NCBI GenBank assembly: GCA_964539785.1
Contig: CAZIJQ010000002.1
Location: 21,926 to 85,925 of the forward strand
Direction of reading: 5' to 3'
Length of the DNA: 64,000 nt
Origin: an uncultured bacterium
Lineage (GTDB): Bacteria; Fidelibacterota; Marinisomatia; Marinisomatales; TCS56
Shown here: piece by piece, positions 1 to 64,000 of the stretch
How positions within the stretch are numbered: position 1 is the stretch's first letter
How the letters are laid out: every line of letters starts with the position of its first letter
Translations under genes and position numbers: made by a program
The notes under the pieces: generated by a model
Told to the model about the DNA's origin: nothing
The model's input: the letters and a program-made list of their open reading frames with translations, nothing else
The model's database searches: none

Positions 1-16
1 TTATTATAATTTTGCT

Positions 17-1225
17 TTAATCTATCTTTTTACCTTTGGGTTGCCCAATTTCCTGTAGTAGTTGTGCAAACCAGTCAGTATTAATATCAAATGGTTTGCC
101 ACCGGCAACACGTTTAAAATCAATTAAACACAACCTGCCATTTTTAGCCATATCAAGCCCGGCCAGACCGCTTTTACGCTCCAATGCGGATTTTGCAGCT
201 AACTCAGCACAACGTTGGATAAGCTCCAGATCCGCCTGGTTTGGCGCTGCTGATCGGCCAAAATAACCGCTTTTCTGGACCAATGTTTTTTCCGCACCGA
301 GGCGGACGGAAAACTGCTTCGCAAACCAGTTACCGGGATTAATGAAATCAAGTTTGACATGACCAAAGGCATCCCGGGCAACTTTTTCACCCTGGAATTC
401 AAGCTCAGCGACAATACTATCAATGCCGGCCCCCTCGCTTAAGAAAATATTAACGCCATCTTTCTCATCCATTCGTTTACGCAAGCGTTTGGTTTCCGCC
501 GCCAGATCAATCTCCATTTCGGGAACGTAAACTGCATCGATATCCCAACGGGCACGATCAATCAGGATATCCGGAAGAAATGACTTCTGATCAAGTAATT
601 TCCGGTAATCACGAGCTGTTGCCGCAGTCAACCAACCGCAGTTTCGGCCCATTACCTCATGAATAATCAATTGGCGAGTGCTGGTGGTATTTTCATTGGC
701 AACATTATTGAAGAACAAAGCACCCTGCTCGGCCGCCGTCCAGGCACCCAGGGTTTGCGAAAGGGGAAAAACATCATTATCAACAGTTTTTGGTAGGCCA
801 ACCACAGTCAGGTTATAATCGTTTTCGGCCAGATACTTTGCTAATTCGCCAGCCATTGTATTGGTGTCATCGCCGCCAATAGTATGTAAAATATCTACGC
901 TATCTTTCACCAGTTGTTGAGCAGCTACCTCCAATGGATTCTCACCGAGCTTAACCAAGCCGCGTTTTTCACAATCTTTTACATTAGTCAGTTTAACGCG
1001 GCTGTTACCGATAGGACTACCACCGTACTGCAGCAAAATATCAGCCTGTTTCTTTACTTCATCGGAGAATTCCAGACTATTCCCCAATAGCAATCCTTGA
1101 TAACCGTTAAGATAACCAATCAATGTGGCATCCGGAGCCAATCGATTGTAATTCTGAATCAAAGCGCCAATTGATGAAGAGAGGCAGGGAGCGATTCCCC
1201 CAGCAGTTAAAAATGCAATTTTCAT
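17..1225 (-). CDS. pfp: Pyrophosphate-dependent 6-phosphofructokinase
   Basis: 402-aa ORF with PFK-family motifs TIGGDDTNT, GLPKTVDNDV and MGRNCGW. The Asp in GGDD and the Lys in PKT are the residues established to distinguish PPi-dependent from ATP-dependent PFKs. Confidence 0.85.
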   Translation of the reverse strand: MKIAFLTAGGIAPCLSSSIGALIQNYNRLAPDATLIGYLNGYQGLLLGNSLEFSDEVKKQADILLQYGGSPIGNSRVKLTNVKDCEKRGLVKLGENPLEVAAQQLVKDSVDILHTIGGDDTNTMAGELAKYLAENDYNLTVVGLPKTVDNDVFPLSQTLGAWTAAEQGALFFNNVANENTTSTRQLIIHEVMGRNCGWLTAATARDYRKLLDQKSFLPDILIDRARWDIDAVYVPEMEIDLAAETKRLRKRMDEKDGVNIFLSEGAGIDSIVAELEFQGEKVARDAFGHVKLDFINPGNWFAKQFSVRLGAEKTLVQKSGYFGRSAAPNQADLELIQRCAELAAKSALERKSGLAGLDMAKNGRLCLIDFKRVAGGKPFDINTDWFAQLLQEIGQPKGKKID

Positions 1226-1386
1226 ATTTCCATCACGCTATTTTTCACCAAAAATAAGATTATAAATTTAATGCTGATTAAGATCAGAATACAGAATTCA
1301 TCTGCGGTATATCGACACGAAACTAAAAAAATACCCGTGACTTACAAACGGCAGTCTGCGTATTTTCAATTAATGGGGATTGTTAA

Positions 1387-3339
1387 ATGACACAAGAATT
1401 ATGGGTACCGACCGGACTACAGGTAGACCGGTCGCAAATGAACCTTTTTAGAAAGTTTATCAATGATCGACATAGTCTGAATATTGAAGAATATAGTGAA
1501 TTGCATGACTGGTCTGTCAAAAATATTACGGATTTCTGGGCGGCAGTTTGGGATTATGGTGAACTCATCTCATCTCACGCTGCCAGTGAAATTGTGGATG
1601 ATTCCTGTAAAATGCCCGGCGCACAATGGTTCAAAAGAGCTCGATTAAATTTTGCGGAAAATTTACTCCGTTATCAGGATGATCAACCGGCCATAATCTA
1701 TCAAGCGGAGGGACGTAAGCCATACACTACCAGCTATAAGCAATTATATCAAACCGTATCCCGGATATCCCAGGCACTCAGGGAAGCCGGGGTTCAGCCT
1801 GGTGACCGGGTGGTGGGTTTCGTACCCAATATGCCAATAGCGGTATTCGCCATGTTGGCCTGTACGGCAATTGGAGCAATCTGGAGTTCCTGCTCACCTG
1901 ATTTCGGGATTACAGGCGTACTGGATCGTTTCCGACAAATCAAGCCAAAAATCATGTTTGCCGTCGACGGTTATTATTATAATGGCAAGAAATTTAATTA
2001 CACTGATAAAATCCGCTCGATTGCGAAAGAACTGCCATCGCTGGAAAAAGTTGTGATCACCCCCTACATCACCCACAGCCCCGACTTATCAGATATTCCC
2101 AATGGCATTAACTATTCGACATTTATTGCCGGGAAACAACCCAAGAAAATTGAATTCGAGCAATTGCCATTTGATCACCCATTGTACATTATGTATTCGT
2201 CCGGCACCACCGGCTTACCAAAATCGATTGTCCATGGTGCCGGCGGAACGTTGTTGCAGCACACGAAAGAATTACGCCTGCACACCGATCTAACCCACGA
2301 GGATACAATTTTCTATTTCACAACCTGTGGCTGGATGATGTGGAACTGGTTGGTGTCCTCTTTATCGGTAGGAGCAACGATAGTATTATTTGAAGGCTCG
2401 CCTTTTTACCCAGATGCCTATGCCCTTTGGCAAATGGCTAATGATCTGGGAGTCACCGTATTTGGCACCAGCGCCAAATATCTGGCCAGTTGCGAATCCG
2501 CTGGTATTGTACCAAAAACCAAATTCAAACTGGAGAAACTACGCGCCATTTTGTCAACCGGATCACCACTGGCAAATGAAAGTTTTGACTATGTCTACCA
2601 GAACATCAAACGCGATGTAATGCTGAGTTCAATTGCCGGTGGAACTGATATTATATCCTGCTTCATGCTGGGAAATCCAATCCTGCCGGTATATCGAGGT
2701 GAAATTCAATGCGCGGGATTGGGCATGGCCGTTGCCGCTTATAATGATCAGGGTGAATCGGTCATCAATCAGCGCGGGGAGTTGGTCTGTGGTAAGCCCT
2801 TCCCTTCAATGCCAATCAACTTTTGGAATGATCCCGATGGTTCTAAATATCAGAAGGCTTATTTTGAAAAATATCCCGGTATCTGGCACCATGGCGATTT
2901 CATTATTATCAGTGAGCACGGCGGCATTACCATGTTGGGGCGCAGTGACGCAACTCTCAATCCCGGAGGAGTGCGGATCGGTACGGCGGAAATTTACCGG
3001 GTGGTGGAAAATATCCCTGGAATAATTGACAGTCTGGTAGTAGGGCAAAAATGGCAAAATGATGAACGCATTCTGTTATTTGTCAAGTTGGAAGATGGAC
3101 TGATCCTGGATGACCTATTAATTAGCAGGATCAGACAAGTCATAAAAGCCGGTTGCTCTCCTCGACATGTTCCGGCCAGGATATTTGCGATAGCAGATAT
3201 ACCTTACACTATAAACGGAAAAAAGGTCGAACTGGCTGTCAAAAATATTATTGCCGGCGAAGATGTTACCAATCGAGAGGCATTGGCAAATCCAAATATT
3301 CTTGATCTGTATCAGAATCTGCCGGATATTGATCAATAA
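1387..3339 (+). CDS. Acetoacetyl-CoA synthetase (acetoacetate-CoA ligase, AMP-forming)
   Basis: 650-aa ORF with the AMP-binding signature YSSGTTGLPKSIVHG. Length and N-terminal region are typical of the acetoacetate-CoA ligase subfamily. An RBS-like GGGGA lies upstream. Confidence 0.75.
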   Translation: MTQELWVPTGLQVDRSQMNLFRKFINDRHSLNIEEYSELHDWSVKNITDFWAAVWDYGELISSHAASEIVDDSCKMPGAQWFKRARLNFAENLLRYQDDQPAIIYQAEGRKPYTTSYKQLYQTVSRISQALREAGVQPGDRVVGFVPNMPIAVFAMLACTAIGAIWSSCSPDFGITGVLDRFRQIKPKIMFAVDGYYYNGKKFNYTDKIRSIAKELPSLEKVVITPYITHSPDLSDIPNGINYSTFIAGKQPKKIEFEQLPFDHPLYIMYSSGTTGLPKSIVHGAGGTLLQHTKELRLHTDLTHEDTIFYFTTCGWMMWNWLVSSLSVGATIVLFEGSPFYPDAYALWQMANDLGVTVFGTSAKYLASCESAGIVPKTKFKLEKLRAILSTGSPLANESFDYVYQNIKRDVMLSSIAGGTDIISCFMLGNPILPVYRGEIQCAGLGMAVAAYNDQGESVINQRGELVCGKPFPSMPINFWNDPDGSKYQKAYFEKYPGIWHHGDFIIISEHGGITMLGRSDATLNPGGVRIGTAEIYRVVENIPGIIDSLVVGQKWQNDERILLFVKLEDGLILDDLLISRIRQVIKAGCSPRHVPARIFAIADIPYTINGKKVELAVKNIIAGEDVTNREALANPNILDLYQNLPDIDQ

Positions 3340-3369
3340 AAAAGGGCCACCCAGTTGGTGACCCTTTTC
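3338..3369. terminator. Bidirectional rho-independent terminator between convergent genes
   Basis: Stem GGGCCACC/GGTGACCC (3344-3364, one mismatch, loop CAGTT) flanked by an A-run (3338-3343) and a T-run (3365-3368). It lies between stop codons at 3339 (+) and 3414 (-). Confidence 0.6.
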
Positions 3370-3413
3370 AGATTGTAGGGTTGAACGAATTCCAGCCAGG
3401 AATTCATTCAGAT

Positions 3414-4415
3414 TTATTTCATATTCTTGAAAATGTCGATCAGATCAACAACCCGGTTGGAATAGCCCCATTCATTATCATACCAATTCACGGTTTTAAC
3501 CATATTACCGCCCACAACTTTTGTATAGGGCGCATCATAGATGGAGGAATGGGGATTACCAATAATATCGGTGGAAACCACGGGCAGCGTGGAATATTCC
3601 AACACTCCTTTCATGGCTTCGGAATTTGCGGCATCCATTACGGCTTCATTGATCTTTTCAATTGTAGTATCGGATTTGAGTTTTACAATTGAATCAACCA
3701 CGGAACCATCGGCAACGGGTACGCGCATGGCGATGCCATCCAGTTTACCTTTCAATGCCGGCAGGACCACCCCTACGGCCCGTGCAGCACCAGTGGTAGT
3801 GGGAATTACATTTTCGGCGGCGGCACGGCTGCGGCGAAAATCGGTATGGGGCACGTCTGCAAGACGCTGATCATTCGTATAGGCATGAACGGTGTTGATA
3901 ACACCGTATTCAATCCCAAAAGCATCGTTCAAGACTTTAGCAATTGGGGCGAGACAATTGGTAGTACAACTGGCGTTGGATACAATACGATGCTCCGGTT
4001 TTAAACCTTTGTCGTTGACACCGATAACTACCGTGTAATCGATCTCATCTTTGGCGGGAACGGTCAGAATAACCCGCTTGGCGCCGGCTTCAAGATGGGG
4101 AGTCAATTTTGCACGGGTGCGGAATATTCCGGTTGCTTCAACAACGACATCAACACCAAGCTCCTGCCAGGGCAAATCCGCCGGATCGTAAACCGCCAGC
4201 ATTTTAACTCTCTGATGAGAGGTAATCATCATATCCCCTTCAGTGTTAACTGTATCATCAAAACGGCGCATTACAGTGTCGTACTTCAGCAAGTATGCCA
4301 GAGCAGCATTTGTGGCAATATCATTGATAGCCACTATTTCAATATCTTTCCGAGAATTTAAAATTCGAAAAACCGAACGACCAATGCGGCCAAATCCATT
4401 AATTGCTATTCTCAT
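3414..4415 (-). CDS. gap: Glyceraldehyde-3-phosphate dehydrogenase, type I
   Basis: 333 aa with NGFGRIGR NAD fingerprint, active site SNASCTTNCLAP, TVHAYT, and C-terminal WYDNEWGYS. Confidence 0.92.
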   Translation of the reverse strand: MRIAINGFGRIGRSVFRILNSRKDIEIVAINDIATNAALAYLLKYDTVMRRFDDTVNTEGDMMITSHQRVKMLAVYDPADLPWQELGVDVVVEATGIFRTRAKLTPHLEAGAKRVILTVPAKDEIDYTVVIGVNDKGLKPEHRIVSNASCTTNCLAPIAKVLNDAFGIEYGVINTVHAYTNDQRLADVPHTDFRRSRAAAENVIPTTTGAARAVGVVLPALKGKLDGIAMRVPVADGSVVDSIVKLKSDTTIEKINEAVMDAANSEAMKGVLEYSTLPVVSTDIIGNPHSSIYDAPYTKVVGGNMVKTVNWYDNEWGYSNRVVDLIDIFKNMK

Positions 4416-5431
4416 GATTTTTCCTCCAGACGATGATAAGCATCAATTGTTTCCAGAATTCGTTTGGAGTAACCCCAACCATTGTCGAACCAACTAATGG
4501 TTTTTACCAGCTTATTATTAATGACCATGGTTGCTATGCTGTCATGGATGAGGGTTTCACTAATACCAATTACATCGCTTGATACGATGGGGTCTTCGGT
4601 GTATCCAACAATACCGGCCAATTCACCTTCTGACACAGCCTTCATCACTTTGTTCAATTCAGCTGCTGTTGGAATATTTTCCAGCTCTGCCGTCAAATCG
4701 ATGCAGGAACCATCCATAACCGGCACATTGAAAGCTATGCCATCGAGTTTGTTTTTGAACTGGGGCATGATCTGTTCCACAATTCCAGGTGCCCAGGTTT
4801 GATTTGGAATAATATTTTCAACTGCCGAACGACTGCGACGAAGATCGGATCGCGCAGAATCGGCCAATGGTTGATCAGAAGTATAAGCGTGGACGGTAGT
4901 CATCATAGCCCGCTTTAAACCAAAGTTTTCATCAAGTATTTTCGACATCAGAGTCAAAACATGTACAGTCGATGATGTGGAACTTATTATTCGATCTTCG
5001 AACGCAATGTCTTGCTCATTGGCACCAATCACGACAATTCGATCGACTTCATCCACTGGGGGAACCGTCACGATAACACGTTTTGCACCGGCGTCGACAT
5101 ATTTTTGCAATTCTTCTTTTTTGCGAAATTTCCCCGTAGCGTCGATTACTATATCCACATCAAATAAATCCCAGGGAATACTGCCGGGTTGCCCGCCATC
5201 GAATATGCGGGATTTCTGGTCCCCCAGAATTAAATGGTTTTCTTCCAATACGGCATTCTCTGTCATTGGTCCGTGAACGGAATCACGCATTAGAAGATAA
5301 TGTAAAGATTCGGGCTGACCAATATCACTGATGGCTACAAACTGATAATTGGGATTATTATAACCTATCCGATACAGATTACGGCCAATGCGACCAAAAC
5401 CAACCAGTCCGATTTTTACTGGTTTACTCAT
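4412..5431 (-). CDS. GAPDH-like paralog lacking the catalytic cysteine
   Basis: 339 aa with VGFGRIGR, TVHAYTSDQ and WFDNGWGYS conserved. The active-site segment reads SSTSSTVHVLTL where gap has SNASCTTNCLAP. Its stop overlaps the gap start (ATGA at 4412-4415). Confidence 0.75.
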   Translation of the reverse strand: MSKPVKIGLVGFGRIGRNLYRIGYNNPNYQFVAISDIGQPESLHYLLMRDSVHGPMTENAVLEENHLILGDQKSRIFDGGQPGSIPWDLFDVDIVIDATGKFRKKEELQKYVDAGAKRVIVTVPPVDEVDRIVVIGANEQDIAFEDRIISSTSSTVHVLTLMSKILDENFGLKRAMMTTVHAYTSDQPLADSARSDLRRSRSAVENIIPNQTWAPGIVEQIMPQFKNKLDGIAFNVPVMDGSCIDLTAELENIPTAAELNKVMKAVSEGELAGIVGYTEDPIVSSDVIGISETLIHDSIATMVINNKLVKTISWFDNGWGYSKRILETIDAYHRLEEKS

Positions 5432-5534
5432 ATTCTACCTGCCATTTCATTCATTATGATTGTTAAACAACCTTCCATTTTAGCCAGTTAATTTACGCAA
5501 CTAATTAACTCGAAAATAGCAAAACAGGTACGTA

Positions 5535-5562
5535 GTAGAGACGCGACATGTCGCGTCTCTAC
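5535..5562. repeat. 28-nt perfect palindrome/hairpin GTAGAGACGCGAC-AT-GTCGCGTCTCTAC
   Basis: Read directly. The arms are perfectly complementary. It lies in the htpG-to-GAPDH-like intergenic region. Confidence 0.9.
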
Positions 5563-5576
5563 CGGCAAAATTTGAC

Positions 5577-5606
5577 GTAGGGACAACTCTTGAGAGTTGT
5601 CCCTAC
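5577..5606. repeat. 30-nt perfect hairpin GTAGGGACAACTC-TTGA-GAGTTGTCCCTAC
   Basis: Read directly: 13-bp perfect stem and 4-nt loop. It shares the GTAGRGAC...GTCYCTAC clamp with the hairpin 14 nt to its left. Confidence 0.9.
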
Positions 5607-5663
5607 AAAACAAATAACAATAAATTAATGACCGCCTGTTGAAAAACTGGATTCTGACAGAAT

Positions 5664-7523
5664 TTAGTCGGTAGCTTTAGTCATCAATTCTGTCATCCGT
5701 TCAACAAAATCAGTAGGTGTTTCCAGATTGCCCTGAATCAACTGGGCACCTTCGAACAACTGGAGGATACTAATGCGGAGAGTTGGGTCTTTGCTGTCGC
5801 CGAGATTGACACGCGCCAGGTTTTTAATCAGCGGATGCTTGGTATTGATTTCCAGAATCTTTTTCTGGGAAGAATATTTTTCATCCATCATCTTCATCAT
5901 CCGCTCCATCTGGGCGTCCATGGCATCCTTACCGGTCACCAGAGTGCAGGCCGAATTCACCAATCGTTTGGATTCGATTACATTTTCGACTTTGTCACCA
6001 AGCGTTTCCTTAAACACTTCAATCAATGGTTTTGACAGATCCTCGTTAAGCGCTTCCACTCCTTCATCTTCCGATCTTGCTATATCAAGATCAGCTTTCT
6101 CGATAGATTGCAACGCTTTTTTATCGTATTCATGAATCGCGGGAACAGTCATGACGTCATAGGGATCGCTGAGCAATAAAACTTCAATATCGTTCTTCTT
6201 GAAATATTCAAGATTGGGGTTTTTCAAAACCGAAGATCGATCTTCACCAGCCAGATAGTAAATATATTTCTGTTCGGAATCCATGCGATCAACGTATTCC
6301 TTCAGCGATATAAACTGCCCGGCTTCTGATTTGGTGGTCTCGAAACGGAAAAGATCTATTAGTTTTTCCCGATTGGTAAAATCCATGTTTAGACCAATCT
6401 TCAAATATTGACCAAATTCTTTATAAAAGCGATCATATTTGCCGCGATCCTTTTTGGCCCAATCCTGCAATAAACCAAGGATTTTACTGACAACAACCTG
6501 GTTTATTTTCTGCATTACCGGACTTGATTGAGTCACTTCGCGGCTGACGTTAAGCGGCAAATCTTCAGTATCCACAACTCCTTTTACAAAACGCAGGTAT
6601 TCCGGCAATAATTCTTTGGCATCATCCTGGATGAATATTTTATCGGCGTACAAATTCAAAGTTTTTTCATCACGTTCGCGCATAAAATGGAGCGGCGCTT
6701 TTGAAGGGATGAATATCAAGGCTTTGAAATTGACTTTTCCTTCCAACGATAAATGTAAATGCCCCAGTGGTGGGTTAGAGTCATTAGCAATATATTTGTA
6801 AAACTCAGTCAATTGTTCTTCAGTAACCTGGTCTTTGGGTTTTTGCCAGATGGCGCCGACACGACTAAGCCGTTCTTTGCCAATTAAAATCGGGAATTCT
6901 ACAAAAGTCGAATACTTGTCAACTATATTTTTAACCCGCCATTCTTCGGCAAAGTCATGGTATTCCTTCTTCAATTTGAAAGATATTTTAGTACCACGCT
7001 TTTCACGTTTTATCGTTTCAATCGTATAAGTTCCTTTGCCTTTGGATTTCCAGCGATAGGCTTTCGAATCTTCATCAGCATGCCGGGTTTCGATTGTTAC
7101 TTCATCGGTCACCATAAATACCGAATAAAAACCGACGCCAAACTGACCGATCAAATCGCCTTCAAGGGTTTTACCTTCGGCTTTCAATTTTTCCAGATAT
7201 TCCATTGTGCCCGAGCTGGCAACCGTACCAATTTCTTCATTGAGATCTTGCTCGGTCATTCCAATCCCGGTATCCTCAATAGAGAAAGTGTGTTTCTTGC
7301 TATCGAGCGTTAACATGATTTTCAATTCTTCGTCGGGGTCAACGACAGCGTTATCTGTCAACATCCGGAAACGAACTTTATTCAATGCATCCGAAGCGTT
7401 GGAGATCAACTCGCGGAGAAATACTTCAGGATGGGTATAGAGTGAATGAACGATGAGATGCAGCAATTGCTTCATCTCGGCTTTGTATTCATATTCGTGA
7501 ATATTTGATTTCTTTGGGGGCAT
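5664..7523 (-). CDS. htpG: Molecular chaperone HtpG (Hsp90 family)
   Basis: 619 aa with the Hsp90 N-terminal signature YTHPEVFLRELISNASDALNK and the GQFGVGFYS ATP-lid motif. Confidence 0.95.
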   Translation of the reverse strand: MPPKKSNIHEYEYKAEMKQLLHLIVHSLYTHPEVFLRELISNASDALNKVRFRMLTDNAVVDPDEELKIMLTLDSKKHTFSIEDTGIGMTEQDLNEEIGTVASSGTMEYLEKLKAEGKTLEGDLIGQFGVGFYSVFMVTDEVTIETRHADEDSKAYRWKSKGKGTYTIETIKREKRGTKISFKLKKEYHDFAEEWRVKNIVDKYSTFVEFPILIGKERLSRVGAIWQKPKDQVTEEQLTEFYKYIANDSNPPLGHLHLSLEGKVNFKALIFIPSKAPLHFMRERDEKTLNLYADKIFIQDDAKELLPEYLRFVKGVVDTEDLPLNVSREVTQSSPVMQKINQVVVSKILGLLQDWAKKDRGKYDRFYKEFGQYLKIGLNMDFTNREKLIDLFRFETTKSEAGQFISLKEYVDRMDSEQKYIYYLAGEDRSSVLKNPNLEYFKKNDIEVLLLSDPYDVMTVPAIHEYDKKALQSIEKADLDIARSEDEGVEALNEDLSKPLIEVFKETLGDKVENVIESKRLVNSACTLVTGKDAMDAQMERMMKMMDEKYSSQKKILEINTKHPLIKNLARVNLGDSKDPTLRISILQLFEGAQLIQGNLETPTDFVERMTELMTKATD

Positions 7524-7809
7524 AATTAAATCCTATTTATTGTATACTTTTTGTTTTGATACTGGAAAATCTAATTTGTTACGTTAAATTTATATTTTTG
7601 TTTTGCTGATCATGATACTGCGATTATCGCCGGCGAAATTACAAATAATTTTCAATCATAAAAATCATCAGCACCTATTTATTCAAATATATGGAATATG
7701 TAAAATTCATAGACCAACATCCCGGGTTAATCCTAAATTCCCCAATCAAAATTTAATCGGCCAGGGAGATTATTAATCTCCTGTAAATCATAACAAGGAA
7801 TTTGATTAC

Positions 7810-10800
7810 ATGAGAATAGCAAAAATTTTACTACTGCTGGGATTATTCAACATATCAGGCTGGGGCCAGACTGGTAATACAGAATTTCGATCAACCTGGG
7901 TTATTACCTGGGAACATATTCATTCATCATGGACAGCCGAGCAAAACAAAACCCATGTCCGTGAGATACTCGATAATCATAAAGCCGCCAATATGAATGC
8001 CGTATTATGGCAGGTACGACAGAGTGGTACAGCTTATTACGATTCTGATTACGAACCCTGGGGATATTACGCTGGTTATAGCGATCCCGGTTACGATCCG
8101 CTCCAGTATGTAATTGAGGAAGCTCACAAACGCGGAATTGAAGTCCATGCCTGGTTCAATGTATTCTCTGCAGCATCAACAGCCGCTGGCACCCCTGCGG
8201 CTGAACACCCGGATTGGGTCTGCCGCGACCAAAGCGGAATTCCAATGAGTGAAAGCAGGGCATTATCGCCCGGTTTGTCAGCCGTCCGTGATTATACACT
8301 TGATGTTGCCATGGAGATCGTCAATAACTATGATATTGACGGTATCCACCTGGATTATATCCGCTGGAATGAATACTCAAATACCAGTCGCAGTAATTTG
8401 ACCCAGGTTGAGCAGGAAAGTCAACTGGACGGGATGATCTCAGAACAGCAGATTGAAGCATTGGACAATTCTCGGACCGGCCGATATCTTTACGACGTGG
8501 ACCATCCTTACAGTGGTGGTATTCCAACTGGATACGACTCCTGGGAAGAATGGTGGCGAACCAGTGTAACAACTTTCGTTGAAATGCTCCATGATTCAAT
8601 CCAGGTAGTAAAACCCCATGTCCGGCTTTCCGTAGCTGCTCTGGGAAAATATAACTGGTCGGGCTGGCAGGGTTATGGCAGCGTGTATCAGGATGCGGCT
8701 AAATGGTTCAATGATGGTTCTATCGATCAATTAACACCAATGCATTATCATTGGACTTCCGCTACAGGATTCTTGGGTATGCTGGTTAATGATTGTCCGA
8801 GTTGCTGGAGTGATTATATTCAACCGGGTATTCAAGAACAACGAATTTTCTCCGTTGGTCCCGGATCCTACCGATTTGATGATGACAACGCCTGGAATAA
8901 TCATCCCAGTGTAATTAATGCCTGCCGGTCTGTTCAATGGATGAATGGATTTCAATTTTTCAGCTATGGTTCATGGGATCTTCATGATTATTGGAATACT
9001 GCCGGGGAAACGTTTTTTGCAAAGAGAACCAAACTTCCGGAAAATATACCAGCTAACAGCTCTGAACCTAATCCTCCAACATTAGCTCTTACCCAAAATG
9101 ATTCGCTTACATACACCATTGAAGTTATTCCTTCAGTTACCATGGAAAACAATTGGCTTATTGTCTATAGATCAGAAGATGACACATTAGAGCCAGTTAG
9201 CGATGCGATAATTGATATTAGTTTTGGAGACTCCACCCATCAATTTGTAGATCAGTTCACAGGTACTCAGGATTACAATAATGAATATGTCTATTTTGCC
9301 ACTCAAGCAAATCGGTTTTGGAATGAATCACAACCTTCTAATATGGAGGCGGGCGATTCAATCCCATCGTTTGCTCCGGTTGTACTGAGTACTTTTCCTG
9401 CGGAAGATGATACTGTCCAGGTGAATATATCTATTGCAATTGATTTCTCTAAAACGATGAATGTCGACGATGCCAGCGCTTCGTTTTCAATTACGCCAAA
9501 TATGGATTTCAGCCTGGTCTGGTCATCAAACCATAAACATGTCGATATGAATCTCTTTTATAATTTGGATTATGGAACGGACTATACTGTTACCATTGCT
9601 CCCACTCTATCTGATATTAATGGAAAAGCAATCGATGGCAATGGCGATGGTAGCGCCGGTGATGATTTTATCTTGAATTTTGTGACTGAGGATGTAGATA
9701 TCCATGGTCCGACCGTATACCAGAGTAATCTATTACTGGATGGTTCAACAAATGACCTGGAGATCGGAGATGTAGTGAATATTGTGTTCGATGAGATTAT
9801 TTCCATGAGTTCTTTGAATCTATCGTCATTCCAAATCTTGACGAATGGTCAGCCAATTGATCTCAATTATCGTTTCACTGAGTTAAATGAAAAATCAATC
9901 CTGACCCTTATACCGGAAGCGGGAACGTTTCAGCCTGACACAGAATATATGTTATCATTCGACGGGTCAATAGAAGATGTTATTGGAAATGCAATGAATC
10001 CCCTGGATGTACCATTTTCAACCGAAGCACTCCAGTATGAAGAAATATTGATGATTGACGAATTCAGTTCTATTTCAGGGAATTGGGCGGATCCGGGCTA
10101 CAGTGGTTCCACAATTGGTCACCTTGCCGGAACCAGTTTTAGCATTAGTTCGGTTTATTACCTGCCAGGTTCGAGTCCCCAAAAATCGGCACGCTTGAAT
10201 TATGTATGGGACACCGGTGCTTCCGAACATCTGATTCGCGAATATCTATCCGGCGGACCACCGCGGGAGGTTGAATTCGACACGTCTTACACGCTCCAGT
10301 GCTATATCTATGGTGATGGAAGTCATAATTTTTTCCGTTTTGCGCTGGATGACAACCTGCCCGCTACCGCGGGCAGCTATCATGAAGTAAGCGAGTGGAT
10401 CGAAATTGACTGGATCGGCTGGAAACTCATCAGCTGGAACCTGGGCTCTGATCCGGTTGGCTCTTGGTTAGGGAATGGAATTTTAGAAGGAACATTGCGG
10501 ACCGATAGTTTTCAAATTACTTACGATCCGGTCAACGGAACCCCAAGTGGCGCGATTTATTTTGATAATTACCGGCTTATCCGGAAAACCAGCGAATTGC
10601 GTACTGATCCGGATTTGGTCCGGATACCCGGTTCTTTCCGGTTAAAACAGAATTTCCCTAACCCGTTCAACCCAGTGACTAACATTCATTATGAAACTAT
10701 GGTTGGCGGCGATATGGCTCTGGTTATCTACGATATTCTAGGGAGAAAAGTAAAAACACTTGATCATGGATTTCTCCACGCCGGCGCTCATACAGCTAAA

Positions 10801-10908
10801 TGGGATGGGACAGGCGATAACGGAAATCAGGTATCATCAGGTGTATATATTTGCCGCTTATCTGATGGACAATCCACTCAGCAGATCAGGATGCTATTTC
10901 TAAAATAA
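7810..10908 (+). CDS. Secreted glycoside-hydrolase-like-10 (GHL10/DUF187-type) protein with Ig-like domains and T9SS C-terminal sorting domain
   Basis: 1032 aa with a signal peptide. The N-terminal region (FRSTWVITWEHI, NMNAVLWQVRQSGTAYY, HAWFNVF, DGIHLDYIRW) is typical of the GHL10 TIM-barrel family. Ig-like (SbsA-type) repeats occupy the middle. The tail NFPNPFNPVTNIHYE...SGVYICRL...RMLFLK is a Por-secretion tail. Confidence 0.7.
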   Translation: MRIAKILLLLGLFNISGWGQTGNTEFRSTWVITWEHIHSSWTAEQNKTHVREILDNHKAANMNAVLWQVRQSGTAYYDSDYEPWGYYAGYSDPGYDPLQYVIEEAHKRGIEVHAWFNVFSAASTAAGTPAAEHPDWVCRDQSGIPMSESRALSPGLSAVRDYTLDVAMEIVNNYDIDGIHLDYIRWNEYSNTSRSNLTQVEQESQLDGMISEQQIEALDNSRTGRYLYDVDHPYSGGIPTGYDSWEEWWRTSVTTFVEMLHDSIQVVKPHVRLSVAALGKYNWSGWQGYGSVYQDAAKWFNDGSIDQLTPMHYHWTSATGFLGMLVNDCPSCWSDYIQPGIQEQRIFSVGPGSYRFDDDNAWNNHPSVINACRSVQWMNGFQFFSYGSWDLHDYWNTAGETFFAKRTKLPENIPANSSEPNPPTLALTQNDSLTYTIEVIPSVTMENNWLIVYRSEDDTLEPVSDAIIDISFGDSTHQFVDQFTGTQDYNNEYVYFATQANRFWNESQPSNMEAGDSIPSFAPVVLSTFPAEDDTVQVNISIAIDFSKTMNVDDASASFSITPNMDFSLVWSSNHKHVDMNLFYNLDYGTDYTVTIAPTLSDINGKAIDGNGDGSAGDDFILNFVTEDVDIHGPTVYQSNLLLDGSTNDLEIGDVVNIVFDEIISMSSLNLSSFQILTNGQPIDLNYRFTELNEKSILTLIPEAGTFQPDTEYMLSFDGSIEDVIGNAMNPLDVPFSTEALQYEEILMIDEFSSISGNWADPGYSGSTIGHLAGTSFSISSVYYLPGSSPQKSARLNYVWDTGASEHLIREYLSGGPPREVEFDTSYTLQCYIYGDGSHNFFRFALDDNLPATAGSYHEVSEWIEIDWIGWKLISWNLGSDPVGSWLGNGILEGTLRTDSFQITYDPVNGTPSGAIYFDNYRLIRKTSELRTDPDLVRIPGSFRLKQNFPNPFNPVTNIHYETMVGGDMALVIYDILGRKVKTLDHGFLHAGAHTAKWDGTGDNGNQVSSGVYICRLSDGQSTQQIRMLFLK

Positions 10909-10946
10909 TAAGGTTAGAACAAGATCGTCCTTACGCCAACCGCATA

Positions 10947-13460
10947 TTATTTTAGAAATAGCATTCGTTTGGATATCGCACTTGCACTGGTCTTGAGGGT
11001 GTAAATATATACACCGCTAGAAACAGGTTGATCCAAGTGGTTAACTCCATTCCAGCGGACTTGGTGCCTACCAGCCTTTTCATGTTGGTTAACCAGGGTG
11101 ATTACCTGCTCGCCAATCAGGTTATAAACTGTAATGGAAACCTTTTCAAACTTAGGTAAACTATATTCAATAGTGGTCTCAGGATTAAAGGGATTGGGGT
11201 AGTTTTGTGATAGCTGATATGTACCTGGGAGATTTGTTAATGAGGTTTCTGTGTGCATTACCACATTCTGAACGATCCTTAAATCATCAAAAACAAAACT
11301 CCCGATTGTCGGATTACCAGGCGAATATGATAATTGTATACTATCGAAACGCAGGGTACCATCCAGGTTGCCATCACCTAACCAGGTTCCGGTCCCATCA
11401 TTCTGCATATCCCAGGTTACCAATCTCCACCCTTTCCAATCAATAGTATACCAGGGGCTAACCTCATGATAACTTCCAGCTGTACTGGGTATATGATCAT
11501 CTACCGCAAAACGAAATAGATTACCACTACCGTCGCCAAAAATGTAAACTTGAAGTGAGTAATTATCATTGAAATGGACATCCCTGGGTGGACCAGATCC
11601 CAGATATTCCCGGATTAGCCATTCTGTAGCTGAAGAATTCCAACCATATTGAATTTCCATTGCCTGAGTACTATTTGTGAGGTGGTTTAAATAGGAAGTG
11701 TTAGTTACCAAAGAAGTGTTTTCTGCGATTGTACCCGTGGTACTGCCACTCTGAGCGGGATCCCACCAGTAGGACAAAACTCCAGCTTCGAAATTATGAA
11801 TAGCAGTTATATCCCAACCCGTATTACCGGTTTGAAAACTTAGATTGGACTGGCTGGAAATCACATTTCCAAAAGCATCCTCCAAGCCCGGTTCTATCCT
11901 GGTAATATACACTTCCGAAGGATACAGCATTTCGTCCGGGAAAAAAGAAAACACACTTTGTTCTCCTACCAGATAATGTTCAAATAATCCCGTAACATCG
12001 GTGGAAGTGCTAAACCGTTCCAGATGAAAAGCAGCCGGAAACAGATCAAGATTGACAATCTCTTCATCGAAAGCAAACGTCACGATGGGGTATAGTTCAA
12101 TATTGTTAGATGTCATCGGAGGATACATTTCCGATAGCACTGGTGCAAAAATATCACTGGGACTTGATCGGAAATTTAATGTGAAAATTCCACCAGGTTG
12201 ACCGTCTCCGTCACCATCGAATGGATGCCCATATATATCAGTTGCGGTTTCCAGAATTGTGATTGAATAATCCGTTACAAATTCCATGCTATCAGGAAGG
12301 AAGCTCAACCGTTTATTTCCATCGGACCAACTGACTTCACCGGTCGTTAGCGGTTGAATGACAAAGGCAGTCTCCACTGAATCTGTATTCATCTCCCTAT
12401 TGAAATTAATAGATATGGGCTCCCAGGCAGGATAAGATAAATCACCTTCTTCCGGAACCGTATTGGTCACAAATGGTGAGGCACTGGAAAGGAGTTGAAT
12501 ATCCCGGAAAGTAATGAATGTATCCAGTGGGGTTACCGTCAATGTATCCGGATAATAGTCCGGTGCGGTGATAATTACCTCCAGAGCTGTATTAGATAAA
12601 TCCTCAAAATAGTAAAAGCCATTATGCAGTTGATCCGGGTCATTGGAATACTGATTAAACAGCGAGGCATAGGTGTCAGTCGTATAAGTTAAGCCATTAA
12701 TCGACGCCTGTGCTCCATTGATCGGTATTTCCGATTCCAAATCGGTGATAATCCCAGCCAGTATTCCAACGGTAGGCCGAGGAATATTGTGGAATTTCAG
12801 AATCGACCAAAAAAAGATCCAGGCTTCCATTCGTTTCCACTCGGCATTCATATTCAATTGATTTTGTCGGGGATTGGTATGAAAACCGGCTTCGCTAAGT
12901 TCGGAAGGCATATTTGTCAATCGATTTACAGCCAGATAGGGACCGGTACCTGAACAACCATAAAAACTACAGTCCCCGATAGAGCCATATACAGTGTAGG
13001 TCCGCATACCCCGGGTCAGCAAATTAATCATTATATCCGACATGGCTTCACCTCCGACTGGTGGATCCGGATTACCGTTTGCCAGCTGCCCCCACAACAG
13101 TAAAGTGCTATTGGCCGTTGAACCACCGGCATCACTATGGAGGGAATGAAACCAGGAAGCACCCCAGTTATTGGCCATATTACAGCGTTCTGTTAGACCA
13201 ACATATACCTGATCATTGCGGCGGGTCATTCCAACAGCATCAATGTCAGTCATTGTAAGCAGTAAATCCTCTATATTCAATGCCACGCGCAAATTTTTCC
13301 ATGCTTCCGCGTAATTATAAATTCCCATATTTTCGTTCTGGCTGTGGCCGGCATCGATCCAGATATCCCAACCCGATAAACCGGTGACCTGAGAGAATGA
13401 GAAAGATATCAGGATCAATAAAGCGAATAATAATTTATGTAATTTAACCCTATTCATCAT
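10947..13460 (-). CDS. Secreted N-acetylmuramoyl-L-alanine-amidase-like protein with Ig-like domains and T9SS C-terminal sorting domain
   Basis: 837 aa with a signal peptide. IDAGHSQ...E...HSLHSDAG resembles the Amidase_3 Zn ligand pattern. An Ig-like repeat is present. The tail NYPNPFNPETTIEY...SGVYIYTL...RMLFLK is a T9SS tail. Confidence 0.6.
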   Translation of the reverse strand: MMNRVKLHKLLFALLILISFSFSQVTGLSGWDIWIDAGHSQNENMGIYNYAEAWKNLRVALNIEDLLLTMTDIDAVGMTRRNDQVYVGLTERCNMANNWGASWFHSLHSDAGGSTANSTLLLWGQLANGNPDPPVGGEAMSDIMINLLTRGMRTYTVYGSIGDCSFYGCSGTGPYLAVNRLTNMPSELSEAGFHTNPRQNQLNMNAEWKRMEAWIFFWSILKFHNIPRPTVGILAGIITDLESEIPINGAQASINGLTYTTDTYASLFNQYSNDPDQLHNGFYYFEDLSNTALEVIITAPDYYPDTLTVTPLDTFITFRDIQLLSSASPFVTNTVPEEGDLSYPAWEPISINFNREMNTDSVETAFVIQPLTTGEVSWSDGNKRLSFLPDSMEFVTDYSITILETATDIYGHPFDGDGDGQPGGIFTLNFRSSPSDIFAPVLSEMYPPMTSNNIELYPIVTFAFDEEIVNLDLFPAAFHLERFSTSTDVTGLFEHYLVGEQSVFSFFPDEMLYPSEVYITRIEPGLEDAFGNVISSQSNLSFQTGNTGWDITAIHNFEAGVLSYWWDPAQSGSTTGTIAENTSLVTNTSYLNHLTNSTQAMEIQYGWNSSATEWLIREYLGSGPPRDVHFNDNYSLQVYIFGDGSGNLFRFAVDDHIPSTAGSYHEVSPWYTIDWKGWRLVTWDMQNDGTGTWLGDGNLDGTLRFDSIQLSYSPGNPTIGSFVFDDLRIVQNVVMHTETSLTNLPGTYQLSQNYPNPFNPETTIEYSLPKFEKVSITVYNLIGEQVITLVNQHEKAGRHQVRWNGVNHLDQPVSSGVYIYTLKTSASAISKRMLFLK

Positions 13461-14392
13461 CGCACCTCCTGTAGCCAGATTCGTCCATCATCGTAGGTAT
13501 CATATGCGATCCATTTCCCATCCGGTGACCAATCCGGGTGCATCTCCAGAATATCGGTGGTAGCGGTAAGATTTATCCGTCCTGTCCCATCCGCGTTGAC
13601 TACGTATATATCTGAACTGGTAAAAGTGTGCCCATCATCACTGTTAACCATAAAAGTTATTTTATCGCTGGTTGGATTCCAGGATGGTTCATGCCCGCTT
13701 CCCAGATTGACAGGGTTATTTCCATCTATATCAGAAATCCACAAATCACCGCCGTAGATCGCATAGGCCAACTTGGAACCGTCTGGTGCTACGGTTAGGT
13801 TGACAATATCGCCCTCTTGCGCAGCGATTCTGGTTTCCCGCTCCGACAGAACATGCCGGGAAAATAATTTGTTGCGCCGCACATAAACTACCGTCTCATC
13901 CAAAGTCGGACTGACAGTAGCGCGGGCAGGAATATTATATGTGCGGTATTGGTTGGATCCAGTCAGGTAGACCGCTCGATCCCCTGTAGCCCAGCGCGGC
14001 GTCCCCGGTAGTCTGGTTTGATAGTCCGATAGTAGCGTTTCGGAACCATCACCAACTGCATAGACGGCCACGGTATTATAGCGCCGTTTATTTTCAAATT
14101 TCGATATCCGGGAGGCAATATAATCACCGGCATGTGACCAGCTCATTCCAAAGCCCGCCGATGAATTAGTGGAAATCGATTTTATTTCTTTTCCATTAAA
14201 AGTATACAGGTATATCCCACTGTAATTGCTGCCGGTAAAGGCTAACATCGAACCATCAGGTGACCAGAGTGGATCCATATAATAGGTTTCTGATTCGATC
14301 AGCAACAACGGGGGACCAATTTTTTCCACCGCAACAGGGTCTTCTGCCAGAATCAAACCGAAGAGGGGGAGGAGCAGTAAAATCCGTTTCAT
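13457..14392 (-). CDS. TolB-like PD40 (WD40-like) beta-propeller protein, secreted
   Basis: 311 aa with a signal peptide. PD40 motifs recur: LWSPDGSMLAF, VAPDGSKLAY, DWSPDGKWIAY. Its stop overlaps the downstream start (ATGA at 13457-13460). Confidence 0.65.
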   Translation of the reverse strand: MKRILLLLPLFGLILAEDPVAVEKIGPPLLLIESETYYMDPLWSPDGSMLAFTGSNYSGIYLYTFNGKEIKSISTNSSAGFGMSWSHAGDYIASRISKFENKRRYNTVAVYAVGDGSETLLSDYQTRLPGTPRWATGDRAVYLTGSNQYRTYNIPARATVSPTLDETVVYVRRNKLFSRHVLSERETRIAAQEGDIVNLTVAPDGSKLAYAIYGGDLWISDIDGNNPVNLGSGHEPSWNPTSDKITFMVNSDDGHTFTSSDIYVVNADGTGRINLTATTDILEMHPDWSPDGKWIAYDTYDDGRIWLQEVR

Positions 14393-14557
14393 ATCAACAC
14401 CAATTAATTTTTGTTATTTGCTCTACAACTAATCTGAAATTACAGCTAAATCGATAAGGTATTCCGCTCTTAAAAAATAAAAAGATTCCAATTTCATCCG
14501 TATATGTTAATAACCTGATTGATAATGAAAAAGTTCCCGCAGCCTCGTGAGAACTTT

Positions 14558-14590
14558 TTAAAAAAGAGCCCCAAAGGAAGGGGCTCTTTT
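14558..14590 (-). terminator. Rho-independent terminator after the duplicated propeller gene
   Basis: Stem AGAGCCCC/GGGGCTCT (14565-14572 / 14580-14587). On the minus strand it is followed by a T-run (complement of the A-run around 14560-14564). It lies 20 nt downstream of the stop at 14611. Confidence 0.65.
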
Positions 14591-14610
14591 ACATTATACA
14601 GTTTCTGCTA

Positions 14611-16968
14611 TTACTTTACCACAGTCATCCGTTTTGATTCCATCATATGGCCTGATCTGAGTGCATAAATATACACTCCCGATGCGAAATCACGAGCATT
14701 GAAACTCACATCGTGTTGACCAATCGGCATTTCTCCATTAACCAGTACTGCAACTTCACGACCCAACATATCATACACAGTCAAACTAACATGACCGCCA
14801 TAATACAATTCGAAAGTGATGTTGGTCGTTGGGTTAAATGGATTCGGATAGTTCTGGTGCAACCTGAATTGCTTCGGTAGCATGACAACTTCATTGTCAA
14901 TCGACGCGCCAACAGCTGTGAATTTCAGGACTCTTCCAGCGTCAAAGTCACACGCATAGGCTGTTTGCCCATCGGCCGAAAAGGTTACTCCACGGGGAGC
15001 CCAAATCGTATCACCAACTGCTGTGGTTGGAATCGGACCACCTACTGTACCACCTGTTCCAATCGATCCTACAACCTGATGATTCGCTCCCGGATCAATC
15101 TCGTAATAACCCGTGAAATCACCTGCCGCTACATCCCAGTAGGTGCCAACCCAGATTGTACTATCCGGACCCCAGCTCAGGATCTGACCCCACATGACCT
15201 CATTGTACAGAATATCCACAACCTCATAGGTACCCTCCGGTCCATCAGCACTGTGATAGTGGAAGACACCATTGTTGTGCGTTCCGCCATAGATCCTGCC
15301 ATGATAAAGGTCTTTTCCGTCTGCGGTCACAACCAGTGTTCGGCTAATGGCCGTGTTGTCACCATCGAAAAGGGTGTTCACCAGTCCATCACCCCAATCC
15401 ACGGCAGCTCCGGTGTAGTCATCCGGCAGGTCCAGGGAAATGTCAAATACCCAGATCGGGTTTCCAGCCGGAACAACCATCGTCACAAACATATAGCCTT
15501 CTTCCGTCGTGGCTGCTTCTGTAACAGAACCGGGGAAATCGTACAAGGCGCCAATCGCCTCACCAGTCTGATAATTGATCTGCCAAACGTCATTGTAAGC
15601 AGAGTACAGGATGTTCCCGTTATGATCTAAACCAATACCGCGGCAGCCATTCCACATCGTATCAATCCGGCCATCCGCAAAATCTAAAAACTGTATCGGT
15701 GAAAAGGATGCCTGACTGCCATCTGCTTCGTATACGTAGATCGGCTTAATGGCGATCGTATCATCCGGCAAACCTAACGTGTCAGTGTAGGCGTAATAGC
15801 CAACCCATACCCGACCATTCGCATCTACTATCGCACCATGGGGCTGCGATAAATTCGTAAAATCACTGTCATACTCCCATGCAGTAATGGTTGGTGGTGT
15901 CTGTACCGGTGCCGCTGGCGCCGGATTACCATCTTCGGTGAACTTCAGGACTCTCCCACCGTCAAAATCACAGGCATAGGCAGTTAAACCATCGGCTGAA
16001 AAGGTTACTCCACGGGGAGCCCAAACTGTATCTCCAACAGCAGTGGTTGGAAGTGGGCCTCCTACCGTACCACCAGTTCCAATTGATCCTACAACTTGGT
16101 AGTTCGCTCCTGGATCCAATTCATACCAACCGGTAAAATCACCTGCTGATACATCCCAGTAAGTTCCAACCCAGATTGTACTATCCGGACCCCAGTCCAG
16201 AATCTGACCCCACATGACCTCATTGTACAGAATGTCAGCAACTTCATAGGTACCTTCCGGACCATCAGCACTGTAATAGTGGAAGACACCGTTGTTATGC
16301 GTTCCGCCATAGATCCTGCCGTGGTACAGATCCTTTCCATCAGCGCTCACTAGCAGTGTACGGCTAATGGCAGTATTGTCACCGTCAAAAAGGGTGTTAA
16401 CCAGTCCATCTCCCCAGTCAGCGGCTGCACCGGTATAGTCGTCCGGCAGGTTCAGTGAAATATCAAATACCCAGATCGGGTTTCCACTTGGAACAACCAT
16501 TGTCACAAACATATAACCATCTTCCGTCGTGGCCGCTTCAGTTACTGAGCCCGGAAAATCGTACAGGGCGCCAATCGGCTCACCAGTCTGATAGTTGATC
16601 TGCCAGACATCATTGTAGGCTGAGTACAGCACGTTTCCGTTATGATCTAAACCAATGCCACGGCAACCATTCCACATCGTATCAATTCGGCCATCGGAAA
16701 ACTCCAACATTTGAATTGGCGAAAAAGATGCCTGACTGCCATCTGGTTCGTAGACGTAGATCGGCTTGATCGGTATCGTATCTGCTGGCAAACCTAATGT
16801 GTCGGTGTAAGCGTAATAGCCAACCCATACCCGACCATTTGCATCTACTGTTGCGCCATGAGGTTGTGACAAATTTGCAAAATCACTGTCATATACCCAT
16901 TCTGCTAGCAACAGATTTGTAGTAAAAAGAGTTACTAAAGAGAGTATTAACGTTTTTTTCATTTCCAC
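14611..16968 (-). CDS. Secreted protein with two near-identical ~320-aa beta-propeller-like modules and T9SS C-terminal sorting domain
   Basis: 785 aa with a signal peptide. Two tandem modules start WVYDSDFANLSQPHG and WEYDSDFTNLSQPHG, joined by a Pro/Ala/Thr linker. The tail is NYPNPFNPTTNITFE...SGVYIYAL...KRMTVVK. Confidence 0.7.
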   Translation of the reverse strand: MEMKKTLILSLVTLFTTNLLLAEWVYDSDFANLSQPHGATVDANGRVWVGYYAYTDTLGLPADTIPIKPIYVYEPDGSQASFSPIQMLEFSDGRIDTMWNGCRGIGLDHNGNVLYSAYNDVWQINYQTGEPIGALYDFPGSVTEAATTEDGYMFVTMVVPSGNPIWVFDISLNLPDDYTGAAADWGDGLVNTLFDGDNTAISRTLLVSADGKDLYHGRIYGGTHNNGVFHYYSADGPEGTYEVADILYNEVMWGQILDWGPDSTIWVGTYWDVSAGDFTGWYELDPGANYQVVGSIGTGGTVGGPLPTTAVGDTVWAPRGVTFSADGLTAYACDFDGGRVLKFTEDGNPAPAAPVQTPPTITAWEYDSDFTNLSQPHGAIVDANGRVWVGYYAYTDTLGLPDDTIAIKPIYVYEADGSQASFSPIQFLDFADGRIDTMWNGCRGIGLDHNGNILYSAYNDVWQINYQTGEAIGALYDFPGSVTEAATTEEGYMFVTMVVPAGNPIWVFDISLDLPDDYTGAAVDWGDGLVNTLFDGDNTAISRTLVVTADGKDLYHGRIYGGTHNNGVFHYHSADGPEGTYEVVDILYNEVMWGQILSWGPDSTIWVGTYWDVAAGDFTGYYEIDPGANHQVVGSIGTGGTVGGPIPTTAVGDTIWAPRGVTFSADGQTAYACDFDAGRVLKFTAVGASIDNEVVMLPKQFRLHQNYPNPFNPTTNITFELYYGGHVSLTVYDMLGREVAVLVNGEMPIGQHDVSFNARDFASGVYIYALRSGHMMESKRMTVVK
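14921..16900. repeat. Intragenic tandem duplication, period 1020 bp (2 units)
   Basis: AATCACTGTCATA occurs at 15861 and 16881, and AA(T/C)TTCAGGACTCT at 14921 and 15941. This gives the same 1020-bp offset at both ends of the unit. Confidence 0.9.
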
Positions 16969-17066
16969 TCCATCTTTTATTGACTAATTGAAATAGTTAT
17001 TATCCTCTATAAGATAGAAATAACGAAAATACGGTACAAGGAATAAATCGATATAGTAAAAAATTT

Positions 17067-19247
17067 TCATCGAATTATTATGAACTTCCGAAAGGCAGAG
17101 TCACCTTTTTTAAATACTATATTATTGGTATCAGGGTCAATTATATCTTGAGTTACTTCGAAATGAGCAATATAAATCCCACTCACTACAAGTTGCCGGG
17201 AACTGGTAATTGAATTCCACCCTTCGTCACCGCTACCATCAACATGATGGATTGTGTTAATCAGGTCGCCTCTTTCAGTATAGATCCTGATGTCACAGAA
17301 TTTTGGAATATCATAAAACATGATTTTGTCCGGATCACCGGTGAATTGCAGGTCCCTGGCTGAAATATGAAATGGATTAGGCACAATTCGGATCTGATCG
17401 AATGACTTGCCCGCCTGACGCTTTAAAAAGGCCGGCTGATTGGTCCTCGCATAAAATCGGTTGCTGTGTAAAGGTCCTGTTGGGTTGGTTGCTCCTGTCA
17501 TGTTGTTAGAACCATCATTATATGCGACAATGTAATAATAATAAGAGAAACCACGGATTGCCGACTTATCTTCATATTGATGAATACTCGATTCGCCATC
17601 ATATATCAATTGATAAGTAGTATCCGGTTTGCCCACTGCTCGATATATTTTATATCCCGCGAAATCTGGTTCTGTCTCAGATTGACTTTGAGCCCAGGTT
17701 AATGTAATTCGATCACCCCCGGAAGCAACATCGAGCCATTGTGGCGGAGACGGTGGCTGAGGGATATTGTAGCCAGATCTGTAATTTCGCAAAGCCCGGC
17801 CAAAAGTTTGCAGGATGGAATCGACACCAGTGTATACCCAGCTGTTTTTAAATATGTCTTTATCTTCGGTTGTGGCGCCACCCGGTAAATTGAATGGACC
17901 ATTATCAGTCTGATCATCGTATGCCATTTTCCATCTGATGCCGATTTCCTCGCACTTTTCGCGACTTAAACCGCTTACGGCTTCTGCTTCTACTATTTGA
18001 ATACTCTCACCGTGAGCCAGGTCAAACGGTCCGTAACAAATCCAGGTGTTAGTTCCACCCTCATCGCTATGCAATGTCCATGGTGAAACCTGGTGAATTA
18101 TTGAACTGGTGTTTTCCTCGTAAAAGCGGTTGGTGCCGCCTTTAGCGGATCCACCATAGGGATTTCCACTGACCATATTATATATGGCACTCCTTACAAC
18201 CGGATCTTTGATGTTGTTGGGAGGTATATTTGGATAAGTATCACCAGCGTGCCAACCAATTGCCGCTGGTTGATCTGGGTCATCAGTGCTATCAGTCGCA
18301 CTCCTATCAACGTGTAAAACAGCCGTTCCGGCATGTTGTGGAGCAGCGAGACGCCCACTGCCATCAAGATCAGGTGCTCCAATATTATCATAAGTAGTAA
18401 CCCGATCGGATTGCCCTGTCCAGGCAAATGCACAGCGAATCCAGTCAACGATTGGATCATCTTCGGTTATCGATTCGGTAGCATGGGCAGGATAATCCTC
18501 ACCCCGGCGCGTTACCCAGGTATATTTTCCCCACGATTGCTGATTATCAAATTTGGGTGCGCCATCCCGGCTAACGCTGTAACGAACGCCCCAACTGACT
18601 CTTACTCCTTTTAATGAATCAGTTAATTCAATATCATCGTCATAATTCACATTACCGGTATTTGTAAAAGTGTACTCTTTAATAAAATAATTATCATGAT
18701 ACTGCTGGCTGAAGGCATAAACTCTTCGTGACATAGTAAGGCCCATTGCAGTATTCACAACGTTGGATATGATCCGGTCAGGGATTTGATTAACGTCGAT
18801 TGAGTCGACATCTTTTTTATAGTCTGTAGAATTATCAGCACCGTCTACATAGATGGTGGGAACAGGAAATTTGGCAATTGATACATGTTCAACAGGGAAT
18901 AATAAATCACTGACATAACCCGACGAAATATAGATTGCATATTTTCCCCAATGATCATCATCAGCGTCGGTAAAATCTTCTGAGGCAATCCAGGCCCGTT
19001 CAATAACAGCATTGTCTTGTTCCGGATAATCGGCTGGCCAATCCATGCCGGCATAATAGGAATCATTCCAGGCCCGCTCGGCGCCATAAGCGGTAAAATG
19101 ACTGTGCAGGGAACCAACCCGAATTTGCTTCTCGATAGTCCCGGATACTTGCGCACTGAGGGTTGAAATTATTAGTAGCAGAAAAAATACCAGTTTCCTA
19201 TAAACCAAAATATAGACACCCGTTTTTGATTTGAATTCCAGTTTCAT
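17067..19247 (-). CDS. Secreted ~700-aa partner protein B (unknown N-terminal domain, FN3, variant T9SS-like tail); paralog of 25338-27404
   Basis: 726 aa with a signal-anchor-like N-terminus. It has an FN3-like segment (GDRITLTWAQSQ...FAGYKIYRA...YYYYIVAYND) and a C-terminal RIVPNPF...IRIYTERGDL...SGIYIAHFEV...RKFIIIR. It sits 15 nt downstream of a TonB-dependent receptor gene. Confidence 0.6.
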   Translation of the reverse strand: MKLEFKSKTGVYILVYRKLVFFLLLIISTLSAQVSGTIEKQIRVGSLHSHFTAYGAERAWNDSYYAGMDWPADYPEQDNAVIERAWIASEDFTDADDDHWGKYAIYISSGYVSDLLFPVEHVSIAKFPVPTIYVDGADNSTDYKKDVDSIDVNQIPDRIISNVVNTAMGLTMSRRVYAFSQQYHDNYFIKEYTFTNTGNVNYDDDIELTDSLKGVRVSWGVRYSVSRDGAPKFDNQQSWGKYTWVTRRGEDYPAHATESITEDDPIVDWIRCAFAWTGQSDRVTTYDNIGAPDLDGSGRLAAPQHAGTAVLHVDRSATDSTDDPDQPAAIGWHAGDTYPNIPPNNIKDPVVRSAIYNMVSGNPYGGSAKGGTNRFYEENTSSIIHQVSPWTLHSDEGGTNTWICYGPFDLAHGESIQIVEAEAVSGLSREKCEEIGIRWKMAYDDQTDNGPFNLPGGATTEDKDIFKNSWVYTGVDSILQTFGRALRNYRSGYNIPQPPSPPQWLDVASGGDRITLTWAQSQSETEPDFAGYKIYRAVGKPDTTYQLIYDGESSIHQYEDKSAIRGFSYYYYIVAYNDGSNNMTGATNPTGPLHSNRFYARTNQPAFLKRQAGKSFDQIRIVPNPFHISARDLQFTGDPDKIMFYDIPKFCDIRIYTERGDLINTIHHVDGSGDEGWNSITSSRQLVVSGIYIAHFEVTQDIIDPDTNNIVFKKGDSAFRKFIIIR

Positions 19248-19262
19248 AATTGGTATTTAATG

Positions 19263-22200
19263 TTAAAAATCAATCCGAATTCCAAATCTAATCGCCTGGG
19301 GATTTAAAAAAGTCAAAGATGTTATATTAGGCATATCAATATAGGTCTTATCCTCAATTCGCTTATCGTTTCGGGCAGCAATCTCACTATCATTCTCAGG
19401 ATTAGGTTCCAGTGGATCGTATGTGATGTCCTCCGATCGATAATCGCCGAATCTATCATTTCCTTTATCAATCCCATCTTCCCAGGAAAAGCGCAGAGAA
19501 GCAAGGTAGTTTTCGCGATCAATATTATCAGCAAATCCTGATTCACTTAAATATTTAAAGTCGAAAAGATTTGAAATATCCAGATACAGTTGTAATGCGG
19601 TATTATTGACAGTTATTGTTTTCGAAAAGCGAAGGTCAACATTATACCAGTCAGCCCATTGCACATCATCAACAATCCCCGGTATTTTTTTCGGATTGTA
19701 GGTTTCAAATCTCCCGGTTCTCCAGTCGGCCAATATATTCACATTGAAATTCGCCAGCGGATAGAACCCCATTAATTGTGGACCAAACTGGCGGGGAGCA
19801 TGGATGTTCAGATTCATTCGAGCATAAGGCCGGGGGTGTCTTCTGGTCTGCTCCGGTTTTTTGCTCTCATATTCACGTTGAGCCATGATATCGTCGTTAT
19901 ATTCGCGCAAACCAAAATAACCTGAAGTTCGCACGTCATAGGTGTAATTAATAAATCCGCTGATCCAATCACCATATTGTTTTGATAAAGTAATTTCCAC
20001 ACCGCGGATATCTTCATAATTATTATTAGCCGCCTCTCTATAAGTGACATCTCCCCGATATAAAACCCAGCCTGGCTGCTGGGTAACATCTTTATAATAA
20101 CCGGCTATTCTGAATAAAAGGAGATTAAACAAATTGTGCTCATAACCTAATTCATAAGCAACGGTTTTCTCCATTTCCAAATTGGGATCCCCTATATATT
20201 TAACATTTCCAGCGCTTTCTCGTTGTATTCTAAAACGATACGTAGAAAATGGTTCAGACCCAAAATGGCCGTAATTGAAATACAATTTGGAATTTACCGT
20301 TATCGGATGAGAAATACCCACCCGGGGACTCAACATTAAATCGGGTTTAGAATCTTCGGATGGCGCATCCTCTTCAATTGATTCTCCTAAATCCTGGCTG
20401 AAAAAAGGATCATAAGGCACTAAATCATATTTCTCAGTGTTGGCATCGGAATAGTCCAGTCGAAGACCCAGGTTAGCGATAATTCCCTTGAATTCCAGTT
20501 TATCCTGAATATAAGTCCCAATCCGATAAGGAAAAATGCGGTAGACCAGGCTACGGTTCCAAAAATTATTCGATGGATTAACCGTGGAAGATTTTACGTT
20601 GTAATCATTATATATCAACTCAATTCCGGTTTTGATTTGATTTCGATCATTGATTTGGCTGGTGAAATCGAAACGGAAGGTAGTGGTAGAGTTTACGGTT
20701 GAATCGCGACCTAAGTTCATCCAGCCACCTAAATGAATACCTCCTGGACCTGTCGAACCGTACCCTGATCCTGAATAACCGTAGGGTGCTTCGTCAACAA
20801 AATAATCAGGGAATATTTCATTGCTTTTTGTGTATTCCCCAACATCAGGAATACCGTTTCCTTCTGTACCGGTGGGGTTATTGTTTTTATGATAATCGTC
20901 TCCTTCAGGATCCGGATTCAATACGGCATGATATCCATATTCCTGACTACTTGGGATACCATCCGACCCTATGTCCTCAAAATCACGATCAGTAGTTTGA
21001 TAGGTATTATGAAAACTTTTTTTATATTGTAATTTTATTTCATAAAAAGTGCGCGAGGATAAAGAATTAATAAACCTGAATCCATAAATTTGGCGATAGA
21101 TTGAACTGGGACTGTAGGAACCCGGCATATAAGGAACCATCAGGCCTTCCGGACTACTACTCGTTAAATCAGCGACTGCATCCTGGGATCGTAAAATATA
21201 TCCCGTTGGAGTAGTTGTCCAACTGTAAGGTGAGACCGAATGTTCTTCACCATATAACGCTGAGAAAACCACTTTCATCGAGGGATTAACATCAGCAGTC
21301 AGTTTTAATTGAGTATGGTTATCACTATAACTATCGCGCGCGAGCGGAAACACAAACATTTCCTGTTCATTAAAATGCGATAAATAAAATCTTAAATTTC
21401 CTAAGTTTTCACTTATATACGGAACAGGTCCGCCAAATCCGACATCGATAACATAATCCGGTTTTTTAATATCACCCTGACGACGGCGATACCATTCGAA
21501 TAGCCGTTTAACTTCCTCAGGTGTCAAATCATTACTTGGATCTTCATCCTGTGATATAGTCTGCTGAGAAACAGCATTCCACCCATCAAAATTTGGGTAT
21601 TGTTGCTGTGTATGCGTATCCCAGGCTCCGTTTTTAGTACCTGTCCACATCACATCGGGATCGTAATAGGGACGGTTGAAGTAAGAATACCGGTCGTAAA
21701 CTGAGAGTCCGAAATGTTTTTCCGCCGGTGGGCTATACTGAAAAGCAATTGATCCGCTATACTTGTGCGAACTTCCTTCTTTCGTGGTTACATTTACAAT
21801 TCCCGATCGAGCTTGCCCATATTCGGCAGCAAAACCTCCGGTCTGAATCTGAATTTCTTCCAACGCACTCAGGCTGACGGCAGAATAAGGATAATTAGAG
21901 CGTTCATCATTTTGGGATAAACCATCAACCATAAAAACGGTTTGATTGGCGCCACCACCACGAATGATGATCCCCTGTAGCCCCGTTTCGATACCGGCTT
22001 GAAGTGTTAATACGTCGTTTACATTTTGAACTGGCAGATTTTCTATCATTTCGGATTCGATGTTTAGCTGGCTAGCAGAAACATCGGGTACTACCAGTGG
22101 TCGCCTCGCTGTCACAACGACTTCACTCAACTCCAAAGTTTCCGGACTCATAGTCAGGTCAAGTTGTGTGGTTTGATCAATCACTACCTGTAAATCATTT

Positions 22201-22457
22201 ACAACCAAATCAGCATAACCCAACATGCTAACTCGGACTGAATAGTACCCTGGAGGAATGTTCAACATCACAAAATATCCTGACATATCTGAAGCAGCAC
22301 CGATGTAGGTTCCTTCTACCATGACATTAACTCCGATGAGACTTTCCCCGGTTTCAGCATCGGTTATAGTACCGCTTATCTTTCCTACAACTCCTCCGGA
22401 CAAAACTGCAGTAAATGCAAAAAATATTAAAAATGTCTGAAATAGATGTTTTATCAT
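19263..22457 (-). CDS. TonB-dependent outer-membrane receptor with N-terminal CarboxypepD_reg domain (module B)
   Basis: 1064 aa. GKISGTITDAETGESLIGVNVMVEG is a CarboxypepD_reg-like fold. Plug motifs are IRGGGANQTVFMVDG and IQTGGFAAEYGQARSGIVNVTTKEG. The protein has a long barrel and a terminal aromatic residue (RIDF). Confidence 0.8.
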   Translation of the reverse strand: MIKHLFQTFLIFFAFTAVLSGGVVGKISGTITDAETGESLIGVNVMVEGTYIGAASDMSGYFVMLNIPPGYYSVRVSMLGYADLVVNDLQVVIDQTTQLDLTMSPETLELSEVVVTARRPLVVPDVSASQLNIESEMIENLPVQNVNDVLTLQAGIETGLQGIIIRGGGANQTVFMVDGLSQNDERSNYPYSAVSLSALEEIQIQTGGFAAEYGQARSGIVNVTTKEGSSHKYSGSIAFQYSPPAEKHFGLSVYDRYSYFNRPYYDPDVMWTGTKNGAWDTHTQQQYPNFDGWNAVSQQTISQDEDPSNDLTPEEVKRLFEWYRRRQGDIKKPDYVIDVGFGGPVPYISENLGNLRFYLSHFNEQEMFVFPLARDSYSDNHTQLKLTADVNPSMKVVFSALYGEEHSVSPYSWTTTPTGYILRSQDAVADLTSSSPEGLMVPYMPGSYSPSSIYRQIYGFRFINSLSSRTFYEIKLQYKKSFHNTYQTTDRDFEDIGSDGIPSSQEYGYHAVLNPDPEGDDYHKNNNPTGTEGNGIPDVGEYTKSNEIFPDYFVDEAPYGYSGSGYGSTGPGGIHLGGWMNLGRDSTVNSTTTFRFDFTSQINDRNQIKTGIELIYNDYNVKSSTVNPSNNFWNRSLVYRIFPYRIGTYIQDKLEFKGIIANLGLRLDYSDANTEKYDLVPYDPFFSQDLGESIEEDAPSEDSKPDLMLSPRVGISHPITVNSKLYFNYGHFGSEPFSTYRFRIQRESAGNVKYIGDPNLEMEKTVAYELGYEHNLFNLLLFRIAGYYKDVTQQPGWVLYRGDVTYREAANNNYEDIRGVEITLSKQYGDWISGFINYTYDVRTSGYFGLREYNDDIMAQREYESKKPEQTRRHPRPYARMNLNIHAPRQFGPQLMGFYPLANFNVNILADWRTGRFETYNPKKIPGIVDDVQWADWYNVDLRFSKTITVNNTALQLYLDISNLFDFKYLSESGFADNIDRENYLASLRFSWEDGIDKGNDRFGDYRSEDITYDPLEPNPENDSEIAARNDKRIEDKTYIDMPNITSLTFLNPQAIRFGIRIDF

Positions 22458-22480
22458 TATCGGACTTTTATAAAATATTT

Positions 22481-23749
22481 CTAAAAGCTGCGTCCATAAT
22501 AAGGTGCTCCCTGTCTTACCATATCAACGCGGAATACACGTTTTTTCGATAGTTCCTCTGCTGTAGGTTCCTCAGAAGTATAAATGGAACGAGTGTTCAG
22601 ATAAAGATAACTGCCATTCCCCCAGGTAATTCTATCAGCTGGAGCTTCAAGAACTTCTGCATATTTGGGATTGATCGGTTGATCGGTATATGGTGGAGCT
22701 ATCTCGTACAGGGCATAGTCAGACGATGGACCAATATACATGTATCCATCCAGGGAGAAAGTGAAATCATTGATCGTTGGTCCTGTTGAGCCCATAATGG
22801 CTTGCCAATTGATTACTAACTCTGGTGGGGCGAGAGAATCTGCTGAGACGATCTGACTGCGCCAAATTCCTTCCTGGACAACCGTGGTATCATCACCGAT
22901 ATATTCACCAACAATATAAACATGATCATCGAACACTCTGATTACGTTTACATGCACATCCACAGGATAGATTGCAACAGATGAAAATTCTGATTCTCCG
23001 GCTACAACGTTAATACGGTATAATTCATTTTTCCTACCCCCCGTATACAAATTTCCATGTTGGTCAAAGTCTAGAGAATAGGCACGAGTATTATTTGGCA
23101 GGGTTAAAAAGTCTTCGGCCTCGCCACCTCCGGCTGGTATACTTGACAATTTCTTGTTTCTACGAGCAATATATATTTTCCCTTCCGGACCTACTCGCAT
23201 CGCATCTGCTTTTATAAACCCACCATGATCTCCGTACACAAGCGAGTCTGCTTCCCCGTTTGGAAATATTCTTAAAATCTCACGTCCACCGGATTCGGAA
23301 ATATACAAATTTTCCTCGGCGTCCATTGCCGTCCCATACAAACTCGCGAAATTATCCCCCGCCCACACGACAACTGGAGGATATAATTCATAGTTATCAA
23401 TTTCTGCAAATTCATATGCTCCTATCACAGCTACCTGAATTTTCACACTATCAGCAATAATGTTAGGGGTCTGCACGATCAGTTCCGTCTCAGTGCTAGA
23501 TAATAACGTCCCGCTATTGCCATTAAAATAGACTAGGTTATAGTCATTCCTGGTGTGAAAATTTTGTCCAGTTATAGTAACAACCCCAATACCGGCAAAG
23601 ACCCTGTCCGGTGGATCAATATTCGTGATCACAGGGTTCGGTAATACTTCCGGATTCGGATCATAAATACTGTCAGGATAGTCTGGATCCTGGCAGGCAA
23701 AACCGGCGAATAATATAAGTGTTGTGAGAGTTGTCCCAAATATCTTCAT
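22481..23749 (-). CDS. Probable lipoprotein with IPT/TIG domain and NHL-like beta-propeller
   Basis: 422 aa. The signal peptide ends in FAGFAC (a non-canonical lipobox). The IPT/TIG-like segment reads PVITNIDPPDRVFAGIGVVTITGQNF...VYFNG. The remainder is repeat-like and propeller-like. Confidence 0.5.
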   Translation of the reverse strand: MKIFGTTLTTLILFAGFACQDPDYPDSIYDPNPEVLPNPVITNIDPPDRVFAGIGVVTITGQNFHTRNDYNLVYFNGNSGTLLSSTETELIVQTPNIIADSVKIQVAVIGAYEFAEIDNYELYPPVVVWAGDNFASLYGTAMDAEENLYISESGGREILRIFPNGEADSLVYGDHGGFIKADAMRVGPEGKIYIARRNKKLSSIPAGGGEAEDFLTLPNNTRAYSLDFDQHGNLYTGGRKNELYRINVVAGESEFSSVAIYPVDVHVNVIRVFDDHVYIVGEYIGDDTTVVQEGIWRSQIVSADSLAPPELVINWQAIMGSTGPTINDFTFSLDGYMYIGPSSDYALYEIAPPYTDQPINPKYAEVLEAPADRITWGNGSYLYLNTRSIYTSEEPTAEELSKKRVFRVDMVRQGAPYYGRSF

Positions 23750-23765
23750 AATGTTTCCCTATTTA

Positions 23766-24773
23766 TTATAAGATGATTTGTATGGAAATCTTTTGCACCA
23801 CATCAAATCTGCCAAATGGAATGGCCGCATAATCAACACTCAAAATTGATTTCATCAATCCGATCCCATAAGTAATTCCCGGTTCATCGTAGTTGTATAA
23901 ATAGCCAGCGCGGAGATATAGAAGACTGATGGGATTGTATTCCATGCCAATATTTAATCTTTCCGGTGCGGAGCGCAGGTGCAATGCATCAACCGATATA
24001 ATAAATTTAGAGTCTCTATTTAACGGAGATTTCAATATACTGAGTAAAGCAAACTGAGAGACATCAATGGACATCCCCAGGGTGAATGTCAGGGGAGGTT
24101 GAAAGCCCTCAGATTGGTACTTAATCTCCCCTGAAAAATTTCTTACTGACATTCCAAATGCGAAATTTTTCCAACCAGTCTCATAAATTGTACCAAAATC
24201 ATATACTACCGTGGATAAGTAGTTCTTCACCGTAGTTAGGGTGGTATCTGTGACTGGGACAACACTTTTTCCTAAGTACTGGTAAGCAGATTTAATATGG
24301 CCACCCACCGAAAACTTGTCTGATAATGCTTTTGCATATCCAAATCCGAAACAAAGGGCAGACGGATTCATAATCTCTGTATCGATATACCCTTGATCAT
24401 TCGGCCATACCATTGTGCCTTCCACTTCTCCGTAATCAACTGATTGCAGACTGAAAGCAAACACGCCGTAATAACCATCTCTAGGAGCTAAGGAAACACT
24501 TGCAGTTACGTGGGTTATATCTGCAAACCAGGTATTTTGACTAAAGCTGGCTTCAGCCATTGCATTTGAACGAGCCATCGTTGCAGGATTAAAAAATAAT
24601 GCTGTAGATTTTCCTTTTATTGTCGTCATGGCTTCTGCCATCCCTGCCGCTCGGGCATCCGAGGTAACGCTCAAAAACTGCAATCCAGTCTGAGCCAATT
24701 TAATATCTTCAGCTCCAAGAAAATGTAGTGCGAAAATCAACGATGCTGATAAAATCCTGAATGTACTTTTCAT
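23766..24773 (-). CDS. PorV/PorQ-family-like outer-membrane beta-barrel
   Basis: 335 aa with a signal peptide. The N-terminal motif AQTGLQFLSVTSDARAAGMAEA...ALFFNPATMA resembles the PorV/PorQ family signature (FL-x-I-x3-ARAxxMGGA...NPAGLA). An alternating beta-strand pattern runs to the C-terminus. Confidence 0.45.
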   Translation of the reverse strand: MKSTFRILSASLIFALHFLGAEDIKLAQTGLQFLSVTSDARAAGMAEAMTTIKGKSTALFFNPATMARSNAMAEASFSQNTWFADITHVTASVSLAPRDGYYGVFAFSLQSVDYGEVEGTMVWPNDQGYIDTEIMNPSALCFGFGYAKALSDKFSVGGHIKSAYQYLGKSVVPVTDTTLTTVKNYLSTVVYDFGTIYETGWKNFAFGMSVRNFSGEIKYQSEGFQPPLTFTLGMSIDVSQFALLSILKSPLNRDSKFIISVDALHLRSAPERLNIGMEYNPISLLYLRAGYLYNYDEPGITYGIGLMKSILSVDYAAIPFGRFDVVQKISIQIIL

Positions 24774-24777
24774 AGGT

Positions 24778-25323
24778 CTATTCCTCGTTCAAAACGACTA
24801 TTTTGAAAGCGGCCGGATCTTCCATGGTAAATCGAACTAAATAGGAAGCGTTTCCAAATGAAAATTCATCCCGACCAAATTCATGTGGGTCGCGATTGAT
24901 GACATATTCACATTCGGCAATTAATTCCAAAGACATTATATCGGTGTTTGGCTCAATTATATTTCCGGTTACATCTACCAACATCATTTTCAGCTTCTTA
25001 TTGTAGTAGAAAATTGTAGTTATTGAAGTTGTCGATGTGAAAACGGTATATACTGTATCTTCAGGAACCGAAACCTTCCATAAGGAATCTTTATTTACGG
25101 TAAATACGGATCCCCAACTCACCAGAGAATCGATTTGTTCACTAATGGTCTCGATTGTGTCCGGAATGACTTTTGCAGTTATCGGAATAAAAAGAGAATC
25201 AACTTCAAATACGCCGCAAGCTGCTCTATCTATTGTGGTGATGTCATAGTTTTCATCTTCATAATTTTCACATCCCACCAGCAGCAGAATTGACAGGACA
25301 AAAACAGTGATTGAATGTTTCAT
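24778..25323 (-). CDS. Small lipoprotein, unknown function
   Basis: 181 aa with a canonical lipobox LLLVGC. I recognise no other motif. Confidence 0.5.
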   Translation of the reverse strand: MKHSITVFVLSILLLVGCENYEDENYDITTIDRAACGVFEVDSLFIPITAKVIPDTIETISEQIDSLVSWGSVFTVNKDSLWKVSVPEDTVYTVFTSTTSITTIFYYNKKLKMMLVDVTGNIIEPNTDIMSLELIAECEYVINRDPHEFGRDEFSFGNASYLVRFTMEDPAAFKIVVLNEE

Positions 25324-25337
25324 ATTGTATTCCTTTG

Positions 25338-27404
25338 CTACCTGATGATAATAAACTTTTTAATAGCCGTATCACCTTTATACACGCGTCGAAGTGTCAC
25401 CTCATCCTCATAATCCTGTGTGACCTCAAAATGAGCAATGTAAAGACCGCTGACAATGACCTGTTTCGATGAAGTGAGTGATCTCCATTCTTCGTCCCCA
25501 CTACCATCCGAATGATCAATTGTTTCAACAAGATCACCTCTTTCGGTATAAATGCGGATAATACAAAACGGAGGCAGATTGTAGAACATAAGACGATCCG
25601 CTCCAGCACCAGATCCGAATTGCAAAGGTTGACCCATAAAGTTTCGTGCTTTGACATTATATGGATTCGGCACAATGCGGATGCGATCTAATACTGCTTC
25701 AGGAGGCCGGCGTAAATATGCTGCTTTATTGGTTCTGGTATAGAAAAGACTGCTCTCTAATGGGACACCATTATTTGTCGATCCATTATCAATTGTGGTG
25801 ACATAATAAAAATAATCAAATCCACGGGTGGGCGTCCGGTCTTCATAGTAAGTTTCTCCTGGACCTAATTCTGCTATTAAAGTATAAGTTGTATCATACA
25901 CCATACTAGCGCGGTACAGGCGATAACCTGCAAATGTGTCCCATGATTCAGCTGAATTAGACCATTCACAAATAATTCGATCGCCACCGGAATTAACCGT
26001 GAAATTATCTGGGGGCGGGGGTTCATGCGCAATATCGAAAGAATTATTGTAGGTATCCAGGGCTCTTTGAAATGCGAGGAAAAGTGAATCTTTTCCGGAG
26101 AAGACATGGGCGTCTTTTTCAGCATTACTGATAACTCCGCTTAACCAGTCTGCTCCAATGGAAAACTGTTTATCGCGCGCGAGACCGGCGACAGCTTCAA
26201 CCGTCACGATAACAATACTATCACCCGATGCAATCGTATAAGGACCATACCCTCTGCCAATAGAATAGCCACCGCCCGTTGGTCCAAAGTCATTAGCTGC
26301 ACCTGAACCGACTTCTTCGGCATGACTCAGGGCAGGATGACCGGAGGTCATGAGAGCGTACTCGACCGACATTTTGGCGGTATTATTATGGTCATTCCCA
26401 GAATTATAAGGGCCGTCCGAATCGGGAAAAGGAGTTGAGGTTGGCTGATTAGGATCGTTGTTTTTATCCGTACCTGAAAGATCAGCATGAATTGTCATAA
26501 CACCCGTAAACTGAGACGCCCCAAGTCTTCCGTCTGCGGCGATATCTCCACCTCCTATATTAGGAGCACCAAGATTTTCTCCTGCGACTCCAGCCCAACC
26601 GGAATGGATCCCATGCCAGGCATAACTGGCACGATATGGATTATCCGCAACAGTAGGACCATAATTCCCATTTTCACCGATGACCTCATTCATGGTGTTG
26701 CGACCCCAGGTTGCGTTTTGAGGCATCCAGTTATAGCCGTAGGAACACGCTTCTTTAGTCATGGCATAGCGTTCCTGCCAGAAAAAATGGACATCTTCCA
26801 GTGTATTGGTGTGCCTGTCACCGGCAAGGTTATAAATGCCGGTATTCTTAAATGAGTATACATAGATGTAATAATTATCATGCTTCGGATGGCTGTAGAT
26901 ATAGATCTTCCTGGTCATAGTAATTCCCAGGCTGGTATTACAGACGTTCACGAGTAAGCGATCGGAAGGAATATTTTCGTTAACTTCATCGACCAAATCT
27001 TCATAGATAAGATCGGAGGCTGGACTACCATCAACAAATACCTGGGGATGTTCATAGCGCGCAATCAACTTAAATGTGGTAGGCATAAACTCTGCTAATT
27101 CATTCAAGACACGGGGACCCGCATGTACGACCCGGCTGGGGAAATTCTGTCCGGTACCGGGATCGGTGTAATTAGCTGCACCAATCCAGAGCGCTTTAGC
27201 CGCTTTTACGTCCTGCTCGCCATATTGCGCCGGCCATTGTAACCCATCCTGCTGATCGGGGATCAGGTGCCGTCTACCGACCTCAATCTCACACCCCCCG
27301 CTGGAAAACCAGTCATGCAATTGACCTACCGATACCCATTTGGTTTCATCCGCCATCAATAAACCAACTGATAATAAACCGGCAATAATAGTCTTTTTAT
27401 TCAT
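25338..27404 (-). CDS. Secreted ~700-aa partner protein A (unknown N-terminal domain, FN3, variant T9SS-like tail); paralog of 17067-19247
   Basis: 688 aa with a signal peptide. It is colinear with the 726-aa paralog (SVGQLHDWF vs RVGSLHSHF; GPYTIASGDSIVIVTVEAVAGL vs GPFDLAHGESIQIVEAEAVSGL). It has an FN3 segment and the tail RIVPNPY...IRIYTERGDL...SGLYIAHFEV...KKFIIIR. Confidence 0.6.
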   Translation of the reverse strand: MNKKTIIAGLLSVGLLMADETKWVSVGQLHDWFSSGGCEIEVGRRHLIPDQQDGLQWPAQYGEQDVKAAKALWIGAANYTDPGTGQNFPSRVVHAGPRVLNELAEFMPTTFKLIARYEHPQVFVDGSPASDLIYEDLVDEVNENIPSDRLLVNVCNTSLGITMTRKIYIYSHPKHDNYYIYVYSFKNTGIYNLAGDRHTNTLEDVHFFWQERYAMTKEACSYGYNWMPQNATWGRNTMNEVIGENGNYGPTVADNPYRASYAWHGIHSGWAGVAGENLGAPNIGGGDIAADGRLGASQFTGVMTIHADLSGTDKNNDPNQPTSTPFPDSDGPYNSGNDHNNTAKMSVEYALMTSGHPALSHAEEVGSGAANDFGPTGGGYSIGRGYGPYTIASGDSIVIVTVEAVAGLARDKQFSIGADWLSGVISNAEKDAHVFSGKDSLFLAFQRALDTYNNSFDIAHEPPPPDNFTVNSGGDRIICEWSNSAESWDTFAGYRLYRASMVYDTTYTLIAELGPGETYYEDRTPTRGFDYFYYVTTIDNGSTNNGVPLESSLFYTRTNKAAYLRRPPEAVLDRIRIVPNPYNVKARNFMGQPLQFGSGAGADRLMFYNLPPFCIIRIYTERGDLVETIDHSDGSGDEEWRSLTSSKQVIVSGLYIAHFEVTQDYEDEVTLRRVYKGDTAIKKFIIIR

Positions 27405-27431
27405 AGACCTATTCCATTCCTTTTGGATTGA

Positions 27432-30400
27432 TTAAAAATTGTAGCTGAAATTGATCCCTAAGAAAACATCTCTCGGAGTCAAAAATGTAAAGAAAGTCTG
27501 ATCCGGCATATCAATATATGCTTTGGTGTCAAGGATATCATTCATCCTACCACTTGGAACAATGCTCCAGGTCCCATCGCTATATTCATAATACTCCTGA
27601 GTAGATCGTTCATAGTAAATCTCTAATTCACTTGGTGATATGGCATTATAATGCGTTATTACTGAAACGATAGGAACAAAATCGACGCCACTTTCACGCA
27701 CATCTCCTGGTTGGTCATCACCTGGAATATTTCCATAGCCTAATTTCTCTCCAACCTTTTCCGGAAGATGCAATGATTGCATATAATAATCGTAATCATG
27801 ACCATCCGAAAAAGACTCGGTTGAGAATCTTTTAATATCCAGGGCATTAAAAATGTCCAGAAAGAATTTTACGCTGAAACTATTGAAGTTAAATACTTTC
27901 GAAACCTTTAAATCCAGGTTGATATAATCTTTCCATTGCAGATTATATTGTATCCCGCTAACCTTATTGGGATTGTAGGTGAACCACCCCCCCGATGTCC
28001 AGCGACCAATGAAATTCAGATGCCAATCCCCCAGAATATATTGATCAAGTATGCTGGGACCAAACTTGTAAGGCGTGAATAGATCCAGATAACCCTTCAT
28101 CCTTGGTCTGGGTTTGGGTTTGGACTGATATCTACTTGCCAATTCGTATGTTAATTGGTCGCCAGGATGTTCATTATACTCTGCCAGGTTGAAATACCCC
28201 GAGCTCGAGACCCGATATTCATAATTGATCATTCCACGATACCAATCACCCCGACTCTTATTCAATTCGATTTCGAAACCACGGATATCGGAATAACTGT
28301 TGCTGGTCAATTGACGGAAATTCACTTTTCCATTCATACTGATATAGCGCGTCCAATCCTGCTGACGGGAGACATCTTTATAATAGCCTGCTAAATGAAC
28401 CAGAAACTGGTCATTTATCGCTTGATCGAAGCCCAGTTCGTAGGATATGGTACGGGCTGGAATTAGACTGGGGTCTCCCAAATAGGAAATAGACCCTACA
28501 CTATTGCGTTGAACCCGGTAGAGAGCTTCTGTTGTGGGTGATTGATTGAAATGACCATAATTAAAATACAATCGTGATGTTTCTGTAATTGGATGTGAGA
28601 TCCCTAGTCTAGGGCTGATTGTAATAACCGGGTCAGCATCCACTAAGTATTCCGAATCCCATATTTCATCTTCAGGGATTGAAATGAATTCATCATCATA
28701 AGGTTCAAAATCAAACCACTTTCCATTAGGATCGGAGTAGTCAACATTCAATCCCAGGGTTGAAATCAACCCTTTAAATTCGATTTTATCTTGGATATAT
28801 ACCAACAGACTGAATGGACTACGCGTGTAGTCATTCCACAGGTTGCCCTCTGGTAATACTTTGTTGATAGACCCGAATTTCATATGCATATCATGCATAA
28901 CAAATTCAAAACCGGTGTTTAACTGATTATGTGAATTAAACTGATTGGTGTACCCCAATCTAATTGAAGTCGTCTTTACTTCTGTTGAATCGCGGGAGGT
29001 CGAAATAGGACCACCCATGGTAAGGCCCCCATCTACACTTGAAAGAAATTCCTGCTCGTATCCAAATGGAGCCTCATCTACAAAATAGCCAGGAAAGATC
29101 TCCGTCAATGTTTCTGTATCCCGAAACGGTCCAGGACCTGTTCGATATGTCTTTTTTAAATGTTTCACTTGAATTTCATAAAACGATTTTAAATTGATTA
29201 TATGCGATAATTGAACTGCTGCAGACCAGTGATGGCGATCGGTTCTGGAATAATAATCACTAGTGAAGATTCTCCAAGGAATGGTAAATCCCGTTCGGTC
29301 AATCTGTTGTGCGACCCCAGTTACGGAACTGATATAGGATACTCCACCCGACCGGGAAAGATTAGTGGCTTGCATATCCCCCCAAAAGCTCGTCATCGAC
29401 AATTTGGTTTTATTAGAAATATCCGAAGTTACTTTAAGCATACTGTTCTCTTTATATACGCCATCAGTAGAGAGAGACATCAAATACATGTTCTGATTTT
29501 TGGTATAAGAATAATAAAACCGCAGATTGCCCAGCATTTTGCCTACTAAAGGTACAGGCCCACCAAAACCCAGATCGATATTAAAATCTGGATCCCGGAT
29601 GTAACCATCCTTGCGATGATGCCACATAAACAATTGTTTGACCGCTTGAGGTGTCAAATCATTGGTGGGATCATCATCAGTCAACAACGCTTGTGAGATT
29701 CCTACCCATCCACCATCAAACCCTGAATATTTTTGTACGGTGTAGTCATCCCACCCGGCATTATTGGTACCAAACCAGGCCACGCTATCCACGGTATATG
29801 GCAGAAGCCAATAAGAATTTGGATCAAAAACAGAGGAACCGAAATGTTTGGCTGCCGGCGGACTGTATTTATATGTTATTGTTGCAGCGTATTTGTCCGG
29901 ATCGCCTTCCTTGGTCACCACATTCACAATTCCAGATCGAACATTATGATACTCTGCGCTAAAACCGCCTGTCTGGATTGATACTTCCTTTACAGCGCTG
30001 AGAGGAATTCCAGTTATGGGAGAGTTATCTCTTTCATCTCTCAGCACCATACCGTCAACCATAAGCATCGTTTCGTCCGCATCACCACCACGAATCGCCA
30101 AATCACTAGAAATACCTGCTTTCAACCCTACTATTGAACCCAGACTAGTAAAAGGTAATTCTGCGATCTCGTCACTGGAAACGCTCAATTGACTGGCTGC
30201 TACATCCATCTTGATAATTTTTGCTTCTGCTACCACTGTTACACCTTCTCCTACCAAAACTTCTTCATCCATTGCAATATCAACATTTGTCGTCAAATCA
30301 ATTTCAACTCGAACATCGGTCACTGTAGTTCTGGTATATCCGATCATTGATATAACTAATTCATATACACCCGGTGTAACATTTAGAATGAAAAATTGAC

Positions 30401-30608
30401 CATTTATATCCGTGGCTGCTCCGAGATAAGTGTTTACCAGTTGAACATTCGCTCCAATAAGTGGATCACCAGTTCTTCCCTCAGTAATTCTACCGCTGAT
30501 TTTTCCTGTTACTGCACCAAATACATTCGTTGAGAATAATAATATGGATAAAACCCTGATGATTAGTTTCTTTGGTAATTGGGTGTGACTAAGCTTGGTC
30601 GTACTCAT
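27432..30608 (-). CDS. TonB-dependent outer-membrane receptor with N-terminal CarboxypepD_reg domain (module A)
   Basis: 1058 aa. It is colinear with the 1064-aa paralog: GKISGRITEGRTGDPLIGANVQL, IRGGDADETMLMVDG, IQTGGFSAEYHNVRSGIVNVVTKEG, and a C-terminal FSYNF. Confidence 0.8.
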   Translation of the reverse strand: MSTTKLSHTQLPKKLIIRVLSILLFSTNVFGAVTGKISGRITEGRTGDPLIGANVQLVNTYLGAATDINGQFFILNVTPGVYELVISMIGYTRTTVTDVRVEIDLTTNVDIAMDEEVLVGEGVTVVAEAKIIKMDVAASQLSVSSDEIAELPFTSLGSIVGLKAGISSDLAIRGGDADETMLMVDGMVLRDERDNSPITGIPLSAVKEVSIQTGGFSAEYHNVRSGIVNVVTKEGDPDKYAATITYKYSPPAAKHFGSSVFDPNSYWLLPYTVDSVAWFGTNNAGWDDYTVQKYSGFDGGWVGISQALLTDDDPTNDLTPQAVKQLFMWHHRKDGYIRDPDFNIDLGFGGPVPLVGKMLGNLRFYYSYTKNQNMYLMSLSTDGVYKENSMLKVTSDISNKTKLSMTSFWGDMQATNLSRSGGVSYISSVTGVAQQIDRTGFTIPWRIFTSDYYSRTDRHHWSAAVQLSHIINLKSFYEIQVKHLKKTYRTGPGPFRDTETLTEIFPGYFVDEAPFGYEQEFLSSVDGGLTMGGPISTSRDSTEVKTTSIRLGYTNQFNSHNQLNTGFEFVMHDMHMKFGSINKVLPEGNLWNDYTRSPFSLLVYIQDKIEFKGLISTLGLNVDYSDPNGKWFDFEPYDDEFISIPEDEIWDSEYLVDADPVITISPRLGISHPITETSRLYFNYGHFNQSPTTEALYRVQRNSVGSISYLGDPSLIPARTISYELGFDQAINDQFLVHLAGYYKDVSRQQDWTRYISMNGKVNFRQLTSNSYSDIRGFEIELNKSRGDWYRGMINYEYRVSSSGYFNLAEYNEHPGDQLTYELASRYQSKPKPRPRMKGYLDLFTPYKFGPSILDQYILGDWHLNFIGRWTSGGWFTYNPNKVSGIQYNLQWKDYINLDLKVSKVFNFNSFSVKFFLDIFNALDIKRFSTESFSDGHDYDYYMQSLHLPEKVGEKLGYGNIPGDDQPGDVRESGVDFVPIVSVITHYNAISPSELEIYYERSTQEYYEYSDGTWSIVPSGRMNDILDTKAYIDMPDQTFFTFLTPRDVFLGINFSYNF

Positions 30609-30763
30609 TCCGTATTATCCTCCAAACATATTGTTGAAATTTTTTTGCCGATTTTCCCATTCCGTGCAGAAAGGAAGTTATAACAAAAGATTTAAAAAAG
30701 AGAGTAATTAATTCAATTACTCCAGCCTGAGAATGAATCTCAAGTGTTCTGCTGTTAATTGAT

Positions 30764-31774
30764 TTAACTCGCATTATAAGCACGCACCGATTCGATCATA
30801 GCTTGAAAATTCTCAAGTTTCACATAATCGGGGATGCTATTTCCGGAGCCCACACAATAACCACCATTATAACCAACATTTTCAATATTAAATTTAACTT
30901 GCTTCCGAACATCTTCCACCGTTCCCAAGGCCAGTACATCACCAACATCAAGATTACCAATCAGGCATAATTTATCGCCATATTTCTGTTTTACTTCGAC
31001 TATATCCATTGCTTTAGGCTCAATTGGATGCAAGGCATCAACTCCACAACCCAATATATCTTCCATTACATCCCATAATATACCATCGCTATGATAAATA
31101 AGGGGCTTGTTATATTTCTCGGCCATCTCTCCTATTTTCTTCAGCCATGGGAAGAAATAACGACGCAGAACATCCGGGCTCATCATCAGTCCGGAATTAT
31201 AGGCAATATCGTCACTGTACCAGATGGCATCCACTACATCATTTTCGACAAAATACTCAAACATGCTGATCACAGGAGCAGCAATTTTGTCGATAATTGC
31301 CTGGATCAAATCCGGTTGATCAAAAGTTGCATAGGAAAACCCTTCAAACCCCATTAGCTCCCAGGCCATGGTAAATATATCACCATACTGACCAATCACT
31401 CCCATTCCTTCCGGCAATAAATCGCCAACCTGATCAAATACGGAATAATTGATCTGAGTTGCATCCGTAAACTCAAACTGTTCAAACTGGTCCCAGGTAG
31501 TGATTAGTCCCTGCCCTTCTGGTGCCCAGGTAATCGATTGGGTAATACTCTCATCGGAATTGTGACCGGGGATGTTGAAATCCGCCTGGGGTTGGAGTTT
31601 AATATAATCATATCCGGCTGAACGCCAGAAATGGATATCATCTTCAAGTGAAAGGATTGGTTTTCCCAAAAATTTCTCCTTGATAGTCGGATGAATCCCC
31701 AGCTCCACTAACGGAATGTGACTCCCTTTACCCCTTCGAAGAGTAAGTAGTAATTGCTCTATATCAGGACTCAC
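30764..31774 (-). CDS. Uroporphyrinogen-decarboxylase (URO-D) family protein, MtaA/CmuA-like methyltransferase candidate
   Basis: 336 aa. Overall pattern and the IYHSDG...DALHPIEP region are typical of URO-D-fold methylcobamide methyltransferases. The start codon appears to be GTG at 31774. Confidence 0.55.
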   Translation of the reverse strand: MSPDIEQLLLTLRRGKGSHIPLVELGIHPTIKEKFLGKPILSLEDDIHFWRSAGYDYIKLQPQADFNIPGHNSDESITQSITWAPEGQGLITTWDQFEQFEFTDATQINYSVFDQVGDLLPEGMGVIGQYGDIFTMAWELMGFEGFSYATFDQPDLIQAIIDKIAAPVISMFEYFVENDVVDAIWYSDDIAYNSGLMMSPDVLRRYFFPWLKKIGEMAEKYNKPLIYHSDGILWDVMEDILGCGVDALHPIEPKAMDIVEVKQKYGDKLCLIGNLDVGDVLALGTVEDVRKQVKFNIENVGYNGGYCVGSGNSIPDYVKLENFQAMIESVRAYNAS

Positions 31775-32085
31775 AACTCATCCTGGCCTGTGAGTTATTG
31801 GTTATTTACCAGTAAGGACATCAACATTAGTTCCGCAATCAGTTTCTGGCATCATAATCAATAGTCGAATCTGTCCAGTTTGCGTGAGAAGTTAGTATAA
31901 ACACCTGCAAAGAATGAATTGTTTTATTGAGAATATGATAAAATTACTAGTGGGCGTAACATCTTAATATTAATCAAGTAGTAGAATTATCAAAAACAAC
32001 CTGAAAACTCTATCCGGTATTTCCGAACAATTACAAATCGACAACAGTGCTGAAATGGCTCGTGATTACTTGGCAACCACCTGAA

Positions 32086-32949
32086 TCAGATATTCTTACT
32101 TAACGGCATAAATTTGCTGATTACAATTCCATCAAAACGCGGTTTGTTTTCTGGAAAATAATATTCCAGAAAATCTAGTTTGACAGTCTCTCCCGCCGAT
32201 TGCGAAGCGTGAATGAGATATTTATGATCTATGATCATTCCTTCATGGGCAAAGATTATCCCCATTTTATAATATTTCTCTTTTACAAAAGAAACTATGC
32301 ATACCTCGGGAATTTTTCTGAGTAGATCAGCATTTATCTGAGTATTGGGAATGTAGCCCAATTTAATAGGCCGGTTCCAGCCCAGGTTCAGGAATTCGCT
32401 CCCGTCTTCTTGGCGGTTAAGAGTAACCTCGGCAATTGCAATTTGGTCGGCTGGTAATAGCTTTTCAACTATGCTAATGGTATTGGGATTGGCAGTTACC
32501 CGGTCGGCGGTATAATGCCAGCGCGATTTATAGGTCGGCTTTTTTATACCCTGGGCATTTACTTTGTAGTGAATCTTAATCATATTATTCCTTGCAGCAG
32601 CCCAACTGTCACTCTGGGCAAAAGCAAGTGTCGTTAAAACATGTCCGGTGCAGTCCGAAACATCCAACCGAATAATCGGATCCAGGTCCGGTTCAATCTC
32701 TTCTCCCAGTTTGAATATTTCATAAGGGGTTCCAACCCGCCACAAAGCCAGTGCTTTTACGCGATCTTCAAATTTTGGAAAATGGTCCTGAAACTCTGGC
32801 AGCAAGATCGAAACTTCCGCTTCGGTTAGGGTCCATGGTTTTGGCAAAGTCTCCAGCCAATCCCAATGGTTTGTACAACTTATCAGCGCCATTAGAGTTA
32901 ATACAGAAATTAATCGAACCACGTTTTTAGGCATAAATACTCCAATCAT
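32086..32949 (-). CDS. Lipoprotein, DUF1460-like (amidase-like fold), function unknown
   Basis: 287 aa with lipobox ALISC. The segment GTPYEIFKLGEE...RLDVSDCTGHVLTTLAFA resembles the DUF1460 core as I remember it. This is a low-confidence family call. Confidence 0.4.
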   Translation of the reverse strand: MIGVFMPKNVVRLISVLTLMALISCTNHWDWLETLPKPWTLTEAEVSILLPEFQDHFPKFEDRVKALALWRVGTPYEIFKLGEEIEPDLDPIIRLDVSDCTGHVLTTLAFAQSDSWAAARNNMIKIHYKVNAQGIKKPTYKSRWHYTADRVTANPNTISIVEKLLPADQIAIAEVTLNRQEDGSEFLNLGWNRPIKLGYIPNTQINADLLRKIPEVCIVSFVKEKYYKMGIIFAHEGMIIDHKYLIHASQSAGETVKLDFLEYYFPENKPRFDGIVISKFMPLSKNI

Positions 32950-32961
32950 TAGAAATTCAAC

Positions 32962-33861
32962 TTACTCATTCTCTATTGTATCAACCACTTTTCTGATTGC
33001 ACGGATATGGTCTGGAGTTGTACCGCAACAACCACCAATAATTGAAACACCGGCAGAAATTAATTGTTGTACGCGATCAGCAAAAAAATCTGCTGACTCT
33101 TTATAAACCAGCCGACCATTTTGATTTTCCGGTTGACCTGCATTAGATTGAATTATGATCGGGGTATCGGTTACCTTATGAAATTCCCGGGCAATTTCGA
33201 TCATTTTATCAAGCCCGTTACCACAATTGGAACCGATGACATCAGCGCCGGCTTTTACCAGTGCTTCGACAGCATCAGCAATACTCACACCCATGATTGT
33301 AAAAAATCCCCGTGGCGTCGGATCAAAAGTCATGGTAGCGATAACCGGAATGCTCGGTGCTATTTTTCTCGCTGCCTGCACTGCAATTATCGCTTCATTA
33401 ATGTCGATCATAGTCTCAACACAGATCAGATCAACACCTGCACTAACCAAGGCGGAAATCTGACGCTCAAATCCGTCTTGCAATTCCGCTGGTGTACCAG
33501 CACCATAGGGCTCAAGCAATTTACCTGAAGGTCCGCAGGAACCGGATACCAGAACACCTTCCTTAACAGATTCTCTTACATAAGTCACTGCCAGGCTGTT
33601 TATTTCTTCGGTCTTTGCACCCAAATCATATTCAGATAGCTTAACCGCTGAACCTCCGAATGTATTGGTCTGCACAATGTCAGCTCCGGCCTCGGAATAG
33701 GACCGAGCTATTTCACGTAATAGATCTCCATGGGTCAGATTCAGGGTTTCCGGACAATCACCGGGATTCAAACCCTTTTCGAATAACGCCGTGCCCATGG
33801 CCCCATCTGAGACCAGAATCTGGCCTGCTTTGATACGCTTAATCAATGACTGCATAATCAC
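32962..33861 (-). CDS. Homocysteine S-methyltransferase domain protein (MetH N-terminal module / BHMT-like)
   Basis: 299 aa. N-terminal ILVSDGAMGT, with Zn-ligand Cys pattern GSNCGNG and GGCCGTTPDHI, characteristic of Pfam S-methyl_trans. Confidence 0.8.
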   Translation of the reverse strand: MIMQSLIKRIKAGQILVSDGAMGTALFEKGLNPGDCPETLNLTHGDLLREIARSYSEAGADIVQTNTFGGSAVKLSEYDLGAKTEEINSLAVTYVRESVKEGVLVSGSCGPSGKLLEPYGAGTPAELQDGFERQISALVSAGVDLICVETMIDINEAIIAVQAARKIAPSIPVIATMTFDPTPRGFFTIMGVSIADAVEALVKAGADVIGSNCGNGLDKMIEIAREFHKVTDTPIIIQSNAGQPENQNGRLVYKESADFFADRVQQLISAGVSIIGGCCGTTPDHIRAIRKVVDTIENE

Positions 33862-33870
33862 TTAATAAAT

Positions 33871-34497
33871 TTATAATTGTTTAACCCGTTCCACAGCGCT
33901 GGCAGCATCAAAGGCATAGGCATCGGCTCCAATTTCAGCGGCAAACTCTTCTGATGCCGGAGCTCCACCCACGATTACTTTAATCTGATCTTTCAATTTT
34001 TTTTGCTTGAGTAATTCTACCACATTATTCATCACTGGCATAGTCGTAGTCAGCAATGCCGACATACCAATAATTCCGGCTTTTTCGTTAATTGCTGTTT
34101 CCACAAATTTTTCCGGGCTGACATCCTTACCCAAGTCGATCACTTCAAATCCGGCTCCTTTAAGCATGATTCCCACCAGATTTTTTCCTATATCGTGCAA
34201 GTCCCCCTTGACGGTACCAATGACGACCTTACCCAATCCGGACTGCTCTGCCAGGGTCAGCAACGGTTTTAATAATTCCATTCCGGCCTGCATGGCGCGG
34301 GCTGCCAGAAGAACATCAGGAAGAAAAATTTCATGTGCTCTGAATTTTTCGCCAATAACATCCATTCCGGCAATTAAGGCCTGGTTTAATATTTGAGTTG
34401 CCGGTACCCCATTTTTCAAAGCTTGCTCAGTCAGGTCATGTACAGATTTGTCTTCCCCTTTTTCGAGTAAATCCGCAATCTGATTCAAGATTTCCAT
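33871..34497 (-). CDS. Corrinoid (cobalamin-binding) protein
   Basis: 208 aa with an N-terminal helical cap and a Rossmann B12-binding domain. It carries the DxHxxG motif (GDLHDIGKN) and a GMSALLTTT segment. Confidence 0.85.
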   Translation of the reverse strand: MEILNQIADLLEKGEDKSVHDLTEQALKNGVPATQILNQALIAGMDVIGEKFRAHEIFLPDVLLAARAMQAGMELLKPLLTLAEQSGLGKVVIGTVKGDLHDIGKNLVGIMLKGAGFEVIDLGKDVSPEKFVETAINEKAGIIGMSALLTTTMPVMNNVVELLKQKKLKDQIKVIVGGAPASEEFAAEIGADAYAFDAASAVERVKQL

Positions 34498-34508
34498 TGT
34501 TCAATCCT

Positions 34509-35213
34509 TTAGTCATTAAGTGATTTCAGTCGACTATAGCATGAGTATGTACGACAAACGCGACAGAAAGAAAAATTCGGTTTAAAAATGTGTATATCCG
34601 CCTCGCCAGCAATTAAAACACCGGTAACGGATTTTATTGGTTCCATTAAAAAGCTATCATTCAATATTATTCCGATTGTTTCCGGTTTCAGGTAACGAAA
34701 TAATTTTTTCTGACCGCTAATATGCCAGCCACAATAACCGGGACTATAACTCAATACTTTAATAGAATCATCCTGATTAGCGAAGGAAGCTTCATGATAT
34801 TGTTTTTCCATCATTCCGGCGGCATTATCCGCCGCCAGCGAAGCAACTGTATCCAAAGTATATCCCAGGGCAATGTCATTGGAACCCACCAGTTCTGCAA
34901 TCAGATTACTGACTTCGGCCCCCATTGTTATAGCAAACAAGGCCAGACGATCAGCATCAGGATAGATTCCACTTAAAGGAGCACTATTATCATTTTCTCC
35001 TTCACCAATAAAAATATCAGCAAATTCAGCATTTGTCAGTTCCTGTCGGATACCAATTGGTTGAGCCACTGCCGTGAAATTTTTCCGAGCTGTTTCGATC
35101 AAATTCATAACTTTGGATGAAATAGAATGGTCTTCCTTGACTCCCTGTTGTTTTAGAACTTCCTTAACTTCGGGCAATATTTCTGAAACTGCTATTGGAA
35201 TGGGAACTATCAT
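34509..35213 (-). CDS. Methionine-synthase activation-domain-like protein (Met_synt_B12-like)
   Basis: 234 aa. The SYSPGYCGWHISGQKKLF motif matches the RPAPGYPACPDH core of the MetH reactivation domain. The start overlaps the upstream stop by 1 nt (35213). Confidence 0.55.
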   Translation of the reverse strand: MIVPIPIAVSEILPEVKEVLKQQGVKEDHSISSKVMNLIETARKNFTAVAQPIGIRQELTNAEFADIFIGEGENDNSAPLSGIYPDADRLALFAITMGAEVSNLIAELVGSNDIALGYTLDTVASLAADNAAGMMEKQYHEASFANQDDSIKVLSYSPGYCGWHISGQKKLFRYLKPETIGIILNDSFLMEPIKSVTGVLIAGEADIHIFKPNFSFCRVCRTYSCYSRLKSLND

Positions 35214-36670
35214 TACACTAAGGCTGGAAATTTGTGCTGACCATATTTTCCAGCTTCATTTTTCATTCGTTCCCGTAAATCATTTTTAACTGATTCAGGT
35301 AGTGTGGATGGGGTATAATTTAATAGCATTCGATCCACTTCACCGGCAGCTCTACTCCCTAAATTTGTGCTGCCTTCTTCAATCCAGCGTGGTCGATTCG
35401 CCCGATCTATCACAGCGCCCGGGAAATAATGTTCCCTACGCAAATGCTTCCGGGTGTGATTTGATATCAGCAGGTGCTCATCACGCAATAACTCCTCTAA
35501 GATGAGAACAGCAGGAAAGTCGTCCCGCGGTGTAATACCGGCTACCATTCGCAGACACATCCCGGCAATTTCATTATCCAAAACTAATTTTTCCAGGCTT
35601 TGGCAACTTTCAAAATCCAGCATTCCCGGTCCGGAAATATTATTGATGCCAGATAAGGCCGCCAGGGTAGCTCCAATTCCTGTCTCCAGACCAGCCTGAG
35701 CATCCAGAATCTTAGCATCGCTGAGGGCAATGTAGGCCTGGGTCGGCAAACCAAGGCGTGTACCGATTTCGTTATTGGCACAGTCAATCATCATTGTCTC
35801 GATTGCTCCCATAGGAGTTGTCTCATAACGCACATCGAAAACAGCCGGTGAACCACCCCATAAAACCGGAGTTCCGGGGTTTGCTAATTGACTGATTACC
35901 AGACCGCTGAGTGTTTCAGCAGCATGTTGAATGATTGACCCGGTTAATGTAACCGGAGCGACAAATCCCGATAATGGCATGGAAATAAATTCCACTGGAA
36001 TTGAGTAACGGGCACAATCCACCAGGTTTTGCGAGGTAACATCACTCCACTTCAATGGTGATGTAGGGCAGCAGGAAAAGATAGTAAGCGGTTTTTCTTT
36101 TAAGGCTCGCTCAGAACCGCGGACTGCCAGTTGTAAATCCTTCATCACTTCAAATGCTTCGATGGTAAAGGCGCCTGTTACCACCGGCTTTTCTCCATAC
36201 AACAAGCTCAAATAAAGCCGATAACTATCCGATATTTTTTCATGCACATCAGCCGGTATGAAAGCCGTACTCTGGGATGCGATATTATCAAGCTGGCTAA
36301 TAATTTTCACATATTTGATATAATCATTAGTGTTGGGTTTTCGAATTTTCTGTGTCTTATGATCAAATATATTCAAGGCTGCTGATCCGGGAGTAAAATG
36401 AACTTTATCTCCGGAAAAATCATGGGTTTGTTGACCCAGCACATCATAAAGTGAAAACGATGATACTGCTGAATCCAGGGCAGTGTTTATTAACTGTTCA
36501 GGTATATAAGCCCTGGATTTTTCCATGTCGATCCGGGCACCATGATCTGCCAGCATCGCAAGAATTTCCGAATTGTTTATCTCTACGCCCAAAGAATCTA
36601 GAATGAGATAACTTTCAGCAATTATTTTTGATACAAGTTCGGGCGCTAAAAAATTCACTTTTGGCCGCAT
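35213..36670 (-). CDS. MttB-family (trimethylamine methyltransferase superfamily) methyltransferase, non-pyrrolysine type
   Basis: 485-aa uninterrupted ORF with MttB-superfamily colinearity (N-terminal FLAPELVSKIIAESYLILDSLGVEI; SCCPTSPLKW; GGSPAVFDVRYETTPMG). There is no in-frame TAG. Confidence 0.8.
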   Translation of the reverse strand: MRPKVNFLAPELVSKIIAESYLILDSLGVEINNSEILAMLADHGARIDMEKSRAYIPEQLINTALDSAVSSFSLYDVLGQQTHDFSGDKVHFTPGSAALNIFDHKTQKIRKPNTNDYIKYVKIISQLDNIASQSTAFIPADVHEKISDSYRLYLSLLYGEKPVVTGAFTIEAFEVMKDLQLAVRGSERALKEKPLTIFSCCPTSPLKWSDVTSQNLVDCARYSIPVEFISMPLSGFVAPVTLTGSIIQHAAETLSGLVISQLANPGTPVLWGGSPAVFDVRYETTPMGAIETMMIDCANNEIGTRLGLPTQAYIALSDAKILDAQAGLETGIGATLAALSGINNISGPGMLDFESCQSLEKLVLDNEIAGMCLRMVAGITPRDDFPAVLILEELLRDEHLLISNHTRKHLRREHYFPGAVIDRANRPRWIEEGSTNLGSRAAGEVDRMLLNYTPSTLPESVKNDLRERMKNEAGKYGQHKFPALV

Positions 36671-36979
36671 TATTTTCTCCTTAATCCGAAAATGACTAAC
36701 TCAATATTCAGGCACTGTGTTTAAACGTCTAAATCCTCCAAAAGGGAGTGGAATATAAGAAATCCAATTCAAATGTTATATTAAGTATTTGACTATAAAA
36801 ATGGGCGGTACCGCCAAATATCAATTTCGTCCTGTTAATCAATATTCAATTATATCGATTAAAAATTCAGGCCAATTAAAATATATTAATGATTCCAATT
36901 AGTGCCATGGCGTGAGAATTACTATAAATCATCGATATCTGGCCTAGTTAATATTTTTATTGGATTATACTTCGTCAGA

Positions 36980-37459
36980 TTATTTTTTATACTTTATCAA
37001 TATACTATGCCAGCGCTCGAGATCTCTGGTTGATGAATTAACCGCATCAATAAGTTTCCGTACATGAAATGGTTTTAAAAAATAATTATCAAATCCAACA
37101 GCTCGGGCTTTCCGCAAATCAAACAATTCACCGTAACCGGTTATAGCATAAATATAGGCCACCGGGTTACTGTCTTTAATAATTTTACATAATTCTATTC
37201 CAGACATACCTGGCAATTTCAAATCCAGAAAAAACATATAAATTTTTTGGTGCTTTAATATATTAAGGGCTTCATCGGCGGTTCCTGCCACATGCACTTT
37301 ATAGCCTTCATTAACAAAAGCTGTTCTTAAGATTTCCTGTATTGCCAAATCGTCATCTACAACCAGGATGGATTTTAATGAGTCTTGAAAAATCATATTT
37401 AAATTTATTGAATTATTAATTAACCAAAGCGAATTTAGGTTATGTAGGTCAAAATTCAA
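36980..37459 (-). CDS. Stand-alone response-regulator receiver domain protein
   Basis: ILVVDDDLAIQEIL...FLDLKLPGMSG...AITGYG...KPF is the CheY-like receiver pattern. The true start may be the internal Met at about 37396. Confidence 0.7.
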   Translation of the reverse strand: MNFDLHNLNSLWLINNSINLNMIFQDSLKSILVVDDDLAIQEILRTAFVNEGYKVHVAGTADEALNILKHQKIYMFFLDLKLPGMSGIELCKIIKDSNPVAYIYAITGYGELFDLRKARAVGFDNYFLKPFHVRKLIDAVNSSTRDLERWHSILIKYKK

Positions 37460-37545
37460 TTATTATTTCTAGAATTAATACCGAATAATTGTAATCTACT
37501 AATCAAACGACATCATCCACAGATACAGCCAATAGGATATTAGGT

Positions 37546-37580
37546 AACCTTCCAGGACTTAAAAAAAGACCTGGAAGGTT
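37546..37580 (-). terminator. Stem-loop downstream of the PrpD-family gene (possible operon terminator)
   Basis: AACCTTCCAGG / CCTGGAAGGTT, an 11-bp perfect stem with an A/T-rich 13-nt loop, 15 nt after the stop at 37595. There is no strong minus-strand U-tract, so the call is tentative. Confidence 0.4.
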
Positions 37581-37594
37581 TTCATCGAATTAAA

Positions 37595-39034
37595 TCAAAT
37601 CGTAACTACCATCTGACCCATGAAGTCGCGGGCGCTCATGGTTTCGCAATTGAAGATTGTATCTTTCAACTGACTCAGCTCTTCTTCATTGAAAAGACCA
37701 GCCGCCAGAGAATTGAACTTATTCTCCAAATCTGCCATGGTCATGGGTTCACGGGGATCGCCCTTGGGATATTCCAGGTATTCGGAATAATCCTTACCAT
37801 CATTAGTGGTAACAACAACCCTGGAAGGTTGCTTGGCCGGGAACATCTTTTCAAATTCCTGCGAGGGCTCACCCACAATTTTATCAATCACTTCAAAAAT
37901 TCTGGGATCATTCAATTTTTCATCTGAAAATGAGTCAGTCGTAATTTTCTTATCCACCATGGCCGCTGCCAGGCAATAGGGCAGCGAATGATCAGCCGTT
38001 TCCCTTGATTCAGGACGGTACTTGGTCGGATCGAATAAAATATCGTAAGCCTGGGCAAAACAAGTTACCTTAACTTCCTTAATATCCGTGTATTCCAGGT
38101 TATTATTGATCATGGCTTTGAGCAAACAGGATATATGCGTATGGGTTAGCGCTTCCGTTGGAAAAGCTTTCATGCCACATTCCAGAATTTTGAAATCCTT
38201 GCCCAGGTTACCAACCAATGCATCCACATCCCAACTCCAGGATGAGATACCATCACGGCCTTCCATATCGGTTGGTTTGATCAATTCTTCTTTGGCATCC
38301 CAACCGATGAAGGCATCCATGAAACCTTCTTTCCCTTCGAAGACTTTCTCAGTACCGGAATAGCCTTTCTGGGCCATTAGTGCGGCGAATACGCCCGACT
38401 GAACTGCCATGGGATCGACGGTGTTTTTCATCATCGTGAGTTTACCAGCAGTGGGACAGCCAATTGTATGGTTATGGCAACCGGAAATACCGATGGCATT
38501 CACCATCTCATCAACGGTCAGACCAAGAATTTTACCGGCCACGATCGGTGACACGAACTGGGTCAGGGTGCCGTGATGCCATTTCCGTTCGCGCACACCG
38601 GGTTTGGCAAATAGACACATACGCTGTTCGAATTCATAAGCCAGTACAATCGCCACGATCACATCCTTCATGGAGGCGTTAACTTTTTCCGCCATCGTTA
38701 GCGCTGCTGGGATAATATCACTGGGATGACTCGGGTCATCTTTCCAATAGATGTCGTTGAAATCCAGAGCTCGGATCATCAAGGAATTCACCAGAGTGGC
38801 ATTGACGGCTGGAATTTCATCGCCAAAACCGATGACAGTAGCCTCTTCCCTGCCACCCATTTCCTCATAAATTTCATGGATGGTGTTCACATCCAAGGTA
38901 TGCATACTACCGAAAGCGCAACCAAATGAATCATACAGGTAACGTTTGACCTCCGTAATTACTTCCGGAGGTAGATCTTCGTATTTTAAGTCAACGGCAA
39001 ATTCAGCTATCTGCCGGGATATGGATTTACTCAT
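37595..39034 (-). CDS. MmgE/PrpD family protein (2-methylcitrate dehydratase family)
   Basis: 479 aa. The N-terminal IAEFAVDLKYEDLPPEVITEVKRYLYDSFGCAFG is the typical PrpD-family opening, and the rest is colinear with the family. Confidence 0.8.
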   Translation of the reverse strand: MSKSISRQIAEFAVDLKYEDLPPEVITEVKRYLYDSFGCAFGSMHTLDVNTIHEIYEEMGGREEATVIGFGDEIPAVNATLVNSLMIRALDFNDIYWKDDPSHPSDIIPAALTMAEKVNASMKDVIVAIVLAYEFEQRMCLFAKPGVRERKWHHGTLTQFVSPIVAGKILGLTVDEMVNAIGISGCHNHTIGCPTAGKLTMMKNTVDPMAVQSGVFAALMAQKGYSGTEKVFEGKEGFMDAFIGWDAKEELIKPTDMEGRDGISSWSWDVDALVGNLGKDFKILECGMKAFPTEALTHTHISCLLKAMINNNLEYTDIKEVKVTCFAQAYDILFDPTKYRPESRETADHSLPYCLAAAMVDKKITTDSFSDEKLNDPRIFEVIDKIVGEPSQEFEKMFPAKQPSRVVVTTNDGKDYSEYLEYPKGDPREPMTMADLENKFNSLAAGLFNEEELSQLKDTIFNCETMSARDFMGQMVVTI

Positions 39035-39051
39035 AACAATTCCTATTAGTT

Positions 39052-39150
39052 AACCACAGATTACACAGATTTTCACTGATTTTATTGCTTAATCTTTGAA
39101 TTAGAACATTCTTTAAATAATGTTCTGTGTAATCAGTGCAATCTGTGGTT
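39052..39150. repeat. Iteron-armed inverted-repeat element E1 (99 bp, non-coding)
   Basis: Left arm AAC-CACAGATTA-CACAGATTTT-CACTGATT (39052-39081). Right arm CTGTG-TAATCAGTG-CAATCTGTG-GTT (39125-39150). An inner stem AGAACATT/AATGTTCT is also present. Confidence 0.9.
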
Positions 39151-39158
39151 TCAATTTC

Positions 39159-40355
39159 TTAAAGTTTGGCGATGATTGCGTCAGCCATTTCAATGGTAGA
39201 AGCGGCACCTTTTTCTATCACATCGGAACGACCAACCATTTTAGCCATATCATAAGTCCTGACTTTGCCTTCTGCCACAATTTCAGCAACTGCTTTCCTG
39301 ATCTTCGTAGCAATTTCCTGTTCATCGATGAAATCAAGCATCATGCAGGCCGATTCGATCATGGCAATCGGATTGACGATTGAGACGGGATAATCGGCAT
39401 ATTTAGGAGCGCTGCCGTGGGTAGGCTCGAAAACGCCAATACCAGTTTCGGGATTATACTGGGCGCTGCAGGCAAAACCAAGCCCACCAATCAGTCCCGC
39501 AAAGCCATCGGATACAATATCACCGAACATATTACCGGCCACGATTACGCCATAATTTTCCGGATTCTTGGTTAGCCACATCATCTGGGCGTCGATATTG
39601 GTATTCCAGACTTCGATCTCAGGGAAATCGGATTTCTGAATCTGCTGGGCCATCTTGTACATCATACCTGATGTTTCGCGAATAACATTCGGTTTTTCGC
39701 AAACGGTCACTGATTTGTAACCATTTTTTTTAGCGTGTTCAAAGGCTGCCCGCAGAATTCTTTCAGTAGCTTTCTTAGTAAATATTCTGGTTGAAACGGA
39801 GAGTTCCTCGACCGGAGTGTCACCGAAATTCTTCATAAATTTGGGATGGGTCATGAGGGCATCGTGAACCTGTGCCGGCGGATTACTCCATTCGACGCCA
39901 CCATAAAGTCCTTCGGTATTCTGCCGAAAAATGGCGACATCCACTTCCGGTTCCTCGACCGTGTCCTCGGGACCTCTTCGGATAAAGTTCAGCGGATTGC
40001 CTTTATAAGTCCGGCAGGGGCGCAGGCAGATATCCAGACCAAAATGCTGGCGCAGGCCAACGATCGGACTTGAATACACTAGTTCCTGTTCCTTCAATTC
40101 TGGTCCTAACTCTTCGAATGCTTCGTCTTTGGGTTTAGAGGTGATTGCACCAAAAAGGCCAATCTTATGTTCCGCAATCAAATCCAAGGTTCGCTGAGGT
40201 AAGGGATTACCTTCATTGCACCAGAATTCCCAGCCGATATCGCCTTCTACATAATTTGCTTCAAACCCGGCGGCTTCCAACACACGGATGGTCTCTTCCA
40301 ACACAACCTTGCCAATGCCATCTCCGGGTAGAGCTACAATTGTTCGTTTAGCCAT
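39159..40355 (-). CDS. Isocitrate/isopropylmalate dehydrogenase family protein (probable isocitrate dehydrogenase)
   Basis: 398 aa with LPGDGIGKVV, NTEGLYGG and NMFGDIVSDGFAGLIGGLG (the family signature). Substrate specificity cannot be decided by eye. Confidence 0.75.
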   Translation of the reverse strand: MAKRTIVALPGDGIGKVVLEETIRVLEAAGFEANYVEGDIGWEFWCNEGNPLPQRTLDLIAEHKIGLFGAITSKPKDEAFEELGPELKEQELVYSSPIVGLRQHFGLDICLRPCRTYKGNPLNFIRRGPEDTVEEPEVDVAIFRQNTEGLYGGVEWSNPPAQVHDALMTHPKFMKNFGDTPVEELSVSTRIFTKKATERILRAAFEHAKKNGYKSVTVCEKPNVIRETSGMMYKMAQQIQKSDFPEIEVWNTNIDAQMMWLTKNPENYGVIVAGNMFGDIVSDGFAGLIGGLGFACSAQYNPETGIGVFEPTHGSAPKYADYPVSIVNPIAMIESACMMLDFIDEQEIATKIRKAVAEIVAEGKVRTYDMAKMVGRSDVIEKGAASTIEMADAIIAKL

Positions 40356-40371
40356 TTCAATTTCCTTATTT

Positions 40372-40500
40372 AACCACTAATTACACAAATTTCACTGATT
40401 TGTTTTGCGTATTTATTGGTTTGTTTACTTTATTCAATTTTTTTCTATGTAATCTGCCTGCCCAACGTAGTTGCAACGCAGTTGGGTGAATTCAGTGGTT
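40372..40500. repeat. Iteron-armed inverted-repeat element E2a (129 bp) with a 30-nt hairpin nested in its right arm
   Basis: Left arm AAC-CACTAATTA-CACAAATTT-CACTGATT (40372-40400). The right arm CTATGTAATCTG...TGAATTCAGTGGTT is interrupted at 40457-40486 by CCTGCCCAACGTAGTTGCAACGCAGTTGGG. Confidence 0.85.
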
Positions 40501-40524
40501 TTCTTTTTCTTAATCAATCTATTT

Positions 40525-40621
40525 AACCACTAATTACACAAATTTCACTGATTTATTTTGCGCATTTATTGATTTGTCTATTTTATTCAAATTTTCTGTG
40601 TAATCCGTGAAATCAGTGGTT
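40525..40621. repeat. Iteron-armed inverted-repeat element E2b (97 bp), direct tandem copy of E2a
   Basis: The left arm is identical to E2a (40525-40553). Right arm CTGTG-TAATCCGTG-AAATCAGTG-GTT (40596-40621). The spacer is nearly identical to E2a. Confidence 0.9.
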
Positions 40622-42591
40622 TACTTAATCTTTTCTTTCACCCAGTTTTCCAATCCTTCCGTCAAGATCAATTCCTGGGCGGCTGCACCGACCGCACCAA
40701 TCGAATAGGTTTTTCCACCACAAGTAAGTTGGACTGATTGAAAATCAATTTCGATTTTGAGATCGGTTCGCACTGTCAATTTTTTGGTGCCGTATTTCAC
40801 TTTCAGATCTTCTAACAATTCCGGTGCTTCCATTACTAGATAGCCATTATTGATGGCGTTGCGTTTGTAGGTCTGGCTGAATGATCCGGCCAGGACCAGT
40901 TGAATCCCCCGGTATTTCAAGGCCGTGGCGGCCTGTTCCCGGGAACTGCCAGCACCAAAATTAAAGCCACCGACTAGAATATCACCGCTCCGCGCTATTT
41001 TACCAAATTCAGTATCGTAATTTTCCATGACAACTTCAGCCTGTTGCTCGGGCGTGAAATCATCGATGTAGGTATACTTGCCGGGATAGATACCATCGGT
41101 ATTAAGATTATCCAAATGACAGAAAATCACCGTACCCGATAACTTAGCCGGGAAGCCATCCAGCAGATTGGCAATGACCGCTTCTCGCTTAGAAACCGGC
41201 GCAACCGTAATACTGGTATTTACTGCTGTTTCGTTAAATGGGACAGGTCCAGCTATTTTGCCAGCCAGGGCGCTGGCAGCAACCACCGCTGGCGATGCCA
41301 GATAAGCTTCCGCTTCCTTTGAACCCATTCGACCTTTGAAATTGCGATTAGTGGCGGATATACCAACTTCACCATCCTGCAGCAATCCGACACCCAAGCC
41401 AATGCAGGGACCGCAGCCCGGTGGAATTGCGATGGCTCCAGCTTCTAAAAGAGTCTGCCAGTCACCGCGCCGCACGCTTTCTTCCTGTACTTCCCGGGAG
41501 GCAGCTGCGATATAAAATTCCACTCCTTCAGCAACTTTTTTTCCCTTTACAACAGCGGCAGCCTCCGCCAGATCATCCACGCGACTGTTCACACAGGATA
41601 CCAGATAAGCCTTGTGGATTTTCAGATTACGCTTTTCCATATCCGTCACGGAGGTCATTGTTTTAACATTGTGAGGACCAGAAACATGCGGACTGACAGA
41701 AGACAAATCAATTGTCAATTCTTTGGCGTAATAAGCATCCGAATCGGCTGCGGGAATGTTGGCTTCCAGTGCAGCGATACGAGCTTGACTCAAACGGGGA
41801 TGAGTACCGTTGCCATCGATATCGGAAGGCACGCCTTCCAGCCCGCGTTTTTCAATTGTCGCTGACCGATCATAAAGCCATTTAATCGTGATTTCATCAA
41901 TGGGAAACAATCCAACTAAGGCACCCCATTCGGTAGTCATGTTGGCAATTGCCAGACGCTCATCAATTTTGAGACTTGCTACACCTGCGCCAGCAAATTC
42001 GATGGCATGATTCAATACTTCATCATGATTAAAAATACCACAAAGGGTGATGATTAAATCTTTGCCGGTAACACCAGCCGGTAGCTTGCCAATCAGTTTT
42101 ACCTTCGCCACCGGCGGCACCTGCCACCAGGTACGACCCGTGGCCCAGATTGCAGCCGCATCGGTTCGTACGATCGGGGTACCAAGACAGCCCAAGCCAC
42201 CGTACATATTGGCATGGCTGTCGGAGGCTACGGCCATTGTACCGGGAAAAGCATAGCCTTCCTCCAACATCAACTGATGACCGATACCACGACCAGCGGG
42301 ATAAAAATCGACACCCATTTCTTTGGCGAACGCTTCGATCCCGGCATATTTTTTAAGGTTAGCTTTACTTTTATCCTGAACATTATGATCCAGGGCAAAC
42401 ATGGGTTGACGAGGATCGGATATCTTGCTGGCGCCAATCGCCCGAAACTTATTCATCACCGCACCTGTATTATCATGGGTTAGAATATGGGCGGGCTGGA
42501 TTGAAAGGTAATCCCCGGCATGTACTTGAGTACCTTCAGCTAAATCGACGGCGTATTTTTGGGCAAGTTTTTCTACTAAGTTCTGTTTCAT
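40621..42591 (-). CDS. Aconitase-family hydro-lyase, fused large+small (swivel) domains (aconitate hydratase/homoaconitase type)
   Basis: 656 aa. ASDSHANMYGGLG, VSCVNSR and PGCGPCIG (Fe-S Cys ligands) are followed by the swivel-domain motif GFNFGAGSSREQAA. Length and fusion resemble the short Aquifex-type aconitases. Confidence 0.8.
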   Translation of the reverse strand: MKQNLVEKLAQKYAVDLAEGTQVHAGDYLSIQPAHILTHDNTGAVMNKFRAIGASKISDPRQPMFALDHNVQDKSKANLKKYAGIEAFAKEMGVDFYPAGRGIGHQLMLEEGYAFPGTMAVASDSHANMYGGLGCLGTPIVRTDAAAIWATGRTWWQVPPVAKVKLIGKLPAGVTGKDLIITLCGIFNHDEVLNHAIEFAGAGVASLKIDERLAIANMTTEWGALVGLFPIDEITIKWLYDRSATIEKRGLEGVPSDIDGNGTHPRLSQARIAALEANIPAADSDAYYAKELTIDLSSVSPHVSGPHNVKTMTSVTDMEKRNLKIHKAYLVSCVNSRVDDLAEAAAVVKGKKVAEGVEFYIAAASREVQEESVRRGDWQTLLEAGAIAIPPGCGPCIGLGVGLLQDGEVGISATNRNFKGRMGSKEAEAYLASPAVVAASALAGKIAGPVPFNETAVNTSITVAPVSKREAVIANLLDGFPAKLSGTVIFCHLDNLNTDGIYPGKYTYIDDFTPEQQAEVVMENYDTEFGKIARSGDILVGGFNFGAGSSREQAATALKYRGIQLVLAGSFSQTYKRNAINNGYLVMEAPELLEDLKVKYGTKKLTVRTDLKIEIDFQSVQLTCGGKTYSIGAVGAAAQELILTEGLENWVKEKIK

Positions 42592-42598
42592 TTGTTTT

Positions 42599-43027
42599 AT
42601 CCACTGATTACACAGATTTCACAGATTATTTTATTATTCGTTCATATTCCAGGGATTCACTGCCAAAATTCATCAGCAACCCCAGCCTTAATTTTGTTAC
42701 TTTCAAATAGTTCAATATTTGGGCACGTTCGATATCCCCAATTTGTTTAATTGCCTTCAGTTCAATAATTACTTTGTCGTCAATTACTAAGTCACAATAA
42801 TATTCCTTTATGTCAACACCTTTGTAATTCACGTAATATTTCTGCTGCTGCTCAAAAGGAATATTCAGCCTTTTCAATTCCACTATAAATGCTTCTTCAT
42901 ACACAGATTCAAGAAAACCCGGCCCCAGTTCTTTATGAACCTCCATCGCAGCACCAATTATACGATAGGTAAGATCCTTATATAAGTATTTCATTTTTAA
43001 TCTGAGTAATCAGTGAAATCTGTGGTT
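42599..43027. mobile_element. Iteron-armed inverted-repeat element E3 (429 bp) carrying a GxxExxY gene
   Basis: Left arm ATC-CACTGATTA-CACAGATTT-CACAGATT (42599-42627). Right arm CTGAG-TAATCAGTG-AAATCTGTG-GTT (43002-43027). The arms enclose only ORF 42626-42994. Confidence 0.7.
42626..42994 (-). CDS. GxxExxY protein (PD-(D/E)XK nuclease-like family)
   Basis: 122 aa. HKELGPGFLESVYEEA contains the family-defining G-x2-E-x2-Y. The pattern CDLVIDDKVIIELK is PD-(D/E)XK-like. Confidence 0.85.
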   Translation of the reverse strand: MKYLYKDLTYRIIGAAMEVHKELGPGFLESVYEEAFIVELKRLNIPFEQQQKYYVNYKGVDIKEYYCDLVIDDKVIIELKAIKQIGDIERAQILNYLKVTKLRLGLLMNFGSESLEYERIIK

Positions 43028-43029
43028 AC

Positions 43030-43563
43030 TCAAGCTTTGAATGGTTCGAATGACACGAAGTCGGCATGATGCACGATGATTGATTCCACCGTCCGGTAAC
43101 CCAGATCGCCTTCTTTAGAGTGAGTACCGATAATGTGCTGGACTTCTGCCGGGAGGTCGAAGCGGGCAGCGATTCCCACACCGCTAAACGGGTGACGTAC
43201 GATTTTACCGGCATTGCTGGTGGCGAGTTTTCCGTCAACCATTTCATATTCCAGCAACTTGCCAATATCAATCAGGATGGCCCCGGAAATGAGCAAATCC
43301 ATATCGATCTTGATTTCATCGCCAAAATTCTCCTGCATGCGCTTGGCGATATCAACAGCCAGCTGAACACAGGTTCGCTTATGATTCATAAATGAAACCT
43401 GGCAATCCTTAATCAGCAGTGAAAAAGGAATCACTTCCAGGTCTTCCGGTGTCAGGACACTATTTTCGATGGCGAAGATCCAGGCTTCCAGTGTTTTTTC
43501 ACGCAGTTCATCATCTTTGATCCAATTGATCTCCGGCCAAATTCCTAAAACTTTTTCTCTCAT
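43030..43563 (-). CDS. HD-superfamily-like protein with partly substituted metal ligands
   Basis: 177 aa. ILIDIGK sits where HD proteins have LLHDIGK, and GTHSKEGD / HHADF lie C-terminally. Fold assignment is tentative. Confidence 0.4.
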   Translation of the reverse strand: MREKVLGIWPEINWIKDDELREKTLEAWIFAIENSVLTPEDLEVIPFSLLIKDCQVSFMNHKRTCVQLAVDIAKRMQENFGDEIKIDMDLLISGAILIDIGKLLEYEMVDGKLATSNAGKIVRHPFSGVGIAARFDLPAEVQHIIGTHSKEGDLGYRTVESIIVHHADFVSFEPFKA

Positions 43564-43579
43564 TTTTAATCCTTTATTT

Positions 43580-43738
43580 AACCACTAATTACACAGATTT
43601 CACAGATTAATGCGAAACTAATCGAAATAATGGTACAGCTAATTTTATTCAATTTTTTCCACTGATTACTCTAAAGCAAATCTTTAAGGTTACTATATTC
43701 ATAATGTTTTTTCTGTGTAATCAGTGAAATCTGTGGTT
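43580..43738. repeat. Iteron-armed inverted-repeat element E4 (159 bp, non-coding)
   Basis: Left arm AAC-CACTAATTA-CACAGATTT-CACAGATT (43580-43608). Right arm CTGTG-TAATCAGTG-AAATCTGTG-GTT (43713-43738). An extra internal CCACTGATTAC lies near 43669. Confidence 0.9.
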
Positions 43739-45297
43739 TACTCTTTGATTCCGTAAATTGAGTCGATCACCGTGCCGTCCACCCACTTGACGATCCCGAT
43801 CACTTCATCGGTTAGCTGCGGTTTAGCTGGTGGTCCACCTATCAGTTCATCGATTTCGGCCTTTAGTTCCTGAATAGTCTTGATGGGTAGATCGCTGCCA
43901 CTGACCGCTTCCAATAAATCTTTACGTTGTGGATTGATGGCGATCCCCCGCTCGGTTACAATCACATCGATCAACTCACCGGGTCCAACGATTGTAGTTA
44001 CCTCATCTACAATTACCGGAATCCGGTCGCGGAAAGCTGGGATGGGCAGGATCGTGCATTTACTGAACAGACAGTTTTGCCAGCCACCGATCCCATGGAG
44101 CATTTTACCATCGGAATGAGTTACCACGTTGGCATTAAAATTCACATCCACTTCGGTGGCGCCCAGCACAACCGCATCCAACATTGAAGCGAAATTGCCT
44201 TTTCCATGCCAGTTGTAACTGGTAAATGGCGACGTGTTCACATGACCATAATTTTCGCGCATGGAGCGAACACCTTCCAGATCGAAAGTTTGACCATCGA
44301 GAATGAAATCGGTGAGACCTTCTTCCAGCATTTCCACCAGATATTTGGTGGACCCACCACGAATGAAGCGGGCTTTGATATCGGCTTCCTTCATCATTTC
44401 TTTTAAATAGATCGCAAAAGCCAGCGATGTCCCGCCGGCACCAGCCTGGAAGCTGAATCCGTCCTGCATAATCCCGGCGTCGCGGACGAACCGAGCAGTC
44501 AGTTCGGCAATGTACAACCTGTCCGGTGATTTGGTGAGCTGGGTCGTACCACTGACAATTTTTTCCGGATCGCCAACTTTATCCAAAACCACTACATAAT
44601 CCACATTTTGGCCCTGAATCTGCCAGGGCACGCAAGGGAACGGAACCAGGTTGTCGGTGACCACAATAACTTTATCAGCGTGGATTGAATCCACCAAACC
44701 AAATCCCAGCAAACCACAGGCCGAGGGACCCCGGTCACCGGTGGCATTACCGAAGGCGTCAGCCGTTGGAGCGGCAATTACCGCAATATCAATTTGGACT
44801 TCCCCATCCTGCACCGCTTGCCAGCGTCCGCCGTGGCTGCGCAGTATGGCAGTACCGTTCATTTTTCCCCGGGAAGCATAATCGCCCAATGGACCATTCA
44901 GGGAACCTTCGACCCAATTGATAACCCCATTTTTCATATGGTCAATGACCGGCTTATGACAGGGGAAAGCTGCCGAAGGAAACCAGCGCAGCCCTTTCAC
45001 TCCTTCATCGGCAGCAATATCGAATACCTGATTCATAACCAGGTCACCATTGCGGAAATGGTGGTGTGAGGATATCGTCATGCCATCTTTCAATCCGCAT
45101 TTATCCAAAGCTTCTTTCAACGACGGAATGGTTTTATTTCCATCGGCAGGATAATCGCTACAGGTACGAATCGGCAGGGCCGGCTTTTTCCCGGTTGATC
45201 GAAACTTTCCTACACCTTGAAAAGGTACTTGAGCAACGCCATTAACTTCCGTCGGAACCAACCGACCGGCTGCATTTTTAATCATTTCATTTTTCAT
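43738..45297 (-). CDS. citF: Citrate lyase alpha subunit (citrate CoA-transferase)
   Basis: 519 aa, colinear with CitF. The N-terminal opening AAGRLVPTEVNG, SSHHHFRNGD, and the length all fit the family. Confidence 0.8.
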   Translation of the reverse strand: MKNEMIKNAAGRLVPTEVNGVAQVPFQGVGKFRSTGKKPALPIRTCSDYPADGNKTIPSLKEALDKCGLKDGMTISSHHHFRNGDLVMNQVFDIAADEGVKGLRWFPSAAFPCHKPVIDHMKNGVINWVEGSLNGPLGDYASRGKMNGTAILRSHGGRWQAVQDGEVQIDIAVIAAPTADAFGNATGDRGPSACGLLGFGLVDSIHADKVIVVTDNLVPFPCVPWQIQGQNVDYVVVLDKVGDPEKIVSGTTQLTKSPDRLYIAELTARFVRDAGIMQDGFSFQAGAGGTSLAFAIYLKEMMKEADIKARFIRGGSTKYLVEMLEEGLTDFILDGQTFDLEGVRSMRENYGHVNTSPFTSYNWHGKGNFASMLDAVVLGATEVDVNFNANVVTHSDGKMLHGIGGWQNCLFSKCTILPIPAFRDRIPVIVDEVTTIVGPGELIDVIVTERGIAINPQRKDLLEAVSGSDLPIKTIQELKAEIDELIGGPPAKPQLTDEVIGIVKWVDGTVIDSIYGIKE

Positions 45298-45304
45298 TAA
45301 TTTT

Positions 45305-45560
45305 TACCACAGATTACACAGATTTCACTGATTGGTTTTATGATTTATTTGTTGGCTTAATAATTATGCTATTATTGTAGAAAGAGTCACAATTCATCTT
45401 AGTTTACTCTATCATCTACTTTTTCTGCAATTTTACCCACTTTTTCAATTAATTGCTTTTTTAATGACATACTACTACTCAGCAGATATTATTTAAATCT
45501 CTATTTAAGATTTTTCTTTATAGCTTTTTAAAATTTGTGCAATCCGTGTAATCTGTGGTT
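45305..45560. repeat. Iteron-armed inverted-repeat element E5 (256 bp, non-coding)
   Basis: Left arm TAC-CACAGATTA-CACAGATTT-CACTGATT (45305-45333). Right arm TGTG-CAATCCGTG-TAATCTGTG-GTT (45536-45560). The spacer is AT-rich and about 200 bp long. Confidence 0.85.
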
Positions 45561-46770
45561 AAACTTTTTCTTTCCAGTTTTTGGATAACAGATTTGAGGC
45601 AATTGCCAGAGTTATTGTCTGCTGCGCACGTTTCACCACCGGTGGATCAATCATTTTGTTACCAAGCGCCACTACCCCCAGACCCTGTTCCCGGGCTTTA
45701 TCGAAAGCTAACTCGATCTTTTTGGCCTTATCAATCTCAATGACAGTTGGCGCAAACGCTTCGTGTAGCGGTTTGATCTGCCGCGGGTGAATGCAACCTT
45801 TACCATCGAACCCCAAAGCTTTAGCTTCTAACACCGATGCCCGTAATCCTTCTTCATTGCCTACATCACTATAGACCGTATCAATTGCCTGAAGACCTAC
45901 TGCACGAGCGGCATTTACCAGCATTCCCCGGGCAAAAAATGATTCTATCCCCTCATCGGTCCGCGGCACACCAAGATCGGCAGTATAATCTTCAAGGCCA
46001 ATGGCCAGCGCCACATTATTTGGCGATGCTTCGGCGATTTCCAACGCCTTTAAAATCCCCCGGCCGCTTTCCAGGATTGGCATCAGATAGACCGGTTCAG
46101 TCCGACCGCAGGCTTTACTGATTTCGGCAATCTTTTTATCGATGACAATAATTTGATCAGCCGATTCGACTTTAGGTACGAGTATTAGATGCACATTATG
46201 AGGTACAATAAATTCCAGATCGGTCAGGCCCATTTCACCCTGATTGATCCGTACAATTCGTTCAGCACCGAAAAAGTCCAGTGATCGTAGGGTATTACGC
46301 ACGAGATAGCGGGTTGCTTCTTTTTCATTTGGACCAACCGAGTCTTCCAGGTCCAGAATCAATCCATCGGGTTTGTGGATACCAGCATTCAAAGCCAATT
46401 TGGGCTGATTACCAGGCAGGTATAGCCGGCTGCGGCGGAATCTGTCCCGTGTAGAGGAATATCTACAGAATTCTTTCATTTCCGGTAACACTTCAACTGG
46501 TATATCTGGATAAGCTTTTTTTATGGCGGCCTCGATCCGGGCCATCATTACAAACGGAACGGCGCCAAAATCTTCAATTTCTAATATTCCGGTTTTGATA
46601 CCCAATTGGGTGCAAACCGACTGGGTTAGTTCATCGATGCTTTTGCCGAAAAGACCACCGACTTTACTTTGAATTTTAATGGTTAGTGGTGTAGTCTGGG
46701 GGGTATAAATAACACGAACGTCTGAACGCGGTTTAACCCCCTTGGGTCCTACGGTATATACTGGTGCCAT
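45559..46770 (-). CDS. Fused citrate lyase acyl-carrier (gamma, CitD) and citryl-CoA lyase (beta, CitE) protein
   Basis: 403 aa. The N-terminal ~95 aa align with CitD (PRSDVRVIY matches ESGDVMIRI, including the prosthetic-group Ser; FGAVPFVMMARIEAA matches KGALDCILRARLEAL). The rest is CitE/HpcH-like (RRSRLYLPGN...DGLILDLEDSV). Confidence 0.75.
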   Translation of the reverse strand: MAPVYTVGPKGVKPRSDVRVIYTPQTTPLTIKIQSKVGGLFGKSIDELTQSVCTQLGIKTGILEIEDFGAVPFVMMARIEAAIKKAYPDIPVEVLPEMKEFCRYSSTRDRFRRSRLYLPGNQPKLALNAGIHKPDGLILDLEDSVGPNEKEATRYLVRNTLRSLDFFGAERIVRINQGEMGLTDLEFIVPHNVHLILVPKVESADQIIVIDKKIAEISKACGRTEPVYLMPILESGRGILKALEIAEASPNNVALAIGLEDYTADLGVPRTDEGIESFFARGMLVNAARAVGLQAIDTVYSDVGNEEGLRASVLEAKALGFDGKGCIHPRQIKPLHEAFAPTVIEIDKAKKIELAFDKAREQGLGVVALGNKMIDPPVVKRAQQTITLAIASNLLSKNWKEKV

Positions 46771-46988
46771 AGTTGTCCTTAATCGTTGATCAAAATAACC
46801 ATGAGACTGGTCGTAATTGAAATTAGTCCGCCCCTTAAATGCCGAGCAATAAAAACCGGATAGAACTTATTAAAATTCTCGCTGATTTAGCTGATAACCA
46901 CTACCCTGAATCAATAATACCAGATTAGGCAATTATCATGCGAATTGATGATTTAAGCTGCCCTACAAATCAGAAAATATTAGCACAG

Positions 46989-47016
46989 GACCTGATCCTA
47001 ATAATTTGATCAGGTC
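46989..47016 (-). terminator. Stem-loop after the NifX-like gene (possible terminator)
   Basis: GACCTGATC / GATCAGGTC, a 9-bp perfect stem with a 10-nt loop, 19 nt downstream of the stop at 47035. The U-tract is weak. Confidence 0.4.
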
Positions 47017-47034
47017 ATTCCTTATAACCGGTAA

Positions 47035-47382
47035 CTACTGATTAATAAACTCTGTCAATTGGTTTTCCTGGAAGGCTTCGAAAGCCTGCTTCACAGTCAT
47101 TTCACCGGCTCCAATGAATATCTTGAGGCCAAATTTGCTCAACACATCGGCAGCATTTCCACCGGGTCCGTTACCGGTGATCAATACATCGGCTTTTAAT
47201 TCGAACAATTTCCGGGCGCTTTGCGGTCCTGCGCCGTGAGCCTGTTCGCTTATCAGTCGATTATCAAAATGAGTAAATTCATCGTTGGTATCATTATATA
47301 TCAAAATATACTCCGCTCTTCCAAAACGCGGATCGATATTAGAATCCCACTCTTTTCCTTTGGCAGTGAAAGCAATATTCAT
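47035..47382 (-). CDS. NifB/NifX-family (dinitrogenase FeMo-cofactor-binding-like) small protein
   Basis: 115 aa. IDPRFGRAEYILIY...GAGPQSARKLFELKADVLITGNGPG is typical of the NifX/NifB C-terminal domain family. Confidence 0.7.
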   Translation of the reverse strand: MNIAFTAKGKEWDSNIDPRFGRAEYILIYNDTNDEFTHFDNRLISEQAHGAGPQSARKLFELKADVLITGNGPGGNAADVLSKFGLKIFIGAGEMTVKQAFEAFQENQLTEFINQ

Positions 47383-48269
47383 CCTTTTTTTCCTCTTATA
47401 GTTATTTGTTTAATTGTTTCCCAGCAAGCGCCAATGATTGAACCCATGGTCTCTGGGCTGTATTCGACAATTGTCTGACCATTGATCATTGCAGTAGTAA
47501 AAACATCATCATAAGGCAAATCAACAATGTGCGTAATTCCCTCTTCTATCAAATAATTTTTAATCTCAGCAGTAAGCTGCCCGTTTAAATCGGCTTTGTT
47601 GATTATGCAGCCAGTCAATAGACCAAATTTTTTTACCAGTTGATTGACCCTTTTCAAATCATGAAGCCCCGATACAGTCGGTTCGGTAACTAGAATTACA
47701 AAATGAGCTCCTGAAAGCGAGGACACTACCGGGCAGCCCACTCCGGGTGATCCATCCACTAAAACAAATTGCAGTCCATTTTCTTCGGCGAGCTGTCGGG
47801 CTTCATTTTTCACTTTAGTTACTAGTTTACCGGAATTTTCAGCACCAATACCCAGTCTGGCATGGACCATGGTACCACCGGTTTTGGTAGTTGATATATA
47901 CCATTCACCAACATTGTTCTCAGACATCCTGATAGCAGCGGTCGGGCAAACATGAGCACAATAACCACAACCTTCACAGCTTAACTGATCTATTGTAAAG
48001 CAGTCGTTTTGAAATTTAACAGCATCAAAGCGGCAGACCTCTTCACAACGGCCGCATTGGTTGCACAGGCTTTGATCAATTTCAGCCAGTTCACCACTGT
48101 AAAAATCTTCGCTTTGATGAAAGTTCGGTTGCAGCAGCAGATGTAAATCAGCCGCATCCACATCACAATCGGCGGTAACTATATCCTGACCTCCCAGATA
48201 AGCGAAAGCGCCAGTGAGGGATGTTTTCCCCGTACCACCTTTACCGGAAATTATAACAATCTCTTTCAT
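47379..48269 (-). CDS. MinD/ParA-type P-loop ATPase with inserted 2x[4Fe-4S] ferredoxin motifs
   Basis: 296 aa with Walker A SGKGGTGKTS and the motifs CNQCGRCEEVC and CEGCGYCAHVCP. There are 4-nt overlaps with both neighbours. Confidence 0.8.
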   Translation of the reverse strand: MKEIVIISGKGGTGKTSLTGAFAYLGGQDIVTADCDVDAADLHLLLQPNFHQSEDFYSGELAEIDQSLCNQCGRCEEVCRFDAVKFQNDCFTIDQLSCEGCGYCAHVCPTAAIRMSENNVGEWYISTTKTGGTMVHARLGIGAENSGKLVTKVKNEARQLAEENGLQFVLVDGSPGVGCPVVSSLSGAHFVILVTEPTVSGLHDLKRVNQLVKKFGLLTGCIINKADLNGQLTAEIKNYLIEEGITHIVDLPYDDVFTTAMINGQTIVEYSPETMGSIIGACWETIKQITIRGKKG

Positions 48270-49129
48270 GCCGATTCACCTTCAATCAATTGATTAAGTA
48301 CCTGGCTGATCGTTTCCAATTCCCGTTTTACCGCAGGTATATTTCGGTAAATCAATTCTCCCCTTGAATACATTTCGGCAATAAGTCGATCATTAGGAAT
48401 TTTTGCCAGTAGTGGGATATTGTTCTCCTGACAATAACTGAGAACAGCATCATCCCCAATACCAAATCGGTTGAGAACGATTCCGAATTGTTTTCCTAAC
48501 TTCCTGATCAATTCCACTGCCAGCTTCAGATCGTGGAGTCCGAAGGGGGTTGGTTCAGTAACCAGGATTACGAAATCGGCATCCTTCACTGCTTCAATTA
48601 CCGGGCAGGAAGTGCCGGGAGGTGAATCATAAATTTGCAGCAACTCACTGGAAAACTTTTCGTCAATATATTGTTTTGTCTGATTGATTAAAGGAACCGC
48701 ATGCTCCTGTCCAATCTCCAGACGGCTCTCAACAAATGAAAGATTACCAAATTGGAAATGGTTTAATTCCCCCATTTTTTGGGGCTGCATTGGCAGGGCT
48801 GAATCGGGACACAGCTCCGAGCAGGCATAGCAACTGTGGCATAAATCCGGGAAAATTATAATTTGTTGCCCTAATTGAAGCACAGCATTAAAATTGCAAA
48901 CATCCTGGCAAAGACCGCACAATGAGCAGGAACCACTCCAGGATGGAATCATCTTAAATTTTTCTTCAGTATGTAAAGCTTTACCGCTGAAAAATAAACC
49001 CGAGTTGGGCTCTTCCACGTCAAGATCGACCAGAACCACCGGGTTTTTCTCCGCCAAATAACTGGCCAGGTTAGTGGCTAAAGTGGTTTTTCCAGTACCG
49101 CCTTTTCCACTGGCAATCGCAATTTTCAT
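48266..49129 (-). CDS. MinD/ParA-type P-loop ATPase with inserted Cys-rich ferredoxin-like motifs (paralog)
   Basis: 287 aa with SGKGGTGKTT and the motifs CSLCGLCQDVC and CHSCYACSELCP. Confidence 0.8.
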   Translation of the reverse strand: MKIAIASGKGGTGKTTLATNLASYLAEKNPVVLVDLDVEEPNSGLFFSGKALHTEEKFKMIPSWSGSCSLCGLCQDVCNFNAVLQLGQQIIIFPDLCHSCYACSELCPDSALPMQPQKMGELNHFQFGNLSFVESRLEIGQEHAVPLINQTKQYIDEKFSSELLQIYDSPPGTSCPVIEAVKDADFVILVTEPTPFGLHDLKLAVELIRKLGKQFGIVLNRFGIGDDAVLSYCQENNIPLLAKIPNDRLIAEMYSRGELIYRNIPAVKRELETISQVLNQLIEGESA

Positions 49130-49251
49130 CTTTCCATATTCCGTATTCTACCGTTCAATACATTCAACCAGCTATCATTACTACTTCTGGAAGCAGGTTA
49201 TATTTACACCAATTTTCTAACAGTTATTCTAACACCAGAGTGATTCCGACA

Positions 49252-49554
49252 TTAGTCATCTTTTTTAGTTTTCGAAAGCTGCCGATCTAGTTCGGCTAAT
49301 CGCTGTTTTAAAATGGTAATTTCATTTTCGAGGTCATCTTTTCCGGGTGTGTCCGAAAAGTTAATCTCGCTAACAGGGCCGAAACCACGTCGGAACCCAA
49401 GACACCGGCCGCGACCAAAACTGCGGCCGCTGTTTCTTCCATAACCACCGGGCGCTAAATTGTATTCCAATTGATTGCCGCTCGCGTAGTTACCCATTCT
49501 ACGGCCGGTCAGTGAACCAACACCATCCGGATCGGTTCGATTTCTTCCAGGCAT
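49252..49554 (-). CDS. DUF5320-like small protein (Gly/Arg-rich N-terminus, C-terminal coiled coil)
   Basis: I trimmed the 173-aa track ORF to the Met at 49554 (MPGRNRTDPDG...). This start is preceded by AGGAAAGGAAAA, and the longer form overlaps the neighbouring NifX-like gene. The RG-rich region plus LENEITILKQRLAELDRQL match the DUF5320 pattern. Confidence 0.55.
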   Translation of the reverse strand: MPGRNRTDPDGVGSLTGRRMGNYASGNQLEYNLAPGGYGRNSGRSFGRGRCLGFRRGFGPVSEINFSDTPGKDDLENEITILKQRLAELDRQLSKTKKDD

Positions 49555-49591
49555 AATTTTTTCCTTTCCTGATATTTTGAGCAATTTGTTA

Positions 49592-49981
49592 TTAGCAGCC
49601 TTTATGACCATTATCATTCTTATGAAATGCATGCTGCCTGCAGGCATTTTCATCGGTGGCTGCCTGAAGGTGACCATTTTTCCACAGGTCCAATGCATTT
49701 TGAACACTGCCGCTAGCACCCACATAAACCATGATTCCCATATGCTCGAACATCTGAACTGCCCGACGGCCAAGACCCGAGCAAATCATTACTTCAACCC
49801 CCGCCATCTGCATTATTTCCGGCGGGTAACCTTTACCGCCCATATGTTCACTGGTATTTTCAATTACTTCAAATTCATTCGATTCAGAGTCAATAATTGT
49901 ATAGGTCGGCACACGACCAAAATGTTCGCCGATCATATCTTTCAATCCCATGTTGCTCATTGTGGGCATACATACTTTCAT
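49592..49981 (-). CDS. NifB/NifX-family small protein with His/Cys-rich tail
   Basis: 129 aa. HFGRVPTYTIID...GGKGYPPEIMQMAGVEVMICSGLGRRAV is the NifX-like core. The C-terminus reads CRQHAFHKNDNGHKGC. Confidence 0.7.
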   Translation of the reverse strand: MKVCMPTMSNMGLKDMIGEHFGRVPTYTIIDSESNEFEVIENTSEHMGGKGYPPEIMQMAGVEVMICSGLGRRAVQMFEHMGIMVYVGASGSVQNALDLWKNGHLQAATDENACRQHAFHKNDNGHKGC

Positions 49982-49982
49982 C

Positions 49983-50480
49983 TCACATTTCCTTCTGGTT
50001 TTGTTTTTGTTTTAGCAGATCGTGGTGGTAGGAATCTTCCCGCATCATTTTACTATCACATTTTGGACAACGCTCTTCCTGGCAGGGGATACCCTGCTGA
50101 TGAGGTATTTTTGTTTTACACTTGGGACAAAAACAATAGCCACCGGCACCCATCCTTTGTGATTTATTAATAGGCATAAATTCGCCTCCTCCAATAAAAA
50201 TTGCTTTACCATTAATCAGAGCATCAGCCACTTTTTTATGGGCAGAAGTAATGATTCTGCCAAACGTTTGCCGCGAGATATTCATATTCTCAGCGGCTTT
50301 TTCCTGATAGAAACCCTCTAAATCCGCCAAACGGATTGCCTCGAGTTCATCAATAGTCAGATCAATTTGCTCCAAACTGCCTACTGGCCGGCCTTGGGGT
50401 TTGAACAAAGTAATGTTTGGTTCATGCTCAACCCACCGACAGTGAAGGGGTCTTCCCGCTCTGTTCCGCTTATTTTTCAT
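49983..50480 (-). CDS. DUF134 (UPF0251) DNA-binding protein with C-terminal zinc-ribbon
   Basis: FKPQG...LTIDELEAIRLADLEGFYQEKAAENMNISRQTFGRIITSAHKKVADAL is the DUF134 sigma-70-region-4-like core. The C-terminus has CPKC...CPKC. I place the start at the second Met (50480); the track start is 50504. Confidence 0.65.
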   Translation of the reverse strand: MKNKRNRAGRPLHCRWVEHEPNITLFKPQGRPVGSLEQIDLTIDELEAIRLADLEGFYQEKAAENMNISRQTFGRIITSAHKKVADALINGKAIFIGGGEFMPINKSQRMGAGGYCFCPKCKTKIPHQQGIPCQEERCPKCDSKMMREDSYHHDLLKQKQNQKEM

Positions 50481-50632
50481 GGATAATATTAAGCATATGC
50501 CCATAAACTATAAAAGGAATTTATCTGCTTTTCTAATTTCTATATGTACTGGATTAGTGCTGCATTTTCATACAAATGGTTCGTAACATCGGTTAGTCTG
50601 AAATAATAAATGCAACTGCACAGGAGGGGTAA

Positions 50633-52330
50633 GTGCTGCTAATCAATCCCAAAACCGCCACTTTCGATCACCTTGACCCAGAAACAGCCAAACTACTGCG
50701 TAAGACTGTCCAGTGGTTCGAGAACAAAGGTAAAGCCAGTATCAAGCACGATGACCACGAACGGGTCTGGTATGATGATTTCCTGGAATTTGTTAAACAA
50801 GAGCAATTGTTTGCAACCTTCCTAACGCCCAGCCAGTTCGGCAGTGCTAATCAGCGCTGGGATACCTATCGCAACTGCGCCCTGAATGAAGTCCTGGGTT
50901 TTTATGGTCTGGCATATTGGTACACCTGGCAGGTAACGATCCTGGGATTGGGACCGATCTGGATGAGCGCTAATCAGCCGGTGCAAAAGAAAACAGCTCA
51001 GCTCCTGATGGAAGGCGCTATTTTCGCTTTCGGCCTATCTGAAAAAGAACACGGGGCCGACATCTATTCCTCCGACATGCAGCTTAAGCCACAATCGGAT
51101 GGCACATATCTGGCGGATGGTGATAAATATTATATCGGCAATGCCAACCAGGCTGCCCTGGTTTCAACCTTCGGTGTCCTGTCGGATTCCAATGATTATG
51201 TCTTTTTCGTCGTCGATTCCCAGCATAAAAAATTCGAATGCATTAAGAATATCTGCAATTCACAGAATTATGTGGCCGAGTACGCCCTACATGATTATCC
51301 GTTGACTGACGCTGAACTGCTTGCTACAGGCCGGGAGGCCTGGGATATGTCTCTGAATACGGTCAATGTCGGTAAATATAATCTCGGCTGGGCCTCGATC
51401 GGCATCTGTACCCACGCCTTTTACGAAGCCCTGAATCACGCCGCTCACCGACATCTATTCGATCACACTGTCACCGATTTCGTCCATATCAAACAGTCTT
51501 TTGTTGATGCCTACACCCGACTGGCTGCCATGAAGCTGTTTGCACTGCGGGCCTCCGACTACCTGCGCTCAGCCTCGACCGAAGACCGGCGCTACCTGCT
51601 CTATAATCCCATGGTGAAAATGAAGGTCACAACCCAGGGAGAGACCGTAATTAACCTGCTATGGGATGTGATCGCCGCCAAAGGCTTCGAAAAGGATATG
51701 ATCTTTGAAATGGCTGCCCGCGATATCCGGGCTCTACCCAAGCTGGAGGGAACCGTACACGTGAACATGGCCCTGATTATCAAATTCATGGCTAATTATT
51801 TCTTCCGTCCCGCCTCCTATCCCCCGGTGCATCTTCGAGCTGAAGCCGTCAATGATGATTTCCTGTTCAACCAGGGTCATACAAAAGGCTTGGGCAAGAT
51901 TAAATTCCATGATTATCGACCGGTCTACAATAGTGTTGATTTGCCCAACGTTGACATCTTCAAAAAACAGATTAAAACTCTGAAGAAATTTCTCCTGCTG
52001 GCAAAGCCCAACAGTGAGCAGATCAAGGACTTCGATTTCCTGCTGAACCTGGGCGAATTATTCACGCTGGTGGTTTACGGACAATTAATTATTGAAAAGG
52101 CACAACATGATAATATGGACCTTGACCTGTTGGATCAGATCTTTGATTTCATGGTCCGCGATTTCTCCCAGTACGCTTTAGTTCTGTACTCCAAAACCAG
52201 CAGCACAGCCCGTCAGAAATTTTTCTGCCGCCGAATGATCCGAAAGCCGGTCACCGACCAGGATCGGTTCCAGCGTGTTTTGGATCAGCAGGTTTACGCC
52301 TTGACCGATTCATATGCGATGAATGCCTGA
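50633..52330 (+). CDS. Acyl-CoA dehydrogenase family protein (long form)
   Basis: 565 aa with a GTG start 5 nt after GGAGGGG. GLSEKEHGADIYSS fits the ACAD signature-1 pattern. Confidence 0.6.
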   Translation: MLLINPKTATFDHLDPETAKLLRKTVQWFENKGKASIKHDDHERVWYDDFLEFVKQEQLFATFLTPSQFGSANQRWDTYRNCALNEVLGFYGLAYWYTWQVTILGLGPIWMSANQPVQKKTAQLLMEGAIFAFGLSEKEHGADIYSSDMQLKPQSDGTYLADGDKYYIGNANQAALVSTFGVLSDSNDYVFFVVDSQHKKFECIKNICNSQNYVAEYALHDYPLTDAELLATGREAWDMSLNTVNVGKYNLGWASIGICTHAFYEALNHAAHRHLFDHTVTDFVHIKQSFVDAYTRLAAMKLFALRASDYLRSASTEDRRYLLYNPMVKMKVTTQGETVINLLWDVIAAKGFEKDMIFEMAARDIRALPKLEGTVHVNMALIIKFMANYFFRPASYPPVHLRAEAVNDDFLFNQGHTKGLGKIKFHDYRPVYNSVDLPNVDIFKKQIKTLKKFLLLAKPNSEQIKDFDFLLNLGELFTLVVYGQLIIEKAQHDNMDLDLLDQIFDFMVRDFSQYALVLYSKTSSTARQKFFCRRMIRKPVTDQDRFQRVLDQQVYALTDSYAMNA

Positions 52331-52407
52331 CAGCGTCTGAAATAAATATAAGTATACATGTAATCAGCCACGGTTTCAACCGTGGGTAACTGATCAGACA
52401 TTTATGT

Positions 52408-52434
52408 AAACCGTTTAAACGGTTTCGGTTTTTC
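52408..52434 (+). terminator. Probable rho-independent terminator of the ACAD-family gene
   Basis: Palindrome AAACCGTTTAAACGGTTT (52408-52425) followed by CGGTTTTTC. Confidence 0.5.
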
Positions 52435-52525
52435 TTAATTTGTAACCCATAGTTGAAACTATGGGCTATTGGCTACCATTTAATTCTGACCGTCCCGGAC
52501 GCTCCAAGCGTCCAGGACGATAACA

Positions 52526-52745
<220 letters not shown>

Positions 52746-52779
52746 AAAATGTTGTCAAATATCGTTTCGTGGTAGAAAT

Positions 52780-52833
52780 GCCCGACCCTCCCGATCCAAT
52801 CGGGATGCGCTAACCGGGCTGCGCTACACTCCG
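52780..52833 (-). pseudogene. tRNA-Pro(TGG) 5' fragment (54 nt, no T-arm or acceptor 3' strand)
   Basis: CGGAGTGTAGCGCAGCCCGGTTAGCGCA TCCCG ATTGGAT CGGGA GGGTC GGGC. The first 28 nt are identical to the intact gene, but the anticodon stem differs. Confidence 0.8.
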
Positions 52834-52867
52834 AAAATGTTGTCAAATATCGTTTCGTGGTAGAAAT

Positions 52868-52958
52868 GCCCGACCCTCCCAATCTAATCGGGATGCGCTA
52901 ACCGGGCTGCCTGTCCGCCGTATTCCGTACCAACGGAGGTAGGCGGACGCTACACTCC
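52868..52958 (-). pseudogene. tRNA-Pro-like 5' fragment with 38-nt hairpin insertion in the D-arm and anticodon TGG->TAG
   Basis: Same as the previous fragment except for an insertion at 52911-52948 (stem GTCCGCC/GGCGGAC), two substitutions in the anticodon arm, and loss of base 1. Confidence 0.75.
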
Positions 52959-53033
52959 AAATTTTAATACCAGAAAACACAGTCGTCGGGCGAAGCCGCG
53001 CCATAGTTCCTATTTCAATCGGAACGAAGTCGG

Positions 53034-53108
53034 GGTGAGCGATGGGACTTGAACCCACGGCCTTCTGGGCCACAACCAGATGCTCTAACCTGCTGAGCTA
53101 CGCCCACC
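53034..53108 (-). tRNA. tRNA-His (anticodon GTG)
   Basis: Hand-folded 75 nt: G GTGGGCG TA GCTC AGCAGGTTA GAGC A TCTGG TTGTGGC CCAGA AGGCC GTGGG TTCAAGT CCCAT CGCTCAC C. The encoded extra 5' G (G-1) opposite C73 is the His identity element. Confidence 0.9.
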
Positions 53109-53298
53109 AAACGGCCTCAAATGAGGCAGGCGAAATTAGTAGGATTTAGCGCCGTAAACAAGCCGGAATATTCATCGAAATCCGCTATCAAATTCAGTAA
53201 CAACAACCTGACTTACTAACATAAATCACGGATCATTTCAATGATAATAGCCAATTACTTACACTCACATATAAATCATAACTGATGTAATTTCCGCC

Positions 53299-54681
53299 AT
53301 GCGACTTCTATCCCGCTACATAATAAAGGAATTATTCCTGCCTTTTATTTTTTCCCTGCTGATAATTGTATTTCTCCTTTTCACTAATTTTTTATTGCGG
53401 GCAATCGACCGGTTCCTTGGTAAAGGAATCGATGTCTGGACGATTTTGGAATATCTGGTCTTAAATCTGGCCTGGATTATTGCCCTGGCTGTGCCAATGG
53501 CGGTTCTGATTGCAGCCTTGATGGCATTTGGCCGCCTTTCGGAAGACAATGAAATAACCGCAATGCGGACATCAGGAATCAGCTTTCTGACCATCATCCG
53601 ACCAGCTTTATTTTTTGGATTAATTGTCGGCGGTACACTGGTTTACTTCAATAATTTTGTATTACCTCACATGAACCACCGGGCACGGATTCTTTCCGGT
53701 GATATATATCGAAAACGCCCCGGTCTGAGCATTGAACCGGGATATTTTGTAGAAGATATTCCCAATTACAGCTTGATTATCGGTGGCCAGGATAATGAAA
53801 TGATGCAGGATGTTCGCATCTTCAGCAAGGATAATAAGGAAACACAAACTACCATATTTGCCAAGCAAGGAAAATTGAGCACCATCGATGATGCAATCGT
53901 ATTAACCCTGTACGATGGTGAAATCCACGAACTTGATCTGCTCGATTACGGAAATTTCCGCCGGATAAAGTTTGAACGGCATAGAATCATTATACCGGCC
54001 GACGATCTACTGCTTAAACGGCGCGATAAATCATCCCGAACCGATCGTGAAATGACCGTCCCAATGATGATCAAAAAACAAAAGACCTACTCCGAGCGCA
54101 TTACCACCGTTAAATCACGGCTGGCGAAATCATTTGATCGCGCTATTGGTGACAGTATAGTTCCTCCCAATCTGGAAACAGCAACTGAGATTATCAGCCT
54201 GTACCGGGCCCAGTTAAAAACTGACACGACCCTGACCGATGCACAATTCCGGGTTAACGACCGCCGTGCCCGTAGCCTTGAACGACAGGCAAAAAATGAA
54301 TATAATCTGATTTATAGTTATCATAAGAGTATGAATAAATATGGTGTGGAAATCCATAAAAAATTCTCTCTGCCATTTGCCTGTCTGCTATTTGTACTGG
54401 TCGGTGCACCATTGGGAGTACTGGCCAAAAAAGGCGGCTTTGTCGTTGGAATGAGCATGAGTTTTGGCTTTTTTCTGGTTTATTATATCATGCTGATCGG
54501 CGGCGAAGAAATTGCCGATCGGAACATATTGCAACCCTATGTCGCCATGTGGCTACCCAATTTAATATTATTGATTATTGCACTCTATCTTACACTACAT
54601 ACCGTGCGCGAACGTGCCCCTCTGCGCATTAACTGGCGATTACCTAAATTATTGCTTAGGAAAAAACATGATTCCAGCTGA
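53299..54681 (+). CDS. LptF/LptG-family lipopolysaccharide export permease
   Basis: 460 aa. The N-terminal LLSRYIIKELFLPFIFSL is the YjgP/YjgQ family opening, with multiple TM segments and a periplasmic beta-jellyroll region. Confidence 0.8.
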   Translation: MRLLSRYIIKELFLPFIFSLLIIVFLLFTNFLLRAIDRFLGKGIDVWTILEYLVLNLAWIIALAVPMAVLIAALMAFGRLSEDNEITAMRTSGISFLTIIRPALFFGLIVGGTLVYFNNFVLPHMNHRARILSGDIYRKRPGLSIEPGYFVEDIPNYSLIIGGQDNEMMQDVRIFSKDNKETQTTIFAKQGKLSTIDDAIVLTLYDGEIHELDLLDYGNFRRIKFERHRIIIPADDLLLKRRDKSSRTDREMTVPMMIKKQKTYSERITTVKSRLAKSFDRAIGDSIVPPNLETATEIISLYRAQLKTDTTLTDAQFRVNDRRARSLERQAKNEYNLIYSYHKSMNKYGVEIHKKFSLPFACLLFVLVGAPLGVLAKKGGFVVGMSMSFGFFLVYYIMLIGGEEIADRNILQPYVAMWLPNLILLIIALYLTLHTVRERAPLRINWRLPKLLLRKKHDSS

Positions 54682-55957
54682 AATAATTCAACGAAAAAGA
54701 GATGGTAAAGTCTTGACATCTGATGAAATGCAATTTTTTATCAATGGCTATACCACTGGCAGTTTGCCGGATTACCAGATGTCAGCGCTGTTGATGGCAA
54801 TCTTTTTCAAGGGGATGGAATTCCAAGAAATATCGGTTCTTACGGAATTGATGATTGATTCCGGAAAACGAATGGATTTTTCATATCTCGATACCTATGT
54901 TGCCGACAAACACAGCACCGGTGGTGTTGGTGATAAGGTGTCCATCATCCTGGGACCGCTCATGGCAGCGGCCGGGTTGGCCATACCAATGATCAGCGGC
55001 CGGGGTCTGGGGCACACCGGCGGCACACTTGATAAACTTGAAACAATTCCTGGATTTCGCACCGAATTGTCCCTGCAAGAATTCCGGGAGGCCGTAGAGA
55101 AAACCGGCATTGCAATGATTGGTCAAACCGGAGAAATCTGTCCTGCCGATAAAAAAATCTATGCCCTGCGTGATGTAACCGGCACCATCCAGTCGATTCC
55201 CCTCATTTGCGGATCGATCATGAGCAAGAAAATTGCCGAAGGTATTCAGGGCCTGGTTTTGGATGTTAAAACCGGCAACGGCGCATTTATGAAAACGCAG
55301 GCGCAAGCCCGGGATCTGGCTGACCACCTGACCAGAATTGGAGTCGATTTTGAGGTTAAGACCGATACCGTGTTCACCAGTATGAATCAACCCCTGGGTG
55401 ACTATGCTGGCCTTTGGTGCGAAATACTTGAATCCATCAATTGCCTCCACGGTGGTGGACCGGACGATACAATGGCGGTGACCTATAAGTTGGGGGCGCG
55501 TTTGCTGATCCAAGCCGGTATTGCTGATTCGGAGGAGGCAGCGATTTCTCTTCAACAGTCACTGATCGCTGACGGACAGGCTTGGAATAAATTTTTAGAA
55601 ATGGTAGATTCCCAGGATGGCGACATAGAGGTTTTTACTAATCCCAAACAAGAGCACAAGCCGCTGTACACCAGAGATTTTGTTGCACCTGCGACCGGTT
55701 ATATCGAGGCAATGGATACTTACAAAGTCGGTCTGGCAACCGTCAGCCTGGGCTGCGGCAGATTGAAAACTGACGACGCCGTGGATCCTACTGCAGGGAT
55801 GGAGTTCGTACATAAAATCGGTTCAGAGGTCACGCAGGGAGATACCCTGATTCGCTGCTTTAATTCGGATCCCGCCAAATTAGATCAGGCTATAGCACTA
55901 TTAGATGGAACAATTTCAATTGGTACAAATAAAGTTAAGCATCAATTATTTTTGTAA
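54668..55957 (+). CDS. deoA: Thymidine / pyrimidine-nucleoside phosphorylase
   Basis: I trimmed to the ATG at 54668 (MIPAEIIQRKRDGKVLT...). It has HSTGGVGDK and SGRGLGHTGGTLDKLE motifs. It overlaps the lptF/G end by 14 nt. Confidence 0.85.
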   Translation: MIPAEIIQRKRDGKVLTSDEMQFFINGYTTGSLPDYQMSALLMAIFFKGMEFQEISVLTELMIDSGKRMDFSYLDTYVADKHSTGGVGDKVSIILGPLMAAAGLAIPMISGRGLGHTGGTLDKLETIPGFRTELSLQEFREAVEKTGIAMIGQTGEICPADKKIYALRDVTGTIQSIPLICGSIMSKKIAEGIQGLVLDVKTGNGAFMKTQAQARDLADHLTRIGVDFEVKTDTVFTSMNQPLGDYAGLWCEILESINCLHGGGPDDTMAVTYKLGARLLIQAGIADSEEAAISLQQSLIADGQAWNKFLEMVDSQDGDIEVFTNPKQEHKPLYTRDFVAPATGYIEAMDTYKVGLATVSLGCGRLKTDDAVDPTAGMEFVHKIGSEVTQGDTLIRCFNSDPAKLDQAIALLDGTISIGTNKVKHQLFL

Positions 55958-55972
55958 CATTGGGAGGTTACT

Positions 55973-56746
55973 ATGGAACAGCATTTCAAGCAATTATCAT
56001 CATCTGATCCAAAAATCGTCGCTCGGGGCATAGCTGAAATCGCCATAGAGCTAAAATCGGAAGTCAGTGAAGAGAATATGGCGCTGATGTTTGATGCTTT
56101 ATCCAGTCTGTTTTACATCGACACGTTCGACCGGCCGGATTTGCGTGAAGTGCGTAATCAAGCTCAGGAAGTAATCGCGCAAATGGGTCCCCGAGCAATC
56201 CCATTGATCATGAGTCGCCTGGAGCACACTGACCTGAAAGCCGAGCTAGTGTTGGCTCAAACCTGCGGCATGATGGGTGAGGTGGCCATCGAGCCATTGC
56301 TCAAAGCTTATAATGACCGGCCCGAAGCTGTTTCTCGATCCTTCGCCCTATATGCCTTTGGGAAAATTCGTTCTCCTAAAATTATAGCTGTTCTGCCCAC
56401 TGTTCTGCAAGCGGTAAAAAGTCCCAGCCGGGAATTGGAAGACACGGCTGTGCGGGCGCTAGGTAAAATTTGCGAATCGATTGATCCGGTCGATATCGAT
56501 ACTGAAATAATCGATGATATATTTTATACCCTGATCAAAAAACTAACCAATCCCAATGATGTAATCAGGTCAAAGGCAGTCCGAAGTTTGGGAAAATTAG
56601 TGCGTTTTGGATTTACCGATAATTCTCAGAAGGAACATCTACGCTCCCAGATAAACGATATTTTGGGGTTGAATGAAGAACAGCACTGGGATTATGCTTA
56701 TCTTGTACGGCGCGAGGCCCAGGAAGTAATCAATTACCTCGATTGA
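55973..56746 (+). CDS. HEAT-repeat (PBS-lyase-like) protein
   Basis: 257 aa, all-helical and repetitive, with a recurring AVRALGKI / AVRSLGKL pattern typical of HEAT_2 repeats. Confidence 0.45.
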   Translation: MEQHFKQLSSSDPKIVARGIAEIAIELKSEVSEENMALMFDALSSLFYIDTFDRPDLREVRNQAQEVIAQMGPRAIPLIMSRLEHTDLKAELVLAQTCGMMGEVAIEPLLKAYNDRPEAVSRSFALYAFGKIRSPKIIAVLPTVLQAVKSPSRELEDTAVRALGKICESIDPVDIDTEIIDDIFYTLIKKLTNPNDVIRSKAVRSLGKLVRFGFTDNSQKEHLRSQINDILGLNEEQHWDYAYLVRREAQEVINYLD

Positions 56747-56772
56747 CCCTGCTTTAATACCAAAAAGAAATA

Positions 56773-59700
56773 TTATTTTTTATTTGCCAGATGTAGAACA
56801 CGGGTCGACCAGTTGCGCAGGTCATCCAGCGTAATGTAGATAGTCGGCAGGATTATCAGGGTAACGATAGTCGAAAAAGCTAACCCACCCACAATTGCCC
56901 GAGCCATTGGGAAATAGGGCGGTCCATCACCGCCAATCAGGGTGCGTCCCATAGTCAATGGTATCAATCCAAGGATTGTCGTACCGGCAGTCATCAGGAT
57001 TGGGCGCAACCGGTATTGACCGGCTTGCAGGATGGCTTCCCGGCGCGCCATACCCCGTTCGCGCAATTGGTTAACATAATCGATTAGTACAATTCCATTA
57101 TTTACCACCACACCTATCAGGATTAACACACCCGTCCAGGCCATCAAATCAAAATTGGTTCCGGTAATGAAAAAGAACCAGAAGACTCCGACAATGGCAA
57201 AAATGATTGATGACCAGATTGCCGCCGGCAAAATTAGTGACTCAAACAAGGCTGCCATGACAAAGTAGATCAACGCCAGCGCCATCAATGTATTCAACAT
57301 CATCATTTGCGAGGTCTCGTCTTCATAGTCGAAAGTCCGGCCGAAATTATAGGAATAGCCGGTGGGGAAATTATAACCATCCAAAACTTCCCTGATTTTA
57401 CCCCGGGCCTCATCAACTGTCACCCCATCCAGATCCAGGGAAATCCCCATGATTGTGGTGCGATTTTCCCGGAAAATACGCCGTGGTCCGCTCCGGAATC
57501 TGAAATCAGCCAACGATGCTAATTTGACTACATCACCGTTTTCGGTAAACAAGGATATATCTTTCAGATTATCCAGGGTGCGATCCTCTTCTTTCTGGAT
57601 CATTATCCGCACATCAATTTCCCCGTCTTCCCCACGCAAACGCCGTAAATTCATACCACGCATGGAAATGGAAATCGTTTGGGCAATTTCCCGGGCAGAA
57701 AAACCGTACTGCCGGGCTCGATCACGATTAATAACGACCTGAACCTCCTGACTGCCGGTTTCCGCCTCCGACCTCACGTCTGTAAACCCGGGAATTTGTG
57801 CTAACACCCAGGCAATTTCTTCCGCCAATACTACCAGTCGTTCGCTGGATTTACCAACCAATTGAACTCGCACCCCTTCCCCGCTGCCCTGACGATTATG
57901 ACGCTCAAAGGTCGGTTGAGCGATCGCCAGTTTTGGTAAATTGGCACGAATTTCCTCTTTAATCTGATCCAAAGATTTCTGGGAATCTTCTTTATCTTTT
58001 AGAATGATTGTGGATTGGGCGTAATTGGTAGTGTAATATGTATAAATCGATTTTATCTCAAACTCATCTTGATTTGCGAAGAGATATTCCTCGATAACAT
58101 CAACTGCATGTTCAATCTTTTCCAGCTTATAATTACCATTGATCTCATAACGCAATCGGATACGGCGATCTTCCTGAGGTGGGAACATATCTTTGGAAAC
58201 AAATTTCATGGGAATCGCAACCGAGGCCAACATCAGGAATACAATCAATAAACTGATTTTATGATGACTTATCAACCAGGCCAGAATCCGTGTATATCCG
58301 CTAACCATTTTGTCCACTGAAGTAGGCTTTGGGTTGGTCAGGCGTAATTGTACATGGCGGGCAATCAGCGGAATTATGGTTTGAGCGATTAACAGTGAGG
58401 CAACCAGCGCAAATACAATCGTCAACCCCACATGCTTGAGATACATTGATACTTCGTTTCTGTCATTGATAATATTCGGCAAGAAAACAATTGCCGTCGT
58501 AATTGTACCGGCCGTAATTGCCAGTGCGACTTCCTTGACCCCGGTTCTGATTGCAGCGCCTTTCCCGGTTTGATTATTCTGGCGATGGCGATAAATACTT
58601 TCGGTCACAACTACCCCGTTGTCGACCAGCATCCCTACCGACAACATCAAGCCCATCATTGTCAGAATGTTCAGTGATAAACCGAAGAAATACAGCAGGG
58701 CAATTGTCACCAGCAGTGAAAAAGGCACCGCTAGGATCACCATCATGGTGGTCTGGAATTTGCGTAAGAAATAGAACAGCAGGGCGATGGCGAAGAAAGC
58801 CCCCAATAAACCAGACTTGAGCAATTCTTCCATGGAGGACAGGATTCCCTCAGCCTGATTATTCATGTAGAAAATTGATATCCCGGCCATCTCTGGCAGC
58901 AGACTGATCTCATCGATTTCGGCCAGGACGGCATCGGTTACTTCAATTGTATTGGCCCCGGATTCTTTGAAAACATCAAGCCCAATTGCGTATTGACGAT
59001 CCAGGTGCCGGCCATAATCCAGCACCGGATGCTCATAGGTTACATTGGCAACATCTCTGAGCCGCAAGCCATACGAACTGATTATTAAATTTTCATAATC
59101 TGCGGCTGATTTCAATTCCCCCATGGGCCGCACTACAAAACGGTGTTTGCCGTCAGTGATCCGGCCAGCAGATACCGAAAAATTAGATTGGGTCAAAATT
59201 TGCGATAATTGGTTCAAATCGATGTTGTGGGCTTTTATGCGATCTAATAATAATTCGATGCGAATCTGCTTTTTCTCGATGCCATATAATTCGACCCGGG
59301 ATATACCGTTAATCCGCTCCAGGCGTCGTTTAATATTCCGATTCAACATATCATAAGCACTGGACAAATCACGCTCACTGGAAATTCGCAGATTCAGAAT
59401 TTCCCAATCACTGGAAGACCATTTATTGACAAAAAAGCGCTCTAAATCAGCAGGCCACAGATGGCGAATTCCATTAAGCTTTTCCTGGGCTTCCATAGCT
59501 TTAATAGCTGTGTTTTCGCCCCAGTTAAATTCCAGTTGAACCCAGGCACCTCCAGCATGGGAATTAGACATTATTCGCTTAACACCGGTAATTGTGCCCA
59601 ACACTTCTTCAGCCGGGCGTGTAATCTGTCGTTCATTCTCTTCCGGAGTGGAACCGAGATAAGGAATTTCTATCCAGATCTGCGGTCCCTGAACCTCGGG

Positions 59701-59811
59701 AAAATATTCGATGGGAATCAGACGCGTGGATATCATGCCGATTACAATCAAACAAGTGAAAATCATGATGACTGTAATCGGTCGCCGGAGTGAGAATTCG
59801 GTAAGATTCAC
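56773..59811 (-). CDS. RND-family efflux transporter permease (AcrB/MdtC-like)
   Basis: 1012 aa. The N-terminal FSLRRPITVIMIF and overall 12-TM / two-large-loop architecture fit the family, as does the GMLVDNGVVVTESI motif. Confidence 0.85.
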   Translation of the reverse strand: MNLTEFSLRRPITVIMIFTCLIVIGMISTRLIPIEYFPEVQGPQIWIEIPYLGSTPEENERQITRPAEEVLGTITGVKRIMSNSHAGGAWVQLEFNWGENTAIKAMEAQEKLNGIRHLWPADLERFFVNKWSSSDWEILNLRISSERDLSSAYDMLNRNIKRRLERINGISRVELYGIEKKQIRIELLLDRIKAHNIDLNQLSQILTQSNFSVSAGRITDGKHRFVVRPMGELKSAADYENLIISSYGLRLRDVANVTYEHPVLDYGRHLDRQYAIGLDVFKESGANTIEVTDAVLAEIDEISLLPEMAGISIFYMNNQAEGILSSMEELLKSGLLGAFFAIALLFYFLRKFQTTMMVILAVPFSLLVTIALLYFFGLSLNILTMMGLMLSVGMLVDNGVVVTESIYRHRQNNQTGKGAAIRTGVKEVALAITAGTITTAIVFLPNIINDRNEVSMYLKHVGLTIVFALVASLLIAQTIIPLIARHVQLRLTNPKPTSVDKMVSGYTRILAWLISHHKISLLIVFLMLASVAIPMKFVSKDMFPPQEDRRIRLRYEINGNYKLEKIEHAVDVIEEYLFANQDEFEIKSIYTYYTTNYAQSTIILKDKEDSQKSLDQIKEEIRANLPKLAIAQPTFERHNRQGSGEGVRVQLVGKSSERLVVLAEEIAWVLAQIPGFTDVRSEAETGSQEVQVVINRDRARQYGFSAREIAQTISISMRGMNLRRLRGEDGEIDVRIMIQKEEDRTLDNLKDISLFTENGDVVKLASLADFRFRSGPRRIFRENRTTIMGISLDLDGVTVDEARGKIREVLDGYNFPTGYSYNFGRTFDYEDETSQMMMLNTLMALALIYFVMAALFESLILPAAIWSSIIFAIVGVFWFFFITGTNFDLMAWTGVLILIGVVVNNGIVLIDYVNQLRERGMARREAILQAGQYRLRPILMTAGTTILGLIPLTMGRTLIGGDGPPYFPMARAIVGGLAFSTIVTLIILPTIYITLDDLRNWSTRVLHLANKK

Positions 59812-59814
59812 TGA

Positions 59815-62800
59815 TTAACCGGTCTTTTCGGGGACAATTGTTTTTCTATCAACGAGCGAATAAACAACAGGAATTACAATAAGCGTCAGCAGGGTGGAAA
59901 CCAACAGGCCGCCAATTACCGTAATTGCCATGGGTGCACGCACTTCAGACCCTTCACCAAATCCCATTGCCAAGGGCAGCAATCCCAGAGCCGTGGTCAG
60001 GGTGGTCATAACAATAGGACGTAATCGGGATCGACCAGCATCGATAATTGCATCAAATTTTGACATACCACGGCGCCGTAATTGATTGATCAAATCAATA
60101 AGAACAATTGCATTATTGACCACAATCCCGGCCAGTAATATCAATCCGATAAAGACCACCACACTCAGGGAAGATCCGGTGATAAACAAAGCCCAGATCG
60201 CGCCAATCAAAGCCAACGGAATTGTGAACAGGATGATAAACGGGTGCAGCAGGGATTCGAATTGGGAAGCCATCACCAGGTAGACCAGAAAAACTGCCAA
60301 TAACAACGCAAATCGCAGTGATTTGAAAGCGATGTCCATTTCTTCATTCTGCCCGGCCAGACGGACTGACAGCTCTTCAGGAACAGTAACATCCTGTAAT
60401 ATAACAGCTATTTCCTCTGCCGCCGCGTTCAGATCACCATAATTCAAATTTGCAGTAACCTGAGCTACCCGCTCCTGGCCGGTCCGGCGGATTTCTCCTG
60501 GGCCAGTCTCCACAATCACATCAGCAACTGCCGTTAGCGGTACCGGCCGATCACTGTCCGGATTGATGATCATGTTTTTGATCAATTTCACCGAATTCCG
60601 ATCTTCATCCCGAGCCCTAACCAGTACATCAATTTTTCGATCACGCCAGGAATAGCGGGTTGCAACTTCGCCACGGACCTTCTTTACAATTCGATTGGCA
60701 ATTTGATATACCGGTAAGCCCAGAGCGGCAGCCCGTTCCCGATCAAAATAAATCTGGATTTCCGGATGACCACTTTCCATGGTCGATTTCACATCGGCAA
60801 ACCGGTCATTTGTCGATAATCGGCGGGCAATATCATTACTCACCTGCTTTAATTTATCCAAATCGTAACCGGCCACCTCAATTTCGACCGGAGTACGGAA
60901 TGAAAACAGGGTGGGCTGGGAAAATTTATACTGCAAATCCGGCACTTGTCCCAAATGATTCCGCAAATCGGAGATAATCAATTCATCACCATTTCGCAGC
61001 GATTTATCAGACATGCTGACGATCATCTCACCCCAGTTTTCTCCACCTTCCTCCGGATTGGCATCCATTCGATTACCGGTTCCGGAGACAGCAAAGGAAG
61101 TGCGAACATTTTCAATCTTACCAGCAGCCATTTGAATACCGGATATAATCCGGTCGGTCTGTTCCAGTGGCGTGCCCGGTGGCATCTTGAATTCAACATT
61201 GAATTCCCCCTGTGACAATTGGGGAATCAATTCCATCCCAATCATAGGCAGCAGCAGCAATGATCCGAGAAACATTATTAATGCAATCCCAAATACCAGC
61301 GCCCGGTGCACCAGCGCCCACCGCAGAAGTGGCGGATAACGGTCGGACAGTGCATCGTAAATTCGGTTGAATATTATTACTAACGGACGAATAATTAAAT
61401 TCATCAGCCGTCCAATCAGCTTGAAAAACCGCCCCAACCAGTGTGCAATAAAGACCGGAATAGTATTGAAAAGGACAAGTCTGATTTTTCGAAGTACGCG
61501 CCCAACTTTGGTCCGGGGTGTTTTCAATTCAACGCTATCAATTGATACTGTTTTAGTTTTTCCAATCGATGCTAACATTGGGATCAAGGTCACCGCAACC
61601 AGCAGGGATGCTAATAAAGCAAATGTTACGGTGAGCGCTTGATCCCGAAATAATTGACCGGCAATTCCTTTAACAAATACCAGTGGAAAAAATACTGCCA
61701 CAGTGGTCAGCGTTGAGGCAACCACAGCCATACTGACTTCGCCTGCACCATCTTGGGCGGAAGTAAGGATATCCTTGCCCATTTCCCGATGACGGCTGAT
61801 GTTTTCCAAAACGACTATTGAATTATCGAGCAGCATTCCAATACCCAGGGCTATCCCCCCCAACGACATGATATTCAGCGTCAGATCGGCGCCATACATG
61901 AGATTGAAAGTAGCAATAACAGAAACCGGGATAGACATGGATATAATCAGGGTCGCCCAGATATTGCGTAGGAATAAATACAGAATTAATATCGCCAGAA
62001 AACCACCAATCAAACCGGCATTTATGACTTCCCGCACGGCCTGTGAAATAAACGTCGACTGGTCATAGATTTTAACTAATTCTATATTATCGCCCAGCAT
62101 TTTCCGGACCCGGCCCAACCTTTTCTCCACTTCGCCGGCGACAGCTACCGTATTGGCATCGCCTTCTTTATAAATTGCAATTTCTACCGCTTCCCGTCCA
62201 TCAATGCGGGTGATGGCCTCCCGTTCTTTGAAACCGTGCCGTACTGTTGCAACATCTCTGAGATACACCGGTTTGTTATTGTCACTGGTCAATATCACAT
62301 CGCCGATTTCGCCGACAGTCTGAAACTGGTTTAGTGTGCGCACCAAATATTGCTGGGTCCCTTCGGCCAGGCGGCCACCGGATAAATTCACATTCTCAGC
62401 TCCCAATAAATCGATGACCCTTCCGATAGGAAAATTCAATTGAGCTAACCGTGCTTGATCAACCAGAACCTGAATTTCATCTTCAAGTCCGCCACTGACC
62501 TTAACGGCTGCTACACCGAGCGCTGATTCCAGTTCTTCTTTTATTTCCTCATCGGCAAAACGGCGCAAATATTTCAGTTTTTCCTCATCGAACCCAATTT
62601 CAGCCTCAGCCAGTTGGCTATTCGATGAATCAATGGCAGTTTTTTTCGCTGTCAATCCAAACCGGATGATGGGGTCCAGAGAAGGATCAAAACGCAACAC
62701 TACCGGCCGGGTAACATCTAATGGAAGCAGCAGGGCATCAAGTTTTTCCCGCACATCCATGCTGGCGAAATCCATTTTTGTACCCCAGGCAAATTCCAGG

Positions 62801-63075
62801 ACTACATCCGATTGACCCGAGCGTGAAATGGATCGGACCTGCTGAACATTTTTCACTACCCCCAGCGCTTCTTCCACCGGCTTGGTAATCAAATTTTCCA
62901 CTTCCGCCGGGGCGGCGCCGATATAATTAGTTCGAATTGTGAGCGTCGGGTAAGTCAGGTCCGGCAATAAATTGACTTTTAGCCGGCTGAACGATACCAT
63001 GCCAAAAAGCAGTACTGCCACGGTAAACATGGCTATTGTAACTCTCCGACGGATCGAAAGATCAATAATTTTCAT
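59815..63075 (-). CDS. RND-family efflux transporter permease (AcrB/MdtB-like)
   Basis: 1086 aa with LSIRRRVTIAMF, GMLLDNSIVVLENI and GIVVNNAIVLIDL. It is separated by 3 nt from the downstream RND gene. Confidence 0.85.
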   Translation of the reverse strand: MKIIDLSIRRRVTIAMFTVAVLLFGMVSFSRLKVNLLPDLTYPTLTIRTNYIGAAPAEVENLITKPVEEALGVVKNVQQVRSISRSGQSDVVLEFAWGTKMDFASMDVREKLDALLLPLDVTRPVVLRFDPSLDPIIRFGLTAKKTAIDSSNSQLAEAEIGFDEEKLKYLRRFADEEIKEELESALGVAAVKVSGGLEDEIQVLVDQARLAQLNFPIGRVIDLLGAENVNLSGGRLAEGTQQYLVRTLNQFQTVGEIGDVILTSDNNKPVYLRDVATVRHGFKEREAITRIDGREAVEIAIYKEGDANTVAVAGEVEKRLGRVRKMLGDNIELVKIYDQSTFISQAVREVINAGLIGGFLAILILYLFLRNIWATLIISMSIPVSVIATFNLMYGADLTLNIMSLGGIALGIGMLLDNSIVVLENISRHREMGKDILTSAQDGAGEVSMAVVASTLTTVAVFFPLVFVKGIAGQLFRDQALTVTFALLASLLVAVTLIPMLASIGKTKTVSIDSVELKTPRTKVGRVLRKIRLVLFNTIPVFIAHWLGRFFKLIGRLMNLIIRPLVIIFNRIYDALSDRYPPLLRWALVHRALVFGIALIMFLGSLLLLPMIGMELIPQLSQGEFNVEFKMPPGTPLEQTDRIISGIQMAAGKIENVRTSFAVSGTGNRMDANPEEGGENWGEMIVSMSDKSLRNGDELIISDLRNHLGQVPDLQYKFSQPTLFSFRTPVEIEVAGYDLDKLKQVSNDIARRLSTNDRFADVKSTMESGHPEIQIYFDRERAAALGLPVYQIANRIVKKVRGEVATRYSWRDRKIDVLVRARDEDRNSVKLIKNMIINPDSDRPVPLTAVADVIVETGPGEIRRTGQERVAQVTANLNYGDLNAAAEEIAVILQDVTVPEELSVRLAGQNEEMDIAFKSLRFALLLAVFLVYLVMASQFESLLHPFIILFTIPLALIGAIWALFITGSSLSVVVFIGLILLAGIVVNNAIVLIDLINQLRRRGMSKFDAIIDAGRSRLRPIVMTTLTTALGLLPLAMGFGEGSEVRAPMAITVIGGLLVSTLLTLIVIPVVYSLVDRKTIVPEKTG

Positions 63076-63095
63076 TGAAAGCCTACCCCTGCGGT

Positions 63096-64000
63096 TTAAT
63101 TGTCAATGATGTCAATTAGAGCACTGTCTTTTAAACTACCCTGCCCCATTACAACAACCGTATCCGAGATTGTCAGACCGGAGAGTATTTCCAGGTGAGA
63201 AGTATTGACATAACCAGTAACAACTTTTTCGCGGAAAACCATGCTATCCCGGACGACAAAAACTAATGATTCATCGTCCTCCAAAAGAATGGCTTCCCGG
63301 GGTACCATTAAAATATTCTCATGTATGTCATAAATGATACTAACACGGGAAAACATCCCAACTTTTAACAGTCCCAGTTCATCATTAACAACGATTGTAA
63401 CCTTCACCGTACCGGTTCGGGGATCAACAATCGGACTAATTCGATCAATTCTTCCGTCGAAAGTGGTCTCAGTCAGAGCATCGACTGTAAGCAGCGCTTT
63501 CTGTCCGACTGCCAGTTTGCCAATTTCACGCTCAGGAACGTACAGCACAGCCAGCAACGGTTCAAAATCAGTTACTCTGAAAGCTGTGGCATTAGTTAAA
63601 ACCATATTACCCACTTTAATGTGCCGTTCGGTAATGATCCCCCCTATCGGAGAGCGAATTTCAGTATAACCCAGATTCAAATTGACCAGATCTCGAGCGG
63701 CTTGCTGTGATTCCAATTCAAATTTTGCCTGCTGATAAATTTCAACGCTGATGGCATCTTTCTGGAATAAAGTTTCCTTGCGCTTAAAATCTTCTTTCAA
63801 TCGCTGGAACCGGGCTTCCGATTGGGCCAGTTCGACGGTCAGTATTTCTCCATCTAAGCGGGCAAGAATAGCGCCTGCTTGTATACGATCACCTTCCTCA
63901 ATCAGTATTTCCTGTACTACACCACTGACCTTGGCAACGACCTGGGCATCTTCCTCGGCTGCGAGCGTAGCAGTCCCATTGAAATAGGCAGCGATAGCGC
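63096..64000 (-). CDS. RND efflux membrane-fusion (periplasmic adaptor, HlyD-family) protein, 5'-partial at window edge
   Basis: The track ORF begins at a TTG, but the frame stays open to the window end (...VAKVSGVVQEILIEEGDRIQAGAILARLDG... biotinyl-lipoyl-like hairpin, then a coiled coil, then IRSPIGGII). It lies 20 nt upstream of the first RND gene. Confidence 0.8.
   Translation of the reverse strand, partial: AIAAYFNGTATLAAEEDAQVVAKVSGVVQEILIEEGDRIQAGAILARLDGEILTVELAQSEARFQRLKEDFKRKETLFQKDAISVEIYQQAKFELESQQAARDLVNLNLGYTEIRSPIGGIITERHIKVGNMVLTNATAFRVTDFEPLLAVLYVPEREIGKLAVGQKALLTVDALTETTFDGRIDRISPIVDPRTGTVKVTIVVNDELGLLKVGMFSRVSIIYDIHENILMVPREAILLEDDESLVFVVRDSMVFREKVVTGYVNTSHLEILSGLTISDTVVVMGQGSLKDSALIDIIDN

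Follow-up and report, generated by a model that had tools for sequence, protein, structure and literature searches.

An MttB-family methyltransferase gene clustered with a homocysteine S-methyltransferase gene: a candidate folate-free corrinoid route to methionine

A 64,000-nucleotide stretch of DNA from an uncultured bacterium (the window) carries four adjacent minus-strand genes that place a non-pyrrolysine MttB-family methyltransferase beside a homocysteine S-methyltransferase, and we were interested in whether such a gene set could bring a methyl group from a methylated amine to homocysteine and so make methionine without folate. The reading we prefer, at a probability of roughly 0.6, is that the four genes encode a self-contained three-step corrinoid methyl relay, which would be an alternative methionine synthase without the folate module. 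A published hypothesis of 2022 already covers this cluster, of which the window operon is a further instance. The four open reading frames lie in the order, on the strand and at the coordinates given by the original prediction (MttB, MetH-type reactivation protein, corrinoid protein, homocysteine enzyme), and are listed here with the flanking features.

35213-36670, minus strand: MttB-family methyltransferase gene (485 aa; non-pyrrolysine; proposed MT1)
34509-35213, minus strand: MetH-reactivation-domain (TM0269-like) gene, Act (234 aa; proposed Co(II) repair)
33871-34497, minus strand: corrinoid protein gene, Cor (208 aa; cap domain and Rossmann domain; proposed methyl shuttle)
32962-33861, minus strand: homocysteine S-methyltransferase gene, Hcy (299 aa from GTG; proposed MT2)
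32086-32949, minus strand: AmiA-like (PF07313/DUF1460) predicted lipoprotein gene, 12 nt downstream of the Hcy gene
30764-31774, minus strand: URO-D/MtaA-family gene (336 aa; 311 nt from the AmiA-like gene)
36671-36979, minus strand: upstream intergenic region (309 nt; presumed promoter and 5' leader)

The four genes are closely packed for translation: the stop codon of MttB overlaps the start codon of Act (TAATG at 35213), and the other gaps are 11 nt (Act/Cor), 9 nt (Cor/Hcy) and 12 nt (Hcy/AmiA-like). Gene callers place the Hcy start two codons in, at the ATG at 33855 (297 aa), which is probably the real start rather than the GTG. An AAGGAG element lies 8 nt ahead of the MttB ATG within 36671-36979, the presumed promoter region of the operon. 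Promoter-like matches in this region showed no excess over shuffled expectation, and Rfam detected no riboswitch in it, whether with gathering thresholds or with a limit of E<=1. Searches ahead of the operon, in the window and at 9 diverse loci, detected neither a SAM or cobalamin riboswitch nor a T-box, and thus gave no sign of a regulatory link with methionine.

Orthologues occur in at least 563 species-representative genomes, and the best 80 loci, which span more than 20 phylum-level labels, were studied. Among the 63 informative loci (those with enough downstream sequence), the order MttB-Act-Cor-Hcy was kept in 49 and Cor and Hcy occurred without Act nearby in 6 more, the Hcy gene standing alongside the Cor gene in 55. 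This arrangement is far above chance, and the cluster is real and present in many uncultured bacterial phyla. Moreover, the same four components were found beside divergent MttB homologues of 55%, 50%, 48% and 46% identity; the order is rearranged to Cor-Hcy-Act-MttB in loci L088 and L089, and the Cor gene is inverted in L086. In each of the four proteins, the catalytic residues show essentially no variation from phylum to phylum. Because the synteny extends over many phyla and the order is rearranged in divergent homologues, the idea that the MttB-type enzyme would be functionally coupled to homocysteine methylation, which had been proposed for the window operon, is well supported.

All four proteins matched the Pfam families that had been expected of them. 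For the 485-aa protein this was MTTB (PF06253, 244.6 bits, cut-off 25); TIGR02369 gave 349 bits, under its cut-off of 525. The top match in the PDB was MtgB (2qne/9yce, 186 bits), with MttB (7xcl) at 167 bits and 4yyc, presumably from Sinorhizobium and the sole solved Proteobacteria-type homologue compared, at 96 bits. The reading frame has no in-frame stop and carries Leu316 (CTC) at the pyrrolysine position of M. barkeri MttB.

The likely donor was considered from the residues of the pocket. In MtgB, glycine betaine is bound by Y97, R312, H348 and F356; R312 is kept in every characterised acidic-quaternary-amine enzyme, and the R312L change kills activity (PMC13080624). In the alignment these four residues correspond to S96, Q311, S346 and E354 of the window enzyme, which is 29% identical to MtgB. 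The pocket signature of the window enzyme (S96, Q311, L316 at the pyrrolysine position, S346 and D352-F353-E354) is unchanged in 69-71 of 71 orthologues, position 316 being L in 66 and M in 5. MtgB binds glycine betaine through an aromatic pair, an Arg and a His, all missing from this pocket; for this reason a methylamine that carries no acidic group is favoured as the putative donor over glycine betaine, carnitine or proline betaine, and an acidic betaine is probably not used. The quaternary-amine donor of the original prediction had been assigned simply from family membership, and the near-invariant replacements speak against an acidic betaine.

A donor such as glycine betaine, carnitine, proline betaine, gamma-butyrobetaine or phosphocholine would make the operon a corrinoid-dependent equivalent of betaine-homocysteine methyltransferase. 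All characterised non-pyrrolysine MttB members use acidic quaternary amines (PMC13080624), the best NCBIfam match of Cor is MtgC_2, and the top structural match of the methyltransferase is MtgB. However, the invariant replacement of the contact residues, including the Arg that all characterised acidic-quaternary-amine enzymes share, the identity of just 29% to MtgB and the lack of betaine transporter or dimethylglycine/sarcosine genes linked to the cluster make this donor unlikely. A similarly doubtful reading is that the MttB-like barrel binds a central, endogenous carrier of methyl groups, such as 5-methyl-tetrahydrofolate or a different N-methyl metabolite, and that the cluster serves as a housekeeping methionine synthase, with a non-homologous barrel in place of the pterin module, and not as a scavenging system. 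The MttB orthologues keep 66-74% identity over more than 20 phylum-level labels, an unusual degree of conservation for an enzyme that scavenges its substrate, the cluster has no linked transporter, and the betaine-contact residues are now smaller or polar, which may enlarge the pocket; some sediment MAGs have also been reported with MttB as the sole B12 methyltransferase and no MetH (PMC12484752). On the other hand, both cluster-bearing MAGs of Williams et al. 2022 also encode an ordinary, full-length MetH (PMC9324843), which means that methionine synthesis need not depend on the cluster.

In the preferred relay, from a methylated nitrogen compound to homocysteine, Cor would be the carrier. 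The 208-aa protein matched B12-binding (102.6 bits) and B12-binding_2 (79.6 bits), and the predicted DxHxxG is present as the His-on motif DLHDIG (residues 99-104, encoded at 34186-34203). D99, H101, G104, S146, L148 and G177-G178 are kept in 51/51 orthologues. The best NCBIfam match was MtgC_2 (223 bits), followed by pyl_corrinoid (203) and MetH (153), and in the PDB 1y80 gave 198 bits, MttC 151 and MetH about 110. The operon had been called a disassembled MetH; this holds functionally but not by descent, because Cor is closer to methylamine/MtgC-type carriers than to the MetH B12 domain.

The 299-aa protein matched S-methyl_trans over its full length (PF02574, 235.9 bits). The original prediction had named a pterin-binding domain as the competing identity, and profile searches returned no pterin-binding match for this protein. 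Among NCBIfam models it matched the N-terminal half of YitJ (282 bits), the rhizobial 'BHMT' PRK07534 (215), MetH (174) and, more weakly, the homocysteine S-methyltransferase PRK09485 (103); the Hcy domain of T. maritima MetH (PDB 1q7m) gave 173 bits. The protein aligned end-to-end with MetH homocysteine domains, with the DGAMGT and GGCCGTTP motifs kept. The predicted zinc cysteine triad consists of C213, C278 and C279 (codons 33223-33225 and 33025-33030) and is kept in 47/47 orthologues, and C213 aligns with Cys 207 of the T. maritima MetH chain (1q7m), which we take to be a zinc ligand.

The 234-aa protein, predicted to resemble the MetH reactivation domain, matched Met_synt_B12 (PF02965, 36.1 bits, cut-off 25) over profile positions 120-250 of 273, and PDB 1j6r by sequence with an E of 7e-4. 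Foldseek of its AF2 model (pLDDT 91) returned TM0269 (E 4e-12, TM 0.70/0.82) and then MetH reactivation domains at about E 5e-8. Act also has extra conserved cysteines, C161 in YSPGYCGWH and C217, C220 and C225 in FCxxCxxxxCxxR, kept in 54-56 of 56 orthologues; the motif is missing from the aligned SPGY region of TM0269, and these cysteines may bind a metal centre that receives the electron. The SAM motif of MetH is RxxxGY. Its Arg is not conserved across the Act family, in which SPGY alone is kept, and for this reason SAM use is uncertain in the role proposed for Act from its modelled fold, a reductive, SAM-dependent repair of Co(II).

Whereas the domain assignments, the motifs of catalysis and the conserved linkage of the genes are shown, we infer that methyl transfer runs towards homocysteine as the acceptor, in three steps. 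Going by its family, the MttB TIM barrel would bind a methylated nitrogen compound, from which Co(I) Cor would abstract one methyl. The methyl-Co(III) Cor would then dock on the Hcy protein, where, as the family and the conserved zinc ligands suggest, a zinc-activated homocysteine thiolate would accept the methyl, giving methionine and regenerating Co(I). Cofactor in the Co(II) state would be restored by the TM0269/MetH-type Act through reductive methylation with S-adenosylmethionine, with flavodoxin or ferredoxin as the electron source.

The gene neighbourhood was examined for other possible parts. A scan that covered 41 of the 43 window ORFs of at least 150 aa turned up no gene of the pterin-binding, RamA, metH or metE kind, and Pterin_bind, MTHFR, RamA, BCCT and OpuA were not found in the flanks of the orthologous loci (114 flanking genes), in agreement with the predicted lack of MtgA-type and RamA-type genes nearby. 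Beyond the four genes, the flanks contain no recurrent family; the commonest neighbour, Cys_Met_Meta_PP, which makes homocysteine, accounts for 4 of the 114 genes. Two downstream genes had been thought to belong to the system. One, a 'DUF1460-like' lipoprotein gene, does lie just downstream of Hcy, and its Pfam label is AmiA-like (PF07313, 65 bits); its N-terminal sequence looks like a signal peptide that ends in a lipobox-type motif (LISC), and in the window the gene is probably co-transcribed with the operon. However, it was present in 0 of the 80 cross-phylum loci and recurred solely in the related locus L086 (67% identity). The URO-D-like gene was likewise found in 0 of 80, save two weak URO-D cases, with a 67% identical copy in L086. 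Both are lineage-specific neighbours, not core parts. The URO-D-like protein matched Pfam URO-D (95 bits), the MtaA/CmuA family at 74 bits, under its cut-off of 235, and MtaA 4ay7 at 35 bits. The MtaA zinc ligands HxC...C are replaced by HSD...N; the protein is not a zinc thiol methyltransferase of the MtaA type but possibly an accessory corrinoid methyltransferase. In L077 and L078, a URO-D gene lies immediately upstream of the MttB orthologue, and both loci are without Cor and Hcy genes.

PF02574 also covers selenocysteine and S-methylmethionine-dependent enzymes, and in corrinoid systems the URO-D-family proteins typically act as thiol or O-methyl transferases. Their genes beside MttB in L077, L078, L086 and the window, together with the mainly catabolic MttB/corrinoid system of R. 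pomeroyi (PMC12478193), would suit a cluster for catabolic or detoxifying demethylation, with homocysteine/methionine as a methyl sink or SAM-cycle shuttle, or an Hcy-type enzyme that methylates another thiol or selenol. Such functions are improbable here: the end-to-end match and kept motifs of the 299-aa protein argue for homocysteine, linked genes for methyl oxidation (MTHFR, pterin methyltransferase) were not found, and methionine would be a poor bulk methyl sink. It is very improbable that the adjacency is non-functional, with Hcy as a stand-alone MmuM/YagD-type enzyme that depends on SAM or S-methylmethionine and MttB, Cor and Act using an acceptor enzyme elsewhere, since the PRK09485 match, the 2/63 loci with Act and Cor but no Hcy gene and the 5/63 with an MttB orthologue and no partner nearby stand against the pairing of Hcy with Cor over many phyla and again in rearranged clusters, the lack of an alternative MT2 (pterin-binding or MtaA-type) linked to the cluster, and an Hcy protein nearer to MetH-type than to MmuM-type sequences.

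The novelty implied by the original prediction does not hold. Williams et al. 2022 (Environ Microbiol, PMC9324843) described the same four-component cluster in Electryoneota with the same hypothesis of corrinoid-dependent methionine synthesis, gave the donor as unknown and stated that the cluster is present in diverse bacteria; a related genetic system is described in PMC12478193. Locus L039 belongs to their MAG Ca. Hatepunaea meridiana and has identities to the window of 69% (MttB), 46% (Act), 64% (Cor) and 56% (Hcy). It has 1.5 kb between the Cor and Hcy genes, compared with 9 nt in the window, whose closest named relatives are Ca. Marinimicrobia/Neomarinimicrobiota. That paper contains no biochemical test or pocket analysis and does not mention the Act cysteine motif.

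The related system, Ruegeria pomeroyi MtgBCDE and the split MetH of Phaeobacter inhibens, was established by genetic evidence (Mausz et al. 2025, PNAS, PMC12478193). In R. pomeroyi, one corrinoid protein (MtgC) serves both the MttB-family MtgB and the stand-alone homocysteine module MtgE, and so connects methylamine demethylation with methionine synthesis, as a shared carrier would in the window. However, the pterin-binding MtgD is essential for both functions in R. pomeroyi, whereas no pterin module is linked in the window; reactivation is by RamA and DUF1638, compared with a MetH/TM0269-type protein and no linked RamA; and the genes are scattered, with mtgE usually unlinked, compared with four genes in one operon (PMC12478193). 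The donor there is glycine betaine and the hosts are aerobic Proteobacteria. The glycine betaine:THF system of Desulfitobacterium hafniense, MtgB-MtgC-MtgA with RamA (Ticak et al. 2014; Picking et al. 2026, PMC13080624), shares a pyrrolysine-free MttB MT1 with a cognate DxHxxG corrinoid protein, but its acceptor is the pterin-binding MtgA instead of a homocysteine S-methyltransferase, its activase is RamA-type instead of MetH-type, and its MtgB is the enzyme whose glycine-betaine residues are not kept in the window.

The homocysteine, B12 and reactivation domains of MetH are all represented in the window, and the reactivation module is a separate polypeptide both there and in the split T. maritima enzyme (TM0268 and TM0269; TM0269 function according to Huang et al. 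2007, as cited in PMC7857596). In place of the pterin-binding (folate) module of MetH, the window has an MttB-family barrel, and all modules are separate proteins. The MesA-D 'core' methionine synthases embody the same concept, converting homocysteine to methionine without a folate-binding domain, probably from methyl-corrinoid proteins, but are MetE-related and not PF02574, the family of the window Hcy protein; MttB and trimethylamine are not mentioned in that source (Price et al. 2021, PMC7857596). BHMT (human, SAR11 type) shares the zinc homocysteine domain of PF02574 with the window Hcy protein and carries out the net reaction proposed for the window, methylated amine plus homocysteine to methionine, but transfers the methyl directly without a corrinoid, whereas a corrinoid relay is proposed here; its match to the window Hcy protein covers residues 5-214 only, at about 80 bits.

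Four contiguous genes on the minus strand, about 3.7 kb in all, were recovered with exactly the coordinates and order of the original prediction:

35213-36670, minus strand, MttB homologue (485 aa); Pfam MTTB, 244.6 bits
34509-35213, minus strand, Act, the MetH-reactivation-domain protein (234 aa); Pfam Met_synt_B12, 36.1 bits, partial, profile positions 120-250
33871-34497, minus strand, Cor, the corrinoid protein (208 aa); Pfam B12-binding, 102.6 bits, and B12-binding_2, 79.6 bits
32962-33861, minus strand, Hcy, the homocysteine S-methyltransferase protein (299 aa); Pfam S-methyl_trans, 235.9 bits, full length

The Pfam check matched every domain that had been called (MTTB, Met_synt_B12, B12-binding with B12-binding_2, and S-methyl_trans). 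Both named motifs, DxHxxG in the corrinoid protein and the zinc Cys triad in the 299-aa protein, are present. The genes are tightly packed: the stop codon of the MttB gene overlaps the ATG of the Act gene (TAATG), and the other intergenic gaps are 11, 9 and 12 nt. No pterin-binding methyltransferase, RamA, MetH, MetE or MTHFR was detected among the 41 ORFs scanned out of the 43 window ORFs of at least 150 aa. The canonical MttB-family route to tetrahydrofolate uses a pterin-binding methyltransferase that accepts the methyl group from the corrinoid protein (MT2; MtgA/MtgD) and the ATP-dependent activase RamA. The claim that MtgA- and RamA-type genes are missing nearby was borne out, with none in these 41 ORFs and neither recurring in the ±7 kb flanks of 80 loci.

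Comparison of the MttB homologue with other MttB enzymes relied on its pairwise scores against solved structures and on a signature table of 100 sequences. It belongs to the MttB superfamily, with the PF06253 match (cut-off 25 bits) covering residues 3-469. The pyrrolysine (Pyl) trimethylamine methyltransferases are recognised by a score above the equivalog cut-off, an in-frame UAG (Pyl334) and Tyr364. The window protein scored 349 bits against the TIGR02369 cut-off of 525, its ORF contains no in-frame stop, Leu316 (CTC) occupies the pyrrolysine position of M. barkeri MttB, and Ser346 lies at the position of Tyr364. Mutants and a structure with bound ligand have defined glycine betaine binding in D. 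hafniense MtgB: Y97 and F356 contact glycine betaine through cation-pi interactions, and its carboxylate is bound by R312 and H348 (Picking et al., 2026, PMC13080624). R312 forms a salt bridge to the acid group of the substrate and is kept in every characterised acidic-quaternary-amine enzyme (PMC13080624). In the window protein, Y97, R312, H348 and F356 are replaced by S96, Q311, S346 and E354, on which HMMER and MAFFT alignments agree, and these residues are invariant in 69-71 of 71 orthologues. The protein thus departs from MtgB and the other acidic-quaternary-amine enzymes (MtcB, MtpB, MtyB, MthB) at Arg312, His348 and Tyr97/Phe356. Pyl-type MttB has G110, a Tyr, Y364 and G372 at the same four positions. 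As judged from the alignments, the pocket matches neither the Pyl-type nor the betaine-type enzymes. The motif PT(Q/H)xY...SDxK, with Ser at 96 and 346, is typical of a broad uncharacterised clade (36-67% identity), in which Arg is rare at the R312 position. Because the betaine-binding residues of MtgB are replaced, and invariantly so among orthologues, the methyl donor is probably neither glycine betaine nor another acidic betaine. An acidic betaine as donor would agree with the family relationship to MtgB, and the four substitutions make it improbable. The quaternary-amine donor of the original prediction finds no support at these positions.

The corrinoid protein carries DLHDIG at residues 99-104, and D99, H101, G104, S146, L148 and G177-G178 are all present and kept in 51/51 orthologues. 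It has the cap and Rossmann domains together with the DxHxxG, SxL and GG motifs for His-on cobalamin binding, and is predicted to be a methyltransferase-cognate corrinoid protein. Its scores fall under the equivalog cut-offs for MtgC, MtbC and MtaC, which allows no substrate-specific assignment. NCBIfam models gave 223 bits for MtgC_2 and 203 bits for pyl_corrinoid versus 153 bits for MetH, and PDB comparisons gave 198 bits for 1y80 and 151 bits for MttC versus about 110 bits for MetH. Cor therefore appears closer to methylamine/MtgC-type carriers than to the B12 domain of MetH. The operon had been described as a disassembled MetH; given this affinity of Cor, the description is apt as a functional analogy and fails as an account of descent.

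The 299-aa protein matched the S-methyl_trans profile (PF02574) over positions 1-283 of 283 and aligned end to end with the homocysteine domains of MetH, with T. maritima MetH (1q7m, 173 bits) as the best PDB match. The zinc triad Cys213, Cys278 and Cys279 was kept in 47/47 orthologues, and Cys213 aligned to the Cys at residue 207 of T. maritima MetH, which we take to be a zinc ligand. These features point to an MetH N-terminal-type homocysteine-binding protein and argue against a pterin-binding one, the outcome that would have undone the proposed route to homocysteine. Given an end-to-end MetH-type homocysteine domain with its complete triad, we consider a catabolic role of the cluster, or an acceptor that is some other thiol, quite unlikely.

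The AlphaFold (AF2) model of Act had a pLDDT of 91. In Foldseek searches, T. maritima TM0269 ranked first (E 4e-12, TM 0.70/0.82), followed by the MetH reactivation domains of E. coli, Thermus and human (E 5e-8 to 4.5e-4). On the basis of this modelled fold, Act is predicted to be a genuine MetH-reactivation-domain protein. The AdoMet-binding motif of the MetH reactivation domain is RxxxGY (RPAPGY in E. coli). In a 29-sequence alignment of Act, P158, G159 and Y160 of (S)PGY were invariant, and the Arg position was not conserved. C161 in YSPGYCGWH (codon 34731-34733) was also invariant. The three Cys of a C-terminal FCxxCxxxxCxxR (C217, C220, C225; 34539-34565) recur in 54-55 of 56 orthologues, and about 85-90% have H164 and H208 as well. 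Divergent Act-like partners at two further loci (L083, L088) share the C-terminal CxxCxxxxC. The aligned region of TM0269, in contrast, is without the YSPGYCGWH Cys motif. The conserved Cys set is a probable metal site, either Fe-S or zinc.

At least 563 species-representative genomes contained orthologues of the MttB protein at 66-74% identity. The 80 best orthologous loci, searched by tblastn with the window proteins, carried more than 20 phylum-level labels, including Cloacimonadota, Neomarinimicrobiota/Fidelibacterota, Planctomycetota, Ignavibacteria, Acidobacteriota/Aminicenantes, Gemmatimonadota, WOR-3, TA06, Zixibacteria, Elusimicrobiota and Calditrichia. Of these loci, 63 extended at least 2.6 kb beyond the MttB gene on its downstream side and were informative. 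Act, Cor and Hcy followed in the same order in 49 of the 63; Cor and Hcy only were present in six, Act and Cor only in two, and Cor only in one, and five had no partner near the MttB orthologue. The catalytic residues of all four proteins were essentially invariant across loci. Neither a clustering of all ORFs in the flanks nor a Pfam census of the 114 immediate neighbours revealed a recurrent transporter, Pterin_bind, MTHFR, RamA or pathway gene, so flanking genes were rejected as a clue to the donor. The commonest flanking family was the homocysteine-forming Cys_Met_Meta_PP, in 4 of the 114 neighbours. As no other family recurs, the module appears autonomous. An endogenous donor such as methyl-THF, which would give the cluster a housekeeping role, is a rival reading of low probability.

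More distant MttB homologues were drawn from a search of 50%-identity cluster representatives. A 55%-identical homologue showed the gene order of the window, a 46%-identical one the order Cor-Hcy-Act-MttB and a 48%-identical one Hcy-Act-MttB, and next to a 50%-identical homologue the corrinoid gene was inverted. The association outlives gene rearrangement, which is strong evidence for functional coupling. The proposed link between an MttB-family enzyme and a homocysteine module thus appears to hold across phyla, both in the 49 of 63 syntenic loci and in the rearranged variants, and a non-functional adjacency of the four genes is very improbable.

Domains, motifs and gene linkage were observed directly in these loci, and we infer the direction of transfer, the acceptor, the use of SAM and the donor. 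In the mechanism with the best support, the MttB-type enzyme would act as MT1, moving a methyl group from a methylated nitrogen compound to the Co(I) corrinoid protein. The zinc homocysteine methyltransferase would take it from the corrinoid protein to form methionine, and the TM0269-like protein would repair Co(II) by reductive methylation. A more far-reaching reading, tentative and given a probability of roughly one in four, is that the widespread S96/Q311/S346/E354 MttB clade, which is without pyrrolysine, draws its methyl group from a non-acidic methylamine or else from an endogenous N-methyl metabolite. With its own Cor, Hcy module and metal-bearing MetH-type reactivase it would constitute a stand-alone folate-independent methionine synthase, the main or only methionine route in some of the many uncultured anaerobic phyla carrying it. 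Trimethylamine, choline-type compounds and tetramethylammonium are candidate donors if a non-acidic methylamine is used.

The same four-gene cluster has been described in Ca. Electryoneota MAGs (Williams et al., 2022, PMC9324843). The window agrees with that description, having four co-located genes and an MttB homologue of a clade apart from MtgB and MttB. One of our loci (L039) is a MAG of that study, with an MttB 69% identical to that of the window and the same partners. Genetic work on Ruegeria pomeroyi showed that a glycine betaine methyltransferase of the MttB family, a pterin module and a homocysteine module share a single corrinoid protein there (Mausz et al., 2025, PMC12478193). Both the pterin protein and RamA/DUF1638 are required in that system (PMC12478193), whereas neither a pterin module nor RamA is linked to the cluster here. 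Price et al. (2021, PMC7857596) treat MetE-derived folate-independent synthases, with no mention of MttB. No biochemical characterisation of this cluster was found in the searchable literature. The operon therefore belongs to a described but biochemically uncharacterised kind, for which the hypothesis is already published. To that hypothesis the present analysis adds counts of synteny across phyla, rearranged variants among them, a pocket signature ruling out the known betaine-binding mode, model-based confirmation of the MetH-type fold of the reactivase together with its conserved Cys motif, and the absence of a linked transporter, pterin module or RamA. If the relay operates in this way, many bacteria of sediments, the sea and bioreactors, among them Marinimicrobia, Cloacimonadota, Phycisphaerae, Aminicenantes, Gemmatimonadota, Zixibacteria and WOR-3, could take the methyl groups of methionine and SAM straight from methylated amines, without passing through folate. 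Amino-acid biosynthesis would then be tied to the turnover of osmolytes and methylamines and to the demand for vitamin B12. The MttB superfamily would gain a new substrate class, because the pocket fits neither the pyrrolysine nor the betaine enzymes, and methylotrophic corrinoid proteins would have a second, RamA-independent reactivation. The compact four-gene module and its conserved catalytic residues make the proposal directly testable.

Two downstream neighbours, an AmiA-like (DUF1460-like) lipoprotein gene (32086-32949, minus strand) and a URO-D-like gene (30764-31774, minus strand), had also been suggested as parts of the system. The AmiA-like gene occurred in 0/80 cross-phylum loci, and among the same 80 only L077 and L078 had URO-D genes, both weak and directly upstream of the MttB orthologue. 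The URO-D-like protein scored 74 bits against a cut-off of 235 for the MtaA/MtbA methylcobamide:thiol methyltransferases, outside that group, and has H228-S-D230...Asn at the MtaA zinc-ligand positions His-x-Cys...Cys. Without cross-phylum conservation, and with the URO-D-like protein devoid of the MtaA zinc ligands, both were rejected as components and are regarded as lineage-specific neighbours rather than core genes. The original interpretation as a whole was thus supported in part: the homocysteine coupling stood, the quaternary-amine donor was not demonstrated, and the accessory genes are not core. Both recur at one related locus, L086 (a Logan SRR13694707 contig), where the order is MttB, Act, Hcy, AmiA-like, URO-D-like and a CarboxypepD_reg/TonB-like receptor, with Cor inverted (compare window 27432-36670). 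The AmiA-like and URO-D-like genes there are 67% identical to the window copies, versus 50% for MttB, 44% for Act, 53% for Cor and 54% for Hcy. This pattern fits lineage synteny, or at most an accessory role for the two neighbours; either the core genes diverged faster than their neighbours or another variant took their place at this site. At L077 (5524-7029) and L078 (4118-5188), from a Verrucomicrobiota and a Gemmatimonadales MAG, the MttB orthologue is 68% identical and lies without nearby Cor, Hcy or Act. These two loci hint that this MttB clade may alternatively pair with proteins of the URO-D type. At L082 (2123-3550), the gene after a 56%-identical MttB homologue is of the NhaC-type Na+/H+ antiporter family (PF03553), and corrinoid and Hcy partners are missing; here a sister subfamily with the same pocket signature stands in a different context.

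Upstream of the operon, Rfam searches of the whole window at gathering thresholds gave no match to a SAM riboswitch, a cobalamin riboswitch or a T-box, nor did any appear in 30500-37700 at E<=1 or in nine diverse loci. Promoter and terminator scans gave counts not above shuffled sequence. PYLIS_3, the pyrrolysine insertion sequence of mttB, matched at 43.4 bits (gathering threshold 38) inside the MttB ORF (35626-35724, minus strand), beginning at the Leu316 codon, the position of the Pyl UAG. Four of nine orthologous loci searched also matched (L001 7940-8039, L015 7948-8045, L061 7946-8045, L065 7948-8045). A functional element was rejected, there being no UAG and a folding energy no better than that of shuffles (z = 0.16). 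The match is most likely conserved coding sequence, which suggests that the Rfam model partly captures protein-coding conservation. In a Phycisphaerae MAG (L013), two Acido-Lenti-1 RNA motifs (RF01687, 66 and 41 bits; 6685-6730, minus strand, and 6840-6886, plus strand) lie immediately upstream of the MttB orthologue; the motif was not seen in the window.

Upstream of the operon, 37595-46770 (minus strand) holds a run of organic-acid genes: MmgE/PrpD-family, isocitrate/isopropylmalate dehydrogenase, aconitase-family, citrate lyase alpha (CitF), and a fusion protein that joins an acyl-carrier domain (Pfam ACP/MdcD) to an HpcH/HpaI domain resembling citrate lyase beta. The MttB gene is separated from this run by a receiver-only response regulator (36980-37459). 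At other loci, these genes are not conserved next to the cluster. Two tandem glyceraldehyde-3-phosphate dehydrogenase paralogues (333 and 339 aa, 4-nt overlap) occupy 3414-5431 (minus strand). Two paired P-loop NTPases of the MinD/CbiA type, which carry inserted 4Fe-4S ferredoxin motifs (47379-50504, minus strand), lie near a DUF134 gene, with one ORF in between. Elsewhere the window encodes T9SS sorting domains and CarboxypepD_reg/TonB receptors, and it has one PorV-like match that is weak and below threshold. Taken with the closest named homologues, these features suggest a Marinimicrobia-like bacterium of the FCB group. At 17067-30608 (minus strand), two large CarboxypepD_reg/Plug TonB-dependent-receptor-like genes (1064 and 1058 aa) each precede one for a protein of about 700 aa without a Pfam match, and the weak PorV-like gene and a TIG-domain gene lie between them; the arrangement resembles SusC/SusD-style uptake loci. 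JGI sample 3300009431 contains the contig as well.

Follow-up and report, generated by a model that had tools for sequence, protein, structure and literature searches.

GxxExxY genes as cargo of small iteron-armed cassettes in the gene junctions of a citrate-lyase/aconitase operon and across bacterial phyla

The four-helix-bundle family PF05635 was first found inside the intervening sequences (IVSs) of 23S rRNA, which are the closest described counterparts of the element reported here. The IVS of Coxiella is 428-444 nt long, has terminal inverted repeats that form a 28-bp stem cut by RNase III, and encloses one S23p ORF (PMC4990558). In CPR bacteria the PF05635 family is also present in insertions of the 16S and 23S rRNA (PMC11270868). 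The element that we describe resembles the IVSs of Coxiella and Leptospira in its size (about 430 nt), in its terminal inverted repeats of about 28 nt, in its one small ORF, in a sporadic distribution which suggests horizontal transfer, and in the existence of both ORF-bearing and ORF-less forms. Unlike them, it is placed between protein-coding genes and not in a helix of the 23S rRNA (9, 25 or 45), its cargo is a PF13366 PD-(D/E)XK protein instead of an S23p (PF05635) four-helix bundle, and its arms are arrays of a 9-mer that are kept across phyla and carry no signature of an RNA stem.

Several mobile systems share part of this picture. With MITEs and their parent IS the element has in common the terminal inverted repeats, multiple dispersed copies, many short gene-less copies for each gene-bearing one, at least one internal-deletion derivative, and a presence or absence that differs between relatives. 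It departs from them in having no recognised transposase (DDE, HUH or serine) but only a putative nuclease of 122 aa, and in insertions that are confined to gene junctions and show an orientation bias. RAYTs belong to the IS200-type HUH/Y1 enzymes, and the REPs that accompany them are lineage-specific. In REP/REPIN and RAYT systems, as here, short palindromic intergenic repeats far outnumber the small gene that they flank, and complete hairpins stand on either side of some GxxExxY genes, as REPs do beside a RAYT gene; nevertheless GxxExxY is a PD-(D/E)XK protein, its arms cross phyla and its gene is usually found inside the hairpin.

Homing endonuclease genes of the PD-(D/E)XK type (I-Bth0305I, I-Ssp6803I) are likewise small nuclease genes inside a symmetric site that spread horizontally and decay to gene-less forms. 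In contrast to these, the present element involves no intron or intein, its arms are repeat arrays, and its gene-less forms vary inside rather than representing one uninterrupted target allele. The cassettes of integrons, with their attC sites, are also promoter-less, small, co-oriented genes read from upstream and have imperfect inverted repeats, but here no integrase is found nearby and there are arms on both sides of the gene, not a single attC at the 3' end. Inspection of the element ends by eye revealed no GTTRRRY core apart from one chance-like match at element E5 (see below). Membership of the integron attC, IS200/IS605 and REP/RAYT systems was rejected because the defining enzymes and core motifs are missing. 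A likeness of the arm ends to DnaA boxes or parS, also judged by eye, was set aside in view of the 9-bp spacing and of mismatches. The GxxExxY proteins themselves are listed as a family of unknown function with multiple horizontal transfers (PMC3424549).

The cassette, its protein and the host operon

The window, which is the whole stretch of 64,000 nucleotides (64 kb) that was analysed, comes from a Candidatus Marinimicrobia (Neomarinimicrobiota) genome and contains an operon for citrate lyase and aconitase with six elements in its junctions. The features are as follows.

37595 to 46770, minus strand: host operon encoding PrpD, IDH, aconitase, an HDIG protein, CitF and CitE-ACP, with every internal junction filled
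39052 to 39150, no strand assigned: E1, gene-less iteron hairpin in the IDH/PrpD junction (RNA fold -35.3 kcal/mol, z -7.5)
40372 to 40500, no strand assigned: E2a, gene-less element with the shared arms in the aconitase/IDH junction
40525 to 40621, no strand assigned: E2b, gene-less iteron hairpin right behind the aconitase stop codon (fold z -4.5)
42599 to 42628, no strand assigned: arm of E3 on the 3' side of its gene, ATC followed by three units, CACTGATTA CACAGATTT CACAGATTA
42626 to 42994, minus strand: GxxExxY / PDDEXK_3 gene of E3, 122 aa, with PF13366 and TIGR04256 matches
42998 to 43027, no strand assigned: arm of E3 on the 5' side of its gene, TAATCTGAG TAATCAGTG AAATCTGTG followed by GTT, an inverted copy of the other arm
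43580 to 43738, no strand assigned: E4, gene-less element with the shared arms in the CitF/HDIG-protein junction, a slot that holds 23S_rRNA_IVP or GxxExxY in relatives
45306 to 45560, no strand assigned: E5, gene-less element with the shared arms in the CitE-ACP/CitF junction, a slot that holds GxxExxY or IVP in relatives

The gene-bearing element E3 (42599-43027) has a sole ORF, bracketed by inverted arrays of three CACWGATTW units each. The letters of the left arm (42599-42628) are ATCCACTGATTA CACAGATTT CACAGATTA, and in the right arm (42998-43027) the innermost unit is degenerate. The preliminary description had named the GxxExxY gene as the sole cargo of this copy, with a stop codon overlapping the left arm, and both points are borne out: the ORF takes up the interior, beginning 3 nt behind one arm and ending with a stop within the other, the TAA (minus strand, 42626-42628) being part of the last unit of the left arm. 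The start had been placed 8 nt from the right arm, a figure that is approximate, as 3 nt separate the ATG (42994-42992) from the degenerate unit, and the nearest exact unit is 12 nt away.

CACWGATTW has 22 matches in the 64-kb window against 2.5 expected, a number that no shuffle reached, and the arm 22-mer has nine matches against none expected. An inverted-repeat search of the window pairs the arms of E3, which are 27-30 nt long, and likewise those of other elements. Moreover the arms of E3 pair across the gene in the predicted minimum-free-energy RNA fold.

Among the gene-less elements, E1 and E2b fold as long hairpins, while one arm of E2a is degenerate and broken by a GC-rich mini-hairpin. 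The interior of E5 holds a conserved ORF of 23 codons, which gave no match to the IVP profile. No remnants of GxxExxY or IVP genes were detectable in the five empty elements of the window. Together the six elements fill all five internal junctions of the citrate-lyase/aconitase operon and none of the about 36 other junctions of the window, a confinement to one operon that by our own calculation has a chance of about 1 in 750,000. The base composition of the operon is unremarkable and thus gives no sign of a recent island.

The product of the cassette gene matches TIGR04256 (GxxExxY) with an E-value of 1.9e-44 and 150.8 bits (cut-off 35) and PF13366 (PDDEXK_3) with an E-value of 6.5e-41 and 139.8 bits (cut-off 22). 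The motif that gives the family its name corresponds to G26, E29 and Y32, and the predicted nuclease residues are D68 and E78-x-K80. The predicted catalytic residues are conserved: in an alignment of 24 sequences G26, E29, Y32, D68 and K80 are invariant, and E78 and Q92 are kept in at least 90%. The AlphaFold2 model (pLDDT 94.5) has the minimal alpha-beta-beta-beta-alpha-beta core of PD-(D/E)XK proteins. Its Foldseek neighbours include Cas4 SSO0001, lambda exonuclease, MGME1, tRNA-splicing endonucleases, I-Bth0305I and Hjc, all of them distant (query-normalised TM-scores of about 0.4-0.6) and I-Bth0305I a weak one. A sequence search of the PDB with the window protein returned no relative. PADLOC and PHROGs gave a lone marginal match, to Cas4b (E 0.0077), so that GxxExxY belongs to no recognised defence or phage family.

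The family is very large, with 35,653 clusters at 50% identity in an exhaustive profile search at E<=1e-3. Many of the top profile matches are single chains with two GxxExxY domains, and some of the second domains lack the catalytic residues. These single-chain versions point to a dimeric working unit. A nuclease of 122 aa cannot carry out strand transfer alone and would have to rely on host repair or on another enzyme.

Iteron arms across the GxxExxY family and in genomes at large

The arrangement seen in E3 is general in the family. We took a sample of 80 GxxExxY genes from metagenome contigs, 44-64% identical to the window protein, and located arms as tandem CRCNRA cores spaced 7-11 nt, a detector that in shuffled copies of the window gave 0-2 matches of two units and none of three. 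An arm is present within 200 nt of the gene in 73 of the 80 cases, and the exact order arm-gene-arm in 41. The gene cassette between inverted iteron arms that had been proposed from E3 therefore is the normal context of GxxExxY genes. Paralogs lacking iteron flanks had been named in the preliminary description as evidence that would count against the idea; with an arm beside 73 of the 80 genes, it is not refuted on this account.

In 58 of the 77 cases with enough flank, the inverted repeat between a gene's own flanks scores above the 99th percentile of shuffles, and the median score is 38, whereas shuffled flanks reach 15 and those of other loci 16. Arm density is about 4 per kb near GxxExxY genes, 0.44 per kb further away and about 0.02 per kb in shuffles. 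Five of the 80 genes are not enclosed by a hairpin but stand in the interval that separates two complete ones (R arm upstream, F arm downstream). The units vary by locus (CACAGATT, CGCAGATT, CACGGATT, CACGAATT, CACGAATG, CGCGGATG, CACAGAGG, CGCCAAGA and others), and the two arms of any single GxxExxY gene match each other. The sequence of the unit follows the divergence of the protein (Mantel r 0.40, p<0.0005), a co-divergence that is likewise expected under simple co-inheritance. Gene-less arms differ from those of the gene at the same locus by 1.3 mismatches per 8-mer and from those of other loci by 2.2. A cultured example is found in Bacteroides finegoldii, where a GxxExxY gene with CACAGAGGA arms stands between radA and the gene of an FAD-dependent protein.

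Placement and orientation obey common rules. The cassette gene shares its orientation with the gene upstream in 51 of 60 cases. Where both neighbours were called, there are 22 co-directional against 5 opposed and 14 convergent against 3 divergent settings. The first arm core follows the stop codon of the upstream gene at a median distance of 11 nt (4 nt or less in 9 of 30 cases), and a median of 25 nt separates the last core from the in-frame ATG that comes next. The stop codon of the GxxExxY gene commonly sits inside the downstream arm, as in E3, which makes the cassettes maximally compact. The bias in co-orientation suggests transcription by read-through from the host genes.

The arms also occur well beyond the Marinimicrobia. 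The exact 21-nt arm CACWGATTWCACWGATTWCAC was sought on both strands of a collection of species-representative genomes (596 Gb), and among the matches listed it is present at more than 120 loci, against about 4 by chance according to our own calculation. The hosts include Cloacimonadota, Planctomycetota, Bacteroidota, Chloroflexota, Acidobacteriota, Verrucomicrobiota, Gemmatimonadota, Ignavibacteriota and Spirochaetota, as well as Asticcacaulis isolates, a Desulfosporosinus MAG and archaeal MAGs. The loci among the matches listed are mostly short gene-less hairpins. About 41 nearest pairs of a forward and a reverse arm could be formed among them, with loops of 5-618 nt, mostly below 150 nt, and two of these pairs enclose GxxExxY, one at locus L089 and one, as a frameshifted copy, at L065.

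In IMG/VR the same arm was found in 33 stretches, several of them rich in arms, and no GxxExxY or IVP gene was present in these 33 stretches (339 kb). IMG/VR as a whole holds only five GxxExxY and two IVP loci, and viral contigs were therefore dropped as a source of the cargo genes. Iterons abundant where there is no GxxExxY gene had also been regarded beforehand as evidence against the cassette idea, and the arm-rich viral contigs without GxxExxY, which touch this point, call for caution. A search for further cargo between arm pairs of viral and metagenome contigs yielded mostly ordinary genes between two separate hairpins, such as the DUF4160/DUF2442 and TumE pairs of L173 and L163. TA-like genes adjoin hairpins at two loci, which is a further likeness to integron cassettes.

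Turnover of the slots in related operons and a second kind of cargo

The junctions of the operon were treated as slots (1, CitE/CitF; 2, CitF/HDIG; 3, HDIG/aconitase; 4, aconitase/IDH; 5, IDH/PrpD) and compared with those of seven related Marinimicrobia operons. L201 and L202, the two that were compared directly, have host proteins 84-99% identical to those of the window. L202 repeats the layout of the window, with GxxExxY in slot 3. In L201, slot 1 is taken by a GxxExxY gene (80.5% identical) and slot 2 by a PF05635 gene, while slots 3 and 4 contain decayed hairpins. GxxExxY is placed in slot 2 in L229 and L230, and L229 also has a frameshifted ribbon-helix-helix-like ORF between similar arms. 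In L121 slot 3 is again occupied by GxxExxY, which there is merely 64% identical. A four-helix-bundle (PF05635) gene is found in slot 1 of L215-217 and in slot 2 of L218-220. Slot 2 of L226 is bare (20 nt), as are slots 1-4 of L227 (46, 5, 8 and 29 nt). These differing contents indicate that cassettes entered, moved or were replaced repeatedly in the lineage. An inspection by eye of L201 against the window, directed at a joint passage of arms and gene from slot to slot, offered too few informative positions.

Slot 3 of L226 holds an iteron hairpin of 146 nt which still encodes DKLAYKELSYKIIGSTIKFKRNQV, a peptide that aligns with the GxxExxY profile at positions 3-26 (E 2.5e-4 in a search of 144 translated frames). 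With this remnant of the N-terminus, at least one short hairpin is an internal-deletion derivative. The suggestion that the empty copies are miniature derivatives of the gene-bearing form thus stands for the hairpin of L226, whereas the five copies of the window, which are without any detectable remnant, give it no such support.

In this lineage TAA or TTAA is often present at both ends of an element, yet as part of the inverted repeat, and the terminal bases of other lineages (AAC/GTT, GATC/GATC) are also within it. No target-site duplication could be defined, and no clean pair of a filled and an empty site could be aligned among the related operons.

The turnover bears on a possible benefit of the hairpins to the host, as stabilisers of the mRNA or tuners of expression in a highly expressed operon into which GxxExxY would have come by accident. 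Such a role would fit the filling of every operon junction and of no other in the window, and also the regular positions of the elements relative to stop codons and ribosome-binding sites. Nevertheless the close relative L227 runs the operon with bare junctions of 5-46 nt, occupancy and cargo vary between relatives, the association with GxxExxY is family-wide and not accidental, and the arms are found in unrelated contexts across distant phyla. We hold a host benefit of this kind to be very improbable.

The PF05635 genes show that rRNA is not the only setting of this family. They were found in ordinary gene junctions, namely in slots of this same operon in the relatives L201, L215 and L218, between narG and narH in Ignavibacteriales, and in an ABC-transporter operon of Bacteroidales. 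In six of seven distinct loci the PF05635 gene is bracketed by inverted repeats (scores 35-57). The arm units of these IVP cassettes are of the type AAGATT/AATATT (e.g. TTAAGAATTAAGATTGAAGATTT, TAAGATTTAATATTCAATAATTAA), while those of GxxExxY have the CRCNRA core. As the two differ even within the operon of L201, the type of arm follows the type of cargo. The analogy with 23S IVSs drawn in the preliminary description is strengthened by these genes, which have inverted arms of their own in equivalent junctions, and by the equal size and layout of the Coxiella IVS. Since the IVP cassettes share the layout without a nuclease, the cargo protein need not be the mobilising enzyme.

This last point could be taken further, the hairpins being generic sites of recombination or insertion for an enzyme encoded elsewhere (as attC sites are for IntI and REPs for RAYTs), with GxxExxY and IVP as passengers. 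Two unrelated cargo families with the same layout in the same junctions are in keeping with this explanation, and so are the frameshifted ribbon-helix-helix-like ORF of L229, the frequency of hairpins where GxxExxY is not nearby, and the five of 80 genes that lie between two complete hairpins. Passengers of a common enzyme, however, would not account for arms that track the type of cargo even inside the operon of L201 and that co-diverge with the GxxExxY protein; moreover no recombinase or transposase gene, including any of the Y1 family, was seen with Pfam near the elements of the window or in the operons of relatives. We therefore consider a generic site distinctly unlikely.

Proposed recognition of the arms and significance of the cassettes

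The arms could act as DNA or as RNA. If they were an RNA element of the IVS type, they would form a double-stranded stem whose cleavage by RNase III frees the cargo mRNA and separates the host cistrons; GxxExxY would then have a role unrelated to the arms, and the spread would occur by ordinary recombination. The equality in size and layout with the Coxiella 23S IVS (PMC4990558) speaks for this, as do the IVP genes in equivalent operon slots of relatives, the strong co-orientation with the upstream gene, and the stable predicted stems (z -7.5 and -4.5 for E1 and E2b), to which the pairing of the E3 arms can be added.

The arms do not carry the marks of such a stem. Were an RNA stem under selection, G·U mismatches should outnumber A·C ones on the sense strand; in 56 gene-oriented arm pairs there are 47 of each type and hence no surplus of G·U. 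In 90 CACNGATTN arm pairs the two variable positions of the unit are complementary in 80% and 41% of cases, compared with 78% and 38% expected, so that they do not covary between the arms. Outside the outermost unit, the bases at positions -1 to -5 agree between the ends in 89%, 77%, 64%, 49% and 50% of these pairs, respectively. The even mismatches and the pairing at chance level argue that the arms are arrays of a recognised unit with matched termini, in the logic of transposon ends, and not a stem maintained by pairing. These comparisons make sequence-specific inverted repeats more likely than an RNA stem kept by selection. The stems fold well in prediction, and even without covariation an imperfect stem may form in single-stranded DNA, or form and be processed in RNA.

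A stem alone also explains neither a 9-mer that is kept across phyla nor arms that consist of direct repeats. The preliminary description had raised the question of whether any copy interrupts an rRNA gene, and no such copy was found: Rfam gave no match in 37000-47500 at E<=1, and at gathering thresholds it reported neither rRNA nor any other family in the 80 GxxExxY loci. With no signature of an RNA stem in the arms, the idea that they are substrates of RNase III gains nothing here, and we judge the RNA element together with an unconnected role of GxxExxY to be unlikely.

The explanation that we prefer, and to which we give a probability of roughly 55%, is that of a selfish cassette with decaying miniature derivatives, for which we propose a spread driven by the nuclease. 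The cassettes form a family of very small, putatively selfish elements with two terminal inverted repeats, each made of about three direct units of 8-10 bp with a CRCNRA core (CACWGATTW in the window), around one promoter-less GxxExxY gene of about 120 aa. They settle between co-directional host genes, usually with only a few bases between the preceding stop codon and the element and with about 15-25 nt left ahead of the next start; read-through from the operon of the host probably provides the transcript of their gene. With time the gene is lost, leaving short gene-less hairpins which outnumber the intact copies. Apart from the read-through, these points are shown by the comparisons above.

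As to the steps of the spread, we infer that a dimer of the nuclease may recognise the repeated units of both arms as DNA. Cleavage at or near the ends of the element could then lead to the copying of the cassette and its gene-less relatives into new junctions, the gene-less copies presumably depending on the nuclease in trans. In the transcript of the operon the arms may pair and thereby set the cargo apart as a loop, in the same way as those of the 23S IVSs. Looping-out of this kind would make the insertion tolerable without being what maintains the sequence of the arms.

In the open full-text literature, GxxExxY and PDDEXK_3 are mentioned in passing or as of unknown function, and IVSs and S23p appear in rRNA settings only. 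To our knowledge, neither GxxExxY genes as cargo between iteron arms nor S23p/IVP cassettes in operon junctions have been described. There is a real chance that the cassette, an IVS-like or MITE-like element bounded by inverted repeats, represents a new mobility system. A bolder proposal, which taken as a whole we regard as doubtful, would make the GxxExxY proteins a new class of PD-(D/E)XK mobility nucleases, minimal in size (about 120 aa) and recognising 9-bp iterons. It would place their cassettes of about 430 bp among the smallest autonomous mobile elements of prokaryotes, and the S23p-bearing 23S IVSs would be the rRNA-resident branch of one broad super-class. Such a super-class, if true, would consist of single-gene cassettes bounded by inverted repeats that colonise transcribed junctions across bacteria and archaea.

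The systematic iteron-armed context gives a very large family of unknown function a candidate substrate, its own arms. It would explain the intergenic hairpins that recur in Bacteroidota, Planctomycetota, Alphaproteobacteria (Asticcacaulis) and archaeal MAGs. In practical terms, the arms yield spurious small ORFs and breaks in assemblies, and they mark operon junctions that tolerate insertions. Moreover, through the cassettes the long-puzzling IVSs of 23S rRNA, with the S23p proteins that they encode, are tied to a broader phenomenon that extends to ordinary operons, and with this the nature and the spread of the IVSs would become approachable in culturable Bacteroides.

Junctions of the operon and the elements that they hold

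Elements were found at all five internal junctions of the minus-strand operon at 37595-46770, which encodes PrpD, IDH, aconitase, an HDIG protein, CitF and CitE-ACP, and at none of the approximately 36 other junctions in the 64-kb window. The operon is a hotspot: in relatives it has been struck repeatedly by GxxExxY genes, by IVP genes (PF05635) and by other small elements. We observed that two junctions of one related operon (L228, 4756-5000 and 5535-5655) contain a repeated element of another kind, ..CATTTCGACCGAACGAG..GAGTGAGTGGAGAAAT.., which is devoid of iteron arms, and therefore a second small-element family is drawn to the same slots.

The element E5 (45306-45560), which lies at the CitE-ACP/CitF junction and was taken to be empty, encloses a 23-codon ORF, MSLKKQLIEKVGKIAEKVDDRVN (within 45334-45531, minus strand). 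A related genome has kept MSTKNQLIEKVVKITGKVN in its orthologous element (L202, 3456-3643), and the ORF gave no match to the GxxExxY and IVP profiles. It could encode a conserved micro-peptide, or else be what is left of a lost cargo gene.

Other cargo and neighbouring modules

At the aconitase/IDH junction of another related operon (L229, 7586-7951) a frameshifted ribbon-helix-helix-like ORF (ISIHLPDTLFIKLEVLSKTLKKSKSTLAKK...) is flanked by CACGAATT-type arms, and an IVP-type arm, GAATTAAGATTGTAGATTGAA, comes before it. Insertions nested in one another, or a cargo of a third type, may account for this arrangement. Small TA-like modules also appear to cluster with GxxExxY cassettes: a TumE toxin gene with its partner ORF (L163, 531-1484) and a DUF4160/DUF2442 pair (L173, 510-1494) are each placed between iteron hairpins, directly upstream of a GxxExxY gene.

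Variant arms and two-domain proteins

In a Gemmatimonadales contig (L038, 4200-6950) reverse arms of CACAGATTA alternate with forward arms of CGCAGATTA in an array that repeats in tandem every 270 bp or so, and thus one repeating module joins two unit variants. On a plasmid of Fusobacteria bacterium ZRK30 (L207, 2390-2990) the copies that flank the GxxExxY gene, each some 50 nt long and containing reverse-type units, are direct repeats and not inverted ones, which is a variant layout.

Many matches of the exhaustive profile search, including P0361, P0363, P0366 and P0369, carry two GxxExxY domains in a single chain of 250-295 aa. The second domain of P0363 and of P0369 no longer has the ExK or the motif glutamate, which makes each of these two proteins a pseudo-dimer that has a single active site, and possibly a nicking enzyme.

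Element ends and a putative viral contig

The outer ends of the elements in the window read TTAACCACA / TGTGGTTAA and are located as follows:

39050-39058, element outer end
40523-40531, element outer end
43578-43586, element outer end
45553-45561, element outer end

Compared by eye only, these ends are identical to the DnaA-box consensus TTATCCACA at 8 of 9 positions, and the internal units share 7 of their 9 bases with the relaxed consensus. The 9-bp spacing is at odds with known DnaA arrays.

One putative viral contig of 29.7 kb, IMGVR_UViG_3300037264_001851 (L257 and L260), contains about 20 iteron arms among ordinary-looking genes, and a GxxExxY gene is absent from it. Phages may carry the gene-less hairpins and spread them.
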